Source: Intestinirhabdus alba (GTDB taxonomy: Bacteria; Pseudomonadota; Gammaproteobacteria; Enterobacterales; Enterobacteriaceae). Taken from it: a stretch of 64,000 nucleotides of DNA. Below are positions 1 to 64,000 of this stretch, in pieces. The translations under genes and the position numbers were made by a program. The notes beneath the pieces are model-generated. The model saw only the letters and a list, made by a program, of their open reading frames with translations, was not told the origin of the DNA and made no database searches. Each line of letters begins with the position of its first letter. Positions within the stretch are counted from its first letter, which is position 1. The stretch spans positions 36,899-100,898 of the forward strand of contig NZ_WMJZ01000019.1 of assembly GCF_009711095.1 (NCBI RefSeq). Direction: 5' to 3'.

Positions 1-116
1 TCAGTGTGGCGTACACCAGCAAAGGCTATTCTTACTCACCCGTCCTGAGTTACCATCTATGCCACATTCAAGCCGCGCACCAGCCGCGCGGTGACCACAC
101 CTGACAGGAGTATGTA

Positions 117-1523
<1,407 letters not shown>

Positions 1524-1540
1524 GTCTTAACCCGTTCACG

Positions 1541-1566
1541 CCCGGTCTATGACCGGGTTTTTTTTG
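1541..1566 (+). terminator. rho-independent terminator after gnd
   Basis: Hairpin cccggtc-tat-gaccggg followed by T8, 18 nt after the gnd stop. Confidence 0.7.
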
Positions 1567-1801
1567 CCTGGACGGTGCCGGATGCTATTTTGCTGTCAGA
1601 GATAAGCGGGGCTGGTGCCACAATTTCGCCGAAAATTTTACTGCTGCGATATTTTCGGTAGTGATTAATTTATTGCTGGACAGAATACTCTGTAAACATA
1701 ACGAGAAGGCGTAATAAATGCCAAATTTTACCCTTTTGTCCTATAGCATTATCAACATTTACAGATAAACTACAGCCTGTCTCTATTTCTTCTTATCCAG
1801 G

Positions 1802-2791
1802 ATGTTCGTTACAGTGGAAAATAACAATATTGCCGGACGCGGCGGCGATTCAGAACAGATTGATTTAATTGATTTAATTGTTCAGCTGTGGCGCGGTAAA
1901 GTCACTATTATCATGTTTGTTATCGTTGCCCTTGCCCTTGCTGTGGGGTATCTGGCGGTGGCAAAAGAAAAATGGACCTCAACGGCGATTATCACCCAGC
2001 CGGAAGTGGGGCAGATCGCCAGCTACAGCAATGCGATGACCACCCTGTATGGAGAGAATGCTCCGGGTGTCGCCGGTATGCAGCAGAATTTAATTAACCG
2101 CTTTGGTTCAGCTTTCTCTGCGTTAGCTGAAACGCTGGATAACCAGAAAGAGCCGGAAAAGCTGACCATAGCACCCTCGGTAAAAGGGCAGCCGCTGCCG
2201 CTGCTGGTCTCCTACGTCGCGGACTCCGCGGAGGGTGCCCAGCACAAGCTCTCGGAATATATTCAGCAGGTTGACGAAGAGGTAGCCAAAGAGGTGATAG
2301 CCGACCTGCAGGATAACATTAAGCTGCAGACGCTCAACCTACAGGATTCGCTGAAGTCTCAGGAAGTGGTTGCCCAGGAGCAAAAGGATCTGCGCATCCG
2401 GCAGATTCGTGAAGCCCTACGCTACGCGGAGCAGGCCGGGGTCAACAGGCCGCAGATCCAGCAGACGCAGGACGTAACCCAGGAGAGCATGCTGCTGTTA
2501 GGCAGCGAGGCGCTGAAGTCGATGATTGAGCACGAATCCACGCGCCCGCTGGTCTTTTCCGGTAGCTACTACCAGACCCGGCAATCCCTGCTGGATATCG
2601 CCAACCTGAAGGTTGTTCCTGAAACGGTTCATGCTTATCGCTATGTGATGAAGCCAACGCTGCCGATTCGCCGCGACAGCCCGAAAAGGGCCATTACCCT
2701 GGTGCTGGCGGTGCTGCTGGGCGGGATGATTGGCGCAGGCGTGGTGCTGGGGCGTAATGCGCTGCGTAACTACAGGCCGAAGGCGCAGTAA
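1802..2791 (+). CDS. wzzB: O-antigen chain-length determinant (polysaccharide co-polymerase, Wzz family)
   Basis: 329 aa. Strong similarity to E. coli WzzB/Cld (ENNN..EQIDLIDL..QLWRGK, C-terminal PIRRDSPK..LGRNALRNY). Two predicted TM segments, near the N- and C-termini. Confidence 0.9.
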   Translation: MFVTVENNNIAGRGGDSEQIDLIDLIVQLWRGKVTIIMFVIVALALAVGYLAVAKEKWTSTAIITQPEVGQIASYSNAMTTLYGENAPGVAGMQQNLINRFGSAFSALAETLDNQKEPEKLTIAPSVKGQPLPLLVSYVADSAEGAQHKLSEYIQQVDEEVAKEVIADLQDNIKLQTLNLQDSLKSQEVVAQEQKDLRIRQIREALRYAEQAGVNRPQIQQTQDVTQESMLLLGSEALKSMIEHESTRPLVFSGSYYQTRQSLLDIANLKVVPETVHAYRYVMKPTLPIRRDSPKRAITLVLAVLLGGMIGAGVVLGRNALRNYRPKAQ

Positions 2792-2810
2792 TCCCGGATA
2801 GCCAAAGGCC

Positions 2811-2855
2811 ATTCCAGCCGCCGAAAAAACGAAACCGGGCAGTTCACATTTGCCC
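2811..2855. terminator. bidirectional rho-independent terminator between wzz and hisIE
   Basis: Hairpin aaccgggca-gttcacatt-tgcccggtt, flanked by an A-run on the 5' side and T7 on the 3' side. The two genes are convergent. Confidence 0.6.
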
Positions 2856-2874
2856 GGTTTTTTTACCCCCGCAG

Positions 2875-3479
2875 TCAGCGATGGCGCGTCCGTAAATTCT
2901 CAATCACCGCCGTCAGATCCAGATCTTGATCCTGCAGCAGCACCAGCAGATGATAGATCAGGTCCGACGCCTCGTTGGTCAGCTCGGCGCGATCCTGCAC
3001 CGCGGCGGCCAGCGCGGTCTCCACGCCTTCCTCGCCAACCTTCTGCGCAATCCGCTTAGTGCCGCTGGCGTACAGCTTTGCCGTATAGGAGCTGGCCGGA
3101 TCGGCGCTTTTCCGCTCTGCCAGCAGCTGCTCCAGCTGATACAGAAACAGCCACCGATGGCCGGCTTCACCGAAGCAGCTGCTGGTGCCGTTGTGGCAGG
3201 TGGGTCCCGTCGGGTTTACCAGCGCCAGCAGGGTGTCGTTGTCACAGTCCGGCGCAATGCTCACCAGATTAAGAAAATGGCCGGAGGTTTCCCCCTTGGT
3301 CCACAGGCGCGCTTTTGTGCGCGAGTAAAACGTCACCTTCCCGCTCTCCAGGGTTTTATCCAGCGCCTGCGGGTTCATATATCCCAGCATCAGCACTTCG
3401 CCGGAGACCGCGTGCTGTACCACAACCGGCATCAGCCCGCCGGTTTTTTCCCAGTCCAGCGCGCGTTTCTGTTGCTCTG

Positions 3480-3486
<7 letters not shown>
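2875..3486 (-). CDS. hisI: bifunctional phosphoribosyl-AMP cyclohydrolase / phosphoribosyl-ATP pyrophosphatase
   Basis: 203 aa, HisIE family. Last gene of the his operon, overlapping the hisF stop by 7 nt (hisF start at 3480, hisIE end at 3486). Confidence 0.95.
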
Positions 3487-9009
<5,523 letters not shown>

Positions 9010-9014
9010 GGTCA

Positions 9015-9914
9015 TCACTCCATCATCTTCTCAATCGGCAGCACCAGAATTGAGCTGGCACCGAGCGCTTTTAGTTTCTCCATCGTCTCCCAGAACAGGG
9101 TTTCGCTGCTGACCATATGCATGGCGACGCGCTGCCGATCGCCGGCCAGCGGCAGAATGGTCGGCCGCTCTGCGCCCGGCAGCAGGGCGATCACCTCCTC
9201 AAGGCGGTCGCCTGGCGCGTGCAGCATGATGTATTTGGATTCGCGCGCCTGAATAACCCCCTGAATGCGGGTCAGCAGCTTATCGATCAGCTGCTGTTTA
9301 GCGTCGCTGATTTCGCCGTCGCGCTGGATCAGACAGGCTTTGGAGCGGTAAATCACCTCCACCTCGCGCAGGCCGTTAGCCTCCAGGGTGGCACCGGTGG
9401 AGACCAGATCGCAGATGGCGTCCGCCAGCCCGGCGCGCGGAGCCACCTCAACGGAGCCGTTTAACAGGCAGGATTTGAACGTCACCCCCTTCTGGTCGAG
9501 GTAGCGCTTGAGCAGGTGCGGATAGGAGGTGGCGATGCGCTTGCCGTCCAGCCCTGCGGGGCCATCCCAGGCTTCGTCAACCGGCGTGGCCAGCGAGAGG
9601 CGGCAGCCGCCGAAGTCGAGGCGGCGCAGGGTGAAGTAGCGGGGATCTTCGCCCTGGGCGCGGCGGTTGAGCAGCTCCTCTTCAAGAACGTTCTCGCCGA
9701 TAATGCCCAGATCGACCACGCCGTCCATGACCAGCCCCGGAATATCGTCGTCACGTACGCGCAGGATATCGATGGGCATATTTTCCGCCATCGCAATCAG
9801 ACGCTGGGTGTGCAGATTAATTTTGATGCCGCAGCGGGCCAGCAGCTCGCGCGAGTCATCGCTTAAACGGCCTGATTTCTGAATAGCTATGCGTAAACGG
9901 GTATTATCTAACAT
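9015..9914 (-). CDS. hisG: ATP phosphoribosyltransferase (long form)
   Basis: 299 aa ([17 protein letters not shown]...). First structural gene of the his operon. Confidence 0.95.
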
Positions 9915-9956
9915 ATTGCATCCTTATTTATCCTGTCTGAGCCGGTCCGAAACGCG

Positions 9957-9993
9957 CACAAAAAAAAGCCCCCGGAAGCGATCTTCCGGGGGC
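9957..9993 (-). terminator. his attenuator terminator
   Basis: On the minus strand, hairpin gcccccgg-aagatcgcttc-ccgggggc followed by a U-tract (A-run 9957-9967 on the plus strand). Located between hisL and hisG. Confidence 0.8.
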
Positions 9994-10057
9994 TTTCTCA
10001 TGCGTTCATGCACCGCTGGAAGATCTGAACGTCTTCCAGCACACATCGCCTGAAAGA

Positions 10058-10108
10058 CTAGTCAGGATGATGGTGATGATGGTGAAATTTAAACTGAACG
10101 CGCGTCAT
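10058..10108 (-). CDS. hisL: his operon leader peptide
   Basis: Minus-strand ORF ATG ACG CGC GTT CAG TTT AAA TTT CAC CAT CAT CAC CAT CAT CCT GAC TAG = MTRVQFKFHHHHHHPD, with six consecutive His codons. Classic attenuation leader. Confidence 0.85.
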   Translation of the reverse strand: MTRVQFKFHHHHHHPD

Positions 10109-10263
10109 AATTATTCCGATGAATGTTTATTCATTAAGCTGTTGGTTAACCTAAACCACTTTTATGTCACAAAGCAAGCGCTTTTTTAAGTTCATATCAA
10201 TACTATAAATTGTCAGGCCGGACGGTCTGCGGTTAACGGTGCAGTATCGGCAGGAGAGGACGG

Positions 10264-11088
10264 ATGAAGAAGGTCGCGATTGTTGGATTAGGATGGCTGG
10301 GGATGCCGCTGGCGCTGGCGCTGACGGCGAGAGGCTGGCGGGTGGTCGGCAGTAAAACCACCCCGGACGGCGTTAAGGCGGCGCGGATGAGCGGCATTGA
10401 GAGTTACGCGCTGCGCCTGGAGCCGGAGCTGGTTTGTGAAGCGGACGATCTTGAGGCGCTGATGGACGTCGACGCGCTGATTATTACGCTGCCCGCCCGG
10501 CGCAGCGGGCCTGGGGAAGAATTTTATCTGCAGGCGGTGCAGGAGGTGGTCGACAGCGCGCTGGCCTGGCGCGTTCCGCGGATTATTTTTACCAGCTCCA
10601 CGTCGGTCTACGGCGACGCGGTGGGGGAGGTAAAAGAGAGTACCCCGCGTCATCCGCAGACGGCCAGCGGCCGGGTGCTGAAAGAGCTGGAGGACTGGCT
10701 GCATAACCTGCCGGGCACCTCGGTGGATATCCTGCGCCTGGCGGGACTGGTGGGGCCGGGGCGTCATCCGGGGCGCTTTTTTGCCGGCAAGGTGGCTCCC
10801 GACGGCGGGCACGGCGTTAACCTGGTGCATCTGGAGGATGTGATTTCAGCTATTACCCTGCTGCTCCAGGCACCGAAGGGCGGCCACATCTATAATTTAT
10901 GCGCGCCGACACATCCCGCGCGGAGCGTGTTTTATCCGCAGATGGCGCGAATGCTCGGGGCACCGCCGCCGCAGTTCCGGGAGGCGACGACGGCCAGCCG
11001 GGGGAAAATTATCGACGGCAGCGGGATCTGCCGACAGCTTGGCTTTGAATATCAGTATCCCGATCCGCTGATGATGCCAATGGAATAA
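10264..11088 (+). CDS. yeeZ: NAD(P)-binding sugar epimerase/dehydratase family protein
   Basis: 274 aa with an N-terminal Rossmann GxGxxG (VAIVGLGWLG). Position between his and plaP matches E. coli yeeZ. Confidence 0.85.
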   Translation: MKKVAIVGLGWLGMPLALALTARGWRVVGSKTTPDGVKAARMSGIESYALRLEPELVCEADDLEALMDVDALIITLPARRSGPGEEFYLQAVQEVVDSALAWRVPRIIFTSSTSVYGDAVGEVKESTPRHPQTASGRVLKELEDWLHNLPGTSVDILRLAGLVGPGRHPGRFFAGKVAPDGGHGVNLVHLEDVISAITLLLQAPKGGHIYNLCAPTHPARSVFYPQMARMLGAPPPQFREATTASRGKIIDGSGICRQLGFEYQYPDPLMMPME

Positions 11089-11315
11089 CGCCCGGCTTCG
11101 CCTCCGGAGCGGGCGGTTTTTGCGCAGGTTTTGCGCAAGCGGAACGGCCACGCGGTCTGGCCTGAGAGCCGCGATACGCCACGCTTTGCGGGCATATGCA
11201 AAAGCCGTGGGCGGGGGGCGGTTTGCTAAGAAAAAAATATTCTATCGCGGGGGCATATTGGCATTGTCAATGCGCCTCATTTTGAGGCACAATGCGCCGC
11301 CTGCAAAAAGAGGCT

Positions 11316-11349
11316 AACCGACGTTTTACTGCGCGTCGGTTATTTTTTT
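11316..11349 (+). terminator. candidate intrinsic terminator in the yeeZ-plaP spacer
   Basis: Hairpin aaccgacg-N10-cgtcggtt followed by ATTTTTTT. No annotated CDS ends here. Confidence 0.4.
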
Positions 11350-11490
11350 GCAATGAACCACTCATTTAAACCAAGAGGCCGGGCTTCGTTCCGGATAGAT
11401 ACTTACTAAAAACCGACAGTTGTTGTCGCTGAGGAATCCTGAAAATGGGGCAATTTTTTGCTTACGCGACGGCATTCGCCGTAAAGGAGA

Positions 11491-12855
11491 ATGACCATGT
11501 CGCATAACGCTACTCCAAATACCTCTCGCGTGGAATTGCGTAAAACCCTTACGTTAATTCCGGTTGTTATGATGGGCCTTGCCTATATGCAGCCGATGAC
11601 GCTGTTTGATACGTTCGGTATCGTTTCGGGCCTCACCGACGGCCATGTGCCAACGGCGTATGCCTTCGCGCTGATCGCGATCCTGTTTACCGCCCTGAGC
11701 TACGGCAAGCTGGTTCGCCGCTATCCCTCCGCCGGTTCAGCGTATACCTATGCCCAGAAATCCATCAGCCCGACCGTCGGCTTTATGGTGGGCTGGTCGT
11801 CGCTGCTCGACTATCTGTTCGCGCCGATGATCAACATTCTGCTGGCGAAAATCTATTTTGAAGCCCTGGTGCCCTCTATTCCGTCGTGGATATTCGTGGT
11901 GGCGCTGGTGGCCTTTATGACCGCCTTTAATCTGCGCAGCATTAAGTCGGTGGCGAACTTCAACACCGTGATTGTGGTGCTGCAGGTGGTGCTGATCGCC
12001 GTTATTCTGGGAATGGTTATCTACGGCGTATTTGAAGGCGAAGGTGCCGGTACGCTGGCGAGCAGCCGCCCCTTCTGGTCCGGCGACGCGCACGTGGTGC
12101 CGATGATCACCGGGGCGACCATCCTCTGCTTCTCCTTTACCGGGTTCGACGGCATCAGCAACCTGTCGGAAGAGACCAAAGACGCCGGGCGCGTGATTCC
12201 CCGCGCGATCTTCCTGACCGCCCTGATCGGCGGGCTGATTTTCATCTTCTCGACCTATTTCCTGCAGCTGTACTTCCCGGATATCTCCCGCTTTAAGGAT
12301 CCGGACGCCTCGCAGCCGGAGATTATGCTGTACGTTGCCGGGAAGGCTTTCCAGGTCGGCGCGCTGATCTTCTCCACCATTACCGTGCTGGCCTCGGGGA
12401 TGGCGGCGCACGCGGGCGTTGCGCGGCTGATGTACGTGATGGGGCGCGACGGGGTGTTTCCGAAAAGCTTCTTTGGCTACGTCCATCCGAAGTGGCGTAC
12501 CCCGGCGATGAATATCATCCTGGTCGGCGCGATTGCTCTGCTGGCGATTAACTTCAATCTGGTGATGGCGACGGCGCTGATCAACTTCGGCGCGCTGGTG
12601 GCCTTTACCTTCGTCAACCTGTCGGTGATTTCGCAGTTCTGGGTCCGGGAGAAGCGCAACAAAACGCTGAAGGATCACTTCCAGTATCTGTTCCTGCCGG
12701 CGTGCGGGGCGCTGACCGTCGGCGCGCTGTGGGTAAACCTGGAGGAAAGCTCCATGGTGCTGGGGCTTATCTGGGCGACGATTGGCCTGATCTACCTGGC
12801 CTGCGTGACCAAAAGCTTCCGTAATCCGGTGCCGCAGTACGAAGACGTGGCGTAA
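11491..12855 (+). CDS. plaP: APC-family putrescine importer
   Basis: 454 aa with 12 predicted TM helices, amino-acid/polyamine permease. Matches E. coli PlaP/YeeF in synteny and sequence. Confidence 0.9.
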
Positions 12856-12872
12856 TTACCGTCGCACCTGAA

Positions 12873-12905
12873 GAAACCGGAGACCTGTTCTCCGGTTTTT
12901 TTATT
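12873..12905. terminator. terminator between convergent plaP and sbcB
   Basis: Hairpin aaccggaga-cctgt-tctccggtt followed by T9. The opposite side is A/T-rich. Confidence 0.7.
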
Positions 12906-12975
12906 GTCAGCCTCTACCGAAAGAGGGGCTGGAGCTTTACGGCGGGAAGTTTTCCGCCGTTGTCCGACGGGGTTC

Positions 12976-14406
12976 TCAGACGATCTCCTCCGCGTACTGC
13001 CACAGCGATTTCAGCAGGGCCTGCTTGCCCTTGTCGTCCGCATACTCCTGAAACAGCGTCTGCAGCTCTTCCGCATAGCGCTGTAAAAACGCCGGCGTAA
13101 ACACCTGACGACGATGCTCCAGCCAGCGCTGCTGCTCCGCTTCATCCAGCGAACCGGGGAAGTTTCGCGCCCGGTAGTTGAACAGCAGCGGCTCAATGCG
13201 ATTATCCACGAAGGTGATATCCAGGGCGGGCAGGTTGCGCGGATCGGTCTCCAGCACGATTTTCATTGCCGCGCGATCGGCGTCGCTGAAAAAGCCGTCG
13301 TACAGCCGGGCGTCAACGTTATCCGGGGTCGGGAACGGCTCCGCTTCGGCGAAGATAGCCACCGCTTTATCGCGCACCTGCGGATGTTCACGCAGCAGCT
13401 TCAGGTTGTCCAGGCAGCGCTGGCGATCGATGCCGAGCCTGAGGGCGTCCTCCTGGCGCAGCGCGTTCGCCTGGGCCAGCACCGGGCACTTATTGATGTG
13501 TACCAGCTTGATCGGCACCGGAGACTCCCCGCCGAGGTCGGCCTTCGCCGTATAGAGCCGTTCGCGCAGGGCGTTGCCATCCAGCTCCAGCAGCGGGCGC
13601 ATGTCGCCCGCCAGATCGACCATAATCACCGCGTTGCGGTTTTCCGGATGCCAGGCGAGCGGCGCAACCCAGCTGGTATTGCCGCGCGCTGCGCCGAACA
13701 TGCCGGACACGTGCACCAGCGGCTTCATCTGCGGCACGTCGATCAGCGCCGCCAGCTTATGCTTGCCGCGGTGGCTGTAGAGATAGTCGAACAGGCGCGG
13801 CTGACGCGACTTCACCAGTTGCGCCATCGCGATGGTGGCGTGGACGTCCGCCATCGCGTCGTGGGCGTTGCTGTGCTCAATGCCGTTGGCCCTGGTTAAA
13901 TGCTCAAGCCGGAAGCTCGGCAGCCCCTCATCGTTCTCCGGCCAGTTGATGCCCTCCGGGCGCAGGGCGTAGCAGGCGCGCATCACGTCCAGCAGATCCC
14001 AGCGGGAGTTATCGTGCTGCCAGCTCCAGGCGTAGGGATCGCGGAAGTTGCGATAGAAGATATTGCGCGTTACCTCGTCGTCAAAGCGCACGTTGTTGTA
14101 GCCGATGATGCAGGTTTTGGGAACGGTGAACAGGGCGTGGATCCGCGCGGCGAAGGCGGCCTCGTTGATGCCTTTGTCCCGCGCCTCCTGGGGCGTGATG
14201 CCGGTAACCATTACCGCCCCCGGCTGGGGCAGGTAGTCGTCGGCGGGCTTACAGTAAAACACCTCCGGATCGCCGATAACGTTAAATTCCGCGTCGGTGC
14301 GCAGGGCGGCGAACTGCGCGGGCCTGTCGAGCGCCGGGTGGGTGCCAAAGGTTTCATAATCATGGAAGAGGAAAGTTGGCTGTATGCTGTCGTTTTTATC
14401 TGTCAC
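12976..14406 (-). CDS. sbcB: exodeoxyribonuclease I
   Basis: 476 aa with DEDDh exonuclease motifs (FLFHDYETFG). GTG start at 14406. Confidence 0.95.
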   Translation of the reverse strand: MTDKNDSIQPTFLFHDYETFGTHPALDRPAQFAALRTDAEFNVIGDPEVFYCKPADDYLPQPGAVMVTGITPQEARDKGINEAAFAARIHALFTVPKTCIIGYNNVRFDDEVTRNIFYRNFRDPYAWSWQHDNSRWDLLDVMRACYALRPEGINWPENDEGLPSFRLEHLTRANGIEHSNAHDAMADVHATIAMAQLVKSRQPRLFDYLYSHRGKHKLAALIDVPQMKPLVHVSGMFGAARGNTSWVAPLAWHPENRNAVIMVDLAGDMRPLLELDGNALRERLYTAKADLGGESPVPIKLVHINKCPVLAQANALRQEDALRLGIDRQRCLDNLKLLREHPQVRDKAVAIFAEAEPFPTPDNVDARLYDGFFSDADRAAMKIVLETDPRNLPALDITFVDNRIEPLLFNYRARNFPGSLDEAEQQRWLEHRRQVFTPAFLQRYAEELQTLFQEYADDKGKQALLKSLWQYAEEIV

Positions 14407-14683
14407 CTGATGTACACGCCCGATGTTGTAGGTTCTTGAATTGAATCATTGCTTGTTCAGCTGCGAATTTGTCAGCCTCTGTTTATATTGCGTTGCGTAA
14501 ATAAACAGCCGCCCGGCAGAGTGCGACAGGGGAACAGGGCGAGCGGTGGCAGCCCCTATGGTAAACCATATTCCGGCCCGGCTGAAACGGCAGTTTCTGA
14601 CGGGCCGGGCGTAGGCCTCTCTCCATAAGGCCAGTAGCGCCGCGCAGGCCGTCCCCCTGGGCATCAGAACCTTACCCGGGCGC

Positions 14684-15202
14684 TTACCCTAAGCTGAGAT
14701 GGTGGCTTTTGGCCCACTTTCTTAGCCTGCCGTTGGCGTTGGCATAAGGGGAGGAGGTGTTAAAGGAGATCATGCGCCCCATCGTCCATTTGGTGTACCA
14801 CGGACTGCCGTACAGGACCTCATCGCTGCGTTGATTAATTAAACTTACGATCTCCGCTTTCGCCGACCGCAGCCTGGCCTGAAGCTCGCTCCAGTTTAGC
14901 CCATCGTAGTCGGCGTAAAATTTTTGCGCCAGCAGCCCGAGCTGGTTCCATTTATAGCCGGTTTCCGGGAAATCGACGGGCGCTCCCTGGGCGTCAGAAA
15001 CCATCCACTTAATGACCAGGCTATTCCATCCCAACAGATAAGAGACCAGATTGTGCACGCTCATCTGGGTTCCCTTAGCGTGCCCCTCCATTGTTTTCAT
15101 CACCGCCAGCTCCGCTGGAATGGCATCAAGGTAACCCACTAATTTGCTAAAATTTTTATCAATAGCGGCAAGCAGCTCAGATTTGGTTTGCGGCACGCTC
15201 AT
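14684..15202 (-). CDS. ClbS/DfsB-family (DUF1706) four-helix-bundle protein
   Basis: 172 aa, alignable over its full length to the colibactin self-resistance protein ClbS (EGHAKGT..SV.NLVSYL.GW, YG.PWY.KWT.GRMI.FNT.SPY.NA.GRL.K). ATG at 15202. Confidence 0.85.
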   Translation of the reverse strand: MSVPQTKSELLAAIDKNFSKLVGYLDAIPAELAVMKTMEGHAKGTQMSVHNLVSYLLGWNSLVIKWMVSDAQGAPVDFPETGYKWNQLGLLAQKFYADYDGLNWSELQARLRSAKAEIVSLINQRSDEVLYGSPWYTKWTMGRMISFNTSSPYANANGRLRKWAKSHHLSLG

Positions 15203-15456
15203 TATGATTTCCCTCTCATTGCATCAACGCTACCGGCGGGGCGGCGTCTGAACATTAACCGATTATGCCCCCTGCGCCGGCTCAGGGGAAGCGACCGTCT
15301 CTTCAGCCCCCTGTCCGGCGCGGCGCTAAGACCTGTCCGCGGGCATCCGGCGGCTCAGGGGTGAATGTGACTTGTGTCACATTTTCTTGCAATTTCTTCC
15401 TGTTCGTCCGGGTGAATTCCCGTAAAAAGAACCCCCGTTTGGCCACTTCTGAGGAC

Positions 15457-16647
15457 ATGTCGTTGAAACACCGTCTGTTAATTGCCGCTTCTTTGCTCTC
15501 CGTCACGCTCTTCACCAGCCGCGCCGCAGACGCCGCCGGGGCTGCGCCCCCGCCGCCCGCCGTTGACGCCGGTGCCTGGGTGCTGATGGATTACACCACC
15601 GGGCAAATCCTTACCGCCGGCAATGAACATCAGCAGCGTAATCCCGCCAGTCTTACCAAGCTGATGACCGGGTACGTGGTGGATCGCGCCATCGACGGCC
15701 ATCGCATCAGCCCGGATGACCTGGTCACGGTGGGACGCGATGCGTGGGCGAAAGACAATCCGGTGTTCAACGGCTCCTCGCTGATGTTTCTCCGGGCCGG
15801 AGAGCGCGTTTCGGTGCGCGACTTAAGCCGCGGACTTATCGTGGACTCCGGCAACGACGCCTGCGTCGCGCTGGCCGACTATATCGCGGGCGGACAGCCG
15901 CAGTTTGTCGCCTTAATGAATCACTACGCCGGGAAGCTGCACCTGCAGGATACCCACTTTGAAACCGTCCACGGCCTCGATGCGCCAGGTCAGCACAGCT
16001 CGGCATACGATCTGGCGGTGCTTTCCCGCGCCATCATTCACGGCGAGCCTGAGTTCTATCACATGTACAGTGAAAAGAGTCTGACCTGGAACGGCATCAC
16101 CCAGAAAAATCGTAACGGCCTGCTGTGGGATTCGTCGCTGAACGTGGACGGCCTTAAGACCGGGCATACCTCCGGTGCCGGGTTCAATCTGATTGCCTCC
16201 GCCGTTGACGGTCAGCGCCGCCTTATTGCGGTGGTGATGGGGGCCAGCAGCCCGCAGAGCCGCGAAGAGCAGGCGCGAAAGCTGCTGCACTGGGGCCAGC
16301 AGAACTTCGCCACGGTGCAGATCCTGCGCGATGGAAAAAAGGTGGCAAGCGGGCGCGTCTGGTACGGGGATAAAAAACAGGTGGCGCTGGGCACCGGGCA
16401 GGATTTCTGGATGGCCCTGCCGAAGAGCGAGATCCCCTACATTAAGGCGCGCTACACCCTGGATAAAGGCGCGCTGGAAGCGCCCATTGCCGCCCGCCAG
16501 CGGGTGGGGGAAATTGAGCTGTACGATCGGGAGACGCCCATCGCTCACTGGCCGCTGTTAACGCTGGAAGCCGTCGGCAAAGGGGGCGTTTTCTCACGCC
16601 TTGGCGACTATTTCCGGCATAAGGATACCGCGGCTACCCCAGACTGA
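15457..16647 (+). CDS. dacD: D-alanyl-D-alanine carboxypeptidase (PBP6b)
   Basis: True start is the ATG at 15457 (MSLKHRLLIAASLLSV..., signal peptide). SxxK (SLTK), SGN and KTG motifs are present. The upstream 64 codons in the track are a spurious extension. Confidence 0.9.
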   Translation: MSLKHRLLIAASLLSVTLFTSRAADAAGAAPPPPAVDAGAWVLMDYTTGQILTAGNEHQQRNPASLTKLMTGYVVDRAIDGHRISPDDLVTVGRDAWAKDNPVFNGSSLMFLRAGERVSVRDLSRGLIVDSGNDACVALADYIAGGQPQFVALMNHYAGKLHLQDTHFETVHGLDAPGQHSSAYDLAVLSRAIIHGEPEFYHMYSEKSLTWNGITQKNRNGLLWDSSLNVDGLKTGHTSGAGFNLIASAVDGQRRLIAVVMGASSPQSREEQARKLLHWGQQNFATVQILRDGKKVASGRVWYGDKKQVALGTGQDFWMALPKSEIPYIKARYTLDKGALEAPIAARQRVGEIELYDRETPIAHWPLLTLEAVGKGGVFSRLGDYFRHKDTAATPD

Positions 16648-16766
16648 GCGCAGGGCGCTTACAGCTCCGGCCGCGCTTTTCTTTGTCAGCAGGCTGGCAG
16701 GAGCGGCAGTTGGCTCACATAATCTTCAGGGGGAAGTTGCGGTTCTGCCACTGCCCGGGTAAAAAA

Positions 16767-16786
16767 TACTGTACAGGAATACAGTG
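16767..16786. promoter_or_regulatory. LexA (SOS) box upstream of sbmC
   Basis: tACTGTacaggaatACAGtg matches CTGT-N8-ACAG. sbmC is a known SOS gene. Confidence 0.65.
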
Positions 16787-16952
16787 AACAGCGCTGTATT
16801 CCTTAACCGGGCATGGCGTTGACGCTACGTCAGATGCGCGTAATCAGAGCGCGGGACAGCGTGAACGCGGTTCAGGCCCGACAATACAGAGGACGCGCTT
16901 CCGGCCCACGCTCTGCGGAGCCGGTTAAGGGACATAGCCTAATGGAGGCAAC

Positions 16953-17429
16953 ATGAACTATGAGATAAAACAAGAGCAGAAACGCACTATCGCCGGCTTT
17001 CACCTGGTCGGGCCGTGGGAGCGGACGGTAAAGCAGGGCTTCGAACAGCTGATGAAGTGGGTCAGCGGCAAACAGATTGTCGGGCAGGAGTGGATCGCCG
17101 TCTACTTTGACAATCCGCAGCAGGTTCCGCCGGAAAAGCTGCGCTGCACAACCGCCATCGGCGTCGACCCTTCGTTTGTTGTGCCACCGGCCAGCGAAGG
17201 CGTCTCCCTGAGCGGGATTGACGGCGGGCTGTACGCGGTGGCTACCGTTCGCGTTGAGGACCATGATTTTACCACCCCCTGGCGGCAATTTTTCAACGAT
17301 CTGCTGCAGGACAGCGAGTACGCCATGTCCGCCAGCCCCTGTTTTGAGGTATATCTTAACGACGGGGCAAAAGAGGGCTACTGGGATCTGAGAATGTATG
17401 TGCCGGTACAGGCGAAGCCGCACCGGTGA
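16953..17429 (+). CDS. sbmC: DNA gyrase inhibitor (GyrI/SbmC)
   Basis: 158 aa ([23 protein letters not shown]...), GyrI-like domain. GGAGG SD upstream. Confidence 0.93.
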
Positions 17430-17503
17430 GGAGAGAGATAAACCTCTCCGGCTCTTCCCCAATAGCATAAAGATGATGTTTTCCCGTCTTCCGGAGTGCC
17501 TGA

Positions 17504-18562
17504 GTGCGTGCCGATAAACCGCTAAGTTCATTTGAGATCCGTTTATATCGCCATTACCGCGTAGTACACGGCGTTCGCATTGCGCTGGCGTTTATCCTTA
17601 GCTTTCTGCTGGTTCGCCTGCTCGACGTTCCCGAAGGCACGTGGCCGCTGATCACCCTGGTGGTGATCATGGGGCCGATCTCCTTCTGGGGAAACGTGCT
17701 TCCCCGCGCCCTGGAGCGCATCGGGGGAACGATCCTCGGCTCTGCGCTGGGGCTGGTGGCGCTGTGGCTGGAGCTTTATTCGCTGCCGCTGATGCTGGCG
17801 TGGTGCGGGGTGGCGATGTTCCTCTGCGGCTGGCTGGCGCTGGGTAAAAAGCCTTACCAGGCGCTGCTGATCGGCATTACCCTCGCCGTGGTGGTGGGCG
17901 CGCCGCCGGGCGATATGACCACCGCGCTGTGGCGGGGCGGGGACGTCATCCTTGGTTCGCTGCTGGCGATGCTGTTTACCGGCATCTGGCCCCAGCGCGC
18001 GTTTATACACTGGCGCATACGGCTGGCGCACTGCATTACCGTCTGGAATCAGCTCTATCAGGCGGCCCTGTCGCCTAACCTTCTTGAGCGCCCGCGCCTG
18101 GAGAAACATCTGCAGCAGCTGCTGGCGGAGGTGGTCAAAATGCGCGGGCTTATCGCCCCCGCCAGCAAAGAGACCCATATTCAGAAGGCGATATTTGAGG
18201 CGATTCAGACCCTTAACCGCAACCTGGTTTGCCTGCTGGAGCTGCAGATTAACGCCCACTGGGCCACCCGCGCCAGCCATTACCTGATGCTGAACGCCCA
18301 TACCCTGCGCGAAACCCGGCAGCAGACCCGGCAGGCGCTGCTGACTCTTGTCCACGCCCTGTATGAAGGTAACCCGCAGCCGCTCTTTGCCAGCAGGCAG
18401 CAGCTGAGCGATATTGCCGCCGAGCTTCGCCAGCTTATCCGCGAGCATCAGGAAATCACCGTAGCCGAAACGCCCATTCACGGCTATGTTTGGCTAAGTA
18501 TGGAAACCGCGCGCCAGCTGGAGCTGCTGTCGCATTTGATCTGTCGCGTATACCCTAAATAG
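17504..18562 (+). CDS. yeeA: FUSC-family inner membrane protein
   Basis: 352 aa, collinear with E. coli YeeA (MRADK...SPFEIR.YRHYR). GTG start. Confidence 0.88.
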   Translation: MRADKPLSSFEIRLYRHYRVVHGVRIALAFILSFLLVRLLDVPEGTWPLITLVVIMGPISFWGNVLPRALERIGGTILGSALGLVALWLELYSLPLMLAWCGVAMFLCGWLALGKKPYQALLIGITLAVVVGAPPGDMTTALWRGGDVILGSLLAMLFTGIWPQRAFIHWRIRLAHCITVWNQLYQAALSPNLLERPRLEKHLQQLLAEVVKMRGLIAPASKETHIQKAIFEAIQTLNRNLVCLLELQINAHWATRASHYLMLNAHTLRETRQQTRQALLTLVHALYEGNPQPLFASRQQLSDIAAELRQLIREHQEITVAETPIHGYVWLSMETARQLELLSHLICRVYPK

Positions 18563-18941
18563 TGCGGCTGCGGCCGGAGTCGAAGGGGGAAATCGCACCG
18601 TAGCTGCTTCGATTCAGCAGGGATAAGAGGTATGATGCGTCAGGCAATGAACGCCGGGCAACGCAAAGGCCGACCCGGGGCAGCCTGAAGTATGACGGGT
18701 ATATCAGACCCGACGCCATGCGCGGTTCAGGAACGTTACGCCCTGGCGGGGTAAAAACCAGGCGTCTGTTGGCCGCGGCCCGGGCAAAAGCGTCCGGATG
18801 GGCCAGGTTTGGCCCACGAAGCCGCAGGCAACGCGCCGCTTAACCAGGGACGGGAAAACAGTTGTTATCTGCCACGGCTTTGCCCTAACGTATAAGCCGT
18901 TGCTTAAACGAATCCGAATCTCACATATCAGGGGTGTAAAA

Positions 18942-19277
18942 ATGGAAACAACCAGGCCTTCTTTCCAGGACGTGCTGGAATTTGTTCGTCTGTTCCGCCG
19001 TAAGAACAAGCTGCAGCGCGAAATCCAGGACGTAGAGAAAAAGATCCGTGACAACCAGAAGCGCGTGCTGCTGCTGGACAACCTGAGCGACTACATCAAG
19101 CCGGGCATGAGCGTGGAGGCGATTCAGGGCATTATCGCCAGCATGAAAAGCGACTATGAGGAGCGCGTTGACGATTACATCATCAAAAACGCCGAGATTT
19201 CCAAAGAGCGCCGCGAAATTTCTAAAAAGCTGAAAGCGATGGGCGAGCCCAAAAACAGCGAAACCAAAGCGGGCTGA
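18942..19277 (+). CDS. yeeX: DUF496 family protein YeeX
   Basis: ATG at 18942 ([30 protein letters not shown]...), 111 aa. The longer ORF in the track is an upstream extension without an RBS. Confidence 0.9.
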
Positions 19278-19393
19278 CGCTCTGCCGTAAAGGTCGCCCC
19301 CGGCTAATGCCGGTTACTTAAGCATTTTAATGAATATAAATTCATAATAATGCTTAGAAGAAATCAGGGATTCAGCCCTGTTTTACTTCATCA

Positions 19394-19424
19394 GAGGCCC
19401 GAATTCCCGGGCCTTATTTCTTTA
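19394..19424. terminator. terminator between yeeX and pduX
   Basis: Hairpin ggcccg-aattcc-cgggcc followed by TTATTTCTTT. A weaker hairpin (caggg-N-ccctg plus TTTTACTT) lies just upstream at 19365-19388. Confidence 0.6.
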
Positions 19425-19627
19425 GATGAACGGCATTAGCCCCCGGCGGCCTTTATTTTTGACGCCGGGCGCGCAGGGAGCGCCGGAACAAAATCAATAA
19501 AGGCAGATTAAGCGCCCGGCCCGTCAGGGCTATTTTGCATCCGGGCAGTCCCGCGCATCGCGTTTTGCACGTTCGCCCCCTGGGGTAAGCATGGCGGATC
19601 ATTTCACGTACTGCGCGCTCTCCGCGT

Positions 19628-20494
19628 TCAGCGTAGCCTGACCCCGCCCGCCACCATCCGCAGCAGATGCTGTTTCGGCCAGTGCGCCGTCAGCCCTCTG
19701 TGCCCCAGCGCCCATCGAATCAACGCCACGTCGTGACGCCGCCTGTCGAGCATCAGCCCGACGACGCTGCCGCTGTGCGCCACGCAAAGCCCGAACAGAT
19801 CGTTCTCCTCAACCAGCGCCAGCAGCGAAGCGAACTGCGGCTTCGGCAGCAGCGCCTGGCTGGCGATGGCGCTGAGGGTGGCCGCCTCCCCCAGCCGCCG
19901 TGGGCTTTGGGTTTGGCAGGCCTCCTGCACCTTCTCCCAGGCCTGATGCAGCGCGGCGGCTCCCGCCCGCAGCCCCTCTTCTCTGGGGAGGCGGTGATAA
20001 TCCGCCGTGCGCAGCGTGTTGGGGCTTTCAAGTACCAGCAGATCGAGACCGGGCTGCGTGGGGCAGGGGATCTGCGTGGAAGCATCGTTGTGGTCAAACA
20101 GGGTAAGCCGGTGAAAGAGGGTGCTGTCGGTCGGCTCCAGCGAAACGCAAAGCCGCGCCAGGGTGGCTTCATCCAGCCGGCGGCCGAGAAGATGTGCGGT
20201 GGCAACCGCCGTTGCCGCAATATCGGCGGTGCTGCTGGCCATTCCTCTGGCGACGGGAATGGTGGAGTGGACGTCGATGCGCAGCTCCCGGCTCCAGTCA
20301 GCCGGAAGCTGCCAGTGCTGCAGCAGCCTGTCGACCATCGCCCGCGACAGGGGGCGTTCGTTCGCCAGGGGCGTGCCGGCGCTGACCTCAACGGTGCTGA
20401 ACCAGTCCACCGGGCAGGAGATCAGCTTCTCGCTGCCCAGAATCCATCCCTGAATAAGCTCCCCGCACGAGGCGGGACATTGCGCAACGGCCAC
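19628..20494 (-). CDS. pduX: L-threonine kinase (GHMP kinase) of the B12 lower-ligand pathway
   Basis: 288 aa, GHMP kinase fold (CPASCGELIQGW; ATP-binding PVARGMASSTADIAA). Last gene of the pdu operon. Confidence 0.85.
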   Translation of the reverse strand: MAVAQCPASCGELIQGWILGSEKLISCPVDWFSTVEVSAGTPLANERPLSRAMVDRLLQHWQLPADWSRELRIDVHSTIPVARGMASSTADIAATAVATAHLLGRRLDEATLARLCVSLEPTDSTLFHRLTLFDHNDASTQIPCPTQPGLDLLVLESPNTLRTADYHRLPREEGLRAGAAALHQAWEKVQEACQTQSPRRLGEAATLSAIASQALLPKPQFASLLALVEENDLFGLCVAHSGSVVGLMLDRRRHDVALIRWALGHRGLTAHWPKQHLLRMVAGGVRLR

Positions 20495-20576
20495 CTGTTC
20501 ACCCTTCGCTCAGCAATTCCCGGCACATCATGTCATGCCGGGCGTGCTGCGGCTATGATTTGCCGCAAGGTGCCGG

Positions 20577-22210
<1,634 letters not shown>

Positions 22211-22214
22211 GGCG

Positions 22215-22556
22215 TCAGGTCCGGGTGATGGGGCAGGCGGTAAAGCGCAGCATTTCGCCCAGGGTGCGCGTCACCTGCTTCAGGGCGTACTCCACGGCGG
22301 AGACATCCCCGGTCAGCACCACCGCGCCGGTAAAGCGGTCAAGAAAGCCAATCTCCACCGCCCCGGACTTGGTGGCGATATCGCAGGCGATAATTGAGGC
22401 TTCGCTGGGGGTGATGGTCAGGATGCCGATGGCGGAAACGCTCTCCTGCAGCCCCAGCTTTTTAAACAGATCCTTGCCGGGGTTGGCAATCAGGTGCGCC
22501 AGCGTCACCTGTTTCCCCGGCACGTACTCCTGGATCATACGTTCGGTCGTTTCCAT
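22215..22556 (-). CDS. pduU: BMC shell protein PduU (permuted BMC domain)
   Basis: ATG at 22556 ([26 protein letters not shown]...). GGTGGAGGG SD, 1-nt overlap with the pduT stop. 113 aa, matching Salmonella PduU. Confidence 0.85.
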
Positions 22557-23110
22557 TAGCCCTCCACCATCTGACGCCACATCGCCTCGTGCGGCCGCGG
22601 GATCACGGAGCGACCAACCAGCAGGCCTCTCTCTCCGGCGCTTTCGCAGGCCACCGCCACGGCGTTATTGACGTCGGAGATCTCCCCGGCGACCACCATA
22701 TAGCACTTGCCGCCAATGCCGAACGCCATATGCACCCGAACGAGGGTGACGTTAGACGCCTTCACCGCCCGGTCGGCGGCGCTGATGCAGGCCGCCACGC
22801 TCCAGGTTTCGACAATCCCCACTGCCTGGCGCTGCTCAACGCTGTTCAGGCCGCTGATGGCCGGCAGCACGCTGGCGTGGATGTTGGCCAGCACCAGGCT
22901 GTCGACCAGCTTATCGCCCGCCAGCGCCTCGCCGGTGGCGATAGCCTGCTGCACCGCGCCGACGTCGCCGCCCAGCATCAGTAAAAATTTTCCCGGACAG
23001 AGGGTCTTACTGACCAGCAGATCCACATTGGCGCTCTTGAGCATCGCGTCACCGGCTTCCATCCCTTTGGCGATGCTGGTGAGTTCTAAAATACCTATAG
23101 CCTGAGACAT
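22556..23110 (-). CDS. pduT: BMC shell protein PduT (tandem BMC domains, Fe-S)
   Basis: 184 aa, two BMC repeats. Confidence 0.85.
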
Positions 23111-23112
23111 GG

Positions 23113-24468
23113 TTAACCTCTTACAACCGTGATGGACTGGTCGGTGATTTCACCGACGGTGCCGTCAATACTGGCGTGCACGGGCGCGCCCAGCGCCCCG
23201 TCGGGGATACTGGCCACGCGCTGGCCGCGAACGACGCGCTCGCCGGCCTGCACGCAGGGAAGGGCGCTGGCACCGATATGCTGGCGCAGCAGCAGCGTGA
23301 CCCGCTCCACCGGCGGCTCCTCTGGGGCGAGCGGGGCGTCGTGATACCACTCGCTAAGCCCCAGTTTGGCGATCAGCCGCTTCACCGGCACCAGACGATA
23401 TTTCGCCAGCTCGTCGGCTGGCCTGAGCGGCCCTTCATAGCGCTGGTTCTGCGCGCGCAGCTCGCGTTTGAGCATCCGGTTAATGCGCATCGGCGAGATG
23501 CCCACCGGGCAGGCCACGCTTTCGCAGACGTTGCACTCTGAGCAGGTGAGGGCGCTGAGCAGCAGCTGCGGCGTGGCGGCCTGCTGAAAGTTGACGGCGC
23601 GCACCAGCAGATGGGGCGACAGCTCGTGGCCGATAAGGTGCCGGGGGCAGAGATCGGTGCACAGGCGGCACTGCTCGCAGACGGTGCGCGCCACGGAAAG
23701 CACGGTGCGCTCATCCTGCAGCCGCCGCTGGATCAGCGGATGCGATTTCGGCAGCACCAGCAGGCCGCCGGTGGTTTTCGTCACCGGCGCGTCCAGCGAG
23801 GGCAGAAGCGCGCCCATCATCGGCCCGCCGTTGATAAAGCCCGGATCGTCAACCGTTGCCCCGCCCGCCAGCGCCAGCACGTCGCGCAGCGACATGCCGA
23901 TGGGAACGGTCACGGTCAGCGGTCTGGCCACCGCGCCGTTGACCGTCAGGGTACGGCGGGTTACCGGATATTCCTGCTCCACCGCCCTGGCGACGTTGAG
24001 CACGGTCTGCACATTGTTGACCACCACGCCGACGCTGACCGGCAGCGCGGCGGGGGGCACGCGACGTCCGGTGGCCAGCCAGATGGTCAGCACCTCGTCG
24101 CCGGCCGGGTAGACGTCCGGCAAGATATGCAGCCTGATTCCGGCGGAAAGCAGCGGGGTAAGGGCGTCAATGGCCTGGCGATATTTTTCCTTCAGGGCGA
24201 TAATCCCCTCGCTGGCTCCGGTGGCCTGCATCGCATAGCGTACGCCGCGAACCAGGCGCGCCGCCTGCTGCGCCATCAGCTGCTGGTCAACCTTCAGCAT
24301 CGGCTCACACTCGGCGGCGTTGACGAGGAAGGTGTCAACCTGCGCCTGCAGCTTGACGTGCGTCGGAAAACCCGCGCCTCCGGCACCCACGATGCCCGCG
24401 TCCCGCACCCGGTCGCGGATGGTCTGCGGATCAAGAAGAGCGGTTTCGACGTTCAGGGCCCTGTTCAT
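23113..24468 (-). CDS. pduS: cobalamin reductase PduS (RnfC/NuoF-like flavo-Fe-S protein)
   Basis: 451 aa with two CxxCxxCxxxCP ferredoxin motifs ([25 protein letters not shown]). Confidence 0.88.
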
Positions 24469-25577
24469 AGCAGCTCCTCAAGCAGTTGCTGGATTGCGCG
24501 GGCGTCGGCGGCGCGCGGGTTGGTCCGCAGCGTGGCGTCCGCCAGCGCCGCCTGCACCATCGCCGGGATGCGCCGCGCCCACTCCGGTTTCGCCTCTTTT
24601 AGCGCGTCGGCAAGGCCGGGGATCGCGCACGCCCTTTTCAACTGCTCAACGTGGTAAATCAGCGCATTCAGCGCGCTGACGTCGTTGGCGTCATTGGCGC
24701 ACAGATGGCAGGCCTTCGCGAAGCGAACGTAGCGCTTCGCCGCGCGGGGATCCTGCGAGTTAAAGCGGATCACCGCGGTGAGCAGCAGGGCGTTCGCCAG
24801 CCCGTGCGGCAGATGAAACTGGCCGCCCAGCTGATGCGCTATCGCATGCGTCAGGCCCAGCCCGGCCTGGCTGAAGGCCATGCCGGCGAGGGTCGAGGCG
24901 TTGTGCATCTTTCCGCGGGTCGCCAGGCAGTCGCCTTTTTTCACCGCCACCGGCAGGTACTGAAAGACCAACTGCGCGGCCTTTTCCGCCAGCGCGTCGG
25001 TAAAGTCGCTGGCGCGCGATGAAACGTACGCCTCCAGCGCGTGGGTTAACACGTCCATGCCGGTGTTGGCGGTGATGGCGGGCGGCACGCTGGCCACCAG
25101 CGTCGGATCGAGGATCGCCATATCCGGATAGAGCGCGTTGTTGAACAGCGGGTACTTAATGCCCTTTTCCGGATCGCTGATAACGCAGGCGCTGGTTACT
25201 TCCGAGCCGGTGCCGCTGGTGGTCGGGATCGCCACGCAGGTTTCAATCTCAATGCCGGCCTGGCGGCTGAACCAGACGATGGCCTTGGCCGCATCCAGCG
25301 CCGAGCCGCCGCCGAAGCCGATCACCACCTCCGGGCGCAGGGCCTGCATCTGCGCGATGCCCTGCGCGACGATGCCGATGGTGGGGTCGGGGGTGATATC
25401 GCTGAAGACGCTGACGCGGTTACTCGTCGGCAGCGCCTCGCGCAGCATATCAATCAGCGGCGAGCGCGCCAGAAAGCCGTCGCAGATAATCCAGACGTGC
25501 TTGTGGCTGAAGCGCTGTAGCGCCTTCAGGCTTCCCTGACCGCTGTAGAGGCGGGTTTGCAGTGAAAAGGTCTTCAT
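24465..25577 (-). CDS. pduQ: 1-propanol dehydrogenase (Fe-ADH)
   Basis: ATG at 25577 (MKTFSLQTRLYSGQGSL...), 370 aa. The GTG at 25583 in the track is a 2-codon extension. Confidence 0.9.
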   Translation of the reverse strand: MKTFSLQTRLYSGQGSLKALQRFSHKHVWIICDGFLARSPLIDMLREALPTSNRVSVFSDITPDPTIGIVAQGIAQMQALRPEVVIGFGGGSALDAAKAIVWFSRQAGIEIETCVAIPTTSGTGSEVTSACVISDPEKGIKYPLFNNALYPDMAILDPTLVASVPPAITANTGMDVLTHALEAYVSSRASDFTDALAEKAAQLVFQYLPVAVKKGDCLATRGKMHNASTLAGMAFSQAGLGLTHAIAHQLGGQFHLPHGLANALLLTAVIRFNSQDPRAAKRYVRFAKACHLCANDANDVSALNALIYHVEQLKRACAIPGLADALKEAKPEWARRIPAMVQAALADATLRTNPRAADARAIQQLLEELL

Positions 25578-25587
25578 TACCACCTCA

Positions 25588-26982
25588 TCAGCGGATGGAA
25601 AAGCCGTTGGTCAGCACGCAGCGGCGCGAGCGGGCGAACGTGCGGGCTGAGGTGGTGCCTTCGCCGGTAGGGGTGGCGATGGTGAAGGTGGTGAAGCCTT
25701 CGCCGCCGACGCCGATACCCGCATAAGAGGGCCCGTTTTTAACGAAGATTGAGGTCTGCAGAGTGCGGGCGGCCAGGTTCAGACGCGACACGTTCTGCGA
25801 GTGCATAATGGCGGTATGGTGCAGGCCCTCTTCCACCTTCAGCGCCAGCGCCAGCGCGCCGTCAAAATCTTTCACCTTCACGACCGGCAGCATCGGCATC
25901 AGCTGTTCGCTGGAAACCCACGGATCGTCAGCGTTAACCACGGCGATCAGCAGGCGAGGGGCCTTTGCCGGCACCGCAATACCGGCGGCTTCCAGCATTG
26001 CCGACGGGCTTTTACCCACCAGCTTCTTGTTGGCCTGGCCTTCCGGCAGGCAGACGGCCCGCAGCTTATCGGTATCCGCCGGGCTGAGCAGCAGGGCACC
26101 GAAGTTCTGCATCTGCTGTACCAGGCGCTCCGCTACCGATTCCACCACGATCAGGCTCTTCTCGGCAATGCACGGCAGGTTGTAATCAAAGGACGCGCCG
26201 TTGATGATATCTTCCGCCGCCTTCACGATATCGGCGGTCTCATCCACGATGCAGGGCGGGTTACCTGCACCCGCACCGATGACCTTTTTACCGCTCTTCA
26301 TGCCCATCGCCACGATGCCCGGCCCGCCGGTAATCGCCAGCAGGGCGATTTTCGGGTGCGCCATCATCTGCTGGGTGGCCTCAAAGGTGGGTTCGGCGAC
26401 GGTGACCACCAGGTTGCGGATCCCGCAGCTGCGGAAGACGATCTCTTCCAGCATGGAGATGAGCTTCAGCGACACTTTTTTGGCACCCGGATGCGGGCTG
26501 AAGTAGACGGCGTTCCCCGCCGCCAGCATGCTGATGCTGTTATTGATGATGGTTTCCGTCGGGTTGGTGCTCGGCGCGACGGAGCCGATAACGCCGAACG
26601 GCGAGTATTCAAACAGCACCATCCCGCCGTCGCCGGTCAGGGCGGTGGTGGTGAGATCCTCGATTCCCGGCGTGTTGTCCAGCGCGGCCTGGTTTTTGAG
26701 GAACTTGTCCTCTTTATTGCCCATGCCGGTCTCGGCGGCGCTCTCCTCCGCCAGCGCCGCCAGGTGCGGCTTCAGCTCTTCGCGAATGGCGCTGATAATG
26801 GCGCTGCGGGTTTTCAGGGGACTTTGCTGATAGCGCAGAAAGGCCTGGTGCGCGGCATTAATGGCCTCGTCGACGCTGTTAAAAATACCGTTGCTCCGGG
26901 CACCGCTCGCGTCGCCTTTGGCCGGTGCCAGCTGCTCGCTCAGAATGTTGCGGATCAGTGTTTCGAGTTCAGATGTATTCAT
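25588..26982 (-). CDS. pduP: CoA-acylating propionaldehyde dehydrogenase
   Basis: 464 aa, aldehyde dehydrogenase (EutE/PduP class), catalytic Cys in NLPCIAEK. Confidence 0.92.
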   Translation of the reverse strand: MNTSELETLIRNILSEQLAPAKGDASGARSNGIFNSVDEAINAAHQAFLRYQQSPLKTRSAIISAIREELKPHLAALAEESAAETGMGNKEDKFLKNQAALDNTPGIEDLTTTALTGDGGMVLFEYSPFGVIGSVAPSTNPTETIINNSISMLAAGNAVYFSPHPGAKKVSLKLISMLEEIVFRSCGIRNLVVTVAEPTFEATQQMMAHPKIALLAITGGPGIVAMGMKSGKKVIGAGAGNPPCIVDETADIVKAAEDIINGASFDYNLPCIAEKSLIVVESVAERLVQQMQNFGALLLSPADTDKLRAVCLPEGQANKKLVGKSPSAMLEAAGIAVPAKAPRLLIAVVNADDPWVSSEQLMPMLPVVKVKDFDGALALALKVEEGLHHTAIMHSQNVSRLNLAARTLQTSIFVKNGPSYAGIGVGGEGFTTFTIATPTGEGTTSARTFARSRRCVLTNGFSIR

Positions 26983-27986
26983 TGATGTGTTCTCACGTTA
27001 ATTGCCGCAACGGCGGCCTGTGCAATGTCCATGTCCTGCTCAACGCTGCCGCCGCTGATGCCAATGCCGCCGACCAGGACGCCCTCGCGCCACAGCGGAA
27101 ACCCGCCGCCGAAGGTGATCACTTTGCCCTGCATATGGCTTTCCAGACCGTAGAGCGGCGCGCCGGGCTGTACCGCCGCCGCCAGCTCGTGGGTGGCGGT
27201 CTTCATCGCCACGGCGGTCCACGCCTTCTTCGGTGCCAGCTCGCTGCTGACCAGCAGCGCGTCCGGCATCCGCCAGGCGATGCTCTCTGTGCCGTTGGCG
27301 TCAACGATGCTGATAACCACGGGAACGCCCAGCGCCCCGGCCCGGCTAATGGCGGCGCGGGTCAGCTGGTGAAGTTCCTGAAAGGTGAGCGGCCCCGCGG
27401 ACTCTGTGACGGAGGAGGCGTCGGCGGAGGCCAGATAGCGTCGGGCGACCTCCTGAATAATTTTATTCTGCCGGGCGTCGTGATCTTCGGCGCGGGCCAG
27501 CGCGTACAGGCAGTCCGACAGGCGGTTGATGTAGCGCAACAGCACCTGCCTGACGGTCACCTCCGCGGCCAGTTCCACCAGACGCCGCTCGGCGCGGCGG
27601 GCCAGGGTGCGGGCGAAATGCAGGCGGCTGGCGGCCTCGCAGCGCCCCGGCAGAATAAAGCTGTGAACCGGCTCCACGCGCCCCATGGCGACGTCGATTG
27701 CGGTTTCCAGCGCGGCGATCTCTTCCGTGCTGATATAGCGTCGCCCCGGTGCGGGCTGCTCGCTTTCGCTGGCCAGCTCGGCGCTGAGCCAGAAAATCTG
27801 CAGCTGAATCGCCTCCAGCAGCTCGCGATGCTGCGTGTTGAGGGTGGCGCAGACGCAGAGGCTTAGCGCGGCGTTCAGCTCGTCGAGGGTGCCATAGGCC
27901 TCGACGCGCGGATGAGTTTTACTCACCCGCTGGCCGGTGAACAGCGCGGTGGTTCCCGCGTCGCCGGTTCGGGTATAAATCGCCAT
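26979..27986 (-). CDS. pduO: ATP:cob(I)alamin adenosyltransferase PduO (plus C-terminal DUF336)
   Basis: 335 aa. N-terminal PduO-type ATR (MAIYTRTGDAGTT) and a C-terminal GlcG/DUF336 domain. Confidence 0.9.
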   Translation of the reverse strand: MAIYTRTGDAGTTALFTGQRVSKTHPRVEAYGTLDELNAALSLCVCATLNTQHRELLEAIQLQIFWLSAELASESEQPAPGRRYISTEEIAALETAIDVAMGRVEPVHSFILPGRCEAASRLHFARTLARRAERRLVELAAEVTVRQVLLRYINRLSDCLYALARAEDHDARQNKIIQEVARRYLASADASSVTESAGPLTFQELHQLTRAAISRAGALGVPVVISIVDANGTESIAWRMPDALLVSSELAPKKAWTAVAMKTATHELAAAVQPGAPLYGLESHMQGKVITFGGGFPLWREGVLVGGIGISGGSVEQDMDIAQAAVAAINVRTHQ

Positions 27987-27995
27987 AACTCCCCC

Positions 27996-28271
27996 TTAGC
28001 GAGAAAGCGTGTCCACAATGCCGACCACCGCCAGATCGATGGCCTCATTGGGCGTGGAAAATACGTGTCTGGCGCTGGAGCCGCTGCTGAGCAGCACCAG
28101 CTCGCCAACGCCCGCGCCGACGGAGTCGACGGCCACCTCATCCCCGACGGTGGGCTGCGCGGCAAGCTCGCCGTCGGCGCTGACCCGCCGTACCAGCAAG
28201 AGCTTTTTCCCGACCAGAGAAGGGGATTTTTGCGTGGATACCACCGCGCCCGTTACACGTGCCAGATGCAT
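27996..28271 (-). CDS. pduN: BMC vertex pentamer (EutN/CcmL family)
   Basis: 91 aa. Confidence 0.88.
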
Positions 28272-28274
28272 GGT

Positions 28275-28766
28275 TCACTCCTGCTTAATGATGTGGATAT
28301 CGCGCGCGGCGGCGGCTTCGCGCGCCAGCGCGGTCACGATGCATTTCCGGCGCAGCACCAGCGTGCCGCCGGAGAGCCGGGCGACGTCAGCGTAGCTGAG
28401 CACGCCGTCCGGATGCGGTACGACCTCCCGCCCCTGCTCGTCGTACAGCCGCAGCGGCAGGCGGGCGAGGGCCTTCAGCGGCAGCGCTCGCAGCAGCCGC
28501 TGCTGTAGCGACAGCCGCACCCGCACCCCGGCCGCCAGCGCCTCATGAACGATCCGCGCCGCGGCGTCCGATGACCGCGGCTCCGCCAGCTGAGCCAGCA
28601 GCGGCAGATCCGCCTGCAGCACGTGCAGGGTGGCGTGGCGACAAATCAGCATGCGGGCGTCGGCTTCCCGCAGCTGCGCGACGCTGAGCGTCGCCGTACT
28701 TTCAGCGCGCCGCGCCAGGCGGGAGACCACCTCCGCGACGATGCGCTGCAGCAGTTCGCCGTTCAT
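28275..28766 (-). CDS. pduM: microcompartment structural protein PduM
   Basis: 163 aa. Position and sequence match PduM. Confidence 0.8.
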   Translation of the reverse strand: MNGELLQRIVAEVVSRLARRAESTATLSVAQLREADARMLICRHATLHVLQADLPLLAQLAEPRSSDAAARIVHEALAAGVRVRLSLQQRLLRALPLKALARLPLRLYDEQGREVVPHPDGVLSYADVARLSGGTLVLRRKCIVTALAREAAAARDIHIIKQE

Positions 28767-29395
28767 CGCGGCGTCACCAGCCGGGCGGTGGCGCGTGGGT
28801 TATCCGCGCCCGCCGCGTTGGCTTCGTCGGTATCGATATGCATCTCCAGCCGCATATCCGGCGAAACGCGCACCGCCACGTTGTCGAAGATCAGACGCCG
28901 TTCGTCACCCTCAATAGCCACGGAAACTTTGTCACCGTGGGTCACCCGCAGGATCAGCGCGTCCAGCGGCGACATGTGGATATGGCGCTGGGCGACGATC
29001 ACGCCCGACGTCAGCTCCAGCTCCGCCCAGGGGCTGACGAGCCGGATGCCCGGCGTTCCCTTGAGATCGCCGGACATGCGCAGCGGTGCCGCTACCCCCA
29101 GGGTTCGCGCGTCGGTACGGGAAATTTCCACCTGGCTTGCGCCGCGCAGCGGCCCCAGCAGGCGGACGTTCTTAAGCTGCCCCTTCGGGCCGACCAGCGT
29201 CAGGGTCTGTTCGGCGGCGTACTGGCCCGGCTGCAGCAGCGCTTTTTTCTCGCTGATAGGCTGGCCCGGAAAGAGCCGCTCATAGTCCTGCTGGCTGAGA
29301 TGGATATGTCGGTTAGAGACGCCCAGCGGAATCGGACGCTCCCGCATCTCATCCAGCACCTTGCTGACCGCGGTTTCCAGCAGTTGTTTATCCAT
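28763..29395 (-). CDS. pduL: phosphate propanoyltransferase
   Basis: 210 aa, PduL/EutD-like PTAC family. Confidence 0.88.
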   Translation of the reverse strand: MDKQLLETAVSKVLDEMRERPIPLGVSNRHIHLSQQDYERLFPGQPISEKKALLQPGQYAAEQTLTLVGPKGQLKNVRLLGPLRGASQVEISRTDARTLGVAAPLRMSGDLKGTPGIRLVSPWAELELTSGVIVAQRHIHMSPLDALILRVTHGDKVSVAIEGDERRLIFDNVAVRVSPDMRLEMHIDTDEANAAGADNPRATARLVTPR

Positions 29396-29904
29396 TACGC
29401 TTCACCTCGCTTGCCCGTATGCAGGCACGATGACCGGGGTTCACCCTTCTGGCGCGGGCAGGCCGGATCGAGGCATAAATTGCAGCTCACGATGGCGGTC
29501 TCCTGCGGCGCGTCGACGGCAGGTGCTTCCACGCCGACCCCGGTTTCAGGCGCTTCTGCTACCGGCGCGTCCACGCCGATTCCGGGTTCAGGTGCGGCGA
29601 GAGGGGCCGGCGCAGGCGCGGCTTCAGGTTCTGAAGGCACGCTGCGGGACAGTATCCCCTCGCCGGGCCTGGCGATAACCTTTTGCGCCACCAGGCCGTT
29701 CTGCTGGCTGGCGAAGCTGGCACCGGTCACGATGGCCGACTGAACCGAAGCCACGTCACCGGTAATTTTGATGACCGTCCAGCCTGAACCATTGGTCTTT
29801 TCAAGGCCAACCAGCGTGATGGAAGCGGCTTTGGCCATGGCATCCGCGCAAATAATGGCTAATGCCAGACCTTTCACCTCAAGTAATCCCAGTGATTGCT
29901 TCAC
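29395..29904 (-). CDS. pduK: BMC shell protein PduK
   Basis: 169 aa. BMC domain plus an Ala/Pro-rich linker and a C-terminal Cys cluster (CNLCLDPACP). Confidence 0.85.
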   Translation of the reverse strand: MKQSLGLLEVKGLALAIICADAMAKAASITLVGLEKTNGSGWTVIKITGDVASVQSAIVTGASFASQQNGLVAQKVIARPGEGILSRSVPSEPEAAPAPAPLAAPEPGIGVDAPVAEAPETGVGVEAPAVDAPQETAIVSCNLCLDPACPRQKGEPRSSCLHTGKRGEA

Positions 29905-29928
29905 GCTGTGCTCCTTATCCGCTGCGGC

Positions 29929-30204
29929 TTAGGCTGACTTCGGTAAAATGGCCTCGACGTCGCTGTGCGGACGCGGGATCACGTGGCAGGAGGCCACTTC
30001 GCCGACGGCGCGCGCCGCTGCGCTGCCCGCGTCAACCGCCGCCTTCACCGCGCCGACGTCGCCGCGAACCATGACGGTCACCAGGCCGGAGCCGATTTTT
30101 TCATAGCCGACCAGCTGCACGTTGGCGGACTTCACCATGGCGTCTGCGGCTTCGATAGCGCCGACCAACCCTTTTGTTTCAACCAGTCCCAGTGCGTTGT
30201 TCAT
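29929..30204 (-). CDS. pduJ: BMC-H shell protein
   Basis: 91 aa, canonical BMC hexamer ([23 protein letters not shown]). Confidence 0.92.
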
Positions 30205-30229
30205 ACTGCTGTTCTCCTGTGGATTAAAC

Positions 30230-30580
30230 TTAAAGGTCCCGGAAGGGGATACCTTTGACTAACCTTGCCGCGTTGTTACCAGCACTTCGCAGGGCAGGGT
30301 AATTCTGTTGATGCGTCAGCGTAAAAAGCGGCGCTGAAGCAGGTAAATTTTTGTAGTGCACCACCAGCCTTTCGCTGTCGCAGGCGATGCCGACCAGCAG
30401 CGGCGAGCGGTTTGCCGCCTGCCATGCGCTGTCGACGATCTCTCCTGAAGGCTGGTTCTGAATAATGAAGGGGATGCCTTCCTCCTCAATGCCGAGCAGC
30501 ACTTCCCGCCAGCGGGCGACGCAGTCGCCGATAGCGGTGATGGCGATGGCGGGGAGGTTCTGCTTAGCGGTCATGGGCAA
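30230..30580 (-). CDS. pduH: diol dehydratase reactivase small subunit
   Basis: 116 aa. Confidence 0.85.
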
Positions 30581-32396
30581 ACTCCTTCAGCCAGGAGAGG
30601 ATCAGCCCGGTAGCGACGGCGTTGCGTGGCCCTTCGCTGCCGCGGATATTGCCGCGCCCGGCCACCAGCCGGTAGTGCGCCAGCGCGTCGGTCACCAGCT
30701 GCGGCACCTCGAAGTCCAGGGAGGAGCCGCCCACCAGCACCACGAACGGAATATCGCGGATGTTGCCGGTCGGGCTGACCTGGCGCAGCGCCCGCAGCGC
30801 GTTGGTGACGAACACCCGCTCTTTGGCGCTGCGGCGAACGGCGCGAACTTTTTCCAGCGGCAGATCGCCGGGCAGGGGCACCAGCTCGTCGGGTTTCACC
30901 ACGCAGACGCGGGCGAAAACCGCAGGCGGCAGCGGCTCGGGGAAAAATTGGACGCTGCCGTCCTCGTGGCGCAGATGAAACAGGCTCTCCACCTTGGCAA
31001 GCGGATATTTTTTGATCTCCTCCGCCAGGTAACGATCCTCAAGCCCCAGCTCCCGGGAGATGATCATGGTGACCATGTCCCCCGCGCCCGCCAGGTGGGT
31101 GGCGATGATCTCCCCCTGCGGATTGATGATCGAGGCGTCGGTGGAGCCGGCCCCCAGATCGAGGATCGCCAGCGGGCGCGTGGTGCCCGGCGTGGTCAGC
31201 GCGCCGAGAATCGCCGCTTCGGCTTCCGCGCCGCCTATCTGCACTTCTACGTGAAGTTTTTGCTTAATTTCACCGGCGATGGCCGCCATCTGCAGGCGAT
31301 CGGATTTGACCATCGAGGCGATGCCCACCGCCTGCTCCAGCGAAAACTCGCCGGCCAGCCCGCCGGTGACGCTCACCGGAACGGAGGTATCGACGGCCAG
31401 CAGATCCTGAATGAAAATCTCGCCGCTGGGCTTGTTGGTCAGCTCGGCCATAGTCTGGCGTACGTGCTCCAGCATACCGCCGATATTGGTGCCCGCTTCG
31501 CCGGTCACGTTGTCAATTTTCGGGCATTCGCTCACCTTCTTCATGATGGCCGTCGCGCCGGCGGCGACGTCCACGCGCAGGGTGCGCCCCTGTGAGAGCA
31601 GCTCAATGTTCCCGGCGGGGATCGCCCGCGCTTTTACGTCGCCCGTGGGCGTTTTTACCACCACGGCGGAGCGGTTGCCGATCAGCGCGCGCGCCATCGG
31701 CACGATGTTTTTGGTTTCGTCGGCGCTGAGGTTAAAGACGGTGGCGATGCCGTAAGGATTGGAGAGGGTTTCAATGACTTTGCCGGGCACGGCGACCTCA
31801 ATGGCGGCCAGCATACCCAGCGGAATGCGTTCAATGTAGCGAACCTCGTCAACGATGGGCAGCGGCTTTTCCAGCCGGTTGCTCACCAGCACGCCGTCGT
31901 CCTGCTGCAGGATCGCGCCGGTCAGCTGATAGCCGGCGCGAACCGAGGCGTTGATCATGGTGGCAACGTCGGCAAAATCAAACGCCGATGAGACCACCAG
32001 AATATAGGGCGTATCCGCCGGACGGGTGAGCAGCTCCTCCGGCGTAATCGTCATGCCGACGCCCAGACCGACCCCGCCCGGGGTTTTCGGGTTGTGGCCG
32101 ATCATGGTTGACTCGGTGATGATGGTTTCGGTAATGGTTTCCATCGCGACGTCGCCAATCACCGGCGTGGCTTCGTTGATGCGGATAAGCGAAATATCGC
32201 TGACGTTGATGCCCGCGTTTTTGGCCGCCTGGGCCAGCGCCTCCTGAATGCCGAACACGTTACGCAACGTGCCCTTAATTCCGGTGGTCTCCGCCAGCGC
32301 GCTGCCGATGATGTTCAGCGCGCCAGCCTCATCAAGCCGCGCCAGCGCGACCTCCGTGGATGAGTTGCCGATATCAATGCCAGCTATGTATTGCAT
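30564..32396 (-). CDS. pduG: diol dehydratase reactivase large subunit
   Basis: 610 aa, DhaF/PduG ATPase family. Confidence 0.92.
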   Translation of the reverse strand: MQYIAGIDIGNSSTEVALARLDEAGALNIIGSALAETTGIKGTLRNVFGIQEALAQAAKNAGINVSDISLIRINEATPVIGDVAMETITETIITESTMIGHNPKTPGGVGLGVGMTITPEELLTRPADTPYILVVSSAFDFADVATMINASVRAGYQLTGAILQQDDGVLVSNRLEKPLPIVDEVRYIERIPLGMLAAIEVAVPGKVIETLSNPYGIATVFNLSADETKNIVPMARALIGNRSAVVVKTPTGDVKARAIPAGNIELLSQGRTLRVDVAAGATAIMKKVSECPKIDNVTGEAGTNIGGMLEHVRQTMAELTNKPSGEIFIQDLLAVDTSVPVSVTGGLAGEFSLEQAVGIASMVKSDRLQMAAIAGEIKQKLHVEVQIGGAEAEAAILGALTTPGTTRPLAILDLGAGSTDASIINPQGEIIATHLAGAGDMVTMIISRELGLEDRYLAEEIKKYPLAKVESLFHLRHEDGSVQFFPEPLPPAVFARVCVVKPDELVPLPGDLPLEKVRAVRRSAKERVFVTNALRALRQVSPTGNIRDIPFVVLVGGSSLDFEVPQLVTDALAHYRLVAGRGNIRGSEGPRNAVATGLILSWLKEFAHDR

Positions 32397-32526
32397 ACCG
32401 AATCCTTTTCTCGTCGTACTTCACGCAGCCCCGGTCGGCTGCGCTTTTCACCCGGGGCGCAGGCTGTCGCCGGCGCGTCGGGAGCCATGCCTTCGCCGCC
32501 GTCAGGCGGCGTGAACGAGGTTGAGA

Positions 32527-33051
32527 TTAATCATCGCCCTTGAGCTTTTTGCGCCCGACGTAGAGCGTTGCCGCTTCACGCACGAAAGCCGCGCAAATTT
32601 TGGCCTGATAGCGATTTTCGAGATCGTCAGCGATGGCCATCAGCTCTTCTTTCGTTGAGCGGTAAGGGCGCAGGGCGTTGTAAATCTCCAGAATGCGATC
32701 GTCGGGCACGGCGGTCAGCTCCGCCGCGCGCTCAAAGTTCATCGCCAGGCGGTCGCGCCCCGCATCCCGGGCAATGGCCGCCTGGATACGCAGGGTTTCC
32801 GGGGTGATGCGCATATCCTGCGCCGTCACCTTGTCGCTGAGGACGTTTTCCAGAGTGAACTCGTCGAGCGTCTTGTTGGTCGCCGTTTTTACCCACTCCG
32901 GATGTTTGTTCGCCAGCGGATAATCGGTGACTTTTGCGCTGTGGGGCGTGGCAACGGCCGCAGAGGAGGCCGGGGCAGGGGCGTCGCCCTGCAGGCTGTT
33001 CATGCGGCTTAACACGTCCCGAACCATCGATTCAATTGCATCGGTATTCAT
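32527..33051 (-). CDS. pduE: propanediol dehydratase small (gamma) subunit
   Basis: 174 aa. Confidence 0.92.
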   Translation of the reverse strand: MNTDAIESMVRDVLSRMNSLQGDAPAPASSAAVATPHSAKVTDYPLANKHPEWVKTATNKTLDEFTLENVLSDKVTAQDMRITPETLRIQAAIARDAGRDRLAMNFERAAELTAVPDDRILEIYNALRPYRSTKEELMAIADDLENRYQAKICAAFVREAATLYVGRKKLKGDD

Positions 33052-33065
33052 GAAGGTATCCTTTA

Positions 33066-33737
33066 TTAAAGCGCCACGCGCAGTTCCTGCGGATTTTTAC
33101 CGGTCACCACGTACTTCGTCTCTTTGATGTGCAGAATGGCGGATTTAGCCTGATATTTCGGGCGCGCCATCTGATCGTTTAAGGTCGGTACGGGCTGCGG
33201 TGATTCACGCTTCGCATAGCGGGCGGCGTTTTTGCCGATCTGGCGATAGGTCTCAAGGGTCAGCAGCGGTGCCTGCGGGAACAGCTCCAGGTTTGACAGC
33301 GGCGGCAGCCCCTGCTGGTGGATCACCGTAGTGCCTTTCGACTGGATGCCGATGGCGATGCCGGAGCCGCTCAGGCGGTTGCCCTCAACGGCGACGAAGG
33401 CCACGTCGGAGGATTTAAAGCAGCGGATCACCCGCGCCTTCACGCCCTCTTCTTCAATGCCGGCGATCACTTCGCGCAGAATGCTCTTGTGCGGCAGACC
33501 GACGATGTTGGTGGTCTGCGACAGGCCGAACGCCGGGCCGACGGCGATAATCACCTCGTCCTGCTGGGTGCCCGGTTTAGCCTCGCCGACTTCGGTCAGA
33601 AAGCTTTCGCCCTGAGGGGCGGCAGTGGCCGCGCTGGCGGTGCCCGGCGCGCGGAAGGAGACCGGCTTGTCGCTGGGCTGCATTTCAGCCAGCACCTCTT
33701 CAATTATCTGGCGCAGCAGTTTTTCATTAATTTCCAT
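33066..33737 (-). CDS. pduD: propanediol dehydratase medium (beta) subunit
   Basis: 223 aa. Confidence 0.92.
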
Positions 33738-33747
33738 TTTTCACCCC

Positions 33748-35412
33748 TTAGCCAAGTTCGTTGGGATCGAGTGCGCCAGGGATGTTTTTCACCTCTTCCC
33801 AGCGTTCACCTTGCAGGCGATAACCTGTTGCCGGACCGGCATAATCGTTAACGTCGTTTACGGCGGAAAGCACCTGCCCATGGCCTACGATAATGGCGGA
33901 GGTGTGCAGATAATCCCCGGTCAGCTTGGCCTTCTGGATGTTGAGCATGTCCTGGGCAACGTCGGTAAATCCGCCCTTGGCCAGCGCTTTTACCACCTCC
34001 AGACCGTTACGGTTCTGGTTGATGATCTCCTGGGCAAACTTAAGGTCCTCGACGATGTTACGCTCCGGCATATCCTTCGACCCGTGGGCGTAGGTCGCGG
34101 CTTCTACCTCTTCGTCGGTGATCGGCGGCAGCCCCATTCCGGCGAACACGGCCTGCAGGGCGCGCGCCGCCTTGTTGCGAATGGCGATAACGTCCTCTTC
34201 GCGCACCGGACGCAGACCGCCGTCCACCTTCAGATCGCGCTGGAGAATGTTGTAGTCGTCAAAGTCCTCGGCGTCTTCGTTAGAGCCGGCGAACATGTTG
34301 TCGTAGTTCGGCACGGCGGAGTAGCCGGAGGAGATGAAGTCGGTGCCCGGCAGGAACTGCATCAGCAGGCGCGCGGTGCGGCGCATATCCGAGTGGGTGA
34401 AGGTCTGGTCGTTACTGGAGGCGCACTCCAGATCCAGCGCTGAGCAGATCAGGTTTTCCGCCAGTACGGCACGGATACCGGAGGGCACGGCGGACGGAAT
34501 GCCGATGCAGCTGACGGAGCCGTTCTGCAGCCCCTGGACGCCGGCGGCTTTGGTGATGTAAATGCAGCGCGCTTCCAGATAGAGCATCGATTTGCCTTCG
34601 GCGTAGCCCATCTGCACCTCGGAGCCGGAGCCGGAGGTAAAGCGCATTTTCAGCCCGCGGGAGGCGTAGGAGGAGGCGAGGAAGCCCTTCGACCACGGGG
34701 TATCGTCACCGTCGGTAAACACCGGCTCGGTGCCGTAGACAGAGATGGTTTCGGCGTAGCAGGTGTGGCCCAACATGCCGAGCTTCAGCTCGGTGGCCTC
34801 TTCCAGCGAGCACTGGGTGAGCACGCCCGGGCGGCCTACCTGGGAGCCGACCAGCAGGGCGATGGCGTTGAACGGGGCGTAGCGCGCCACGGCGACCGTC
34901 GTCTCCTGCTCGTCAAATCCGCGCCATGCGCCCTCGGCGGCGTCGGCGGCAATCTGCACCGGGTTATCTTTAACGTTAGTGACGTGGGCCTGCTGGGAGG
35001 GCGTACGGCGGGCGCGCATTTTCTGCATCGCCATCATCATCTCAACCACGTTCATGTGCGACACTACTTCGACGATTTTCGCCGGGGTCATGGCGGTGGT
35101 CAGCGGCACGATGTCGCTGCGCCTGACGTTAGGATCGCACAGCATGTTGGCCAGCTTAACCGAATCCATCGCCATCACTTCTTCCGTACGCGCCAGGTTG
35201 ATGCCGTAGCGGGCGATAAAGTGGTCGATAAGGTCAAACTCGTTCACCGGTTTGCCGTCAAGCTCGGTGACCGCGCCGTTGACGATTTTAATCGACGGCT
35301 TCGGATCCTGAGGGCTTTCCATCGCAATGAAGCCCTCTTCGATCCACTCTTTGACGAAGCCGTCCTGATTCACAGGGCGTTTCGCCAGTGCTTCAAATCT
35401 TTTCGATCTCAT
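33748..35412 (-). CDS. pduC: propanediol dehydratase large (alpha) subunit, B12-dependent
   Basis: 554 aa (MRSKRFEALAKRPVNQDGFVKEW...). Confidence 0.95.
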   Translation of the reverse strand: MRSKRFEALAKRPVNQDGFVKEWIEEGFIAMESPQDPKPSIKIVNGAVTELDGKPVNEFDLIDHFIARYGINLARTEEVMAMDSVKLANMLCDPNVRRSDIVPLTTAMTPAKIVEVVSHMNVVEMMMAMQKMRARRTPSQQAHVTNVKDNPVQIAADAAEGAWRGFDEQETTVAVARYAPFNAIALLVGSQVGRPGVLTQCSLEEATELKLGMLGHTCYAETISVYGTEPVFTDGDDTPWSKGFLASSYASRGLKMRFTSGSGSEVQMGYAEGKSMLYLEARCIYITKAAGVQGLQNGSVSCIGIPSAVPSGIRAVLAENLICSALDLECASSNDQTFTHSDMRRTARLLMQFLPGTDFISSGYSAVPNYDNMFAGSNEDAEDFDDYNILQRDLKVDGGLRPVREEDVIAIRNKAARALQAVFAGMGLPPITDEEVEAATYAHGSKDMPERNIVEDLKFAQEIINQNRNGLEVVKALAKGGFTDVAQDMLNIQKAKLTGDYLHTSAIIVGHGQVLSAVNDVNDYAGPATGYRLQGERWEEVKNIPGALDPNELG

Positions 35413-35430
35413 GAATCAGCCTCGCGGGTG

Positions 35431-36243
35431 TCAGATGTAGGACGGGCGATCGTTTTTCGGCTCTGCGCCGAGGGTCGCCAGCACGGTTTTGCCAATTTCC
35501 CTCGCTGACGTTACCGCCTGACGCACCGCGCCGGAGTCGCCAGAGATAATCAGGATGGCTTCGTTGCTGAAGCTGGTGCCGCTCGCCGGGGAGCTGTAGG
35601 CCACCACCTCAACGTTGGCGGATTTCAGGGCGGTATCGGCCATCAGCACGCCGACCGCGGCCGGCGCGCCGACGATCACCCCGCAGGCCCGGCCAACGGG
35701 CGCGCCAAAGGCTTTTTCCAGCGCATAGCTGGCGCGGGCGGTGTACTGCAGCTCGATGTGCCCGGCCTCGTTGGCGTAGACGTCGCCGAAGGTGCGGTCC
35801 AGCTCTTTCAGCGCCACTTCGATGCCGCGCTTAACGTCGGAAACGTCGTTGCCGCCTAAAATAATCAGCGAGCCGTGGCCGGCACCGCCCTTGGTGTCGC
35901 GGGGAAGCTCAATGCTCACCACTTCGGTGTTGGTCGCTTTTACCGCTTCGTCTGCGGCCATAATGTGCGGGCCTGCCCCGGTACGCGCGCCAAGAATGCC
36001 GATAGAGCGATAGCGTTTTTCCAGCTTCATCGCGTCCAGTAAGGCGCTGTCCACGTTGGCGATAACCAGACCGACGGTGTCGCCGATGGCGGTGCCAACA
36101 AATTCCGTTAAACTGCAGCTCTTTTCTGCCATAGCCGTCTCTCGTTGTGGGTGGGGGGTATCAGGGAGTGCCGACGGTTCCGGCGTCGACACGCGCGCGA
36201 TTACCTGCGCCATGATCTGATCCACCAGTTCATTGCTGCTCAT
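35431..36243 (-). CDS. pduB: BMC shell protein PduB (tandem permuted BMC domains)
   Basis: 270 aa. An internal in-frame ATG at 36132 ([13 protein letters not shown]) would give the shorter PduB' isoform. Confidence 0.92.
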
Positions 36244-36524
36244 TGGTCAATTCCCTTGGGTAAGATTTTTTCTACATCGGTATGCGGGCGCGGAATGACG
36301 TGTACGGCTTTCACGTCGCCCACGTGGCGCGCGGCGGCCGCGCCGGCGTCCGTCGCCGCTTTTACCGCGCCTACGTCGCCGCGGACGATTACCGTCACCA
36401 GCCCGGAGCCAATTTTTTCGTAGCCGACCAGCATCACATTGGCCGACTTCACCATTGCGTCTGCGGCCTCTATGGCCGCAGTCAAGCCTTTGGTTTCTAC
36501 CATTCCTAATGCTTCTTGTTGCAT
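36240..36524 (-). CDS. pduA: BMC-H shell protein
   Basis: 94 aa. First gene of the pdu operon. Confidence 0.93.
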
Positions 36525-37046
36525 ACAGACCTCGCCTGGGTTTATCCGATAGTCCCGACTATAAAAAGAAGCGAGGAAAAAGAATGGCTGAGTTAAAAAT
36601 GAGGTGAAAAAAATAGTGGGGATTGAATGCGATAAAATTGTTTTTTGTTATTATATCTCGCTGTTTTTAAAGACTAATTTTTTAGTTATCGATGTGATAA
36701 TTTAGCTATTGCCACTCCATATTTACACTTTTAGGGGTGACAAAAAATATTTCATTTGTTATATGGGCGGCGCAAATGTGACGCTGCCTGAAAAACAGAA
36801 ATCTCGCCTGAGCAATATTTTATTATTTTAAAAAGTGGCTTGTAATAGCCAGAATACCTGTTGCAGAGCGCTCGCGAAATAATGGCAGAGCAAGAATTTG
36901 CTATTGCAGCACGATTTTGCGAAGCCGGCGCTTTGCAGATTGCCAACAATTTTCTGGCGGCAGTTTTTATAGTGGCGTTCGTTGTACTCTACCGCCAGCA
37001 GGGAATTCGCTGGTAAGACACGAACTCTTCTAATTAAGGTGTCACC
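36525..37046. promoter_or_regulatory. divergent pduA / pduF control region
   Basis: 522-bp AT-rich non-coding spacer between divergent pduA and pduF. Contains a TATAGT -10-like element near 36959 and the duplicated block 36809-36926 (see findings). Confidence 0.6.
36809..36926 (+). promoter_or_regulatory. pduF-side copy of the duplicated pdu/cob control block (candidate PocR-dependent promoter element)
   Basis: Shares two sub-motifs with 39294-39403, with identical 74-nt spacing: TGAGCAATATTTTrtTATT and TGGCAGAGCAAkAATTTGyTAT...CGAAGCC. Confidence 0.45.
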
Positions 37047-37856
37047 ATGAATGATTCACTAAAAGCGCAGTGCGTTGCCGAGTTTCTGGGCACCGGGCTG
37101 TTTCTGTTCTTTGGTATCGGCTGTCTGAGCGCGCTCAAGGTGGCGGGAGCCAGTCTTGGACTATGGGAAATCTGTATTATCTGGGGGCTGGGGATCTCGC
37201 TGGCGGTGTACCTGACTTCCGGTATCTCCGGCGCGCACCTTAACCCGGCGGTCACCATCGCCCTGTGGCTGTTTGCCTGCTTTCCCGGGCGCAAGGTCGT
37301 TCCTTATGCCGTCGCGCAGGTCGCCGGGGCGTTCGGCGGCGCGGCGCTGGGATACCTGCTGTACAGCAGCCTGTTTATCGAGTTTGAGACGACGAACTCA
37401 ATGGTGCGCGGCAGCGTTGAGAGCCTGCAGCTGGCCAGTATCTTCAGCACCTATCCGGCTGCGGCGCTGAGCGTCTGGAAGGCGGCGCTGGTCGAGATGG
37501 TGATTACCTCCATCCTGATGGGGCTGATTATGGCGCTGACCGACGACGGCAACGGCGTGCCGAAAGGGCCGCTGGCACCGCTGCTGATCGGCCTGCTGGT
37601 GGCGGTGATCGGTGCCTCCACCGGTCCGCTGACCGGATTCGCCATGAACCCGGCGCGCGACTTTGGTCCGAAAATGTTCACCTGGCTGGCGGGGTGGGGA
37701 GATATCGCCATGACCGGCGGTCGCGACATCCCCTATTTTGTCGTGCCAATTATTGCGCCGATCGTCGGGGCCTGCATCGGGGCGGCAATCTACCGCTTCT
37801 GCATCGGTAAAAATTTACCCTGTAACAGCTGTAAGGCCACAGAAACGGATGCGTGA
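37047..37856 (+). CDS. pduF: propanediol diffusion facilitator (MIP/aquaglyceroporin family)
   Basis: 269 aa with two NPA boxes (HLNPAVT, AMNPARD) and 6 TM helices. Confidence 0.9.
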   Translation: MNDSLKAQCVAEFLGTGLFLFFGIGCLSALKVAGASLGLWEICIIWGLGISLAVYLTSGISGAHLNPAVTIALWLFACFPGRKVVPYAVAQVAGAFGGAALGYLLYSSLFIEFETTNSMVRGSVESLQLASIFSTYPAAALSVWKAALVEMVITSILMGLIMALTDDGNGVPKGPLAPLLIGLLVAVIGASTGPLTGFAMNPARDFGPKMFTWLAGWGDIAMTGGRDIPYFVVPIIAPIVGACIGAAIYRFCIGKNLPCNSCKATETDA

Positions 37857-37925
37857 TCGCACGGCGTGTCGGCAATATCACACTCTCTGATTTTAATTCG
37901 TGATCTGCCGTCATGAACCGAAGAA

Positions 37926-37962
37926 AAGGTCTCCCCAGGGGGGGAGACTTTTGTTATTGTCT
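37926..37962 (+). terminator. rho-independent terminator after pduF
   Basis: Hairpin ggtctcccc-aggg-ggggagact followed by TTTTGTTATTGTCTTTT. Confidence 0.7.
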
Positions 37963-38381
37963 TTTATACCCTTCATACTTCAAGTTGCATGGGTGTTGGC
38001 TGCACTCGCTCACCCCAGTCACATAGTTATCTATGCTGCTGGGGATTCGTTCCCTTGCCGCCTACAAGCAACTCGAATTATTTTGGGTATATATCCGCCG
38101 GGTTTCGGGCCGCACGGGCGCTGGCTAAAGGAGATATCCAGCTTCTCTTCCGGCCTCTTTCCTGCAGGCCAGTCGGGGCGCGTTTCATGGATGAGACGAG
38201 TAACCAGAAGCCAACGCACACGCAGCCTGAAGTATAACGGGTATAAAACGTGTTGCGTTTGATCATGCCGCCCCAATTAGCCGGGGTATATACTTACCGT
38301 TCGCCGGTAAACAGGCATGGTGGGAAATATGTGAAGAAGTTGTATTTAATTATAACAATGGATTAACTGAGGGATTTTATC

Positions 38382-39293
38382 ATGATTTCTGCGAGCACCC
38401 TGAACTCAGAACTCATTAATAAAATCGCACAGGATTTTGCGCAAGCCACCAGCCTGGCGGTTGTGGTTGTCAATATTCATGGTGATGAAATTTCCGAATT
38501 ATTTAATTTCACCCCGTTTTGCCAGCTGATGCGCCAGCATCCTCAGCTCAGCAGCCGCTGCCGTATGAGCGATCGCTGCGGCGGGCTGGAGGCGTCAAAA
38601 TCAGATGGGCCGTGTATCTACCGCTGTCACGCCGGGCTGACCGACTTCTCTATTCCGCTGGTTATTGCCGGCCATCTGGTGGGCTTTGTGCTGTGCGGCC
38701 AGGTGCGGCTCTCCAATGACGTCGGGCTGGTTGATATTCTGAACGTCGACGACCGCTGGCAGTCCGATCCGCAGCTGTTAAACGAGTTCCGTAACGTGCC
38801 GGAAATGGACTACTCGCGGGTGATGGCCTCGGCGGATCTGCTGAAGCTGATCGTCGAGAACTGCCTGAAAAAGCAGCTTAACTTCGTGGTGATTAAAGAC
38901 ACGCCGCAGCAGGCGGAGCCGGCGCGTGCGAGTCGCGGCGTCAATCCCCATGACAGCAAAATGAAGAAGGCGCTGCGCTATATTGACGCCCACCTTTCGG
39001 ACGATCTGCGTCTGGAGGACGTCGCCTCCCACGTCTATCTCAGCCCCTACTACTTCAGCAAGCTGTTTAAAAAATATCAGGGTATTGGCTTTAACGCCTG
39101 GGTTAACCGGCAGCGCATGGCCAGCGCCCGCGAGCTGCTGTGTCACAGCGACTGGAGCATCGCCAGCATTGCGCGTAATTTAGGCTTTTCCCAGACCAGC
39201 TATTTTTGCAAAGTTTTTCGCCAGACCTATCAGGTGACGCCGCAGGCTTATCGACAGCAAAATAGTAATAACGCCTCCGCTGAAACGGCGTAA
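38382..39293 (+). CDS. pocR: AraC-family transcriptional activator of the pdu/cob regulon
   Basis: 303 aa with a C-terminal AraC HTH (..LEDVASHVYLSPYYFSKLFKKYQGIGFNAWVNRQRMASARELL). Position between pduF and cbiA. Confidence 0.9.
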   Translation: MISASTLNSELINKIAQDFAQATSLAVVVVNIHGDEISELFNFTPFCQLMRQHPQLSSRCRMSDRCGGLEASKSDGPCIYRCHAGLTDFSIPLVIAGHLVGFVLCGQVRLSNDVGLVDILNVDDRWQSDPQLLNEFRNVPEMDYSRVMASADLLKLIVENCLKKQLNFVVIKDTPQQAEPARASRGVNPHDSKMKKALRYIDAHLSDDLRLEDVASHVYLSPYYFSKLFKKYQGIGFNAWVNRQRMASARELLCHSDWSIASIARNLGFSQTSYFCKVFRQTYQVTPQAYRQQNSNNASAETA

Positions 39294-39403
39294 TGAGCAA
39301 TATTTTGCTATTGGCTTGCGGCTCGGACGATACCTGTATCCGAAGGCATACGGGAAGAAATAAGCCCTGGCAGAGCAATAATTTGTTATCGTACAACGAA
39401 GCC
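39294..39403 (+). promoter_or_regulatory. cob-leader copy of the duplicated pdu/cob control block (candidate PocR-dependent Pcob element)
   Basis: Same two sub-motifs and spacing as 36809-36926. Lies about 160 nt upstream of the riboswitch and overlaps the pocR stop codon. Confidence 0.45.
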
Positions 39404-39564
39404 GTGTTATTTACATAGAAAAGTGCGCCGGTTTTTATTTTTGTGATGAGATACAGTGTCAACACAAATTGATTTCATTATTCTTTGGCAACTGCTTCAA
39501 ATGGAACGAGCCGGTTTGAAGTGAAAGACGGAATAATAAATCCGCGTCGCGGATAAATATTGCC

Positions 39565-39745
39565 GCGAATGTTGCCGACAGGTTTGCCACGAATGTGGCA
39601 GGGAAGGGGGTGAGAATCCCCCGCAGCCCCCGCTGCTGTGATGCTGACGACCCCGTAAATACCACTGATCGCAAGATTGGGAAGGGCGGGTGAGGATGAC
39701 GCTAAGCCAGAAGACCGGCCTGTCGGTTATAACCAACAACTTCGG
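39565..39745 (+). promoter_or_regulatory. cobalamin (AdoCbl) riboswitch in the cbi leader
   Basis: Core GGGAAGGGGGTGAGAATCCCCCGCAGCCCCCGCTGCTGTGA, ACCACTG, and B12 box GCTAAGCCAGAAGACCGGCC, about 90 nt upstream of the cbiA ATG. Confidence 0.8.
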
Positions 39746-39826
39746 TGGGAAGTGGGTTGCGCAGATGCGGGCGGTCGCAGGACCGGGCGCGTTTACACCC
39801 CTACCACCCTGAACAGGATCAGGGTA

Positions 39827-41206
39827 ATGGCAGCAGAGCATCGCGCGTTTATTGTTGCAGGCACCGGCAGCGGCTGCGGTAAAACCACCGTAACGCTCGG
39901 GTTGCTGAGCCTGCTGAAGAGACGCGGGCTGCGGGTCCAGCCCTGCAAGGTAGGCCCCGACTACCTGGATAGCGGCTGGCATACCGCCCTGTGCGGCACC
40001 CCCTCCCGCAACCTCGACGGCTTTATGCTACCCGAACCGACCCTCAACGCCCTGTTCTGCGAGCAGATGCAGCAGGCGGATATCGCGGTGATCGAAGGGG
40101 TGATGGGGCTGTACGACGGCTACGGCACCGACCCGAACTACTGCAGCACCGCCGCCATGGCGAAACAGCTCGGCTGCCCGGTTATCCTGCTGGTGGACGG
40201 CAGGGCCGTCTCCACCTCCGTCGCCGCCACGGTGATGGGCTTTTGCCACTTCGATCCCTCCCTGAATATCGTCGGCGCGATCGTGAACCGCGTCAACAGC
40301 GCCTCGCACTACCGGCTGCTGAAAACGGCCATTGAAAAATACTGCGACCTGCCGGTGCTGGGCTACGTCCCGCGCGTGGAGGGGGTGGCGCTGCCGGAGC
40401 GTCATCTTGGGCTGGTGACCGCCCGGGAGTCGCTGGTCAGCCAGCCGGCGTGGCAGATGTTCGCCGACACCCTTGAGCAGACGCTGGACATCGACCGCCT
40501 GCTGGCCCTGAGCCGGCTGACCTCCCTGCCGCAGGGGGCCTGGCCCGAGCTGCCCGCCGCGGATGAGGGCGCAGGCCTGACCCTGGCGCTGGCCGATGAC
40601 GAGGCCTTCAACTTTTACTATCCCGACAACGTGGCGCTGCTGGAGCGAACCGGCGTTAACGTGGTGCGTTTCAGCCCCCTGCGCGATCGCCAGCTGCCCG
40701 CCTGCCAGATGATCTGGCTGGGGGGCGGCTACCCGGAGCTGCACGCCGCGAAGCTTGCCGGCAACAGCGCCATGCTGGAGCAGCTGCGCGCGGCGCACCG
40801 GCGCGGCGTGGCGATCTACGCCGAATGCGGCGGGCTGATGTACCTCGGCAGCAGCCTGACCGACGCCGACGGACGCCGCTGGCCGATGGCCGACATCATT
40901 CCCGGCCACAGCACGATGGGCAAACGGCTGACCCGCTTTGGCTACTGCGAAGCCCTGGCCCGGCAGCAGACCCTGCTGGCCGCCGCCGGCGAGGTGCTGC
41001 GCGGCCATGAGTTCCACTACTCCGATTTTCAGCCGGCCACTCCGGCGGTGCTGGACTGCCGTAAGGTACGCGACGGCGTCACGCTGCAGGCGTGGTCCGG
41101 CGGCTGGCAGGCCGGCAGCGCCTTCGCCAGCTATCTGCACGTCCACTTTGCCCAGCGGCCGCGGATGCTGCGCCACTGGCTGGCGGCGGCGAGGGCGGCG
41201 CTATGA
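39827..41206 (+). CDS. cbiA: cobyrinate a,c-diamide synthase
   Basis: True start is the ATG at 39827 (MAAEHRAFIVAGTGSGCGKTT). The ORF track's extension to 39677 runs through the riboswitch. Confidence 0.92.
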   Translation: MAAEHRAFIVAGTGSGCGKTTVTLGLLSLLKRRGLRVQPCKVGPDYLDSGWHTALCGTPSRNLDGFMLPEPTLNALFCEQMQQADIAVIEGVMGLYDGYGTDPNYCSTAAMAKQLGCPVILLVDGRAVSTSVAATVMGFCHFDPSLNIVGAIVNRVNSASHYRLLKTAIEKYCDLPVLGYVPRVEGVALPERHLGLVTARESLVSQPAWQMFADTLEQTLDIDRLLALSRLTSLPQGAWPELPAADEGAGLTLALADDEAFNFYYPDNVALLERTGVNVVRFSPLRDRQLPACQMIWLGGGYPELHAAKLAGNSAMLEQLRAAHRRGVAIYAECGGLMYLGSSLTDADGRRWPMADIIPGHSTMGKRLTRFGYCEALARQQTLLAAAGEVLRGHEFHYSDFQPATPAVLDCRKVRDGVTLQAWSGGWQAGSAFASYLHVHFAQRPRMLRHWLAAARAAL

Positions 41207-42162
41207 CGCTGTTGGCGTGGGGCCTCGCCTGGCTGCTGGATCTGCTTATCGGCGATCCCCAGGGCTGGCCGCATCCGGTGCGCTGGATCGGCAGCCTGAT
41301 CGGCGTCGTGCAGCGCGCCGTTCGCCGCTGCTGCCGCAGCGACCGGGCGCTGCGCCTCGGCGGCGGCGCGCTGTGGCTGGTGGTGGTGGGGCTGACGTGG
41401 GCGGTCGCCTGGGGCGTTCTGGCGCTGGCGCGGTCGCTGCATCCGTGGCTCGGCTGGGCGGTGGAGGTGTGGATGATCTTCACCGTGCTGGCCGGGCGCT
41501 GCCTGGCCGACGCCGCCCGCGAAGTGGAGCGCCCGCTGCGCCAGGGCGATCTCGCGGCCAGCCGGGAAAAACTCTCCTGGATCGTCGGGCGCGACACTTC
41601 GCAGCTGCGGCCTGAGCAGATTAACCGGGCGGTGGTGGAAACCGTCGCGGAAAACAGCGTGGACGGCGTTATCGCCCCGCTGTTTTACCTGGCGATCGGT
41701 GGGGCACCGCTGGCGATGGCCTACAAGGCGGTCAACACCCTCGACTCGATGGTGGGCTACAAGCATGAAAAATACCGCGCCATCGGCATGGTCAGCGCCC
41801 GGCTGGACGACGCGGCCAATTTTATTCCGGCCCGCCTGGGCTGGCTGCTGCTGAGCGCGGCGGCGTTTTTATGCCGCAACGACGGCGCGGCGGCGCTGCG
41901 CATCGGCTGGCGCGACCGCTATCGCCACAGCAGCCCCAACTGCGCCTGGGCGGAGGCACCGGTGGCCGGGGCGTTAGGCATCCGGCTCGGCGGCCCTAAC
42001 GACTATTTTGGCGAGCGCGTGGAGAAACCGTGGATCGGCGACGCCCGGCGCGATATCGCCGTAGATGATATTTCACAAACGATTCGACTGATGTGGGTGG
42101 CATCAACCCTGGCCCTGGCGCTGTTTATGGCGGCGCGGTGGCTGGCGGCTGGCGCGCTCTGA
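41203..42162 (+). CDS. cbiB: adenosylcobinamide-phosphate synthase
   Basis: ATG at 41203 (MTLLAWGLAWLLDLLIGDP), ATGA overlap with the cbiA stop. Membrane protein. Confidence 0.9.
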   Translation: MTLLAWGLAWLLDLLIGDPQGWPHPVRWIGSLIGVVQRAVRRCCRSDRALRLGGGALWLVVVGLTWAVAWGVLALARSLHPWLGWAVEVWMIFTVLAGRCLADAAREVERPLRQGDLAASREKLSWIVGRDTSQLRPEQINRAVVETVAENSVDGVIAPLFYLAIGGAPLAMAYKAVNTLDSMVGYKHEKYRAIGMVSARLDDAANFIPARLGWLLLSAAAFLCRNDGAAALRIGWRDRYRHSSPNCAWAEAPVAGALGIRLGGPNDYFGERVEKPWIGDARRDIAVDDISQTIRLMWVASTLALALFMAARWLAAGAL

Positions 42163-42173
42163 GGATAACGATC

Positions 42174-42806
42174 ATGCATTACATTCAGCAGCCCCGGGCC
42201 ATTGAGGCCAAAAGCTTCGACATCATCGGCGAGATCGTCAGTGAAACCCGCCCGGAATACCGGTTCGCCAGCCCGCTGCACGAGGCGATTATCAAGCGGG
42301 TGATCCACACCACCGCCGATTTTGAGTGGCTGGATATCCTCTGGTTTTCCGACGACGCCCTGCAGCGGCTTTGCGCGGCCCTGAGCCGTCCCGGCGTTAT
42401 CTATACCGACACCACCATGGCGCTCTCCGGTATCAACAAGACGCTGCTGGCGACGTTCGGCGGCGAGTGCCGCTGCTATATCAGCGATCCGCGGGTGGTG
42501 GCGCAGGCGAAGGCGCAGGGGATCACCCGCTCGATGGCGGCGGTGGATATCGCCGTTAACGAAGCGGGCGAGAAGCTGTTTGTCTTCGGCAACGCGCCGA
42601 CGGCGCTGTTCCGGCTGCTGGAGCACGACGTGGCGGTCAGCGGCGTGGTGGGCGTGCCGGTGGGGTTTGTCGGCGCGGCGGAGTCCAAGGAGGCCCTGAC
42701 GCGCAGCGGCCTGCCCGCCGTCGCGGCGCTGGGGCGCAAGGGCGGCAGCAACGTGGCGGCGGCCATCGTCAACGCCATCCTCTATCACCTGCAGGGGGCG
42801 CGATGA
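42174..42806 (+). CDS. cbiC: cobalt-precorrin-8 methylmutase
   Basis: ATG at 42174 ([18 protein letters not shown]), 210 aa. Confidence 0.9.
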
Positions 42807-43942
42807 GCCAGCCAGCCTTTGACGCCCCGGTCTGGCACCACGGCAAGGCGCTGCGTAAGGGGTACACCACCGGCTCCTGCGCCACGGCGGCGGCGAAAGT
42901 GGCGGCGCTGATGGTGCTGCGCCAGCATCTGATCCATCAGGTGTCCATCGTCACCCCGTCGGGGGTTACCCTCAACCTCAGCGTTGAGTCGCCGCACATT
43001 GAGGGCCAGCAGGCGATTGCCGCAATCCGCAAGGACGGCGGCGACGACGTGGACGCCACCCACGGTATGCTGATTTTCGCCCGCGTCACCCTGAACGACA
43101 GCGGCGCAATAACCCTGACGGGCGGCGAAGGCGTCGGCACCGTCACGCGCAAGGGGGTCGGCCTGCCGGTGGGCAGCGCGGCCATCAACCGTACTCCGCG
43201 CCAGACCATTGAAATGGCGGTGCGGGAGGCCATCGGCCCGACCCGGGGCGCGGAGGTGGAGATCTTCGCCCCGGAGGGCGAGGCGCGGGCGCAAAAAACC
43301 TACAACTCGCGGCTCGGCATTCTCGGCGGTATCTCGATTATCGGCACCACCGGCATCGTTACGCCGATGTCGGAGGAGAGCTGGAAGCGCTCGCTGTCGC
43401 TGGAGCTGGAGATCAAGCGCGCCGCCGGGCTGGAGCGGGTGGTGCTGGTGCCGGGCAACCACGGGGAGCGCTTCGTTCGCCAACGGCTGGGCATTGAGGG
43501 TGATGTGGTGGTCACTATGAGCAACTTTGTCGGCTACATGATCGAGGAGGCGGTGCGTCTGGGATACCGCCAGATCGTGCTGGTCGGCCACCCGGGCAAG
43601 CTGATTAAAATCGCCGCCGGGATCTTTCACACCCACAGCCATATTGCCGATGCGCGGATGGAGATCCTGGTGGCGCACCTGGCCCTGCACGGCGCGCCGC
43701 CGGAGCTGCTGGCCCTGGTCGCCGACTGCGATACCACCGAGGCGGCGATGGAGCACATCGCGGCGTTCGGCTTCCAGCATATCTATGACGTGCTGGCCGG
43801 GCGCATCTGTCTGCGGGTCGGGCAGATGCTGCGCTTTACCCGCACCCCGCCCACCTGCGACGCCATCATGTTCTCCTTTGACAACGAGGTGCTGGGCAGC
43901 AGCCGACCGCTCCCTGAAATCGTCCGGGAGATGCAATGCTGA
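42803..43942 (+). CDS. cbiD: cobalt-precorrin-5B (C1)-methyltransferase
   Basis: 379 aa (..[16 protein letters not shown]..). Confidence 0.9.
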
Positions 43943-44541
43943 CCGTGGTGGGAATGGGGCCGGCGGGGCTGCACCTGATGACCCCCGCCGCGCGGCAGGC
44001 GGTGGCGGAGGCCCAGGCGCTGGTGGGGGGCAGCCGACACCTGGCGCAGTTTCCGGCGTTCGGCGGCGAGCGGTTCGCCCTCGGGGCCAATATTCCGCAG
44101 CTGCTGGCCTGGCTGGAGGCGCGGCAGGATAAAACGGTGGCGATCCTCGCCTCCGGCGATCCGCTGTTTTACGGCATCGGCACGCGGATCGTGGCCCACT
44201 TTGGCCGCCAGCGGGTGCGCATTATCCCCGGCATCAGCGCGGTGCAGTATCTCTGCGCCCGGGCGGGCATCGACATGAACGAGATGTGGCTGACCAGCAG
44301 CCACGGCCGCAGCGTCAGCTTTGACGAGCTGGCGCGCCATCGCAAGGTGGGCATGGTCACCGACGCCCGCTGCGGGCCGCGGGAGATCGCCGCCGGGCTG
44401 GCGGCACGCGGCAAGGGCCACTGCTGGATGGTGATCGGTGAAAACCTGGCGATGGACAACGAACGGATCCGCTGGCTGCCGGTCAGCGAGGTTAACGACC
44501 AATACGACATGAACGCAGTGGTGATCCTGGATGAAAGATGA
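43936..44541 (+). CDS. cbiE: cobalt-precorrin-7 (C5)-methyltransferase
   Basis: 201 aa. Confidence 0.88.
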
Positions 44542-45100
44542 GCTTTTTCTGCGCGGCGAGAAGGTGCCGATGACCAAAGAGGCGGTGCGCGCGCTGGCGC
44601 TGGCCAGGCTGGAGCTGCACCGGGCCGGTCACCTGATTGATATCGGCGCGGGCACCGGCAGCGTCTCCATTGAGGCGGCGCTGCACTATCCCGCCCTGCG
44701 GGTGACGGCCATCGAGCGCAATCCCGCCGCGCTGCGCCTGCTTGAGGAGAACCGTCGGCGCTTCGCCTGCGGCAATATCGAGATTGTGCCGGAGGCGGCC
44801 CCGGTGGCGGTGGCCGAAAGGGCCGACGCCATCTTTATGGGCGGCAGCGGCGGTAGCCTGACGGCGCTTATCGACTGGTCGCTGAACCAGCTGCGCCCCG
44901 GCGGTCGGCTGGTGATGACCTTTATCCTGCAGGAGAATCTCGCCGTCGCCCTGGCGCATCTGGCGCAGCTCGGCGTGCCGGACGTTGACTGCCTGCAACT
45001 GCAGGTCTCATCGCTTAACGCGCTCGGCAGCGGCCACTACTTCAAACCGAATAATCCCGTTTTTGTTATCGCCTGTCAGAAGGAAGAGAACGATGTCTGA
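44531..45100 (+). CDS. cbiT: cobalt-precorrin-6B (C15)-methyltransferase (decarboxylating)
   Basis: 189 aa. Confidence 0.88.
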
Positions 45101-45866
45101 GACCTTTGATCCCCGCTGCGTATGGTTTGTCGGCGCAGGGCCGGGCGACCGCGAGCTGATTACCCTCAAGGGCTATCGCCTGCTGCAGCAGGCTCAGGTG
45201 GTGATTTACGCCGGATCGCTGATTAACACCGCGCTGCTGGAATACTGCCCGCCGGGGGCCGAGCTGCACGACAGCGCAACGCTGCATCTGGAGCAAATTC
45301 TCGACCTGATGGAGACCGGCGTCAAAGCCGGGAAAACGGTGGTGCGTTTACAGACCGGGGACGTTTCGCTGTACGGTTCGGTGCGCGAGCAGGGCGAGGA
45401 GCTGGCCCGGCGCGGCATTCCCTGGCGGGTGGTGCCGGGCGTCAGCGCGTTTTTAGGCGCGGCGGCGGAGCTGGGCGTGGAGTACACCGTCCCGGAGGTT
45501 TCCCAGAGCCTGATTATTACCCGCCTGGAGGGGCGCACGCCGGTGCCGGCCCGCGAACAGCTGGAGTCCTTCGCCAGCCATCAGACCTCTATGGCCATCT
45601 ACCTCTCCGTCCAGCGTATTCACCGGGTGGCGGAGCGCCTGATTGAGGGCGGCTATCCGGCGACCACGCCGGTGGCGGTGATTTATAAGGCGACCTGGCC
45701 GGAGAGCCAGACCGTCCGGGGCACCCTGGCCGATATCGGCGACCGGGTGCGCGACGCGGGGATCCGCAAAACGGCGCTCATTCTGGTCGGGAATTTCCTC
45801 GGGGATGAGTATCACTACTCACGACTCTATGCCGCGGATTTTAGCCATGAATACCGTAAAGCCTGA
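45093..45866 (+). CDS. cbiF: cobalt-precorrin-4 C11-methyltransferase
   Basis: ATG at 45093 ([19 protein letters not shown]), 257 aa. Confidence 0.9.
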
Positions 45867-46902
45867 ATCCATCGCCCTGTTCTGCCTGACCCCCGGCGGC
45901 GTTGCGCTGGCGAAGCGGCTGGCGGCGATGCTGCCGGTTACCTGCTTCACCAGCGAAAAGCTGCTGGAGGAGGGGTTTCTTCCCTTTGAGAACGGCTTCG
46001 CCAACTGCGCCCGCGAGGCGTTCGCCAGCTACTCGGCGCTGATTTTTATTGGTGCCACCGGCATTGCGGTGCGGGTGCTGGCTCCGCTGGTCAACGACAA
46101 GTTCAGCGATCCGGCGGTGGTGGTCATCGACGAGCGCGGGCAGCACGTTATCAGCCTGCTCTCCGGCCACGCGGGGGGCGCGAACGCGCTGACCCGCTAT
46201 CTGGCGGGGATGCTGGGGGCCGATCCGGTGATCACCACCGCCACCGACGTTAACGAGATGGCGGCGCTGGACACCCTGGCCTTCCAGCTTGACGCGCGGA
46301 TGAACGACCTGCGCGCGGCGGTAAAAATCGTCAATCAGATGCTGGTCAGCGGGCAGCGCGTCGGCCTGTGGTGGGACGCGGAGCTGGACGAAGAGGTCCG
46401 CCGCTGCGACCGGCGCGGATTTATCACCGTGGCCGATCTTGAACGGCTGCCGGAGCTGGACGCGCTGATCTGCGTCACCCTGCGCAGCGAGCTGCCGACG
46501 ATTCCGCTGCGCCACTGGAAGCTGGTGCCGCAGCGGGTGGTGGCCGGCATCGGCTGCCGCCGCGATACGCCGTTTCCGCTGCTGGCCGCGCTGCTGGCGC
46601 GCCAGCTGGCGGCCCAGCGCTATGACCCGCTGGCGCTGAAGGCCATCGGCAGCGTCTCACTGAAAAAGGACGAGCCGGGTCTGGTTCAACTGGCCTCCTG
46701 CTGGCGGGTGCCTTTTGAAACCTTTACCGCTGACGCGCTGCGTGAGCATGAGCACCGTTTTCCGGTATCCCCCTTCGTGCGTAAAACGGTCGGGACGGGA
46801 AGCGTTTCCGGACCGGCGGCCTGGCTGCTGAGTCACGGAAAACTGTCCGGCGAGACCCTGCGCGAACAGGGCGTCACCATTACTTTGGGAGTAGCACACT
46901 GA
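45847..46902 (+). CDS. cbiG: cobalt-precorrin-5A hydrolase
   Basis: ATG at 45847 ([18 protein letters not shown]), 351 aa. Confidence 0.88.
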
Positions 46903-47627
46903 TGTTAAGCGTAATTGGAATTGGCCCTGGCTCGCAGGCGATGATGACCATGGAGGCCGTGGAGGCGCTGCAGGCGGCGGAGATCGTGGTCGGCTATAAA
47001 ACTTACACTCACCTGGTAAAGGCCTTCACCGGCGACAAGCAGGTGATCAAAACCGGCATGTGCAAGGAGATTGAGCGCTGCCAGGCGGCCATTGAGCTGG
47101 CGCAGGCCGGCCATAACGTGGCGCTGATCAGCAGCGGCGACGCCGGAATTTACGGCATGGCGGGCCTGGTGCTGGAGCTGGTCAGCAGGCAGAAGCTTGA
47201 CGTGGAGGTGCGCCTGATCCCCGGCATGACAGCCAGTATCGCCGCCGCCTCGCTGCTGGGCGCGCCGCTGATGCACGACTTTTGCCATATCAGCTTAAGC
47301 GATCTGCTTACCCCCTGGCCGGTTATCGAAAAGCGCATTATCGCCGCCGGCGAAGCCGACTTCGTGATCTGCTTTTACAACCCCCGTAGCCGCGGTCGCG
47401 AAGGCCATCTGGCGCGCGCCTTTGAGCTGCTTTCCGCCAGCAAAAGCGCCCGCACTCCGGTGGGCGTGGTAAAGGCGGCCGGGCGTAAAAAGCAGGAGAA
47501 GTGGCTGACCACCCTGGGCGGGATGGATTTTGAACCGGTGGATATGACCAGCCTGGTGATCGTCGGCAACAAAGCCACCTATGTGCAGGATGGTCTGATG
47601 ATCACCCCACGGGGCTACGCGCTGTGA
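46902..47627 (+). CDS. cbiH: cobalt-factor III (precorrin-3B) C17-methyltransferase
   Basis: 241 aa. TGATG overlap with cbiG. Confidence 0.9.
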   Translation: MLSVIGIGPGSQAMMTMEAVEALQAAEIVVGYKTYTHLVKAFTGDKQVIKTGMCKEIERCQAAIELAQAGHNVALISSGDAGIYGMAGLVLELVSRQKLDVEVRLIPGMTASIAAASLLGAPLMHDFCHISLSDLLTPWPVIEKRIIAAGEADFVICFYNPRSRGREGHLARAFELLSASKSARTPVGVVKAAGRKKQEKWLTTLGGMDFEPVDMTSLVIVGNKATYVQDGLMITPRGYAL

Positions 47628-48409
47628 ACCACGGCGAGGTGCTGGTGTTCGGCGGCACCAGCGACGCCCGGGCGCTGTGTCGGCTGCTTGATGAGGCGAA
47701 GGTCGGCTACACCCTGTCGGTGGCGACGCCGACCGGAGAGCAGCTGGCGGGCGATATTCAGGGGCGGGTGCGCTGCGGGCGGCTGGAGCGGGAAGAGATG
47801 ATCGCCTGGCTGAAGGCTAACCGTACCCGCTGGGTAATTGACGCCTCGCATCCCTACGCCGAGGCGGTGAGCGACAACATACGGCGGGCCTGCGCAACGG
47901 CGGGGGTGCCGCTGAGCCGCTATCAGCGTCCGGATCAGCTGAGCGGGCTACGCCACCCGCTGCTGTTTTACGTCCGCAGTATAGAGGAAGCCTGCGAAAC
48001 GGCGCGCCCCCTCGGCGAACGGGTGCTGCTGACCACCGGCAGCAAGGATCTGGCGCGCTGGCGCGCCGGGCTGGCGGAAAAAACGCTGCTGGCGCGGGTG
48101 CTGCCGGTTCCCGAGGTGATAGCACAGTGCGCCGGGCTTGGCTTTGGCGTCGGAGAGATCTTCGCCCTGTGCGGGCCGTTCAGCGCTGAGTTCAACGCCG
48201 CCTTTTACCGCCAGTGCCGGGCTGACGTGGTGGTGACCAAAGCCTCCGGTGCCGAAGGGGGCTACCGGGAGAAAGTACAGCCCTGTCTGGATGCGGGCAT
48301 TCCCTGCATCGTCATCGCGCGCCCGGCGTCTGGGGTGACGGGCGAAGAATTACTGGAAAGTCTGGCGGCATTTGAGCAGCGCCTTGCGCGCTGGCTGGCC
48401 GCCACTTAA
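47624..48409 (+). CDS. cbiJ: cobalt-precorrin-6A reductase
   Basis: 261 aa, GTG start. Confidence 0.85.
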   Translation: MNHGEVLVFGGTSDARALCRLLDEAKVGYTLSVATPTGEQLAGDIQGRVRCGRLEREEMIAWLKANRTRWVIDASHPYAEAVSDNIRRACATAGVPLSRYQRPDQLSGLRHPLLFYVRSIEEACETARPLGERVLLTTGSKDLARWRAGLAEKTLLARVLPVPEVIAQCAGLGFGVGEIFALCGPFSAEFNAAFYRQCRADVVVTKASGAEGGYREKVQPCLDAGIPCIVIARPASGVTGEELLESLAAFEQRLARWLAAT

Positions 48410-48419
48410 GGAGTAAACA

Positions 48420-49214
48420 ATGAAAAAAGCGCTTCTGGTGGTCAGCTTTGGCACCAGCTATCACGACACCTGTGAGAAAAATATTGTGGCCTGCGAGCGC
48501 GAGCTGGCGGCCAGCTGCCCGGATCGCGATCTGTTCCGGGCCTTCACCTCCGGCATGATTATCCGCAAGCTGGAGCGGCGCGACGGCATTCATATCGACA
48601 CGCCGCTGCAGGCGCTACAGCGGCTTGCCGACCTGGGCTACCGGGACGTGGCGATCCAGTCGCTGCACATTATCAACGGCGATGAGTATGAAAAGATCGT
48701 TCGCGAAGTGCAGGAAATGCGCCCGCGCTTCGCCCGCCTGACGCTCGGCGCGCCGCTGCTCAGCAGCCATGACGACTACGCGCAGCTGATGCAGGCTCTG
48801 CGCCAGCAGATGCCGCCGCTGGCGGCATCGGAGAAGGTGGTGTTTATGGGCCACGGGGCCAGCCATCACGCCTTTGCGGCCTACGCCTGCCTCGATCATA
48901 TGATGACCGCCCAGGGGTTTCCGGCGCGGGTCGGGGCGGTGGAGAGCTACCCGGAGGTGGATATCCTGATCGACGGCCTGAGCAGGGAGGGGGTTAGCGC
49001 CGTCCACCTGATGCCGCTGATGCTGGTGGCCGGGGACCACGCCATTAACGACATGGCTTCGGACGAAGAGGATTCATGGAAAACCCGCTTCAACGCCGCG
49101 GGCATCCCGGCGACGCCGTGGCTGAGTGGCCTGGGGGAGAACCCGGCGGTGCGCGCGATGTTCGTGGCCCACCTGCGCCAGGCCCTGAGCGCGGCGATGG
49201 AGGCGGCGGCATGA
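48420..49214 (+). CDS. cbiK: sirohydrochlorin cobaltochelatase
   Basis: 264 aa (MKKALLVVSFGTSYHDT...). Confidence 0.9.
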   Translation: MKKALLVVSFGTSYHDTCEKNIVACERELAASCPDRDLFRAFTSGMIIRKLERRDGIHIDTPLQALQRLADLGYRDVAIQSLHIINGDEYEKIVREVQEMRPRFARLTLGAPLLSSHDDYAQLMQALRQQMPPLAASEKVVFMGHGASHHAFAAYACLDHMMTAQGFPARVGAVESYPEVDILIDGLSREGVSAVHLMPLMLVAGDHAINDMASDEEDSWKTRFNAAGIPATPWLSGLGENPAVRAMFVAHLRQALSAAMEAAA

Positions 49215-49924
49215 GCGGCAGACTCTATGCCCTGAGCACCGGGCCGGGCGCGGCGGACCTGATTACCGTTCGCGCCGCCAGGGTGCTGGGGGCGCTGGAT
49301 ATTCTCTACGCGCCGGCCGGTCGCAAGGGCGGCGACAGCCTGGCGCTGTCCATCGTGCGCGACTATCTCGGCGAGCGCACTGAGGTGCGCTGCCGCCACT
49401 TTCCGATGAGCGCCGACGGTGCGGAGAAAGAGGCGGTGTGGAACGCGGTCGCCGACGAGCTGGCGGCGGAGGTGGCGTCCGGAAAGCAGGTTGGCTTTAT
49501 TACCCTCGGCGACGCCATGCTCTTCAGCACCTGGGTTTTTCTGCTGCAGCGCATCGGGCGGCAGGAGTGGCTGGAGATCGTCCCCGGCGTCACCTCCTTC
49601 GCCGCCATCGCCGCGCGCTCGCAGACCCCGCTGGCCATGGAGCAGCAGTCGCTGGCGGTGGTCTCCTGCACCGCGCCGGAGGCGGACATCGCCCGGGCGC
49701 TGGCGCAGCACGACAGCCTGGTGCTGATGAAGGTTTACGGCCGCTTCCCGCGCATTAAGGCGCTGCTCAGAGAGGCCGGGCTGCTGGATCGCGCGCTGAT
49801 GATGTCCGAGGCCACGCTGCCCGGCGAGCAGTGCTGGCGCAATCTGGATGAGGTCAGCGATGAGCGGCCGCTGCCCTATTTCTCAACCATTCTGGTCAAT
49901 AAACGTCTGGAGAGTGAGCAATGA
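49211..49924 (+). CDS. cbiL: cobalt-factor II C20-methyltransferase
   Basis: ATG at 49211 (MSGRLYALSTGPGAADLIT), 237 aa. Confidence 0.9.
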   Translation: MSGRLYALSTGPGAADLITVRAARVLGALDILYAPAGRKGGDSLALSIVRDYLGERTEVRCRHFPMSADGAEKEAVWNAVADELAAEVASGKQVGFITLGDAMLFSTWVFLLQRIGRQEWLEIVPGVTSFAAIAARSQTPLAMEQQSLAVVSCTAPEADIARALAQHDSLVLMKVYGRFPRIKALLREAGLLDRALMMSEATLPGEQCWRNLDEVSDERPLPYFSTILVNKRLESEQ

Positions 49925-50649
49925 AGAGTGAACAACGGCTGAAACGGCTGTCGCTGAGCGGCCTGGCGGCGGCGCTGCTGCTGATGGTTATCCCGGAGCA
50001 GGCCTTTGCGATGCACATTATGGAGGGCTTTCTGCCGCCGATGTGGGCGCTGGCCTGGTGGCTGCTGTTTTTACCCTGCCTGTGGTACGGGCTGGTGTGC
50101 CTGCGGCGCATTGTGCTGGAAGACAGCCATCAGAAGGTGCTGCTGGCCCTGTGCGGAGCCTTTATCTTCGTCCTGTCGGCGCTGAAGATCCCCTCCGTCA
50201 CCGGCAGTTGCTCCCACCCGACCGGGGTGGGGCTGGCGGTCATTCTGTTCGGGCCGGGGATTGTGTCGGTTCTTGGCGCGATTGTGCTGCTGTTCCAGGC
50301 GCTGCTGCTGGCGCACGGCGGGCTGACCACCCTTGGGGCCAACGGGATGTCGATGGCGGTGATTGGGCCGCTGGTCGGCTACGCCGCGTGGCGGATCGCC
50401 TGCCGGGTGGGGCTGCGCCGCGACGTTGGCGTCTTCCTCTGCGCCATGCTGGCGGATCTGGCGACCTATTTTGTCACCTCGCTGCAGCTGGGCGCGGCCT
50501 TTCCGGACCCGCAGGCGGGGGCTGCCGCCTCCATCGTCAAGTTTATGGGCATTTTCTGTCTGACGCAGTTCCCCATCGCCATCGCCGAGGGGCTGCTGAC
50601 GGTAATGATCTATGACCAGCTGACCAAACGACGGCTGATTGCCGCATAA
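49921..50649 (+). CDS. cbiM: cobalt ECF transporter substrate-capture (S) component
   Basis: 242 aa, polytopic membrane protein. Confidence 0.9.
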   Translation: MKSEQRLKRLSLSGLAAALLLMVIPEQAFAMHIMEGFLPPMWALAWWLLFLPCLWYGLVCLRRIVLEDSHQKVLLALCGAFIFVLSALKIPSVTGSCSHPTGVGLAVILFGPGIVSVLGAIVLLFQALLLAHGGLTTLGANGMSMAVIGPLVGYAAWRIACRVGLRRDVGVFLCAMLADLATYFVTSLQLGAAFPDPQAGAAASIVKFMGIFCLTQFPIAIAEGLLTVMIYDQLTKRRLIAA

Positions 50650-50659
50650 GGAGGCGAAG

Positions 50660-50941
50660 ATGAAAAAGACGCTGATACTTCTGGCGATGGTGGTGGCGCT
50701 GATCGTACTGCCGTTTTTCATTAACCACGGCGGTGAATATGGCGGGTCGGACGGCGAGGCGGAGAGCCAGATCCAGGTCATCGCGCCGCACTACCAGCCC
50801 TGGTTCCAGCCGCTGTATGAACCGGCCAGCGGCGAAGTTGAGAGCCTGCTGTTTACGCTGCAGGGCTCCCTTGGGGCGGCGGTGATTTTTTACATTCTCG
50901 GCTACGCGAGGGGCAGACAGCGTTGTGATGACCGGACTTGA
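50660..50941 (+). CDS. cbiN: cobalt transport protein CbiN
   Basis: ATG at 50660 with an AAGGAGG SD (MKKTLILLAMVVALIV...), 93 aa. Confidence 0.88.
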   Translation: MKKTLILLAMVVALIVLPFFINHGGEYGGSDGEAESQIQVIAPHYQPWFQPLYEPASGEVESLLFTLQGSLGAAVIFYILGYARGRQRCDDRT

Positions 50942-51605
50942 TCGGCTCAGCTACCGGAGCCGCTGGCTGCGCGTCGCCCCGGAGCGTAAATTTCTGCTCT
51001 GGCTGACGCTGATGGTGCTGGCCTTTGTCCTGCCGCCGCTGGGGCAGGGCATCGAGCTGGCGCTTACCGCCGGGCTGACCTGCTGGCTGCTGCGCATCTC
51101 TTTGCTGCGCTGGTGCCGCTGGATGGCGCTGCCGTTCGGCTTTCTGCTGATCGGCGTGGCGACCATTCTGTTCAGCGTCAGCCGCGATCCGCACGCCCTG
51201 CTGGCGGCAGTGCCGGTGGGCCATTACTGGCTGGGGATCGCCGCGTCGGGCATGACCACCGCCGTCGAGACCTTCTGGCGCAGCCTGGCGGCGCTGGCGG
51301 CGACCCTCTGGCTGGTGCTGAACCTGCCGTTTCCGCAGCTGATCGCGCTGCTGAAGCGGGCGCGGGTGCCGAGGCTGCTCACCGAGCAGATCCTGCTGAC
51401 CTGGCGCTTTATCTTTATTTTGCTGGACGAAGCGCTGGCCATTCATCGCGCCCAGACGCTGCGCTTTGGCTACCGCAGCCTGCCGAACGGCTATCGCTCG
51501 CTGGCGATGCTGGTGGGGCTGCTGTTTACCCGGGTGCTGATCCGCTACCAGCAGATGACCACCGTGCTTGACGTCAAACTGTATCAGGGTGACTTTCACC
51601 TGTAA
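50925..51605 (+). CDS. cbiQ: cobalt ECF transporter T component
   Basis: 226 aa, membrane protein. Confidence 0.88.
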   Translation: MMTGLDRLSYRSRWLRVAPERKFLLWLTLMVLAFVLPPLGQGIELALTAGLTCWLLRISLLRWCRWMALPFGFLLIGVATILFSVSRDPHALLAAVPVGHYWLGIAASGMTTAVETFWRSLAALAATLWLVLNLPFPQLIALLKRARVPRLLTEQILLTWRFIFILLDEALAIHRAQTLRFGYRSLPNGYRSLAMLVGLLFTRVLIRYQQMTTVLDVKLYQGDFHL

Positions 51606-51613
51606 GGAACCAC

Positions 51614-52429
51614 ATGCTTGCCACCACCGATCTCTGGTTTCGCTATCAGGACGAGCAGGTGCTTAAGGGGCTGACGCTGGACTTTTCCGCACACGCCGTC
51701 ACCGGGCTGGTGGGGGCGAACGGCTGCGGAAAGTCCACGCTGTTTATGAATCTCAGCGGCCTGCTGCGCCCGCAGCGGGGCGCGGTGCTGTGGCAGGGAA
51801 AGCCGCTGGACTACGGCAGGCGTGGTCTGCTGGCCCTGCGCCAGCGGGTGGCGACCCTGTTTCAGGACCCCGATCGGCAAATTTTTTATACCGATATCGA
51901 CAGCGATATCGCCTTCAGCCTGCGCAACCTGGGGGTGGCGGAGGCGGAGATTGCCCGCCGGGTGGAGGAGGCCCTGACGCTGGTTGACGCCCACGCCTTC
52001 CGCCACCGACCGATCCAGTGCTTAAGCCACGGGCAGAAAAAGCGCGTGGCCCTTGCCGGGGCGCTGGTGCTGCAGGCGGAGTACCTGCTGCTCGACGAGC
52101 CGACGGCGGGCCTCGATCCGGCCGGACGCGCGCAGATGATTGAAATTATCCGGCGCATCGTGGCCCAGGGGAACCATGTGGTGATCTCCAGCCACGATAT
52201 CGATCTGATCTATGAGGTCAGCGACACCGTTTATGTGCTGGGCCACGGCGAGGTGCTGGCCCACGGCGAGCCGGGGGCGGTGTTCGCCCGTAGCGAACTG
52301 ATTGCCGACGCCGGGCTGACCCAGCCCTGGCTGGTGAAACTGCACGCGCAGGCGGGCCTGCCGCTGTGCAAAACCGAAGATGAATTTTTTCAGCGTATGC
52401 GCCGGGAGGCGCGGAAGGAGAGGTCATGA
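51614..52429 (+). CDS. cbiO: cobalt ECF transporter ATPase
   Basis: 271 aa. ABC ATPase with Walker [10 protein letters not shown], signature LSHGQKKR, and Walker B LLLDEPT. Confidence 0.92.
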
Positions 52430-53949
52430 CCCAGGCGATTATGCTGCAGGGGACGGCGTCGGACGTCGGCAAGAGCGTGCTGGTGGCCGGGCTGTGCCGG
52501 ATTTTTGCGCAGGACGGCCTGCGCGTTGCACCGTTTAAGTCGCAGAACATGGCGCTCAACTCCGGCATCACGCCGGACGGCAAAGAGATGGGGCGGGCGC
52601 AGATTTTCCAGGCGGAGGCGGCGGGCATCGTTCCGGACGTGCGGATGAACCCGGTGCTGCTCAAGCCCACCAGCGACCGTAAGGCGCAGGTGGTGCTGAT
52701 GGGCAAGGTGGCGACCGACATGGACGCGGTGAGCTATCACCAGTACAAGCCGCGGCTGCGCGAACAGATCCTCGCCGTCTATCACGACCTGGCGCGGCAG
52801 TATGACGTGCTGGTACTGGAGGGGGCGGGCAGCCCGGCGGAGATCAACCTGCGCGATCGCGACATCGTTAATATGGGGATGGCGGAGATGGCCCGCTGCC
52901 CGGTGATCCTGGTGGCGGATATCGACCGGGGCGGGGTGTTCGCCTCGATCTATGGCACCCTGGCGCTGCTGCACGAGCGCGAGCGGGCGCGGGTCAAAGG
53001 GGTGATCGTCAATAAGTTTCGCGGCGACGTGGCGCTGCTCTACTCCGGCATCGAGCAGATCGAGGCGCTGACCGGGGTGCCGGTGCTGGGGGTGATGCCG
53101 TGGCTGGACGTCGATCTGGAGGATGAGGACGGCGTCGCCCTGCAAAAGGGCAAGTACCCGCGCCGGGACCATCGCGACATCGACATCGCGGTGGTGCAGG
53201 TGCCGCATATTGCCAACTTCACCGACTTTAACGCGCTGGCGGCGCAGCCGGACGTGCGGGTGCGCTACGTGCGTCGGCCGGAGGAGCTGGCGGAGGCCGA
53301 TCTGCTGATCCTGCCCGGCAGCAAGAACACCCTGGGCGATCTGACCTGGCTGCAGGAGAGCGGGATGGCCCACGCCGTGCTGCAGGCGCACCGTCGCAAG
53401 GTGCCGGTAATGGGCATCTGCGGCGGCTACCAGATGCTTGGCGAAACCATCATTGACGAGGTGGAGTCGGGCCTCGGCACCCGGCCAGGGCTGGGGCTGC
53501 TCGATACCGTCACCCGCTTTGCCCACCATAAAACCACCACCCGGGCGACGGCGACGCTTGCGGATGCGCTGCCCGGATGGCTGGCGGCCGCCTCCGGAAT
53601 AGCGGTGAGCGGCTATGAGATCCACATGGGCGAAACGACGCTGCGGGAGGCGTGCCGCAGCGCGCTGGCGCTGCAGAAGAACGGCCAGCGGGTGGCCGAC
53701 GGCGCGGTCAGCGCTGACGGGCTGGCGTTCGGCACCTATCTGCACGGCCTGTTCGACAGCGACAACTTCACCCGCGCCCTGGTGAACGGCCTGCGGCAGC
53801 GCAAAGGGCTGCCGCCGCTGGATCTGGCCTTTCAGTACGCGCACTATAAGGCGCAGCAGTTCGATCTGCTGGCGGAGGCCATGCGACAGCATATCGACAT
53901 GGCGAAAATTTATACCATCATGCAGCAGCATCAGGAGCCTTTATGCTGA
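52426..53949 (+). CDS. cbiP: cobyric acid synthase
   Basis: 507 aa. Confidence 0.92.
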
Positions 53950-54488
53950 CCCTTGTTACCGGCGGCGCGCGCAGCGGCAAAAGCCGCCATGCCGAAGCGC
54001 TGTTAGCCGACGCGCCGCGGGTGCTTTACATCGCCACCTCGCAAATTCTGGATGACGAAATGGCCGCCCGCGTTCGCCACCATCGCGACGGCCGCCCGGC
54101 GCACTGGCGTACCGCCGAGCGCTGGCGGCAGCTGGACGCGCTGATCGCGGCGGAGGGCGATCCCGACGAGGCCGTTCTGCTGGAGTGTATCACCACCATG
54201 GTCACCAACCTGCTGTTTGCCTTCGGCGGCGAAAGCGATCCGCAGACGTGGGATTTTGCGGCGCTGGAGCGGGCGGTCGACGACGAGATCGACAGGCTGA
54301 TCGCCGCCTGCCGGCGCTGTCCGGCGCGGGTCGTGCTGGTGACCAACGAGGTGGGGATGGGCATCGTGCCGGAAAACCGCCTGGCGCGCCATTTTCGCGA
54401 CATCGCCGGGCGGGTCAACCAGCGGCTGGCGACGGCGGCGGACGAGGTCTGGCTGGTGGTGTCCGGCATTGGAGTGAAAATTAAATGA
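53943..54488 (+). CDS. cobU: adenosylcobinamide kinase / adenosylcobinamide-phosphate guanylyltransferase
   Basis: 181 aa, P-loop GGARSGKS. Confidence 0.92.
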
Positions 54489-55228
54489 TCGTACGGTTCT
54501 GGGCGATGCTGGGATTTATCAGCCGTCTGCCGGTCCCCGTCCGCTGGACCCGGGGGCTGGACTTTGAGCATTACTCCCGCGGTATCGTCACCTTTCCGCT
54601 GGTGGGGCTGCTGCTCGGCGGCCTGAGCGGGCTGGCGTTTGTTATTCTTCAGGCGTGGTGCGGCGTGCCGCTGGCGGCGCTGTTCTGCGTGCTGACGCTG
54701 GCGCTGCTGACCGGCGGTTTTCATCTGGACGGCCTGGCGGACACCTGCGACGGCGTTTTCTCCGCGCGCCACCGGGAGCGGATGCTGGAGATTATGCGCG
54801 ACAGCCGCCTCGGCACCCACGGCGCGCTGGCGCTGATCTTCGTGCTGCTGGCGAAGGTGCTGGTCATCAGCGAGCTGGCGCTGCGCGGGACGCCGATGCT
54901 GGCCGCGCTGGCGGCGGCCAGTGCGGTAGGTCGCGGATGCGCCGTGCTGCTGATGTATCGCCATCGCTACGCCCGGGAGGAGGGGCTGGGAAACGTCTTT
55001 ATCGGCCACGTTTCCGGCCGACAGGCGGGCGTGACGCTGGGGCTGGCGGCGCTTCTGGCCGCGCTGCTGCTGCCGGGAATGGGTGGCGTGGTGGCGATGG
55101 TCGCGGCGGCCGCGGCGATTTTTATCCTCGGACAGCAGTTAAAGCGCACCCTGGGCGGGCAAACCGGCGACACGCTGGGCGCGGCAATTGAACTTGGCGA
55201 GCTGATCTTCCTGCTGGCTCTGCTGTGA
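54485..55228 (+). CDS. cobS: adenosylcobinamide-GDP ribazoletransferase (cobalamin synthase)
   Basis: 247 aa, membrane protein. Confidence 0.9.
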
Positions 55229-55253
55229 GTCGGCCAATACCATGAGGACCCTT

Positions 55254-56324
55254 ATGCAGACGTTAACCTCTTTACTTGATGCTATTCCCGCGCCTGACGC
55301 CGGGGCGATGGCCCGCGCCCAGCGGCATATTGACGGCCTGCTGAAGCCGCCGGGCAGCCTCGGGCGGCTGGAGGCGCTGGCGGTGCAGCTGGCGGGAATG
55401 CCGGGGCTGAACGGTCGGCCGCAGGTCGGTGAAAAGGCGATCCTGGTGATGTGCGCCGACCACGGCGTCTGGGATGAGGGAGTGGCGATCTCGCCGAAGG
55501 CGGTGACCGCCATCCAGGCCGCCAACATGACCCGCGGCACCACGGGAGTCTGCGCGCTGGCCGGCCAGGCGGGGGCGCGGGTGCAGGTGATTGACGTCGG
55601 CATCGACGCCGATCCGATCCCCGGCGTGGTGAATATGCGCGTGGCCCGCGGCTGCGGCAATATCGCCGTCGGCCCGGCGATGAGCCGCTCTCAGGCGGAG
55701 GCGCTGCTGCTGCAGGTAATGCGCTATACCCGCGGGCTGGCGCAGCAGGGCGTGACGCTGTTTGGCGTCGGCGAGCTGGGGATGGCCAACACCACTCCGG
55801 CGGCGGCCATCGTCGGGGTGCTGACCGGCAGCGATGCCGAAGCGGTGGTGGGGATCGGCGCTAACCTGCCGCCGTCGCGCATCGGCAATAAGGTGGCCGT
55901 GGTACGGCGGGCCATTGCCGTCAACCGGCCCGATCCGCAGGACGGCGTTGACGTGCTGGCGAAGGTTGGCGGGTTCGATCTGGTGGGCATGGCCGGCGTG
56001 ATGCTGGGGGCCGCCTCCTGCGGGCTGCCGGTGCTGCTTGACGGCTTTCTCTCCTATTCGGCGGCGCTGGCGGCCTGCCGGATCGCCCCGCAAATTAAGC
56101 CTTATCTGATCCCGTCGCACCTCTCGGCGGAAAAGGGGGCGCGGATTGCGCTGGCGCAGCTGGGGCTGGTGCCTTACCTCAATATGGAGATGCGCCTGGG
56201 CGAAGGCAGCGGAGCGGCGCTGGCAATCCCCATCGTCGAGGCGGCCTGCGCGATGTACGACACGATGGGGCAGCTTGCCGACAGCAATATCGTGCTGCCG
56301 GCGACGCCGGGCCGCTCCGCGTAA
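55254..56324 (+). CDS. cobT: nicotinate-nucleotide--dimethylbenzimidazole phosphoribosyltransferase
   Basis: ATG at 55254 ([40 protein letters not shown]), 356 aa, matching E. coli/Salmonella CobT. The ATG at 55242 is a possible 4-codon extension. Confidence 0.92.
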
Positions 56325-56375
56325 CGTCCAGGCCCGGCTGCGGAGCGTGGGCGGCTCGTCCATCAGCCGGGTCGC

Positions 56376-58847
56376 TCACTTTTTGCAGTACGCTTTGACC
56401 TGCATTATCTCCTTCTTAAGATTTTCCTCCAGATAGTCGGTAAAACGGTGTCCCCAGCGGCTCAGCAGACTTTCCGCTTCGGGGAAATCCTGCTGTTCAA
56501 TGGCGTGCTTGATTTGTACTTTCGCGAGATTAACCTCAATAATCTTGTTGTCTTTCTTGCGTTTAATAACGCTCTGAATATCTTTTAGCAGCTCCGCATA
56601 CTGATAGTTCCGGCCTTTGGCGGAAAAGATTTCCAGTAAAGAGATCTTTAGCTGAATATTCAGCTGGGTGCTTTTGGATAACGAATCGAGCAGGGCGATA
56701 TTTTGATTATCAACCAGCACATCTTTCATCTTTTCACGCACGTGGAAGAAGGTGGTGTTTTTCCGTTCATCCGCGATTTTTAATTTTTCCAGACACTCTT
56801 CTATTTTATTCACTAATGCGGTAGTGCGTTCCTGACGATACAGCGACAATAAGGCCCAGGCCTTGATGTCGAGGATGAAAGGGTTATCAACGTCGATCGA
56901 CAGCGCTTTGTCGGCATAGGATATCGCCTCATCGAAGCGTTCATCAAAAGAGTAGATTGTGGCGATTTCCCGGAATACATGGGCATCAATATCTCTTTTT
57001 TCTTCGATCTTCATCAGGCACTTCAGCGCATCCTTCAGCCTGCCGTTTAGTCTGTATTTGAAGCCGTTGACAAAATTGTAGATGATATCTTTTTTGGGAT
57101 GGTTGGGAATAGTTAAGTACTGTTCTTTGAATGAGGTAAAGGCTTTCTCATTGCCGGTTCTGGCGGAGGAGAGCCCGATCAGTCGCCAGGTCTCAATTTT
57201 TCCCTCAGGGCTTAATTTGGTTTGCCATTGGTTAGCATCTTGCGCCAGCTGCAGAGCGTCAGCGTATTCCCTTTCATTATAGCGTCGCTTTGCGGCCTTA
57301 ATCAGCTGGATCGGCATGACAAAGTTTTTGAGATAATCGGGGAGGGGTTCGTCAGTCACTAAATGGGAGACAATCCTGGCATCTAAAATATCGATGGGGA
57401 CGTAGGTGTCGCTGTCGACCTCGGAGTATTTTTGCAGGATGACTTTGATATGCGGTAACAGCTCCGCACGGTACATCTGCGCATATCTGGAGGCGGCATT
57501 TTGCAGATAGGTGGAAAGGCGATAATCATTTTTTTGATATTGTAAAAAACCAGAGTCAATCAGCTTTGATAAACCGTACTCAAAGTCTGGCCAGCTTTTA
57601 CCGATCTCTTTTGCTTCGTTAAATGACACAATATCGGCCATGCCAAAAAAGCCGATGGCTTTTTCTAGCTTCACGTCATTTTTGACGAAATCCTGGATGA
57701 GTCTGTTTACCTCGGTTCTGACCTTTGAAACAATAGTGCCGTGCGTCTTGTTGATTTTATATCCAGGATTGGTTTTTAAATAGGTTGCCACCATATTTAT
57801 TAAACCCGGATGGCCGATAACGCTTTGCTCTATAATATGTGTTTCTGATTTCGGGATATGTACGCTATAAAGATTGATAAGCATTCTGAACAGGTAGATA
57901 GAGTCATCTTCACTCAATGGGAAAACCTGGTAGGCGTATCCCTCTTTGAGATCGTCGAGATCCACATTTCTTTTAGAGATGAACACCACAAGTGGCCACG
58001 AATGCTTATTTAAGGCGGTAATAAAGGAAATGAAAAGTTCATTCAGGCGATCGTCATTGATCACATTGGAGTTGGATATATTAATGAGTAGTGCCTGCTT
58101 GCCGGGGATGCAAATACTATCAATCATGGCGCTGAGCTTTTCGAGCTGCTTCGGCTCGGTTAACTTATCAAATGACTTTCTTTGATCAAGATATTCGCCC
58201 GCTTTCCAGTTGGCAGTATATTGTAATAGCGAGTCGTGTATACTGCTTAAATCCGCAAATTCCCCGATATCAAGCTGAATAAAGCCATTTACCAGACGAT
58301 AGAGCTTTTTATAGACTTCGCGGGCTAAGGTTCTTCTTCCGATACCGTCCGGGCCGCTGAGAAAAAGAAATTTCGGGTTCTGCTCCATCATGATCAGGTC
58401 ACCGGTAATTTTCTTTACATCATCCTCCCGCCCATAGCACTCCTGCGTTTGATTTTTTACTAATGCCTGAAGTTCGTTGCGAATAGCGATGGCGATCTGA
58501 ATGGGGTTGGGGATCGATTCCGCGCGGTACTGTTGAAAAGATTCAGGTAACTCGCTCCATTTTGTGTCATCTAATAAAAAAACCATTATCTTTTTAAGCG
58601 ACTGGTTAAACAACAGCTCCTTGGCTAAGTTTATTTCCCCCTGTACCCAGCCGCTGGCCAGCGCGGATTTAGATAAAAACAATACAAAAATTTCACAATC
58701 AAGCATGCTTTCTCTGATTTCATCAATCAGGTAAGCATTAGACGGGAATGTTTTTTCATCAAATATGGCATGAGTTGCTGACAGATGTTCATAAACCTTT
58801 TTTACAAAGTCTTTATCGGCAAAGTTATGGGATAAAAAAGCTTTCAT
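56376..58847 (-). CDS. TIR-domain / P-loop STAND-like NTPase / TPR-like repeat protein (candidate single-gene NLR-type antiphage or abortive-infection effector)
   Basis: 823-aa ORF. ATG at 58847 with a GGAGG SD 5 nt upstream. Residues 1-~130 carry TIR hallmarks (MKAFLSHNFADKD...FDEK...IDEIRESMLDCEIFVLFLSKSALASGWVQGEINLA: FxSH start, SxxW, Glu at W+4). Walker-A-like FLFLSGPDGIGRRTLAREVY at aa 160-178. The C-terminal ~350 aa is helical repeat-rich. About 42% GC against ~65% in the neighbours. Confidence 0.85.
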   Translation of the reverse strand: MKAFLSHNFADKDFVKKVYEHLSATHAIFDEKTFPSNAYLIDEIRESMLDCEIFVLFLSKSALASGWVQGEINLAKELLFNQSLKKIMVFLLDDTKWSELPESFQQYRAESIPNPIQIAIAIRNELQALVKNQTQECYGREDDVKKITGDLIMMEQNPKFLFLSGPDGIGRRTLAREVYKKLYRLVNGFIQLDIGEFADLSSIHDSLLQYTANWKAGEYLDQRKSFDKLTEPKQLEKLSAMIDSICIPGKQALLINISNSNVINDDRLNELFISFITALNKHSWPLVVFISKRNVDLDDLKEGYAYQVFPLSEDDSIYLFRMLINLYSVHIPKSETHIIEQSVIGHPGLINMVATYLKTNPGYKINKTHGTIVSKVRTEVNRLIQDFVKNDVKLEKAIGFFGMADIVSFNEAKEIGKSWPDFEYGLSKLIDSGFLQYQKNDYRLSTYLQNAASRYAQMYRAELLPHIKVILQKYSEVDSDTYVPIDILDARIVSHLVTDEPLPDYLKNFVMPIQLIKAAKRRYNEREYADALQLAQDANQWQTKLSPEGKIETWRLIGLSSARTGNEKAFTSFKEQYLTIPNHPKKDIIYNFVNGFKYRLNGRLKDALKCLMKIEEKRDIDAHVFREIATIYSFDERFDEAISYADKALSIDVDNPFILDIKAWALLSLYRQERTTALVNKIEECLEKLKIADERKNTTFFHVREKMKDVLVDNQNIALLDSLSKSTQLNIQLKISLLEIFSAKGRNYQYAELLKDIQSVIKRKKDNKIIEVNLAKVQIKHAIEQQDFPEAESLLSRWGHRFTDYLEENLKKEIMQVKAYCKK

Positions 58848-59413
58848 GCTGGCCTCCGTGTCACAAAATAAATATTAATGATAAGTGTGTAGGGCTGTAT
58901 GACAGCGTGTTCAGGGCGATACCAATGTACTTATTTTTAAGGCAAATTACCATCTGCTTTTTCGGGGCTGGCGAGAGATAAAATTGAATGCCGTGAATAT
59001 AAAATAAATTTATCATTTCCCGGTGATATGCGCGTGGTGCATTGGGTTCATCCTTAAGTGCTGTTACCGGCGGCGCTGGCTTATCAGATGCAATCATTTA
59101 CGTTCGGTGAACCGCGCGCTCAGGCAGATGCAGGGGGATTTTCCCGGCGCGATGGCGCGGCGAAAACTGGAGTGGCTCTGTTCTGGATCCTGCCTTATTG
59201 CGAAGGGAAAGCGCGCTTTGCCTGTAACCACCGGGCGGTGTGTTTTCAGGTTAACCTGCAATAATTCTTAATATTTTCAGGGCATAATTAAAAGCCTGGC
59301 GCAGATCAAAAGATACAGCTGGCAAATAAACTCCGCGGTAAATGCAGGGAAAGCCGTGCCCCAATATAAAAAAGCTATAATTTCTGTCTACGGCTAAAAC
59401 AGAGGAATAGAGA

Positions 59414-60346
59414 ATGCTGCCTCCGGTGAAACTGCTTTGCTCTTTTATGATGCTGCTGATCGGCCACAGCGCGCTGGCGGTGAGCTATCCACTGCCGCCG
59501 GAAGGTAGCCGCCTGGTAGGGACGCCGCTGACCATCGCCGTCCCGCGCGGTAATACGCAGCCGCTGGAGGCCTTTGCCGCACAGTACGGTCAGGGACTGA
59601 GCAATATGCTTGAGGCAAACCCAAATGTGGACGTGTTTCTGCCCGCTTCTGGCTCTACCCTGGTGGTGCCGCAGCAGCTTATTTTGCCCGATACCGTGCG
59701 TGAAGGCGTGGTGATTAACGTTGCCGAGATGCGTCTCTATTACTACCCGCCCGGCGGCAACACCGTTGAGGTGCTGCCGATCGGCATCGGGCAGGCCGGC
59801 CGCGAAACGCCGCGCAGCTGGGTGACGAGGGTGGAACGTAAGCGGGAAGCCCCCTCCTGGACGCCCACCGCAAACACCCGGCGTGAGTATGCCAGGCGCG
59901 GCGAAAGCCTGCCTGCATTCGTGCCGCCGGGGCCGGATAATCCGATGGGGCTGTACGCCATTTATATCGGCAGGCTGTACGCGATTCACGGCACCAACGC
60001 TAACTTTGGCATCGGGCTTCGGGTAAGCCAGGGCTGTATTCGCCTGCGTAATGACGATATTAAATACCTGTTCGACAACGTGCCCGTGGGCACGCGGGTG
60101 CAGATTATCGACAGGCCGGTGAAGATGACGACCGAGCCGGACGGCAGCCGCTGGGTTGAGGTGCACGAACCGCTGTCGCGTAACCGGGCGGAGTTTGAAT
60201 CTGATAACAGAGTGCCGCTGCCGGTTACGCCGGTCACCCGGGTGCTGATGAACGGTGACGGCGTGGACGGCGTCCGGGCGCGTGAAGCGCTGGAGCGCCG
60301 CTCCGGGATGCCGGTGAACATTACGCCGGGGCAGAGAGGCATTTAG
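59414..60346 (+). CDS. ldtA: L,D-transpeptidase (YkuD/ErfK family)
   Basis: 310 aa. Signal peptide, catalytic HGTN...SQGCIRL motif. Matches E. coli ErfK/LdtA. Confidence 0.9.
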
Positions 60347-60594
60347 CGCCAGGCCCGCCGGCTGCTGCCGTCGCGGGCCGTTTGAACGCGGCTCGCCTGG
60401 CGGTCATTCAGGTCAGGAGCAGGGCGCGAGCCGTCAGGTCTGGTGATTGCCGATGCGCGGCGAGCAGCGCGGCAGCGGCCCTGAATAGCCCCGGTCCTGC
60501 GGGATGCGAGCCACAAGCGCGTGCTCTGTGTTGCCAGGCTTGATTACGCGCTTGTAGCTTAGCGTCGACGCCACGCCCGGTGAAGGAACGCGGC

Positions 60595-61593
60595 CTAGAG
60601 ATTGTCGAGAATAATTCTCTTTTTGCTATCAAACTCTTCCTGGGTCAGGATGCCTTCTTCGAGCAGGCTTTTTAGCATCCGCAGCTTTGCCTGCGGCTCC
60701 TGCTGCTGCGTGTCGACAGCGGTCTGCTGCGGCTGCAGCAGCGTTTTCCCCAGATCCAGCCCGGCCCCCAGCTGTAACCCCGCCGCGGCCAGCCCGGACT
60801 CATTTTTTGCCGCATCCCGCAGCGCACGCAGCCTTTCCAGCCCGACGTAATCCAGTCCGACTTCGCTGGCCGATGCGGCTTCCACCTTCATTTGCGCCAG
60901 CTGCCTGATGCGCGCCAGCGTATCTTCGCTGAAGGTCGTACCGGCAATGCGCATATCCGTCAGCCGCAGCCCCAGCGCATTATAGATCTGGTTGATGGCC
61001 GCTTTCAGTTGTGCGGAGAGGGCGGCGAGCTGCGCGTCAATTTGCGTGTAGGCATAGCCGGCCTGCGCCAGTAAAGCGGCGATTTCCGGCGCTATCCGGG
61101 AATTAATGATGCTCTGCAGATCCGCCTGCGTAAAGCTATCCCGGCTACCGACGATATTCTCAAAAAACAGTCGCGCATCCTCAATACGAAACGCATAGGT
61201 TCCGTAGGCCCCAAGCTCCATCGGCAGCTGGTGGTTCGGTTCGGTATATTTGACGGGGGAAGAGGTTCCCCACTGCTGGTTGACCTGCTCCGTTTGTCGC
61301 CAGAAGTAAAGGTACAGCTTATGTTCGCTTTCAAAGCGACGCAGCAGGCTAGCCAGTGAGGTAATAAAAGGTGTGTTAGCCGTCTTCAGATCGTGAATGC
61401 CCGGTTCACTGAGCACATCGATAATTTTTCCTTCATAGACCAGAACGCATCCCTGTCCGGGGGCGACAATGAGCTTGCTGGCGTTTTTGATTTCATCGGT
61501 TGGCGTGACCAGCCGGCTGAAAAGAACCGCGGGATCGTGATTTTTCCACTCGATGACCCCCGGCAGCTGTCTTTTAAATAAATTCCTTAACAT
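60595..61593 (-). CDS. SPFH (band-7-like) domain protein with C-terminal SHOCT domain
   Basis: 332 aa. A central region resembles the SPFH/'virion core protein' family. The last ~28 aa (AKLRMLKSLLEEGILTQEEFDSKKRIILDNL) are a SHOCT motif. The stop is 3 nt downstream of the upstream gene, consistent with an operon. Confidence 0.8.
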   Translation of the reverse strand: MLRNLFKRQLPGVIEWKNHDPAVLFSRLVTPTDEIKNASKLIVAPGQGCVLVYEGKIIDVLSEPGIHDLKTANTPFITSLASLLRRFESEHKLYLYFWRQTEQVNQQWGTSSPVKYTEPNHQLPMELGAYGTYAFRIEDARLFFENIVGSRDSFTQADLQSIINSRIAPEIAALLAQAGYAYTQIDAQLAALSAQLKAAINQIYNALGLRLTDMRIAGTTFSEDTLARIRQLAQMKVEAASASEVGLDYVGLERLRALRDAAKNESGLAAAGLQLGAGLDLGKTLLQPQQTAVDTQQQEPQAKLRMLKSLLEEGILTQEEFDSKKRIILDNL

Positions 61594-61596
61594 AGA

Positions 61597-62988
61597 TTAT
61601 TCCTCATAGGTCAGCGTGTAGGTGGTTTGCGTTTTTCCGTCGGCATCGATGGTGTAGAGATGGGTGCAGTCCTTTTCCATTAAAAAGCCGTCGTCAAACG
61701 GGTAGATATCCTGTATTCCCGGCGAAGGGATGGTCCAGAGTACCGCGCCGCTATCAGGATCAAGCTTTTGCAGATTATAGGCTGCATCCGGGCTGGCGTT
61801 TTCTTTTACGGCAATAAACAAATTTTTCTGGTCATAATACATAATGACGGGTGAGAAATAGATGCGATCCGGATCGGTAAGATTCTTAAAATTAATGATG
61901 CGATATCGGTCAGCGTCATCCAGAACTCTTATTTTGGTCGCTGGTCCGACATAGGTTTTTGATTCAGGATCGTAGCCCTCATACCAGTTTAATCTCTGTG
62001 GAATAGATATCGGGCCACCGTTATTATTCAGGTAGGTAATTTTGATTAACTCCTTTTTGTCCCCTTCCTTAGGGAACTTCGGCCCAACAAATTTGTAGAG
62101 GGTTGCCGGGCTGTGGTCAGGAAGCAGATTGCGCATAAAATGGCTGGCATTATAAATAGCATCATCGCCCGCATAAACTTTATCAATTACGGGATAATAG
62201 TACAGCCGTTTGCCATCATTGCTCAGAATGGTAAAGCCGCTGCCCTGGCTGTGGGAGACAAAATCAATGGTGGCAATGCCGGACTGAAACGCTTTGTGGC
62301 CGGAAAAAAACGTTTCGCCCACGGGATCTATCGACAACGTATCACTATTCAGCTGAAATAATTCACGCTGGAGTAGAATAAGATAAATTTTGCCATCCGC
62401 AAATTCCCGGATACTCCAGCTCTTCGAGGGTGTTCCCCATCTCGCTTTGGCGTGGGAGTTAATGCGCACCTTTTTTACAATTTTCTTTGTAGTAAGATCG
62501 GTAAAAACCGCGTAGAAGCCGCTTTCTGGATCGTCCGCCTGCTGCTGGACACCACTTCCCGAAACTTTTTCAACCACAGAAAGGTAGATTTTTTGCTGCG
62601 AATGGGGCAAAAACGAACAGACAAATGTGGTATAGCGGGCCGGCTTTTTTAGCTCCGATGTCGGAGACGCGGTAGTGCTGGTGCTGGACGAAGTGTGCTT
62701 TACCGGGATGGCCGCTTTTTCGAACCGGAAAAAAAGGGTCAGCGCGCCGGACAGTAACAGCAGGCCAACGACAATCAGGCCCAGCGTCTTCAGCAGCCTG
62801 ATCTCATCCTCAGGGAGGCATTCTTTATGCGGCGGCGGTTCATGATGGCGGATATGAACGTTAATATCGTCATTGTCCAGATAATACTCGCTATGACAGC
62901 TCTGACAAAGATAGTGTTCGGCTGCAAGCGCTGTTTTTTGCGTGCTTCCGCATTGCGGACATTTAATTGTTTTTAGCTGTTTTGCCAT
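61597..62988 (-). CDS. zinc-ribbon / single-TM / periplasmic beta-rich domain protein of unknown function
   Basis: 463 aa. N-terminal CPQCGS...CQSCHS zinc ribbon, TM helix LGLIVVGLLLLSGALTLFF, Ser/Thr-rich linker, and a ~330-aa C-terminal domain with no motif I recognise. Lower GC than the host genes. ATG at 62988. Confidence 0.75.
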   Translation of the reverse strand: MAKQLKTIKCPQCGSTQKTALAAEHYLCQSCHSEYYLDNDDINVHIRHHEPPPHKECLPEDEIRLLKTLGLIVVGLLLLSGALTLFFRFEKAAIPVKHTSSSTSTTASPTSELKKPARYTTFVCSFLPHSQQKIYLSVVEKVSGSGVQQQADDPESGFYAVFTDLTTKKIVKKVRINSHAKARWGTPSKSWSIREFADGKIYLILLQRELFQLNSDTLSIDPVGETFFSGHKAFQSGIATIDFVSHSQGSGFTILSNDGKRLYYYPVIDKVYAGDDAIYNASHFMRNLLPDHSPATLYKFVGPKFPKEGDKKELIKITYLNNNGGPISIPQRLNWYEGYDPESKTYVGPATKIRVLDDADRYRIINFKNLTDPDRIYFSPVIMYYDQKNLFIAVKENASPDAAYNLQKLDPDSGAVLWTIPSPGIQDIYPFDDGFLMEKDCTHLYTIDADGKTQTTYTLTYEE

Positions 62989-63504
62989 ATTGAAATAAAA
63001 CCATAGGTTCCCCGTCAGGCACCTGCCGCAGAGAAAAAGTGACGTTTAAGGAGAGCGGAACGCTTTCCAACCGATGCGCGGGATTAAATAAAAAGCGCGC
63101 GATATGCGGATGATTTGAATATCGGTATCGGTAAAAAATAATTATTTATATTCATGTAACCTTCCTTAGTATTTATGAAAATTATAGATTTGCGTTTATT
63201 CCCTCCCGATGGCGGCGATCGGCGCTGCCGGTGGGGCTGCCACGATAAATTCATCGCTCGACGCCCGGAAAGTGGCAGATAAAAACGCAATTAACGGCAC
63301 TTCCGGGGCGATGTTACTTGAAACCCTGGATGAGATAAAGCCTGCGGTCCGGACGTTCTGTTCCGAATTTTGCTATGGGAGGTTTTTTAACGGTCGGGCA
63401 AGGGCTGGCGCGCCCCGGGGCGGACTGGAGAACGTCTGGTGTAACCACTTTTACGTTACCGAACGAGTCTGACTGGATTTTATTGGTTGAGGAATTCAGG
63501 TCAT

Positions 63505-64000
63505 ATGCCTTATCCAGGCATACAGAGCGTGGGGGAAATAGCGAGATGTGTTGTCACGCTGGAAACAGAGTGGCCGCGCTCAACAGCCTGTTTTACCGCT
63601 TTGATTTTAAACACTTTGAATCGTCACTGGTTTTTACAAACATCGCTTTTAAGGCAAATTGAAAAATGGACGGGGAGAGGCAGAGATCCCGTAGAGGTTG
63701 CCAGGGAAGAGTACGCAGCCAGAGTCGTTGCAGAGCGAGAAGCGGAGGAAAAACGACTGGCGGAAGAACGTGAGCGTAATCGTGTCTTTGCCAAATCCTG
63801 CCTTCGTGGTGAAGGTTGTAATGATGCCGGAGAAGAGCAGGAACCTCATACTAATTTTGCGGCAATGGCATTTTATCAGGCAGTTCCATCAGCTGATCCA
63901 GCTTTCGAGACTGATGTTCCCCAACATGCTCAGACTGCCAGGAAAAAGAAACCAGCAGAGGAGATCCCGGAACCCAGGAAGCGAAGCTCCTTTTATAAAT
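63505..64000 (+). CDS. hypothetical protein, 5' partial (runs off the window end)
   Basis: Open frame of 165+ codons from the ATG at 63505 with no stop before the window end (MPYPGIQSVGEIARCVV...EAEEKRLAEERERNRVFAK...). Charged/low-complexity middle. Not in the ORF track because it has no stop. Confidence 0.45.
   Translation, partial: MPYPGIQSVGEIARCVVTLETEWPRSTACFTALILNTLNRHWFLQTSLLRQIEKWTGRGRDPVEVAREEYAARVVAEREAEEKRLAEERERNRVFAKSCLRGEGCNDAGEEQEPHTNFAAMAFYQAVPSADPAFETDVPQHAQTARKKKPAEEIPEPRKRSSFYK

Follow-up and report, generated by a model that had tools for sequence, protein, structure and literature searches.

Paired predicted PocR boxes with a common spacing in the pduF and cob control regions of Intestinirhabdus alba

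We studied two short, co-oriented blocks of similar sequence in the pdu-cob region of Intestinirhabdus alba, within a stretch of 64,000 nucleotides that is called the window throughout. The coordinates of the genes, boxes and promoters are collected in Table 1. The genes pduA and pduB are on the minus strand, and a divergent intergenic region of 522 bp separates pduA from pduF, whose product is a propanediol facilitator of the MIP family (Pfam PF00230). The next gene, pocR, encodes the AraC-family activator that responds to 1,2-propanediol, and on the cob side the order is pocR, a leader with a cobalamin riboswitch, and then cbiA; pduF and pocR are both among the listed open reading frames. 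The PocR product of the window presented the Pfam domain PF10114 (PocR) plus HTH_AraC/HTH_18, and was 92-94% identical to the PocR of Citrobacter, whose species are the nearest named relatives. It is the presumed binder of the four boxes described below.

Table 1 Features of the pduA-cob leader region (positions within the window)
Feature	Positions	Strand	Sequence	Remarks
pduA	36240-36524	-
F1, distal predicted PocR-box core, pduF side	36809-36826	+	TGAGCAATATTTTATTAT	weight matrix 19.9 bits
Spacer element, pduF side	36836-36861	+	TGGCTTG-N11-ATACCTGT	partner at 39312-39337, cob side
F2, proximal predicted PocR box, pduF side	36887-36918	+	core AGAGCAAGAATTTGCTAT, 36887-36904	weight matrix 23.8 bits
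Predicted PocR-dependent pduF core promoter	36936-36973	+	CAGaTTGCCAACAATTTT, 36936-36953; -10-like TATAGT, 36968-36973
pduF	37047-37856	+		propanediol facilitator
pocR	38382-39293	+		1,2-propanediol-responsive activator
C1, PocR box I of the cob promoter	39294-39311	+	TGAGCAATATTTTGCTAT	weight matrix 23.1 bits
C2, PocR box II of the cob promoter	39372-39417	+	core AGAGCAATAATTTGTTAT, 39372-39389	weight matrix 26.8 bits
Pcob core promoter region	39420-39462	+	…GTGCGCCGGTTTTTATTTTTGTGATGAGATACAGTGTCAA	highly conserved
Cobalamin riboswitch, cob leader, 3' of the second block	39563-39737	+		Rfam RF00174, 108.7 bits

An earlier note on this DNA had described the blocks, at 36809-36926 and 39294-39403, as a duplicated regulatory segment of about 110 bp with two conserved sub-elements. 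Inspection of the sequence showed both blocks at these coordinates and in the same orientation. The first sub-element reads TGAGCAATATTTTATTATT (36809-36827) in one block and TGAGCAATATTTTGCTATT (39294-39312) in the other, identical at 17 of 19 positions, and the second reads TGGCAGAGCAAGAATTTGCTAT (36883-36904) and TGGCAGAGCAATAATTTGTTAT (39368-39389), identical at 20 of 22. The distance of 74 nt from the start of one sub-element to the start of the next was the same in the two blocks, and CGAAGCC was present in both (36920-36926 and 39397-39403), all as the note had it. The sub-elements are thus present, but they are not separate entities: a repeat search recognized both as copies of a single motif, in a family of four copies at 36810, 36888, 39295 and 39373, with intervals of 78, 2407 and 78 nt. 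At its full length the motif is an 18-nt near-palindrome whose copies start at 36809, 36887, 39294 and 39372, i.e., 78 nt from box start to box start in both blocks. Its form in the window is GAGCAA...TTGyTAT, and its consensus across related loci, also a near-palindrome, is ATAGCAA-N4-TTGCTAT. Two details were corrected: the shared internal ATACCTGT (36854-36861 and 39330-39337) is offset by 9 nt and not by 8, and the T-rich, -10-like TTTTTATAGT, given as near 36955, is positioned at 36964-36973. The sequence GTTTTTATTTTTGTG, given as near 39430, was indeed located at 39431-39445.

The motif is rare in the window. Allowing up to two mismatches, GAGCAANNNTTTGYTAT had five matches in 64 kb where 0.57 were expected, and none of 100 shuffled sequences reached five. 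With an 18-nt weight matrix, scores of at least 9 bits were obtained at the four sites only in the whole 64-kb window, and all four scored higher on the plus strand. All four boxes start with GAGCAA; in most genera the start is TAGCAA, TGGCAA or TAACAA, and the frequency of G at that position across the loci is 0.19. This common start could reflect co-evolution with the PocR of the lineage or concerted evolution of the sites.

We then compared the window with 79 related loci, gathered through PocR, in Enterobacteriaceae and beyond, as far as Aeromonas. Motif matches of at least 12 bits numbered 282, and 263 of them (93%) fell within the two control regions, whose share of the sequence is 12.6%; this count is partly circular because the weight matrix was seeded from the motif of the earlier note and built on the scored loci. 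The phylogenetic footprint obtained from alignments is independent of the motif and therefore free of that circularity. In 42-45 distinct Enterobacteriaceae sequences it showed conservation of the boxes, of the 3' extension of box II and of the core promoters, but not of the spacers of about 60 nt. On the pduF side the conserved islands (45 distinct intergenic sequences) were both cores, CACGATTTT, the TTGCCAACAATTT element and the TATAGT hexamer. Alignment with sequences from Salmonella, Klebsiella and Citrobacter likewise showed boxes conserved across genera. The distance between paired boxes was 77-79 nt on the pduF side (38 loci) and 75-78 nt on the cob side (43 loci). This spacing was kept also in Yersinia, Serratia, Hafnia, Mangrovibacter and an Aeromonas, where the cob-side pair is found at different distances from pocR. 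A distance that is kept while the sequence in between varies speaks for a geometric constraint on the two PocR units when bound.

The cob-side block corresponds to a promoter that is already described. In Salmonella, the PocR boxes of Pcob are a box I of 20 bp, a gap of 52 bp and a box II of 48 bp, followed by 9 bp to the -35 (work of 1996, as summarized in PMC11264322). According to the same summary both boxes are protected by purified PocR (Rondon & Escalante-Semerena 1996), and either deletion of box I or replacement of box II abolishes the response to PocR (PMC11264322). The supplement of that study gives one primer that removes box I and another with which the promoter fragment stops at the 'theoretical' start site. 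Both primers matched the locus of Salmonella diarizonae (L019), with 0 and 1 mismatches, and the 20/52/48/9 geometry fitted this locus exactly: box I is the motif core right after the pocR stop codon, and box II, placed by the published geometry anchored on the primers, starts a few bases before the second motif core. The reverse complement of the start-site primer matched positions 39442-39462 of the window with 3 mismatches, which would place the start of Pcob transcription near 39462 and the centres of the box cores near -81 and -159.

In the window, C1 directly abuts the stop codon of pocR (39294 is the first base after it), and by alignment it is orthologous to the site that begins one base after the stop in Salmonella, Citrobacter and Klebsiella. 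C2 continues beyond its core, toward the -35, as the equivalent of the remainder of the ~48-bp footprint. Alignments with 15 and then with 41 other sequences showed that both cob boxes and the core promoter are orthologous, the link to the Salmonella boxes being made with S. arizonae, S. diarizonae and 40 others, and the pair occupies the interval from the pocR stop to the cob leader, in which the B12 riboswitch lies. The block thus resembles Pcob of Salmonella Typhimurium in having two boxes directly after pocR, in its alignability and in its agreement with the primers. It differs in the distance between cores, 78 nt instead of 76 (a spacer longer by 2 nt), and in leaving the family consensus at three places: immediately behind box I, within the 3' portion of box II and close to the -35. 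The sequences of the window at these places are TTGGCTTGCGGCTCGGACG (39312-39329), CGTACAACGAAGCCGT (39390-39405, in the extension of box II) and AGAAAAGTGCGCCGG (39420-39432), as compared with the TTGCCGATTTTTGATAT, AGCGCAACAAAATAAT and GATAAACTGCACCAG that are near-invariant in other Enterobacteriaceae. Pcob may accordingly vary in strength or regulation in this lineage, to judge from these substitutions. A scan of the window for sigma-70 consensus promoters made no call at the inferred Pcob core. Since the cob-side block matches the published Pcob boxes, the cob half of the finding is known biology.

On the pduF side, F1 is at -238 and F2 at -160 relative to the pduF ATG. The site orthologous to F1 was found at -235 to -241 from this ATG in most Enterobacteriaceae loci with the same synteny; that of F2 was at -157 to -163 in Enterobacteriaceae and further upstream in some other genera. 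The 3' extension of F2 is conserved and ends in CACGATTTT (36910-36918). The two parts of the predicted core promoter, CAGaTTGCCAACAATTTT and TATAGT, were near-invariant in the alignments across genera. The sigma-70 consensus scan made no call at the pduF core promoter, as would be expected of an activator-dependent promoter. If TATAGT is the -10, transcription of pduF would start near 36980 and the cores would be centred near -84 and -162, a layout that would be essentially that of Pcob.

According to the literature, PocR has target promoters in front of both pduA and pduF, and a PocR-activated promoter upstream of pduF was named P1 by Chen et al. 1995 (as cited in PMC10433801). In published electrophoretic mobility shift assays, MBP-PocR shifted a fragment of 656 bp (-618 to +38 relative to the pduA ATG) and left a pocR-proximal fragment unshifted; the shifted DNA spans the whole pduA-pduF intergenic region, so that the evidence has the resolution of a fragment and refers to the orthologous region of Salmonella. 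The pduF-side block, a co-oriented pair of PocR-box sequences upstream of pduF, lies where this PocR-dependent promoter is reported and is probably P1, with PocR expected to occupy F1 and F2. A point of difference is that the 2024 study (PMC11264322) proposed for Ppdu not a Pcob-like pair but 'potential' boxes 215 bp apart, and found one box-II-like Ppdu sequence non-functional in a roadblock assay. The sequences of the Ppdu boxes are printed neither in that paper nor in its supplement; the non-functional sequence could be F2. It may also be speculated that box I of the 215-bp pair is F2 on the other strand and that its box II lies near 36624-36671. We found no description of a two-box, Pcob-spaced layout at pduF in the later open literature, and a search of the literature for PocR sites mapped at pduF or pduA, or for a role of IHF, returned nothing usable.

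Taken as upstream activating regions of two PocR-dependent promoters, Pcob and the pduF-pocR promoter, the two blocks are well accounted for, and we consider this reading likely. The PocR-regulon promoter architecture suggested in the earlier note agrees with the coincidence of the cob boxes with the published ones and with a conserved pduF-side pair that has the same motif and the same spacing. The note had, however, gone further and read the blocks not as isolated binding sites but as a promoter module that had been duplicated, and here the results pointed the other way, the likeness being limited to binding sites at a fixed distance. The similarity did not run through the spacers as in a segmental duplication: by local alignment, spacer likeness within a genome was not significant in 17 of 20 genomes, and p was 0.066 in the window. 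In addition, variants of the boxes are specific to each side and conserved across genera, with GCAATAAATTGTCATAGCGCAACAAAATAAT in cob box II and GGCAAgAATTTGyTAT…CACGATTTTT in pduF box II. Unconserved spacers together with side-specific boxes indicate that the similarity comes from sites at a fixed distance and not from shared descent of a 110-bp segment.

That the blocks are nevertheless true paralogues, either by duplication of the ~110-bp promoter module or by a recent gene conversion of one copy, seems improbable, though the window offers some grounds for it. Its spacers share TGGCTTG (36836-36842 and 39312-39318) on the same diagonal as ATACCTGT, and two exact runs (7 + 8 nt) on one diagonal did not occur in any of 20,000 shuffles, a statistic chosen post hoc. 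The identity of box II between sides, 27 of 39 positions, is at the top of the range of 17-27 seen in 25 genomes; the four boxes have the GAGCAA start in common (see above), and the cob-side spacer departs from a family consensus that is otherwise conserved. TGGCTTG-N11-ATACCTGT is not conserved in other genera, however, and this extra likeness between sides appears from the comparison to be specific to the lineage. The 11 nt between the shared runs match at 1 of 11 positions, a degree of mismatch that a conversion tract would not leave, and each shared word has recognizable orthologous precursors on its own side; for ATACCTGT these are the GATATCCTGT of Citrobacter sp. Awk4 (cob side) and the AATACCCG of Pseudocitrobacter (pduF side). 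Together these make a simple conversion tract unlikely.

The motif could also belong to a protein other than PocR, such as ArcA, CRP, Fis or IHF, but we give this very little credence. The pdu/cob regulon is under Crp and ArcA control and requires IHF; moreover, the centre of the motif is AT-rich and some copies contain TGTTA-like words. Against this, the cob cores are inside regions that, in the published summary of Pcob, are protected by PocR and are both required for the PocR response. The motif was found beside pocR-linked promoters only (79 loci) and nowhere else in the 64 kb, whereas the site of a global regulator would be commoner. ArcA boxes are direct repeats, unlike the inverted repeat described here, and a search with the IHF consensus gave no site in either block or in the spacers of the window. 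As for the last alternative, which the earlier note itself had raised, a small dispersed repeat (REP, ERIC or MITE-like) or a chance likeness unrelated to regulation has next to no probability in spite of an ERIC copy in the same region (see below), since the four copies of the motif in 64 kb are all inside the two promoter regions, they keep their places with respect to the pduF ATG and the pocR stop in different genera, the matches in the 79 loci are concentrated in the control regions instead of being dispersed, and the shuffle tests rule out chance.

With the blocks read as PocR operators, the following mode of action can be proposed. Each block would contain two boxes built on one 18-nt core, 76-78 nt from start to start, centred near -80 to -85 and near -160 with respect to the transcription start, and the promoter-proximal box would reach with its conserved 3' extension toward a poor -35. 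PocR with bound 1,2-propanediol would occupy both boxes and then recruit or activate RNA polymerase at the weak core promoter. Contacts between the two bound PocR units, made across bent DNA, would keep them in a fixed arrangement, and we infer that this cooperative geometry is the reason for the fixed spacing. Note that 76-78 bp correspond to ~7.3-7.4 helical turns, a non-integral number, so simple looping with both units on the same face of the helix is not obviously favoured.

Several sites of ~18 bp, some of them far upstream of the -35, are also used by MelR at melAB of E. coli and by AraC in O2/I1 looping at araBAD, and these systems depend on a fixed geometry between sites. PocR is likewise a member of the AraC family with several sites in a fixed geometry, but its cores are near-palindromic and ~76-78 bp apart, and the spacer holds no recognizable site for a co-regulator. 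Operators typical of the family consist of direct repeats placed side by side, which abut the -35 or overlap it. The cores found here did not follow this classical AraC/XylS layout, being inverted-repeat-like and 76-78 nt apart, and the extension of box II is the only part of the PocR boxes that approaches the -35. A general rule, in which PocR promoters from Aeromonas to Enterobacteriaceae have a rigid two-operator geometry of 18-nt near-palindromes 76-78 bp apart, with F1/F2 perhaps serving pduA too, is a tentative proposal that we would not yet favour. If true, it would mean that PocR and DNA form a higher-order complex, wrapped or bent, that differs from the adjacent-repeat operators typical of the AraC family, and that the layout is used at least twice per regulon.

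The pduA side was inspected for a third site. In the window, no strong site for the pduA promoter was found, none in this part reaching 3 bits with the weight matrix, but in other genera strong minus-strand sites (20-27 bits) were centred 109-176 nt from the pduA ATG. These were seen in Kosakonia, Phytobacter, Entomohabitans, Yersinia, Hafnia, Acerihabitans and Sodalis (loci L040, L041, L049, L055, L058, L066, L069 and L070), at 109-127 nt from the ATG or, in Yersinia and Hafnia, at ~162 nt; Kosakonia, Phytobacter and Entomohabitans had an additional site at ~175 nt. A second match 65-66 nt away was present in L040, L049, L055 and L069, weak (~10-11 bits) except in L040. The window, Salmonella and Citrobacter lack the pduA-proximal sites or have them in degenerate form; in the window a conserved AAAATTG half-site (36634-36640) is their sole remnant. 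The region of this half-site, together with F2 on the other strand, could be the pair of Ppdu boxes 215 bp apart of PMC11264322, and in Salmonella, Citrobacter and this organism the F2/F1 pair may be shared by the two divergent promoters, that of pduA and that of pduF.

The same intergenic region contains a promoter-like sequence directed toward pduF, TTTACA-18-AATATT (36722-36751), with a conserved CRP-like half-site, TGTGAT (36693-36698), ~60 nt upstream of its expected start. Judged by these motifs, the two could constitute the globally controlled 'P2', in which case the F1/F2 boxes would lie inside its leader.

The type of element and the cob-side pair are already known, and no new kind of system is described here. 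The additions are incremental: the pduF-side pair with the spacing of Pcob, the 18-nt core, and the conservation of the spacing across orders. No mention of a near-palindromic 18-nt core shared by the Pcob boxes was found in the later open literature. The pdu/cob regulon matters for gut colonization by Salmonella and its relatives, and PocR is under development as a biosensor for 1,2-propanediol; the engineering study of 2024 states that the interaction of PocR with its promoters "remains unclear" (PMC11264322). An operator model with one 18-nt core, a pair spacing of 76-78 nt and a second pair at the pduF promoter could guide promoter minimization and footprinting.

Some neighbouring elements were also observed. 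The pduF leader has two conserved hairpins, at 36994-37014 and 37017-37043. In the GCCAGC/GCTGGT hairpin, pairing is kept across genera through a few compensatory changes, and in the GACAC/GTGTC hairpin the 3' arm overlaps the Shine-Dalgarno sequence AAGG, suggesting a possible translational control of pduF. The intergenic region between pduF and pocR (37857-38381) has 525 bp in the window and ~205 bp in related loci. The extra DNA includes an ERIC-type repeat (37963-38094), with the terminator hairpin of pduF on one side and the pocR-proximal promoter on the other, and an inverted 40-nt copy of the left end of ERIC at 38209-38248; the repeat is found at a median of 10 places in each of 5,426 E. 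coli genomes. Finally, an Rfam match to the enterobacterial small RNA STnc230 was obtained on the minus strand at 37916-37999 (53.2 bits, gathering score 50), antisense and just 3' of pduF, where it overlaps the terminator hairpin (37925-37952) and the start of the ERIC copy.

Follow-up and report, generated by a model that had tools for sequence, protein, structure and literature searches.

A predicted NLR-like antiphage receptor gene, acquired horizontally and lodged between cobT and ldtA of Intestinirhabdus alba, is a distant relative of TIR-NLR

Why are cobT and ldtA, direct neighbours in E. coli and Salmonella, separated by 3,089 bp in Intestinirhabdus alba, and what is the function of the single gene lodged between them? 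We addressed this question in a 64,000-nucleotide stretch of contig NZ_WMJZ01000019.1 (the window), in which cobT ends at position 56324 and ldtA starts at position 59414. In E. coli, Citrobacter rodentium and Salmonella the two genes lie 61, 97 and 119 bp apart, respectively, and all three junctions represent empty sites. The entire gap has a GC content of 44.3% and the open reading frame (ORF) within it 43.2% (GC3 of 0.519), compared to 69.2% for cobT (GC3 of 0.85), 62.7% for ldtA (GC3 of 0.75) and 66.4% for the cob region. The GC3 of the flanking genes ranges from 0.75 to 0.87 versus 0.52 in the inserted gene, a foreign codon composition. Judged from its sequence, the gene is a horizontal acquisition of the I. 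alba lineage. These figures bear out the earlier note on this DNA, which had described an insertion of about 3.1 kb at a conserved junction, with about 42% GC against about 65% in the cob genes, holding a single 823-residue ORF with its own ribosome-binding site (RBS) downstream of an AT-rich region. The presence/absence variation that it proposed to look for is seen against the three related genera, in which the site is empty; within I. alba, the gene is present here in all available contigs, which show no such variation and only an IS-disrupted allele.

The right edge of the foreign DNA is marked by a block that contains the native proximal promoter and leader of ldtA (AAAAAAGCTATAAT; 59364–59413, plus strand) and is conserved with the cobT-ldtA spacers of Citrobacter, Salmonella and E. 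coli. As this block begins at about 59364, the foreign DNA occupies about 56325–59360. On the left, a GC-rich 51-bp spacer (56325–56375) separates cobT from the convergent gene and forms part of a hairpin at this boundary (56337–56389), the RNA fold of which (−32 kcal/mol, z of −2.2 on the plus strand) is only modestly better than that of shuffled sequences. Upstream of the gene lie about 510 bp of DNA (58848–59360) that is foreign by composition and apparently non-coding. Its first 173 bp (58848–59020) are AT-rich (38% GC) and are followed by a GC-richer patch (59021–59260, 57% GC). The AT-rich stretch carries a sigma-70-like site (58878–58905, minus strand) that is not above chance, and the 566-bp upstream region as a whole displays no promoter- or terminator-like sites beyond shuffled expectation, no meaningful match to an Rfam family and no similarity to E. 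coli. A 78-residue ORF in this DNA has no Pfam or PADLOC match. Integration targeted to a tRNA at this exact site was rejected because there is no tRNA gene in 56000–64000, and PADLOC found no defence genes among the adjacent genes.

The intact ORF (56376–58847, minus strand, with the stop codon at 56376–56378) starts with an ATG located 5 nucleotides downstream of a GGAGG Shine-Dalgarno element (58853–58857, minus strand). Its product is identical to WP_155109019.1, named 'TIR domain-containing protein [Intestinirhabdus alba]'. The AlphaFold2 model of the 823-residue protein has a mean pLDDT of 84.8 and a pTM of 0.68. The protein comprises a TIR effector domain (residues 1–112; 58512–58847), delineated by Pfam TIR_2 and by alignments to the Klebsiella pneumoniae TIR-NLR protein (KpTIR-NLR) and to Cat1, a STAND nucleotide-binding oligomerisation module (NOD; residues 136–480; 57408–58442), delineated by Foldseek, NB-ARC and secondary structure, and a C-terminal TPR-like superhelical sensor domain (residues 481–823; 56379–57407), all on the minus strand. 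The TPR-like repeats reported earlier are confirmed, and the C-terminus is TPR/MalT-like and not LRR. Weak matches of residues 747–821 to PADLOC PDC-S02 were treated as TPR-repeat noise. The complete protein has nothing but sub-threshold matches in NCBIfam and belongs to no PHROGs family.

An architecture of this type has been described and validated as antiphage for the TIR-NLR protein of K. pneumoniae SB5442, which is encoded in a P4-satellite hotspot (Rousset et al. 2022, PMC9122126). The KpTIR-NLR sequence is identical to that of PDB entries 9m0n/9umd and is represented in PADLOC by model PDLC03015 (Rst_TIR-NLR). A profile of the I. alba family matches 9m0n_A end to end (hmmsearch, residues 1–818 against 1–820, E = 6.1e-45), and hhalign aligns the family with KpTIR-NLR over 765 columns (99.8%, E = 2.8e-29) at 21% identity. 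The intermediate relatives P0057–P0064 match PDLC03015 over nearly its full length with 96–291 bits. For the I. alba protein itself, the best stretch of the PDLC03015 match (E = 2.1e-21) pairs profile positions 2–310 of 824 with residues 1–299, about a third of the protein; BLASTP against KpTIR-NLR is limited to residues 1–174 (32% identity, E = 1e-19), and 9m0n is not among the Foldseek PDB matches of the model. The I. alba gene is, by these alignments, a distant relative of the validated TIR-NLR and hence of a known kind of system. Given the low identity, the short BLASTP alignment and the partial PADLOC coverage, trigger specificity and possibly details of activation may differ between the two proteins.

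This full-length homology upholds the earlier note's proposal of an NLR-like antiphage architecture, and narrows it. No observation that the note had listed as refuting it turned up. Of the likenesses to Avs, bNACHT and TIR-NLR proteins drawn there, that to TIR-NLR stands, whereas the protein has no match at E ≤ 1 to a PADLOC AVAST model or to Pfam NACHT (PF05729) and is not a bNACHT protein in the sense of Kibby 2023. The novelty claimed for it was overstated, since the architecture is published, the PADLOC model is matched by the I. alba protein and the structures are solved. Our literature search found no mechanistic study of TIR-NLR and no paper citing 9m0n/9umd, and TIR is not mentioned in Béchon et al. 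2024.

The TIR domain retains the pocket residues of an NADase. Pfam TIR_2 matches residues 4–96 above the curated cut-off (E = 1.7e-13), and in the S65-G-W67-V-Q-G-E71 motif, already pointed out from the sequence, W67 and E71 are invariant among 30 homologues. Glu71 (W67-x3-E71; codon 58635–58637, minus strand, verified) is the predicted catalytic glutamate. The alignment of the I. alba TIR with that of Cat1 (E = 7.9e-7) places S6, H7, D30, S65 and E71 opposite S7, H8, D33, S68 and E74 of Cat1, respectively; among the 30 homologues, S6, H7, D30 and E71 never vary, and S65 occurs in 29. As aligned, the I. alba protein has thus kept these residues of the NADase pocket known from Cat1. In Cat1, E74 lines the NADase site and is needed for toxicity, and the site is formed only between two stacked TIRs (PMC12162218), which supports an oligomerisation-gated NADase activity in the I. 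alba protein. Similarity to the Thoeris protein ThsB is marginal (Pfam ThsB_TIR, 21.3 bits against a cut-off of 21.2; PADLOC ThsB, 8.8e-5), no gene for a ThsA-type effector is adjacent in I. alba or in seven other contexts, and the protein was not classed as a Thoeris ThsB.

The NOD is more unusual. Foldseek matches the module to the STAND-TPR protein 6mfv (3e-9), RPP1 (5e-8), NRC4, Roq1, Dark, MalT and EfAvs5, and its secondary structure pattern is that of a nucleotide-binding domain, a helical domain with G345-H-P-G-L and a winged helix. The NB-ARC score is just above the Pfam cut-off (23.9 against 23.5 bits), whereas that of AAA_16 is under it (28.3 against 32.6 bits). The P-loop NTPase core of the earlier note is present as a STAND fold, but its P-loop is non-canonical, which the note had missed, as it had the residue at Walker B. 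In the homologue alignment, the P-loop G165-P-D-G-I-G-R171-R172-T173 (58329–58355, minus strand) carries an arginine at the expected Walker A lysine; R171 never varies, R or K follows it at position 172, and position 173 holds T or S. The motif GxxGxGR[RK][TS] is present in 66 of the 73 retrieved proteins and in a distant branch, and KpTIR-NLR ('GLIGVGRRS') likewise has an arginine instead of the lysine. The Walker B aspartate position is occupied by Asn256 (codon 58080–58082, minus strand, verified). This position is Asp in 25 and Asn in five of 30 homologues, the I. alba protein being one of the five, and the second Walker B acidic residue, which would follow it, is missing in the clade of the I. 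alba protein. The hhhhSKR 'sensor' stretch of the earlier note is present as VVFISKR, with S291 and R293 nearly invariant. From the family-wide arginine in Walker A, together with Asn256 in this copy, we infer that ATP hydrolysis is no part of the switch in the I. alba protein; nucleotide binding may persist. The exchange in Walker A, the lone Walker B acid of the clade and Asn256 all deviate from the canonical STAND switch. A switch driven by ATP hydrolysis is not to be assumed, and the Walker-A mutants suggested earlier have to be reconsidered.

Homologues with 73–76% identity are found as solo genes. Those of Serratia and Kosakonia occupy unrelated loci, and that of Lelliottia is part of a P2-like prophage, in which it sits between gpS and gpV. 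DNA similarity among these copies and that of I. alba ends at the ORF ends, and their flanks share nothing with the window. The Kosakonia copy has a NACHT protein 4.4 kb away, and a Pseudomonas homologue is surrounded by conflict-system and pyocin genes; further homologues come from Proteobacteria that live free in soil and water. No neighbouring gene is shared across the contexts from I. alba, Serratia, Kosakonia, Lelliottia, Pseudomonas, Achromobacter and Paraburkholderia, and the I. alba gene is, as its neighbourhoods read, a single-gene system with no obligate partner. The clade comprises about seven clusters at 50% identity inside a superfamily of several hundred clusters. A tblastn search of 50,697 phage records gave no match, a plasmid search gave distant relatives only (23–32% identity), and a scan of genome contigs with the single protein gave no relative; an alignment-based rescan of the contigs detected no more than four betaproteobacterial loci, all distant. 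Purifying selection acts on the gene (pN of 0.16 against a saturated pS, pN/pS of about 0.17 against homologues), with a pN of 0.13 in the TPR sensor and 0.20 in the NOD.

In sister I. alba assemblies, the gene is interrupted by an IS903-like element of 1,057 bp with inverted repeats GGCTTTGTTGAATAAATC and a DDE_Tnp_1 gene (in L005). According to blastn breakpoints and junction sequences, the element is flanked by a duplication of a 9-bp site (CCGTTTTAC on the gene strand; 56440–56448), and the insertion replaces the last 20 residues (804–823) with a changed C-terminus. The gene can thus be dispensed with in at least some circumstances. Several independent samples share one and the same intact allele.

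Combining these findings, we propose that this horizontally acquired gene codes for an antiviral STAND (NLR-like) receptor that belongs to the TIR-NLR family, consists of a single polypeptide and acts by the following mechanism, a reading to which we assign a probability of roughly 0.75. At rest, the protein would be kept autoinhibited by its MalT-like TPR sensor together with the NOD. A trigger supplied by the phage, probably a protein or peptide, would bind to the TPR superhelix, upon which the NOD would drive oligomerisation. The N-terminal TIR domains would then gather and stack, completing composite NADase sites around Glu71, and the ensuing depletion of cellular NAD+ would arrest or kill the infected cell ahead of phage release (abortive infection). 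The sequence itself establishes the homology and the anatomy; we infer the antiphage activity of the I. alba copy, its trigger, its oligomerisation and a loss of NAD+ as opposed to signalling.

The last of these points has an alternative. Instead of depleting NAD+ itself, the TIR domain might, as in Thoeris, produce a cADPR isomer or His-ADPR as a signal for an effector whose gene lies elsewhere. ThsB-type bacterial TIRs act in this way, and the I. alba protein has the weak matches to ThsB models described above; hydrolase and cyclase chemistry are indistinguishable by sequence alone. However, none of eight independent contexts offers a conserved partner gene, KpTIR-NLR is functional when cloned on its own, and a systematic survey of TIR signalling set aside Avs and standalone TIRs as likely NAD+-depleting effectors (bioRxiv 10.64898/2025.12.03.692087), so that signalling appears quite improbable. 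The purpose of the gene could also be other than defence. Bacterial TIR virulence factors exist (TcpB/BtpA, TcpC), and a factor directed against a eukaryote (the insect gut) or against competing bacteria would fit the annotation of I. alba as a gut-associated enterobacterium, the TcpB and PdTIR-type proteins among the PDB matches of the TIR, and the pyocin and CdiI genes found near the sister-strain gene and adjoining the Pseudomonas homologue. Yet there are no secretion or delivery genes nearby in the eight contexts, a STAND module with a sensor is the architecture of an intracellular receptor, homologues reside in free-living Proteobacteria and at a moron site of a P2-like prophage, and the closest relative to have been characterised acts against phage; we regard such a role as very improbable.

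A third reading accepts the ancestry of the gene and regards the I. alba copy as decayed, a defence gene nearing loss with a dead NTPase. Asn256, the Walker A arginine, the loss of the last 20 residues to the IS903-like element in sister assemblies and the lack of defence neighbours could all be taken in this sense. The arginine, however, is a property of the whole family including the validated KpTIR-NLR, and Asn256 recurs in five of 30 otherwise intact full-length homologues. Furthermore, the 2.5-kb ORF is unbroken, its RBS is intact, its TIR pocket is invariant, pN/pS is low, and the same intact allele recurs in independent samples. Decay is consequently unlikely, and a functional antiviral receptor is the reading that we prefer.

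Tentatively, and with the odds somewhat against it, the whole TIR-NLR family including KpTIR-NLR might possess a pseudo-NTPase NOD, the activation of which is independent of hydrolysis and perhaps of nucleotide, ligand alone driving oligomerisation. Such a protein would be a STAND receptor without the canonical ATP timer, and its unusually conserved TPR sensor would point to a conserved trigger. The family-wide exchange of Lys for Arg in the P-loop and the natural Asp/Asn variation in Walker B make the requirement of STAND proteins for ATP hydrolysis testable with natural variants, and this variation is the most useful lead for specialists. The gene also adds a divergent clade to a validated family, one that current defence-system models may catch only partially, and, as a natural case, cleanly illustrates how a solo defence gene moves between a moron site of a P2-like prophage and chromosomal junctions that are unrelated, with one allele truncated by an IS in sister assemblies. 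None of this alters how bacterial NLR-like immunity is currently pictured.

Among known systems, Avs/AVAST proteins (Gao 2020, 2022; Lee et al. 2026) share the effector-NOD-sensor logic of the I. alba protein. They carry an N-terminal effector, a STAND NOD and a mostly TPR-like C-terminal sensor of conserved phage proteins, the engagement of which leads to cell death, and STAND proteins have been divided into 589 clades (Lee et al. 2026, PMC13581612). KpAvs8 sets a precedent for degenerate Walker motifs and EfAvs5 is among the fold matches, but the AVAST models of PADLOC do not recognise the I. alba protein at E ≤ 1. The plant TIR-NLRs RPP1, ROQ1 and WRR4A also have a TIR followed by an NB-ARC-type NOD, and Foldseek aligns both (E of 5e-8 to 3e-4). 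In plant resistosomes, oligomerisation unites the TIR domains for NADase activity, and the sensor is an LRR with a C-JID instead of a TPR, next to a canonical GKT P-loop. With 12–14% identity and a TPR/MalT-like C-terminus that lacks the LRR of these proteins, the likeness is a matter of analogous design and of ancient domains common to both, not of membership. MalT, the prototype bacterial STAND transcription activator, is a maltotriose sensor and transcription regulator that differs in lacking a TIR and in carrying a LuxR DNA-binding domain at its C-terminus. Cat1, a CRISPR-associated TIR NADase, has the closest characterised TIR by sequence after KpTIR-NLR, with conserved pocket residues, but is activated by cA4 at its CARF domain and forms filaments without STAND or TPR modules. 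The E. coli 'TIR-II' is a validated single-protein TIR and TPR system that has an ATPase domain in about 30% of its homologues and is present in Caudoviricetes genomes (PMC11350192); compared by description only, it may belong to the same superfamily.

TIR-NLR itself is the closest of these systems. Both it and the I. alba system consist of a single gene (823 residues in I. alba, 824 in KpTIR-NLR) with the domain order TIR, STAND NOD and MalT-like TPR. They have in common the 'KAFLSH...' N-terminus, the W-x3-E motif of the TIR, in which E71 aligns with E72 of KpTIR-NLR ('SEWVKKE'), the unusual GxGRR[ST] P-loop and the hhhhSxR and GxP motifs, and P2-type mobile elements carry family members. 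They differ in that identity is just 21% overall and 32% in the TIR, that the sensor of the I. alba protein has diverged, and that Walker B is DD in KpTIR-NLR, a single D in the I. alba clade and N in the I. alba copy, which is chromosomal and lies between core genes, whereas KpTIR-NLR is found in a P4 hotspot.

The TIR-NLR-like gene is an uninterrupted open reading frame of 823 codons (56376-58847, minus strand), preceded by the Shine-Dalgarno sequence GGAGG 5 nt ahead of its ATG and housed in the 3,089 bp that separate the cobT stop (56324) from the ldtA start (59414). The earlier note had described a single low-GC frame with a strong ribosome-binding site in a gap of about 3.1 kb, and everything it described in the sequence is present. 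The GC content is 43.2% for the frame (GC3 0.519) and 44.3% for the whole gap; the corresponding values are 69.2% for cobT (GC3 0.85), 62.7% for ldtA (GC3 0.75) and 66.4% for the cob region (40000-56324). Viewed at 2-kb resolution, the 64-kb window has its lowest GC in the stretch that holds the frame and in 62001-64000. A second dip (0.537 versus ~0.63-0.69 around it) is found at 36001-40000, just upstream of the cob/cbi cluster. The exact protein, WP_155109019.1 (MTH47430.1) of Intestinirhabdus alba, carries no annotation beyond 'TIR domain-containing protein' or 'TPR repeat protein'.

In all three comparison genomes, cobT and ldtA are co-oriented neighbours with spacers of 61 bp (E. coli), 97 bp (Citrobacter rodentium) and 119 bp (Salmonella enterica), which bears out the direct adjacency claimed earlier for E. 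coli and Salmonella. The closest sequences to the window CobT come from Citrobacter (identity up to 89%). A proximal ldtA promoter block, AAAAAAGCTATAAT, is common to these three genera and resumes in the window at ~59364, so that the foreign DNA spans ~56325-59360. The gene is thus an insertion. It occupies the cobT-ldtA site in all 13 I. alba contigs retrieved through CobT, none of which has an empty site; the position is simply where the I. alba lineage happened to acquire the gene.

The foreign DNA includes ~510 bp upstream of the frame (58848-59360) with no recognised function: the segment has no Rfam family and no E. coli match, and its small open reading frame matches nothing in Pfam or PADLOC. 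A GC-richer patch within it (59021-59260, 57% GC) ends with a hairpin and T-run (59218-59247, plus strand). This segment might be a remnant of the vehicle that delivered the gene. At the opposite end, a long GC-rich hairpin (56337-56389, −32 kcal/mol, z −2.2) covers the stop codon and the 51-bp spacer that separates cobT from the convergent TIR-NLR-like gene; the two genes may share it as a terminator, although its stem is not followed by a canonical T-tail.

Just past ldtA lies a gene pair with GC of 0.56 and 0.47, below that of the host (60595-62988, minus strand), which is kept in all I. alba contigs. One member encodes a 332-residue SPFH/Band_7_1 and SHOCT protein (Pfam 1e-35), the other a 463-residue protein that begins with a CxxC...CxxC zinc ribbon, contains a hydrophobic segment resembling a TM helix as judged by eye, and belongs to no Pfam or PADLOC family. 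In the sister I. alba locus L005, pyocin_S/CdiI_5 genes come after the pair, together with an integrase Arm-DNA-binding fragment; E. coli carries tRNA-Asn genes on that flank. Because of the low-GC pair, the pyocin_S/CdiI_5 genes and the integrase fragment, this flank of ldtA is also regarded as accessory DNA.

Pfam TIR_2 matches residues 4-96 above its cut-off (E 1.7e-13), NB-ARC scores 23.9 bits against a cut-off of 23.5, AAA_16 falls under its cut-off, and weak TPR matches cover residues 626-655. An AlphaFold2 model built from a 30-sequence alignment (mean pLDDT 84.8, pTM 0.68) displays an α/β TIR domain (1-112) followed by a linker helix, a nucleotide-binding oligomerisation module (NOD, ~136-480) of NBD/helical/winged-helix organisation, and an all-helical repeat domain (~485-822). 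In the PDB, Foldseek matches this model to STAND proteins, including the STAND-TPR protein 6mfv (3e-9), plant RPP1 (5e-8), NRC2/3/4, Roq1, Dark, MalT, SAMD9 and EfAvs5. The three modules proposed earlier (TIR, NTPase and TPR-like C-terminus) hold up.

The PADLOC 'TIR-NLR' model (824 positions), which derives from Rousset et al. 2022 (PMC9122126), matches residues 1-299 only (E 2.1e-21). The system it describes, KpTIR-NLR, consists of one gene, found in a P4-satellite hotspot of Klebsiella pneumoniae, whose product is given as TIR + STAND + TPR (PMC9122126). In BLASTP against its 399 N-terminal residues, taken from Table S2A of that paper, residues 1-174 align at 32% identity (E 1e-19). The top PDB match of the window-family profile is 9m0n_A/9umd ('Tetratricopeptide repeat protein', 824 aa), whose sequence is identical to KpTIR-NLR across the 399 N-terminal residues compared. 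The profile match to 9m0n_A is collinear, 1-818 against 1-820 (E 6.1e-45), as is the hhalign match (99.8% probability, E 2.8e-29, 765 aligned columns, 21% identity), from which the window protein emerges as a full-length, distant homologue of this validated and structurally solved defence protein. The more distant homologues P0057-P0064 match the PADLOC model over nearly its full length (96-291 bits) and bridge the two groups. By sequence, the window protein belongs to a sister clade of KpTIR-NLR and is not its orthologue.

The TIR residues S6, H7, N8, D30, S65 and E71 align with S7, H8, N9, D33, S68 and E74, which line the NADase site of the CRISPR-associated TIR protein Cat1 (PMC12162218). 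Also part of this site are K121 and Y122, supplied by another TIR stacked on the first, and alanine mutants of N10, D33, S68, E74, K121 and Y122 abolish growth-arrest toxicity in vivo (PMC12162218). In the 30-member family alignment S6, H7, D30, W67 and E71 are invariant, the last two representing the W...E arrangement noticed earlier, and S65 is present in 29. Catalytic competence of the pocket seems likely, and it is plausible that the active site forms only upon TIR-TIR stacking.

The NTPase is non-canonical. The P-loop reads G165-P-D-G-I-G-R171-R172-T173, and in the same alignment the position expected for the Walker A lysine is an invariant arginine (R171), followed by R/K and T/S. Of the 73 retrieved proteins, 66 share the motif G-x-x-G-x-G-R-[RK]-[TS]; it is also present in the distant branch, and KpTIR-NLR has it as GLIGVGRRS. 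The arginine P-loop is a hallmark of the family rather than a lesion. At the end of the Walker B strand, 25/30 members have one Asp that no further acidic residue follows, and the other five have Asn, the window protein among them (N256), whereas KpTIR-NLR has DD. S291 and R293, from the hhhhSKR 'sensor' stretch picked out earlier, are nearly invariant and consistent with a sensor-1/RNBS-B-like motif. G345-H-P-G-L is invariant and aligns with the KpTIR-NLR 'GLP', the STAND GxP motif. KpAvs8 provides a precedent for degenerate Walker motifs (PMC13581612). The switch probably does not involve hydrolysis of ATP.

A word-indexed search returned about 55 relatives of full length (roughly 820 residues). 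Among them are proteins with 73-76% identity from Serratia, Kosakonia and Lelliottia, and others with 35-42% identity from Pseudomonas, Achromobacter, Paraburkholderia, Massilia and Methylomonas. An exhaustive search of 1.84 billion representatives gave 933 clusters at E ≤ 1e-3, 478 at E ≤ 1e-10 and 68 at E ≤ 1e-30; only about seven clusters fall in the narrow clade of the window protein. The surroundings differ wholly from genome to genome: the homologue lies between a tautomerase/HxlR pair and ychF in Serratia marcescens, next to guaA in Kosakonia, inside a P2-like prophage in Lelliottia, amid conflict-system and pyocin S genes in Pseudomonas brassicacearum, amid metabolic genes in Achromobacter and beside a transposase fragment in Paraburkholderia. 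No partner gene common to these six contexts was found. In Lelliottia sp. 489 (L011 6923-9777), the 73%-identical copy is a moron between tail-completion gpS and baseplate gpV, a slot other than the hotspots in P2 and P4 to which Rousset et al. drew attention. The Kosakonia sacchari locus (L010 2546-5602), where a 1,018-residue NACHT/NCH3 protein (bNACHT-like) is encoded 4.4 kb off, adjoining an SMI1_KNR4 gene, may be a small defence islet. The P. brassicacearum surroundings (L022 3402-6388 and 13683-16091) comprise CTD9/MC5/AAA_23 genes (Pfam families from predicted conflict systems), a gene for a Ser/Thr kinase, a pair of DUF6124 genes and pyocin S/cloacin-immunity genes, and resemble an island for competition and defence close to queA-tgt.

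Similarity among the enterobacterial copies is 67-69% at the nucleotide level and ends at the boundaries of the frame. The gene is under purifying selection (pN 0.16-0.17 against these copies, with synonymous sites saturated). Split by domain, the TIR has a pN of 0.12-0.14 and the TPR one of 0.12-0.13, against 0.19-0.21 in the NOD: unusually, the TPR 'sensor' is at least as conserved as the TIR effector, and the NOD evolves faster than both, the opposite of a rapidly diversifying sensor.

The L005 locus (4.83-Mb JGI assembly) is 100% identical to the window save for a 1,057-bp IS903-like element (L005 12409-13465). The element is bounded by inverted repeats of 18 bp, GGCTTTGTTGAATAAATC, encodes a DDE_Tnp_1 transposase and has duplicated 9 bp of its target, CCGTTTTAC (window 56440-56448); these are the properties of IS903. 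It lies in the 3' end of the gene, where residues 804-823, predicted to form the last helix, give way to nine unrelated ones, which accounts for the 812-residue variant P0001. The same variant is encoded by the Logan contig L006, which ends at that point. The insertion may amount to a naturally occurring knock-out of the terminal helix of the sensor.

Considering (i) the anatomy of the protein, (ii) its homology, (iii) the conservation of its pocket, and (iv) the foreign origin, solo mobility and purifying selection of its gene, we infer the dynamic steps of the following best-supported model. At rest, the protein would be an autoinhibited monomer. Once its MalT-like TPR superhelix had bound a ligand derived from a phage, NOD-mediated oligomerisation would follow, the TIR domains would stack to create composite NADase sites, and the collapse of NAD+ would abort the infection. 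Decay of the window copy, to which the unusual NTPase motifs might point, is improbable, as these 'defects' are conserved family-wide and the gene is under purifying selection. A TIR that signals instead of depleting NAD+ is a slightly weaker contender, given that no conserved partner gene accompanies it, and a host-directed TIR factor is highly improbable in light of the protein architecture and the distribution of homologues.

The reading of the gene as an NLR-like antiphage candidate is supported, with the protein as a distant member of the TIR-NLR family, but its novelty is not: the TIR-STAND-TPR architecture was published and validated in 2022, and has a detection model and solved structures. 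Mildly new are the divergent window clade, whose function is predicted and of which the PADLOC model spans only the N-terminal third, the natural Walker B Asp/Asn variation atop a family-wide Lys-to-Arg P-loop, and the prophage-to-chromosome distribution together with the IS-truncated allele.

What the first reader, a model, noticed from the sequence alone, without database searches (positions are those of the whole stretch)
58329..58355. Non-canonical Walker A (GxxGxGRRT) and Asp-less Walker B candidate in the STAND module
The only P-loop-like motif is GPDGIGRRTLA. The invariant Lys of GxxxxGK[ST] is replaced by Arg-Arg. The best Walker B candidate, ALLINISNSN ahead of the VVFISKR sensor-like stretch, lacks the acidic residue. 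This suggests either an unusual nucleotide-binding mode or a nucleotide-independent, pre-assembled scaffold. Either would distinguish it from characterised Avs/bNACHT proteins.
Basis: seen in the sequence. Interest (0 to 1): 0.5.

Follow-up and report, generated by a model that had tools for sequence, protein, structure and literature searches.

The report
Arginine P-loop in a TIR-NLR defence protein
The odd motif is real: it is the nucleotide-binding loop of a bacterial TIR-NLR-type anti-phage protein, and its lysine-to-arginine change is a strictly conserved hallmark of that whole, already catalogued family rather than a quirk of this gene.

Summary
Window 56376-58847 (-) encodes an intact 823-aa TIR / NB-ARC-like NOD / TPR protein on a 3-kb low-GC islet. 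GPDGIGRRT (aa 165-173, 58329-58355) is the true P-loop. It lies between strand 160-164 and helix 171-182 of the model, and profile alignment places it on GxxGxGKTT of plant NLRs: R171 = Walker A Lys, R172 = Mg-binding Thr.

The change is family-wide. Arg fills the Lys position in 318 of 320 aligned representatives, is encoded by all six Arg codons, and is about as conserved as the TIR catalytic Glu. The family includes the E. coli P4-satellite "TIR-NLR" defence protein (PADLOC PDLC03015; PDB 9M0N/9UMD, motif GVGRRS).

The Asp-less Walker B is not a family trait. Most relatives have hhhhD, and this protein is one of at least two lineages with D->N. The MHD His is also lost, while the sensor-1 Arg, GxP Pro and upstream GR are kept.

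Best reading (inferred): a remodelled, non-hydrolytic, Mg-independent phosphate or nucleotide pocket in a phage sensor that oligomerises to switch on its TIR NADase. I could not test whether it binds nucleotide at all.

Verdict: a new, divergent member of a known kind. The P-loop variant was not mentioned in any paper I could search. Moderate interest.

The parts
56376..58847 (-). Intact 823-aa ORF (stop included): TIR / NB-ARC-like NOD / TPR single-protein defence candidate
58473..58844 (-). TIR domain (aa 2 to about 125)
   Evidence: Pfam TIR_2 E 1.7e-13 and ThsB_TIR; model strands and helices
58635..58637 (-). Codon of E71, the TIR catalytic Glu (WVxxE)
   Evidence: 310/310 in the family alignment, the most conserved column of the protein
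57468..58445 (-). NOD module (aa 135-460): NBD, helical domain 1 and winged-helix domain
   Evidence: Pfam AAA_16 and NB-ARC; Foldseek hits to 6mfv, RPP1, Apaf-1 and NRC; secondary structure
58425..58439 (-). Upstream 'hhGRE' motif (C137-E141); G139 and R140 invariant or nearly so
   Evidence: R140 is R in 318/319
58329..58355 (-). P-loop / Walker A, G165-P-D-G-I-G-R171-R172-T173: Lys->Arg and Mg-binding Thr->Arg
58074..58097 (-). Walker B strand (aa 251-258, QALLINIS). N256 (codon AAT, 58080-58082) replaces the family's Asp
57969..57989 (-). Sensor-1 motif VVFISKR (aa 287-293); R293 conserved
   Evidence: compare the 'TT/SR' motif in PMC11897194
57801..57815 (-). GxP (GLPL-type) motif GHPGL (aa 345-349) in helical domain 1
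   Evidence: aligned with G(v/l)PLaI of MLA13 and NRC1; P347 is P in 319/322
57510..57518 (-). MHD-equivalent position L444-S445-T446 at the end of the winged-helix hairpin; the His is absent
   Evidence: A/S/V in the window clade, 'RLND' in the 9M0N clade; structure context
56379..57395 (-). C-terminal all-helical TPR-like sensor domain (aa 485-823)
   Evidence: weak TPR Pfam hits; helical repeats in the model; aligns end to end with 9M0N
56330..59300 (.). Low-GC (39-48%) single-gene islet between cobT and an L,D-transpeptidase gene, in a backbone of about 68% GC

Best explanation
The ORF is a divergent member (about 22% identity) of the bacterial TIR-NLR anti-phage family: N-terminal TIR NADase, central NB-ARC-like NOD, C-terminal TPR sensor.

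Shown: GPDGIGRRT is the genuine P-loop. Its Lys->Arg and Thr->Arg/Lys changes form a superfamily-wide signature under purifying selection, GxxGxGR[RK][TS]. They come with loss of the MHD histidine and a Walker B position that tolerates Asp or Asn. The glycine-rich loop, upstream GR, sensor-1 Arg and GxP Pro are retained.

Inferred: the pocket is functional but no longer a Mg-NTP hydrolysing switch. Most likely it still holds a nucleotide or phosphate through the loop backbone and a bidentate Arg171. The second basic residue (172) would supply the positive charge normally given by Mg2+ and pair with Asp/Asn256. The ligand would then act as a fixed structural cofactor or latch, not a hydrolysed timer.

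Inferred by analogy with Avs proteins, plant TNLs and the proposal for E. coli TIR-NLR: the TPR domain binds a phage protein, NOD-mediated oligomerisation brings the TIR domains together, and NAD+ is degraded, causing abortive infection.
For: Architecture and family:
- Pfam TIR_2, NB-ARC, AAA_16 and TPR hits.
- PADLOC TIR-NLR, E 2e-21.
- Family profile versus PDB 9M0N, end to end, E 9e-93.
- BLASTP versus P0212: 22% identity over 690 aa, with P-loops aligned. P0212 matches the PADLOC TIR-NLR model over 1-824/824 at 1781 bits.
- The 9M0N-like gene lies between psu and int of a P4-like satellite in E. coli. This is the experimentally validated TIR-NLR hotspot system (PMC9122126).

P-loop identity:
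- Model strand 160-164, loop, helix 171-182.
- Alignment to GxGKTTLA of NRC1, NRC4, ZAR1 and MLA13.

Selection:
- Arg at the Lys position in 318/320 representatives; the other two have GKR.
- 61/67 in an independent cross-phylum genome sample.
- All six Arg codons are used.
- G170, R140, R171 and P347 are among the seven lowest-entropy columns of the protein, alongside catalytic E71.

Loss of hydrolytic or Mg features:
- Position 172 is R/K.
- Walker B shows D or N, with D->N arising at least twice in the window clade and also present in a K-type sister clade.
- The MHD His is absent in all clades.

Pocket residues kept: R293, P347, G165/G168/G170 and R140.

Effector: TIR catalytic Glu invariant.
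Against: - No ligand or biochemical evidence is available. I could not see coordinates of the AF2 model or of 9M0N/9UMD, so nucleotide occupancy is untested.
- In canonical STAND and other P-loop proteins, Walker A Lys->Arg normally destroys function (my background knowledge, not tested here). A nucleotide-free pocket is therefore a serious alternative.
- Position 172 is not strictly basic in distant relatives (S, T, E or N in 14 of 67), which weakens the 'Arg/Lys replaces Mg2+' idea.
- N256 co-occurs only with R172 (14 vs 0 of 18 with K172), but this reflects only about two evolutionary events.
- The trigger, the oligomeric state and NADase activity of this particular protein are all inferred.
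- The PADLOC match covers only residues 1-299.
Confidence: 0.5

Rival explanations
1. Nucleotide-free pseudo-NTPase. The two basic side chains fold into the phosphate site and salt-bridge or hydrogen-bond with Asp/Asn256. The NOD is then a self-plugged, nucleotide-independent oligomerisation scaffold controlled only by the TPR sensor.
For: - The Lys, the Mg-binding Thr and the MHD His are all lost together.
- Walker B tolerates the isosteric D->N change but rarely anything else, as expected for a hydrogen-bonding partner rather than a metal ligand.
- Precedent for degenerate Walker motifs in a working Avs: KpAvs8 (PMC13581612).
Against: - Adenine- and ribose-side elements are almost invariant: P347 (319/322) and R140 (318/319). 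The sensor-1 Arg, which elsewhere reads the gamma-phosphate, is kept.
- The three P-loop glycines stay near-invariant.
- A decaying or merely plugged pocket would be expected to drift more.
Confidence: 0.27
2. The remodelled pocket binds a different anionic ligand, for example NAD+, ADP-ribose, a TIR product or a nucleic-acid phosphate. This would couple the NOD to the TIR chemistry or to a second signal.
For: - Two adjacent basic residues and no metal ligand suggest altered ligand chemistry.
- The family always carries a TIR NADase with an invariant Glu.
Against: Purely speculative. There is no extra domain or partner gene, as this is a single-gene islet, and no precedent turned up in the papers searched.
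Confidence: 0.1
3. A conventional Mg-ATP binding and hydrolysis switch, in which Arg171 simply substitutes for Lys and T173 takes over Mg coordination. This matches the ATP/GTP-dependent oligomerisation assumed for E. coli TIR-NLR.
For: - Rousset et al. proposed ATP- or GTP-dependent oligomerisation (PMC9122126).
- T/S173 is well conserved.
- Most relatives keep the Walker B Asp, and the 9M0N clade has D[DE]G.
Against: - The residue aligned with the Mg-binding Thr is R/K.
- This protein and 13 clade relatives have Asn at Walker B.
- The MHD His is missing.
- Even canonical Avs5 and Avs7 do not need hydrolysis.
Confidence: 0.08
4. A decayed relic: the NOD motifs are degenerating in a dying gene.
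For: - N256 is found only in this lineage among close relatives.
- A near-identical allele elsewhere is truncated by an IS.
Against: - The ORF is intact at 823 aa.
- R171 is as conserved as the catalytic Glu and is encoded by all six Arg codons across phyla.
- About 1224 50%-identity clusters match the NOD profile.
Confidence: 0.03

Closest known systems
E. coli P4-satellite 'TIR-NLR' defence protein (Rousset et al. 2022, PMC9122126; PADLOC PDLC03015; PDB 9M0N/9UMD 'Tetratricopeptide repeat protein', 824 aa)
   Same: Same length and TIR-NOD-TPR order, with end-to-end profile homology (E 9e-93). Same GxGRR[ST] P-loop, GR motif, GxP motif and TIR Glu, and no MHD His. Single-gene system on acquired DNA.
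   Different: Only about 22% identical, and the PADLOC model matches just residues 1-299. Walker B is hhhhD[DE]G there and ALLINIS here. The MHD site is 'LND' there and 'LST' here. The genomic site is the P4 psu-int hotspot there and a cobT-ldt islet without an integrase here.
Plant TIR-NLR and CC-NLR NB-ARC domains (RPP1 7crc, ROQ1 7jlv, ZAR1 6j5t, NRC1/2/4, MLA13) and Apaf-1
   Same: Best structural and profile neighbours of the NOD. TIR-NOD-repeat logic. The P-loop, sensor-1 and GLPL motifs align position by position.
   Different: Those have GKT[TS], hhhhDD and MHD/LHD, and bind ADP or ATP with Mg. Here the equivalents are GRRT, hhhhN and LST. The sensor is TPR rather than LRR or WD40.
Characterised bacterial Avs proteins (SeAvs7, EfAvs5) and KpAvs8
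   Same: Effector-NOD-TPR-like sensor architecture. The activation model is oligomerisation on binding a phage protein. ATP hydrolysis is dispensable in Avs7 and Avs5, and KpAvs8 has degenerate Walker motifs (PMC13581612, PMC11897194).
   Different: Avs7 and Avs5 keep the canonical Lys, Ser/Thr and Asp, and mutating them kills defence. No PADLOC Avs or bNACHT model matches this protein. Here the non-canonical motif is invariant rather than degenerate.
Archaeal STAND-TPR protein PH0952 (PDB 6mfv)
   Same: Top Foldseek hit (E 1.2e-9): a NOD followed by a TPR sensor.
   Different: No TIR effector and 14% identity. I did not compare its Walker motifs.
E. coli 'TIR-II' system (PMC11350192)
   Same: Described as a single TIR+TPR protein, with an ATPase domain detected in about 30% of members. 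It is the most widespread of that paper's TIR systems and has anti-phage activity that depends on the TIR active site.
   Different: Identity with this family is not verified, because no sequences or supplements were available.

Membership tests
STAND NTPase (NB-ARC / AP-ATPase-like NOD) | P-loop NTPase core fold followed by a helical domain and a winged-helix domain | tested here: met
   AF2 model pLDDT 83, pTM 0.80, with beta1-loop-alpha1 topology. Foldseek E 1e-9 to 1e-6 to 6mfv, RPP1, Apaf-1 and NRC. Pfam NB-ARC 23.9 bits against a cut-off of 23.5.
STAND NTPase (NB-ARC / AP-ATPase-like NOD) | Walker A GxxxxGK[ST] | tested here: not met
   The motif is GPDGIGRRT: Arg at the Lys position and Arg at the Ser/Thr position. 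This holds family-wide.
STAND NTPase (NB-ARC / AP-ATPase-like NOD) | Walker B hhhhD[DE] | tested here: not met
   ALLIN-IS in this protein. Most relatives keep one Asp.
STAND NTPase (NB-ARC / AP-ATPase-like NOD) | Sensor-1 Arg after strand 4 ('TT/SR') | tested here: met
   VVFISKR. R293 is Arg in 61/64 and 130/145; in the 9M0N clade the Arg sits at a neighbouring position (ASRYR).
STAND NTPase (NB-ARC / AP-ATPase-like NOD) | GxP (GLPL) motif in helical domain 1 | tested here: met
   GHPGL aligns with G(v/l)PLaI of MLA13 and NRC1. P347 is Pro in 319/322.
STAND NTPase (NB-ARC / AP-ATPase-like NOD) | MHD-type His in the winged-helix domain that contacts the ADP beta-phosphate | tested here: not met
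   L444-S445-T446. The family has A/S/V or N at the His position.
STAND NTPase (NB-ARC / AP-ATPase-like NOD) | Binds and/or hydrolyses NTP | not testable with these tools
   Needs biochemistry or inspection of the 9M0N/9UMD coordinates.
TIR-NLR anti-phage system (PADLOC PDLC03015 / Rst_TIR-NLR / PDB 9M0N) | Single protein of about 820 aa with TIR, NOD and TPR domains in that order | tested here: met
TIR-NLR anti-phage system (PADLOC PDLC03015 / Rst_TIR-NLR / PDB 9M0N) | Match to the family HMM over its full length | tested here: inconclusive
   PADLOC E 2.1e-21 but only residues 1-299, against 1781 bits over the full length for P0212. My own family profile aligns end to end with 9M0N (E 9e-93). 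I read this as a homologous but distinct subfamily.
TIR-NLR anti-phage system (PADLOC PDLC03015 / Rst_TIR-NLR / PDB 9M0N) | TIR catalytic Glu present | tested here: met
   E71, invariant in 310/310.
TIR-NLR anti-phage system (PADLOC PDLC03015 / Rst_TIR-NLR / PDB 9M0N) | GxGR[RK][ST] P-loop (a signature I derived here, not a published criterion) | tested here: met
TIR-NLR anti-phage system (PADLOC PDLC03015 / Rst_TIR-NLR / PDB 9M0N) | Located in the P4-like satellite psu-int hotspot | tested here: not met
   The window gene sits between cobT and an L,D-transpeptidase gene with no integrase. The E. coli homologue is in the P4 hotspot.
TIR-NLR anti-phage system (PADLOC PDLC03015 / Rst_TIR-NLR / PDB 9M0N) | Protects against phage | not testable with these tools
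   Shown only for the E. coli protein (PMC9122126).
Avs1-5 / bNACHT | Match to Avs or bNACHT family models, or a NACHT domain | tested here: not met
   No Avs or bNACHT model among the PADLOC hits and no NACHT among the Pfam hits.

The most novel reading that the evidence does not exclude
The GxxGxGR[RK][TS] P-loop, together with loss of the MHD His, marks a large and ancient cross-phylum clade of bacterial TIR-NLRs. About 1200 50%-identity clusters match the NOD profile. In this clade the NOD would have abandoned the Mg-NTP switch common to NLRs, Apaf-1 and Avs proteins. It would work either nucleotide-free or with a metal-free, permanently bound phospho-ligand. NLR-type oligomerisation and TIR activation would then be governed by the sensor alone. 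Canonical-Lys sister lineages in Acidobacteriota would show the direction of the change. As far as I could search, this has not been described.
Probability: 0.3. Interest if true: 0.65.

Novelty: new member of a known kind. Interest (0 to 1): 0.42.

Why it matters
NLR-type immune receptors from plants, animals and bacteria are thought to depend on a Lys/Thr/Asp nucleotide pocket as their on-off switch, and mutating it kills characterised Avs proteins. Here a whole, widespread and experimentally validated anti-phage family has replaced the Lys and the Mg-binding Thr with basic residues, and keeps that replacement as tightly as its catalytic residue. This is a natural experiment on whether NOD oligomerisation needs a nucleotide switch. 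It also corrects the published working assumption of ATP/GTP-dependent activation for TIR-NLR. It is cheap to test with R171K/A, R172T and N256D mutants, nucleotide-binding assays, or inspection of 9M0N/9UMD. For annotation, the motif explains why ATPase HMMs often miss this domain: AAA_16 scores below its cut-off here, and the ATPase was detected in only about 30% of 'TIR-II' proteins.

Full report
**1. What is at the coordinates**

Window 56376-58847 (-) is an uninterrupted 823-codon ORF. The reverse complement of 58329-58355 reads GGC CCG GAC GGT ATC GGA AGA AGA ACC, which is G165-P-D-G-I-G-R-R-T173.

Domain evidence:
- Pfam finds TIR_2 (aa 4-96, E 1.7e-13) and NB-ARC (aa 140-209, 23.9 bits against a cut-off of 23.5).
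- AAA_16 (aa 137-290) scores below its cut-off, and the C-terminal TPR hits are weak.
- PADLOC gives 'TIR-NLR' PDLC03015 at E 2.1e-21, covering only residues 1-299.
- An AlphaFold2 model built on 65 homologues is confident (pLDDT 83, pTM 0.80). It shows a TIR domain, an alpha/beta NBD, a helical domain, a winged-helix domain and a long helical repeat domain.
- The best Foldseek PDB hits are a STAND-TPR protein (6mfv, E 1.2e-9), plant RPP1, Apaf-1, NRC2/3/4, ROQ1 and ZAR1.

**2. Is it the P-loop?**

Yes. In the model the motif links strand 160-164 to helix 171-182.

A profile of the NOD region searched against PDB sequences aligns 'SGptGiGRRtLarevy' with 'vGmpGlGKTTLA..iy' of NRC1, NRC4, ZAR1 and MLA13. 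It also aligns 'ighPglI' with the GLPL motif of MLA13 and NRC1. The correspondences are:
- R171 = Walker A Lys
- R172 = the Mg-coordinating Thr
- T173 = the second Thr of GKTT

No other candidate exists. The only 'GKS' (aa 416) is in the winged-helix region and is not conserved. The only hhhhD[DE] strings lie inside the TIR domain.

ALLIN (252-256) ends strand 251-256, which is the Walker B position. VVFISKR (287-293) is strand 287-291 plus the sensor-1 Arg.

**3. Conservation**

I examined three samples:
- 64 relatives of the window protein
- the 150 best of 1224 50%-identity cluster representatives that match the NOD profile at E <= 1e-3, of which 612 are at <= 1e-10
- 120 relatives of the PDB protein

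Results across these samples:
- Arg occupies the Lys position in 318 of 320 aligned sequences. The two exceptions read GKR.
- The next residue is R or K in nearly all, and the third is T or S.
- In an independent genome scan seeded on the TIR N-terminus, 61 of 67 relatives have Arg. They span Pseudomonadota, Bacteroidota, Bacillota, Cyanobacteriota, Acidobacteriota, Myxococcota, Campylobacterota, Omnitrophota and others.
- Those 61 use all six Arg codons (AGA 18, CGA 14, CGT 8, CGC 8, AGG 8, CGG 5).
- By column entropy over the whole protein, the four most conserved positions are E71 (TIR catalytic Glu), G170, R140 and R171. P347 (GxP) ranks seventh.

The Arg is therefore held by purifying selection as strongly as the catalytic residue. 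This is not decay.

**4. Walker B and other pocket elements**

The 'Asp-less Walker B' is not a family trait.
- Asp is present in 50/64, 118/145 and 119/120 of the three samples. The 9M0N clade even has hhhhD[DE]G.
- Relatives 70-76% identical to the window protein read VLFVDISN.
- The window protein, and its 99% twin, carry AAT (Asn) where those relatives have Asp.
- D->N arose at least twice within the window clade, in the window lineage and in the P0017-P0046 group. It is also seen in a sister clade. Replacements other than Asn are rare.

The winged-helix 'MHD' position lacks His throughout. It is A/S/V in the window clade (LST here) and 'RLND' in the 9M0N clade.

Retained elements are the sensor-1 Arg (R293), the GxP Pro, the three P-loop glycines and the upstream hhGR motif.

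A small Acidobacteriota clade of TIR-NOD-TPR proteins keeps the canonical GFTGVGK[ST]S and has a His ('ETHP') at the MHD site. This suggests the Arg type is derived. It is a single clade, so the evidence is weak.

**5. What family it belongs to**

PDB entries 9M0N and 9UMD ('Tetratricopeptide repeat protein', 824 aa) match the window protein at E 1.3e-21. They match the family profile end to end (1-817 vs 1-819) at E 9e-93, with the P-loop SGLIGVGRRS.

Links from that PDB sequence to the validated defence system:
- A protein 86% identical to it (P0212) matches the PADLOC TIR-NLR model over 1-824/824 at 1781 bits.
- The gene occurs in 26 of 5426 complete E. coli genomes.
- In E. coli PMV-1 a 98%-identical copy lies between psu and the integrase of a P4-like satellite at tRNA-Leu.
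- That is the hotspot from which Rousset et al. cloned 'TIR-NLR' and showed broad anti-phage activity (PMC9122126).

[quoted passage not shown] The passages on this system that I read do not mention the non-canonical P-loop.

The window protein is about 22% identical to that clade over 690 residues, with the P-loops aligned. It is a divergent member of a known, validated kind.

It may also correspond to the 'TIR-II' class of PMC11350192, a TIR+TPR protein with an ATPase detected in about 30% of members. I could not verify this.

**6. Context**

The gene is alone on a roughly 3-kb islet of 39-48% GC. It lies between cobT (convergent) and an L,D-transpeptidase gene (divergent), in a backbone of about 68% GC. 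A near-identical locus from another assembly has an IS inserted at the 3' end of the gene, replacing its last 20 codons. No partner gene is evident.

**7. Mechanism**

Shown: the architecture, the P-loop identity, the family-wide and selected Lys->Arg and Thr->Arg/Lys changes, loss of the MHD His, D/N tolerance at Walker B, and retention of the other pocket elements and of the TIR Glu.

Inferred:
- The pocket is functional but is not a Mg-NTP hydrolysing switch.
- I favour (about 0.5) metal-free binding of a nucleotide or phosphate. The glycine-rich loop and Arg171 would hold it, and residue 172 would supply the charge normally provided by Mg2+ while pairing with Asp/Asn256.
- The reason for this preference is that the adenine-side and gamma-phosphate-side elements (R140, P347, R293) are nearly invariant.
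- The main rival (about 0.27) is a nucleotide-free, self-plugged pocket.
- Less likely are a different ligand such as NAD+ or ADPR (0.1), a conventional ATPase switch (0.08) and decay (0.03).

Activation is by analogy only: TPR sensing of a phage protein, then oligomerisation, then TIR NADase activity. The analogies are Avs proteins, plant TNLs and the proposal for E. coli TIR-NLR.

**8. Comparison with characterised systems**

- SeAvs7 coordinates ATP-Mg through Thr291, Lys292, Asp358 and Arg395. It needs nucleotide binding but not hydrolysis (PMC13581612).
- EfAvs5 binds ATP-Mg through K379, S380 and D426 and has no ATPase activity, yet K379A or D426A abolish defence (PMC11897194).
- KpAvs8 has degenerate Walker motifs.

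Hydrolysis-independence and even motif degeneration therefore have precedents. A strictly conserved alternative motif across a large family was not described in anything I could search.

**9. Verdict**

However, the Asp-less Walker B is lineage-specific, the 'pre-assembled scaffold' is untested, and the feature belongs to an already catalogued family with solved structures.

Novelty: a new member of a known kind. Interest is moderate (0.42). The open question of what, if anything, the Arg-Arg pocket binds could be settled quickly from 9M0N/9UMD or simple biochemistry.

Noticed in passing
L001:8380-9433 (same locus as window 56376-58847 in another assembly, JGI 3300056857): The near-identical allele is the same for aa 1-803, but its last 20 codons are replaced by an IS (DDE_Tnp_1 transposase, 322 aa) inserted between the gene and cobT. 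The window allele is intact.
   Followed up: yes
window 60595-62988 (-): A two-gene module. One gene encodes an SPFH/Band_7 + SHOCT protein (332 aa). The other encodes a 463-aa protein with an N-terminal CxxC...CxxC zinc-ribbon-like motif and a hydrophobic segment, and no Pfam or PADLOC hit. GC falls to 41-52% against a backbone of about 68%, so this looks like a second acquired islet. In L001 a Pyocin_S gene lies beyond it.
   Followed up: partly
L060, L063, L065, L066, L070, L071 (Acidobacteriota MAGs), about aa 164-172 of the TIR-NOD-TPR ORFs: A sister clade keeps the canonical Walker A GFTGVGK[ST]S. The full-length ORFs (L060, L063, L070) also have a His ('ETHP') at the MHD-equivalent site, Asn at Walker B (LLVISNVQ) and FVNRH instead of FVGR. 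This is a possible ancestral state for the Arg-type family.
   Followed up: partly
L007 (Pseudomonas serbiensis) aa 165-173; P0142; P0200: Rare intermediates with GxGKR (Lys kept, Thr replaced by Arg) occur inside the otherwise Arg-type family.
   Followed up: no
L085:5954-10915 (E. coli PMV-1, NC_022370.1): A gene 98% identical to the PDB 9M0N sequence sits between psu and the integrase of a P4-like satellite integrated at tRNA-Leu. This ties the PDB entry to the published P4-hotspot TIR-NLR system.
   Followed up: yes
window 51614-56324 (+): Cobalamin genes: an ABC ATPase and CobQ-, CobU-, CobS- and CobT-type proteins. They form the high-GC backbone flanking the islet. The islet begins within about 50 bp of the cobT stop codon.
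   Followed up: partly
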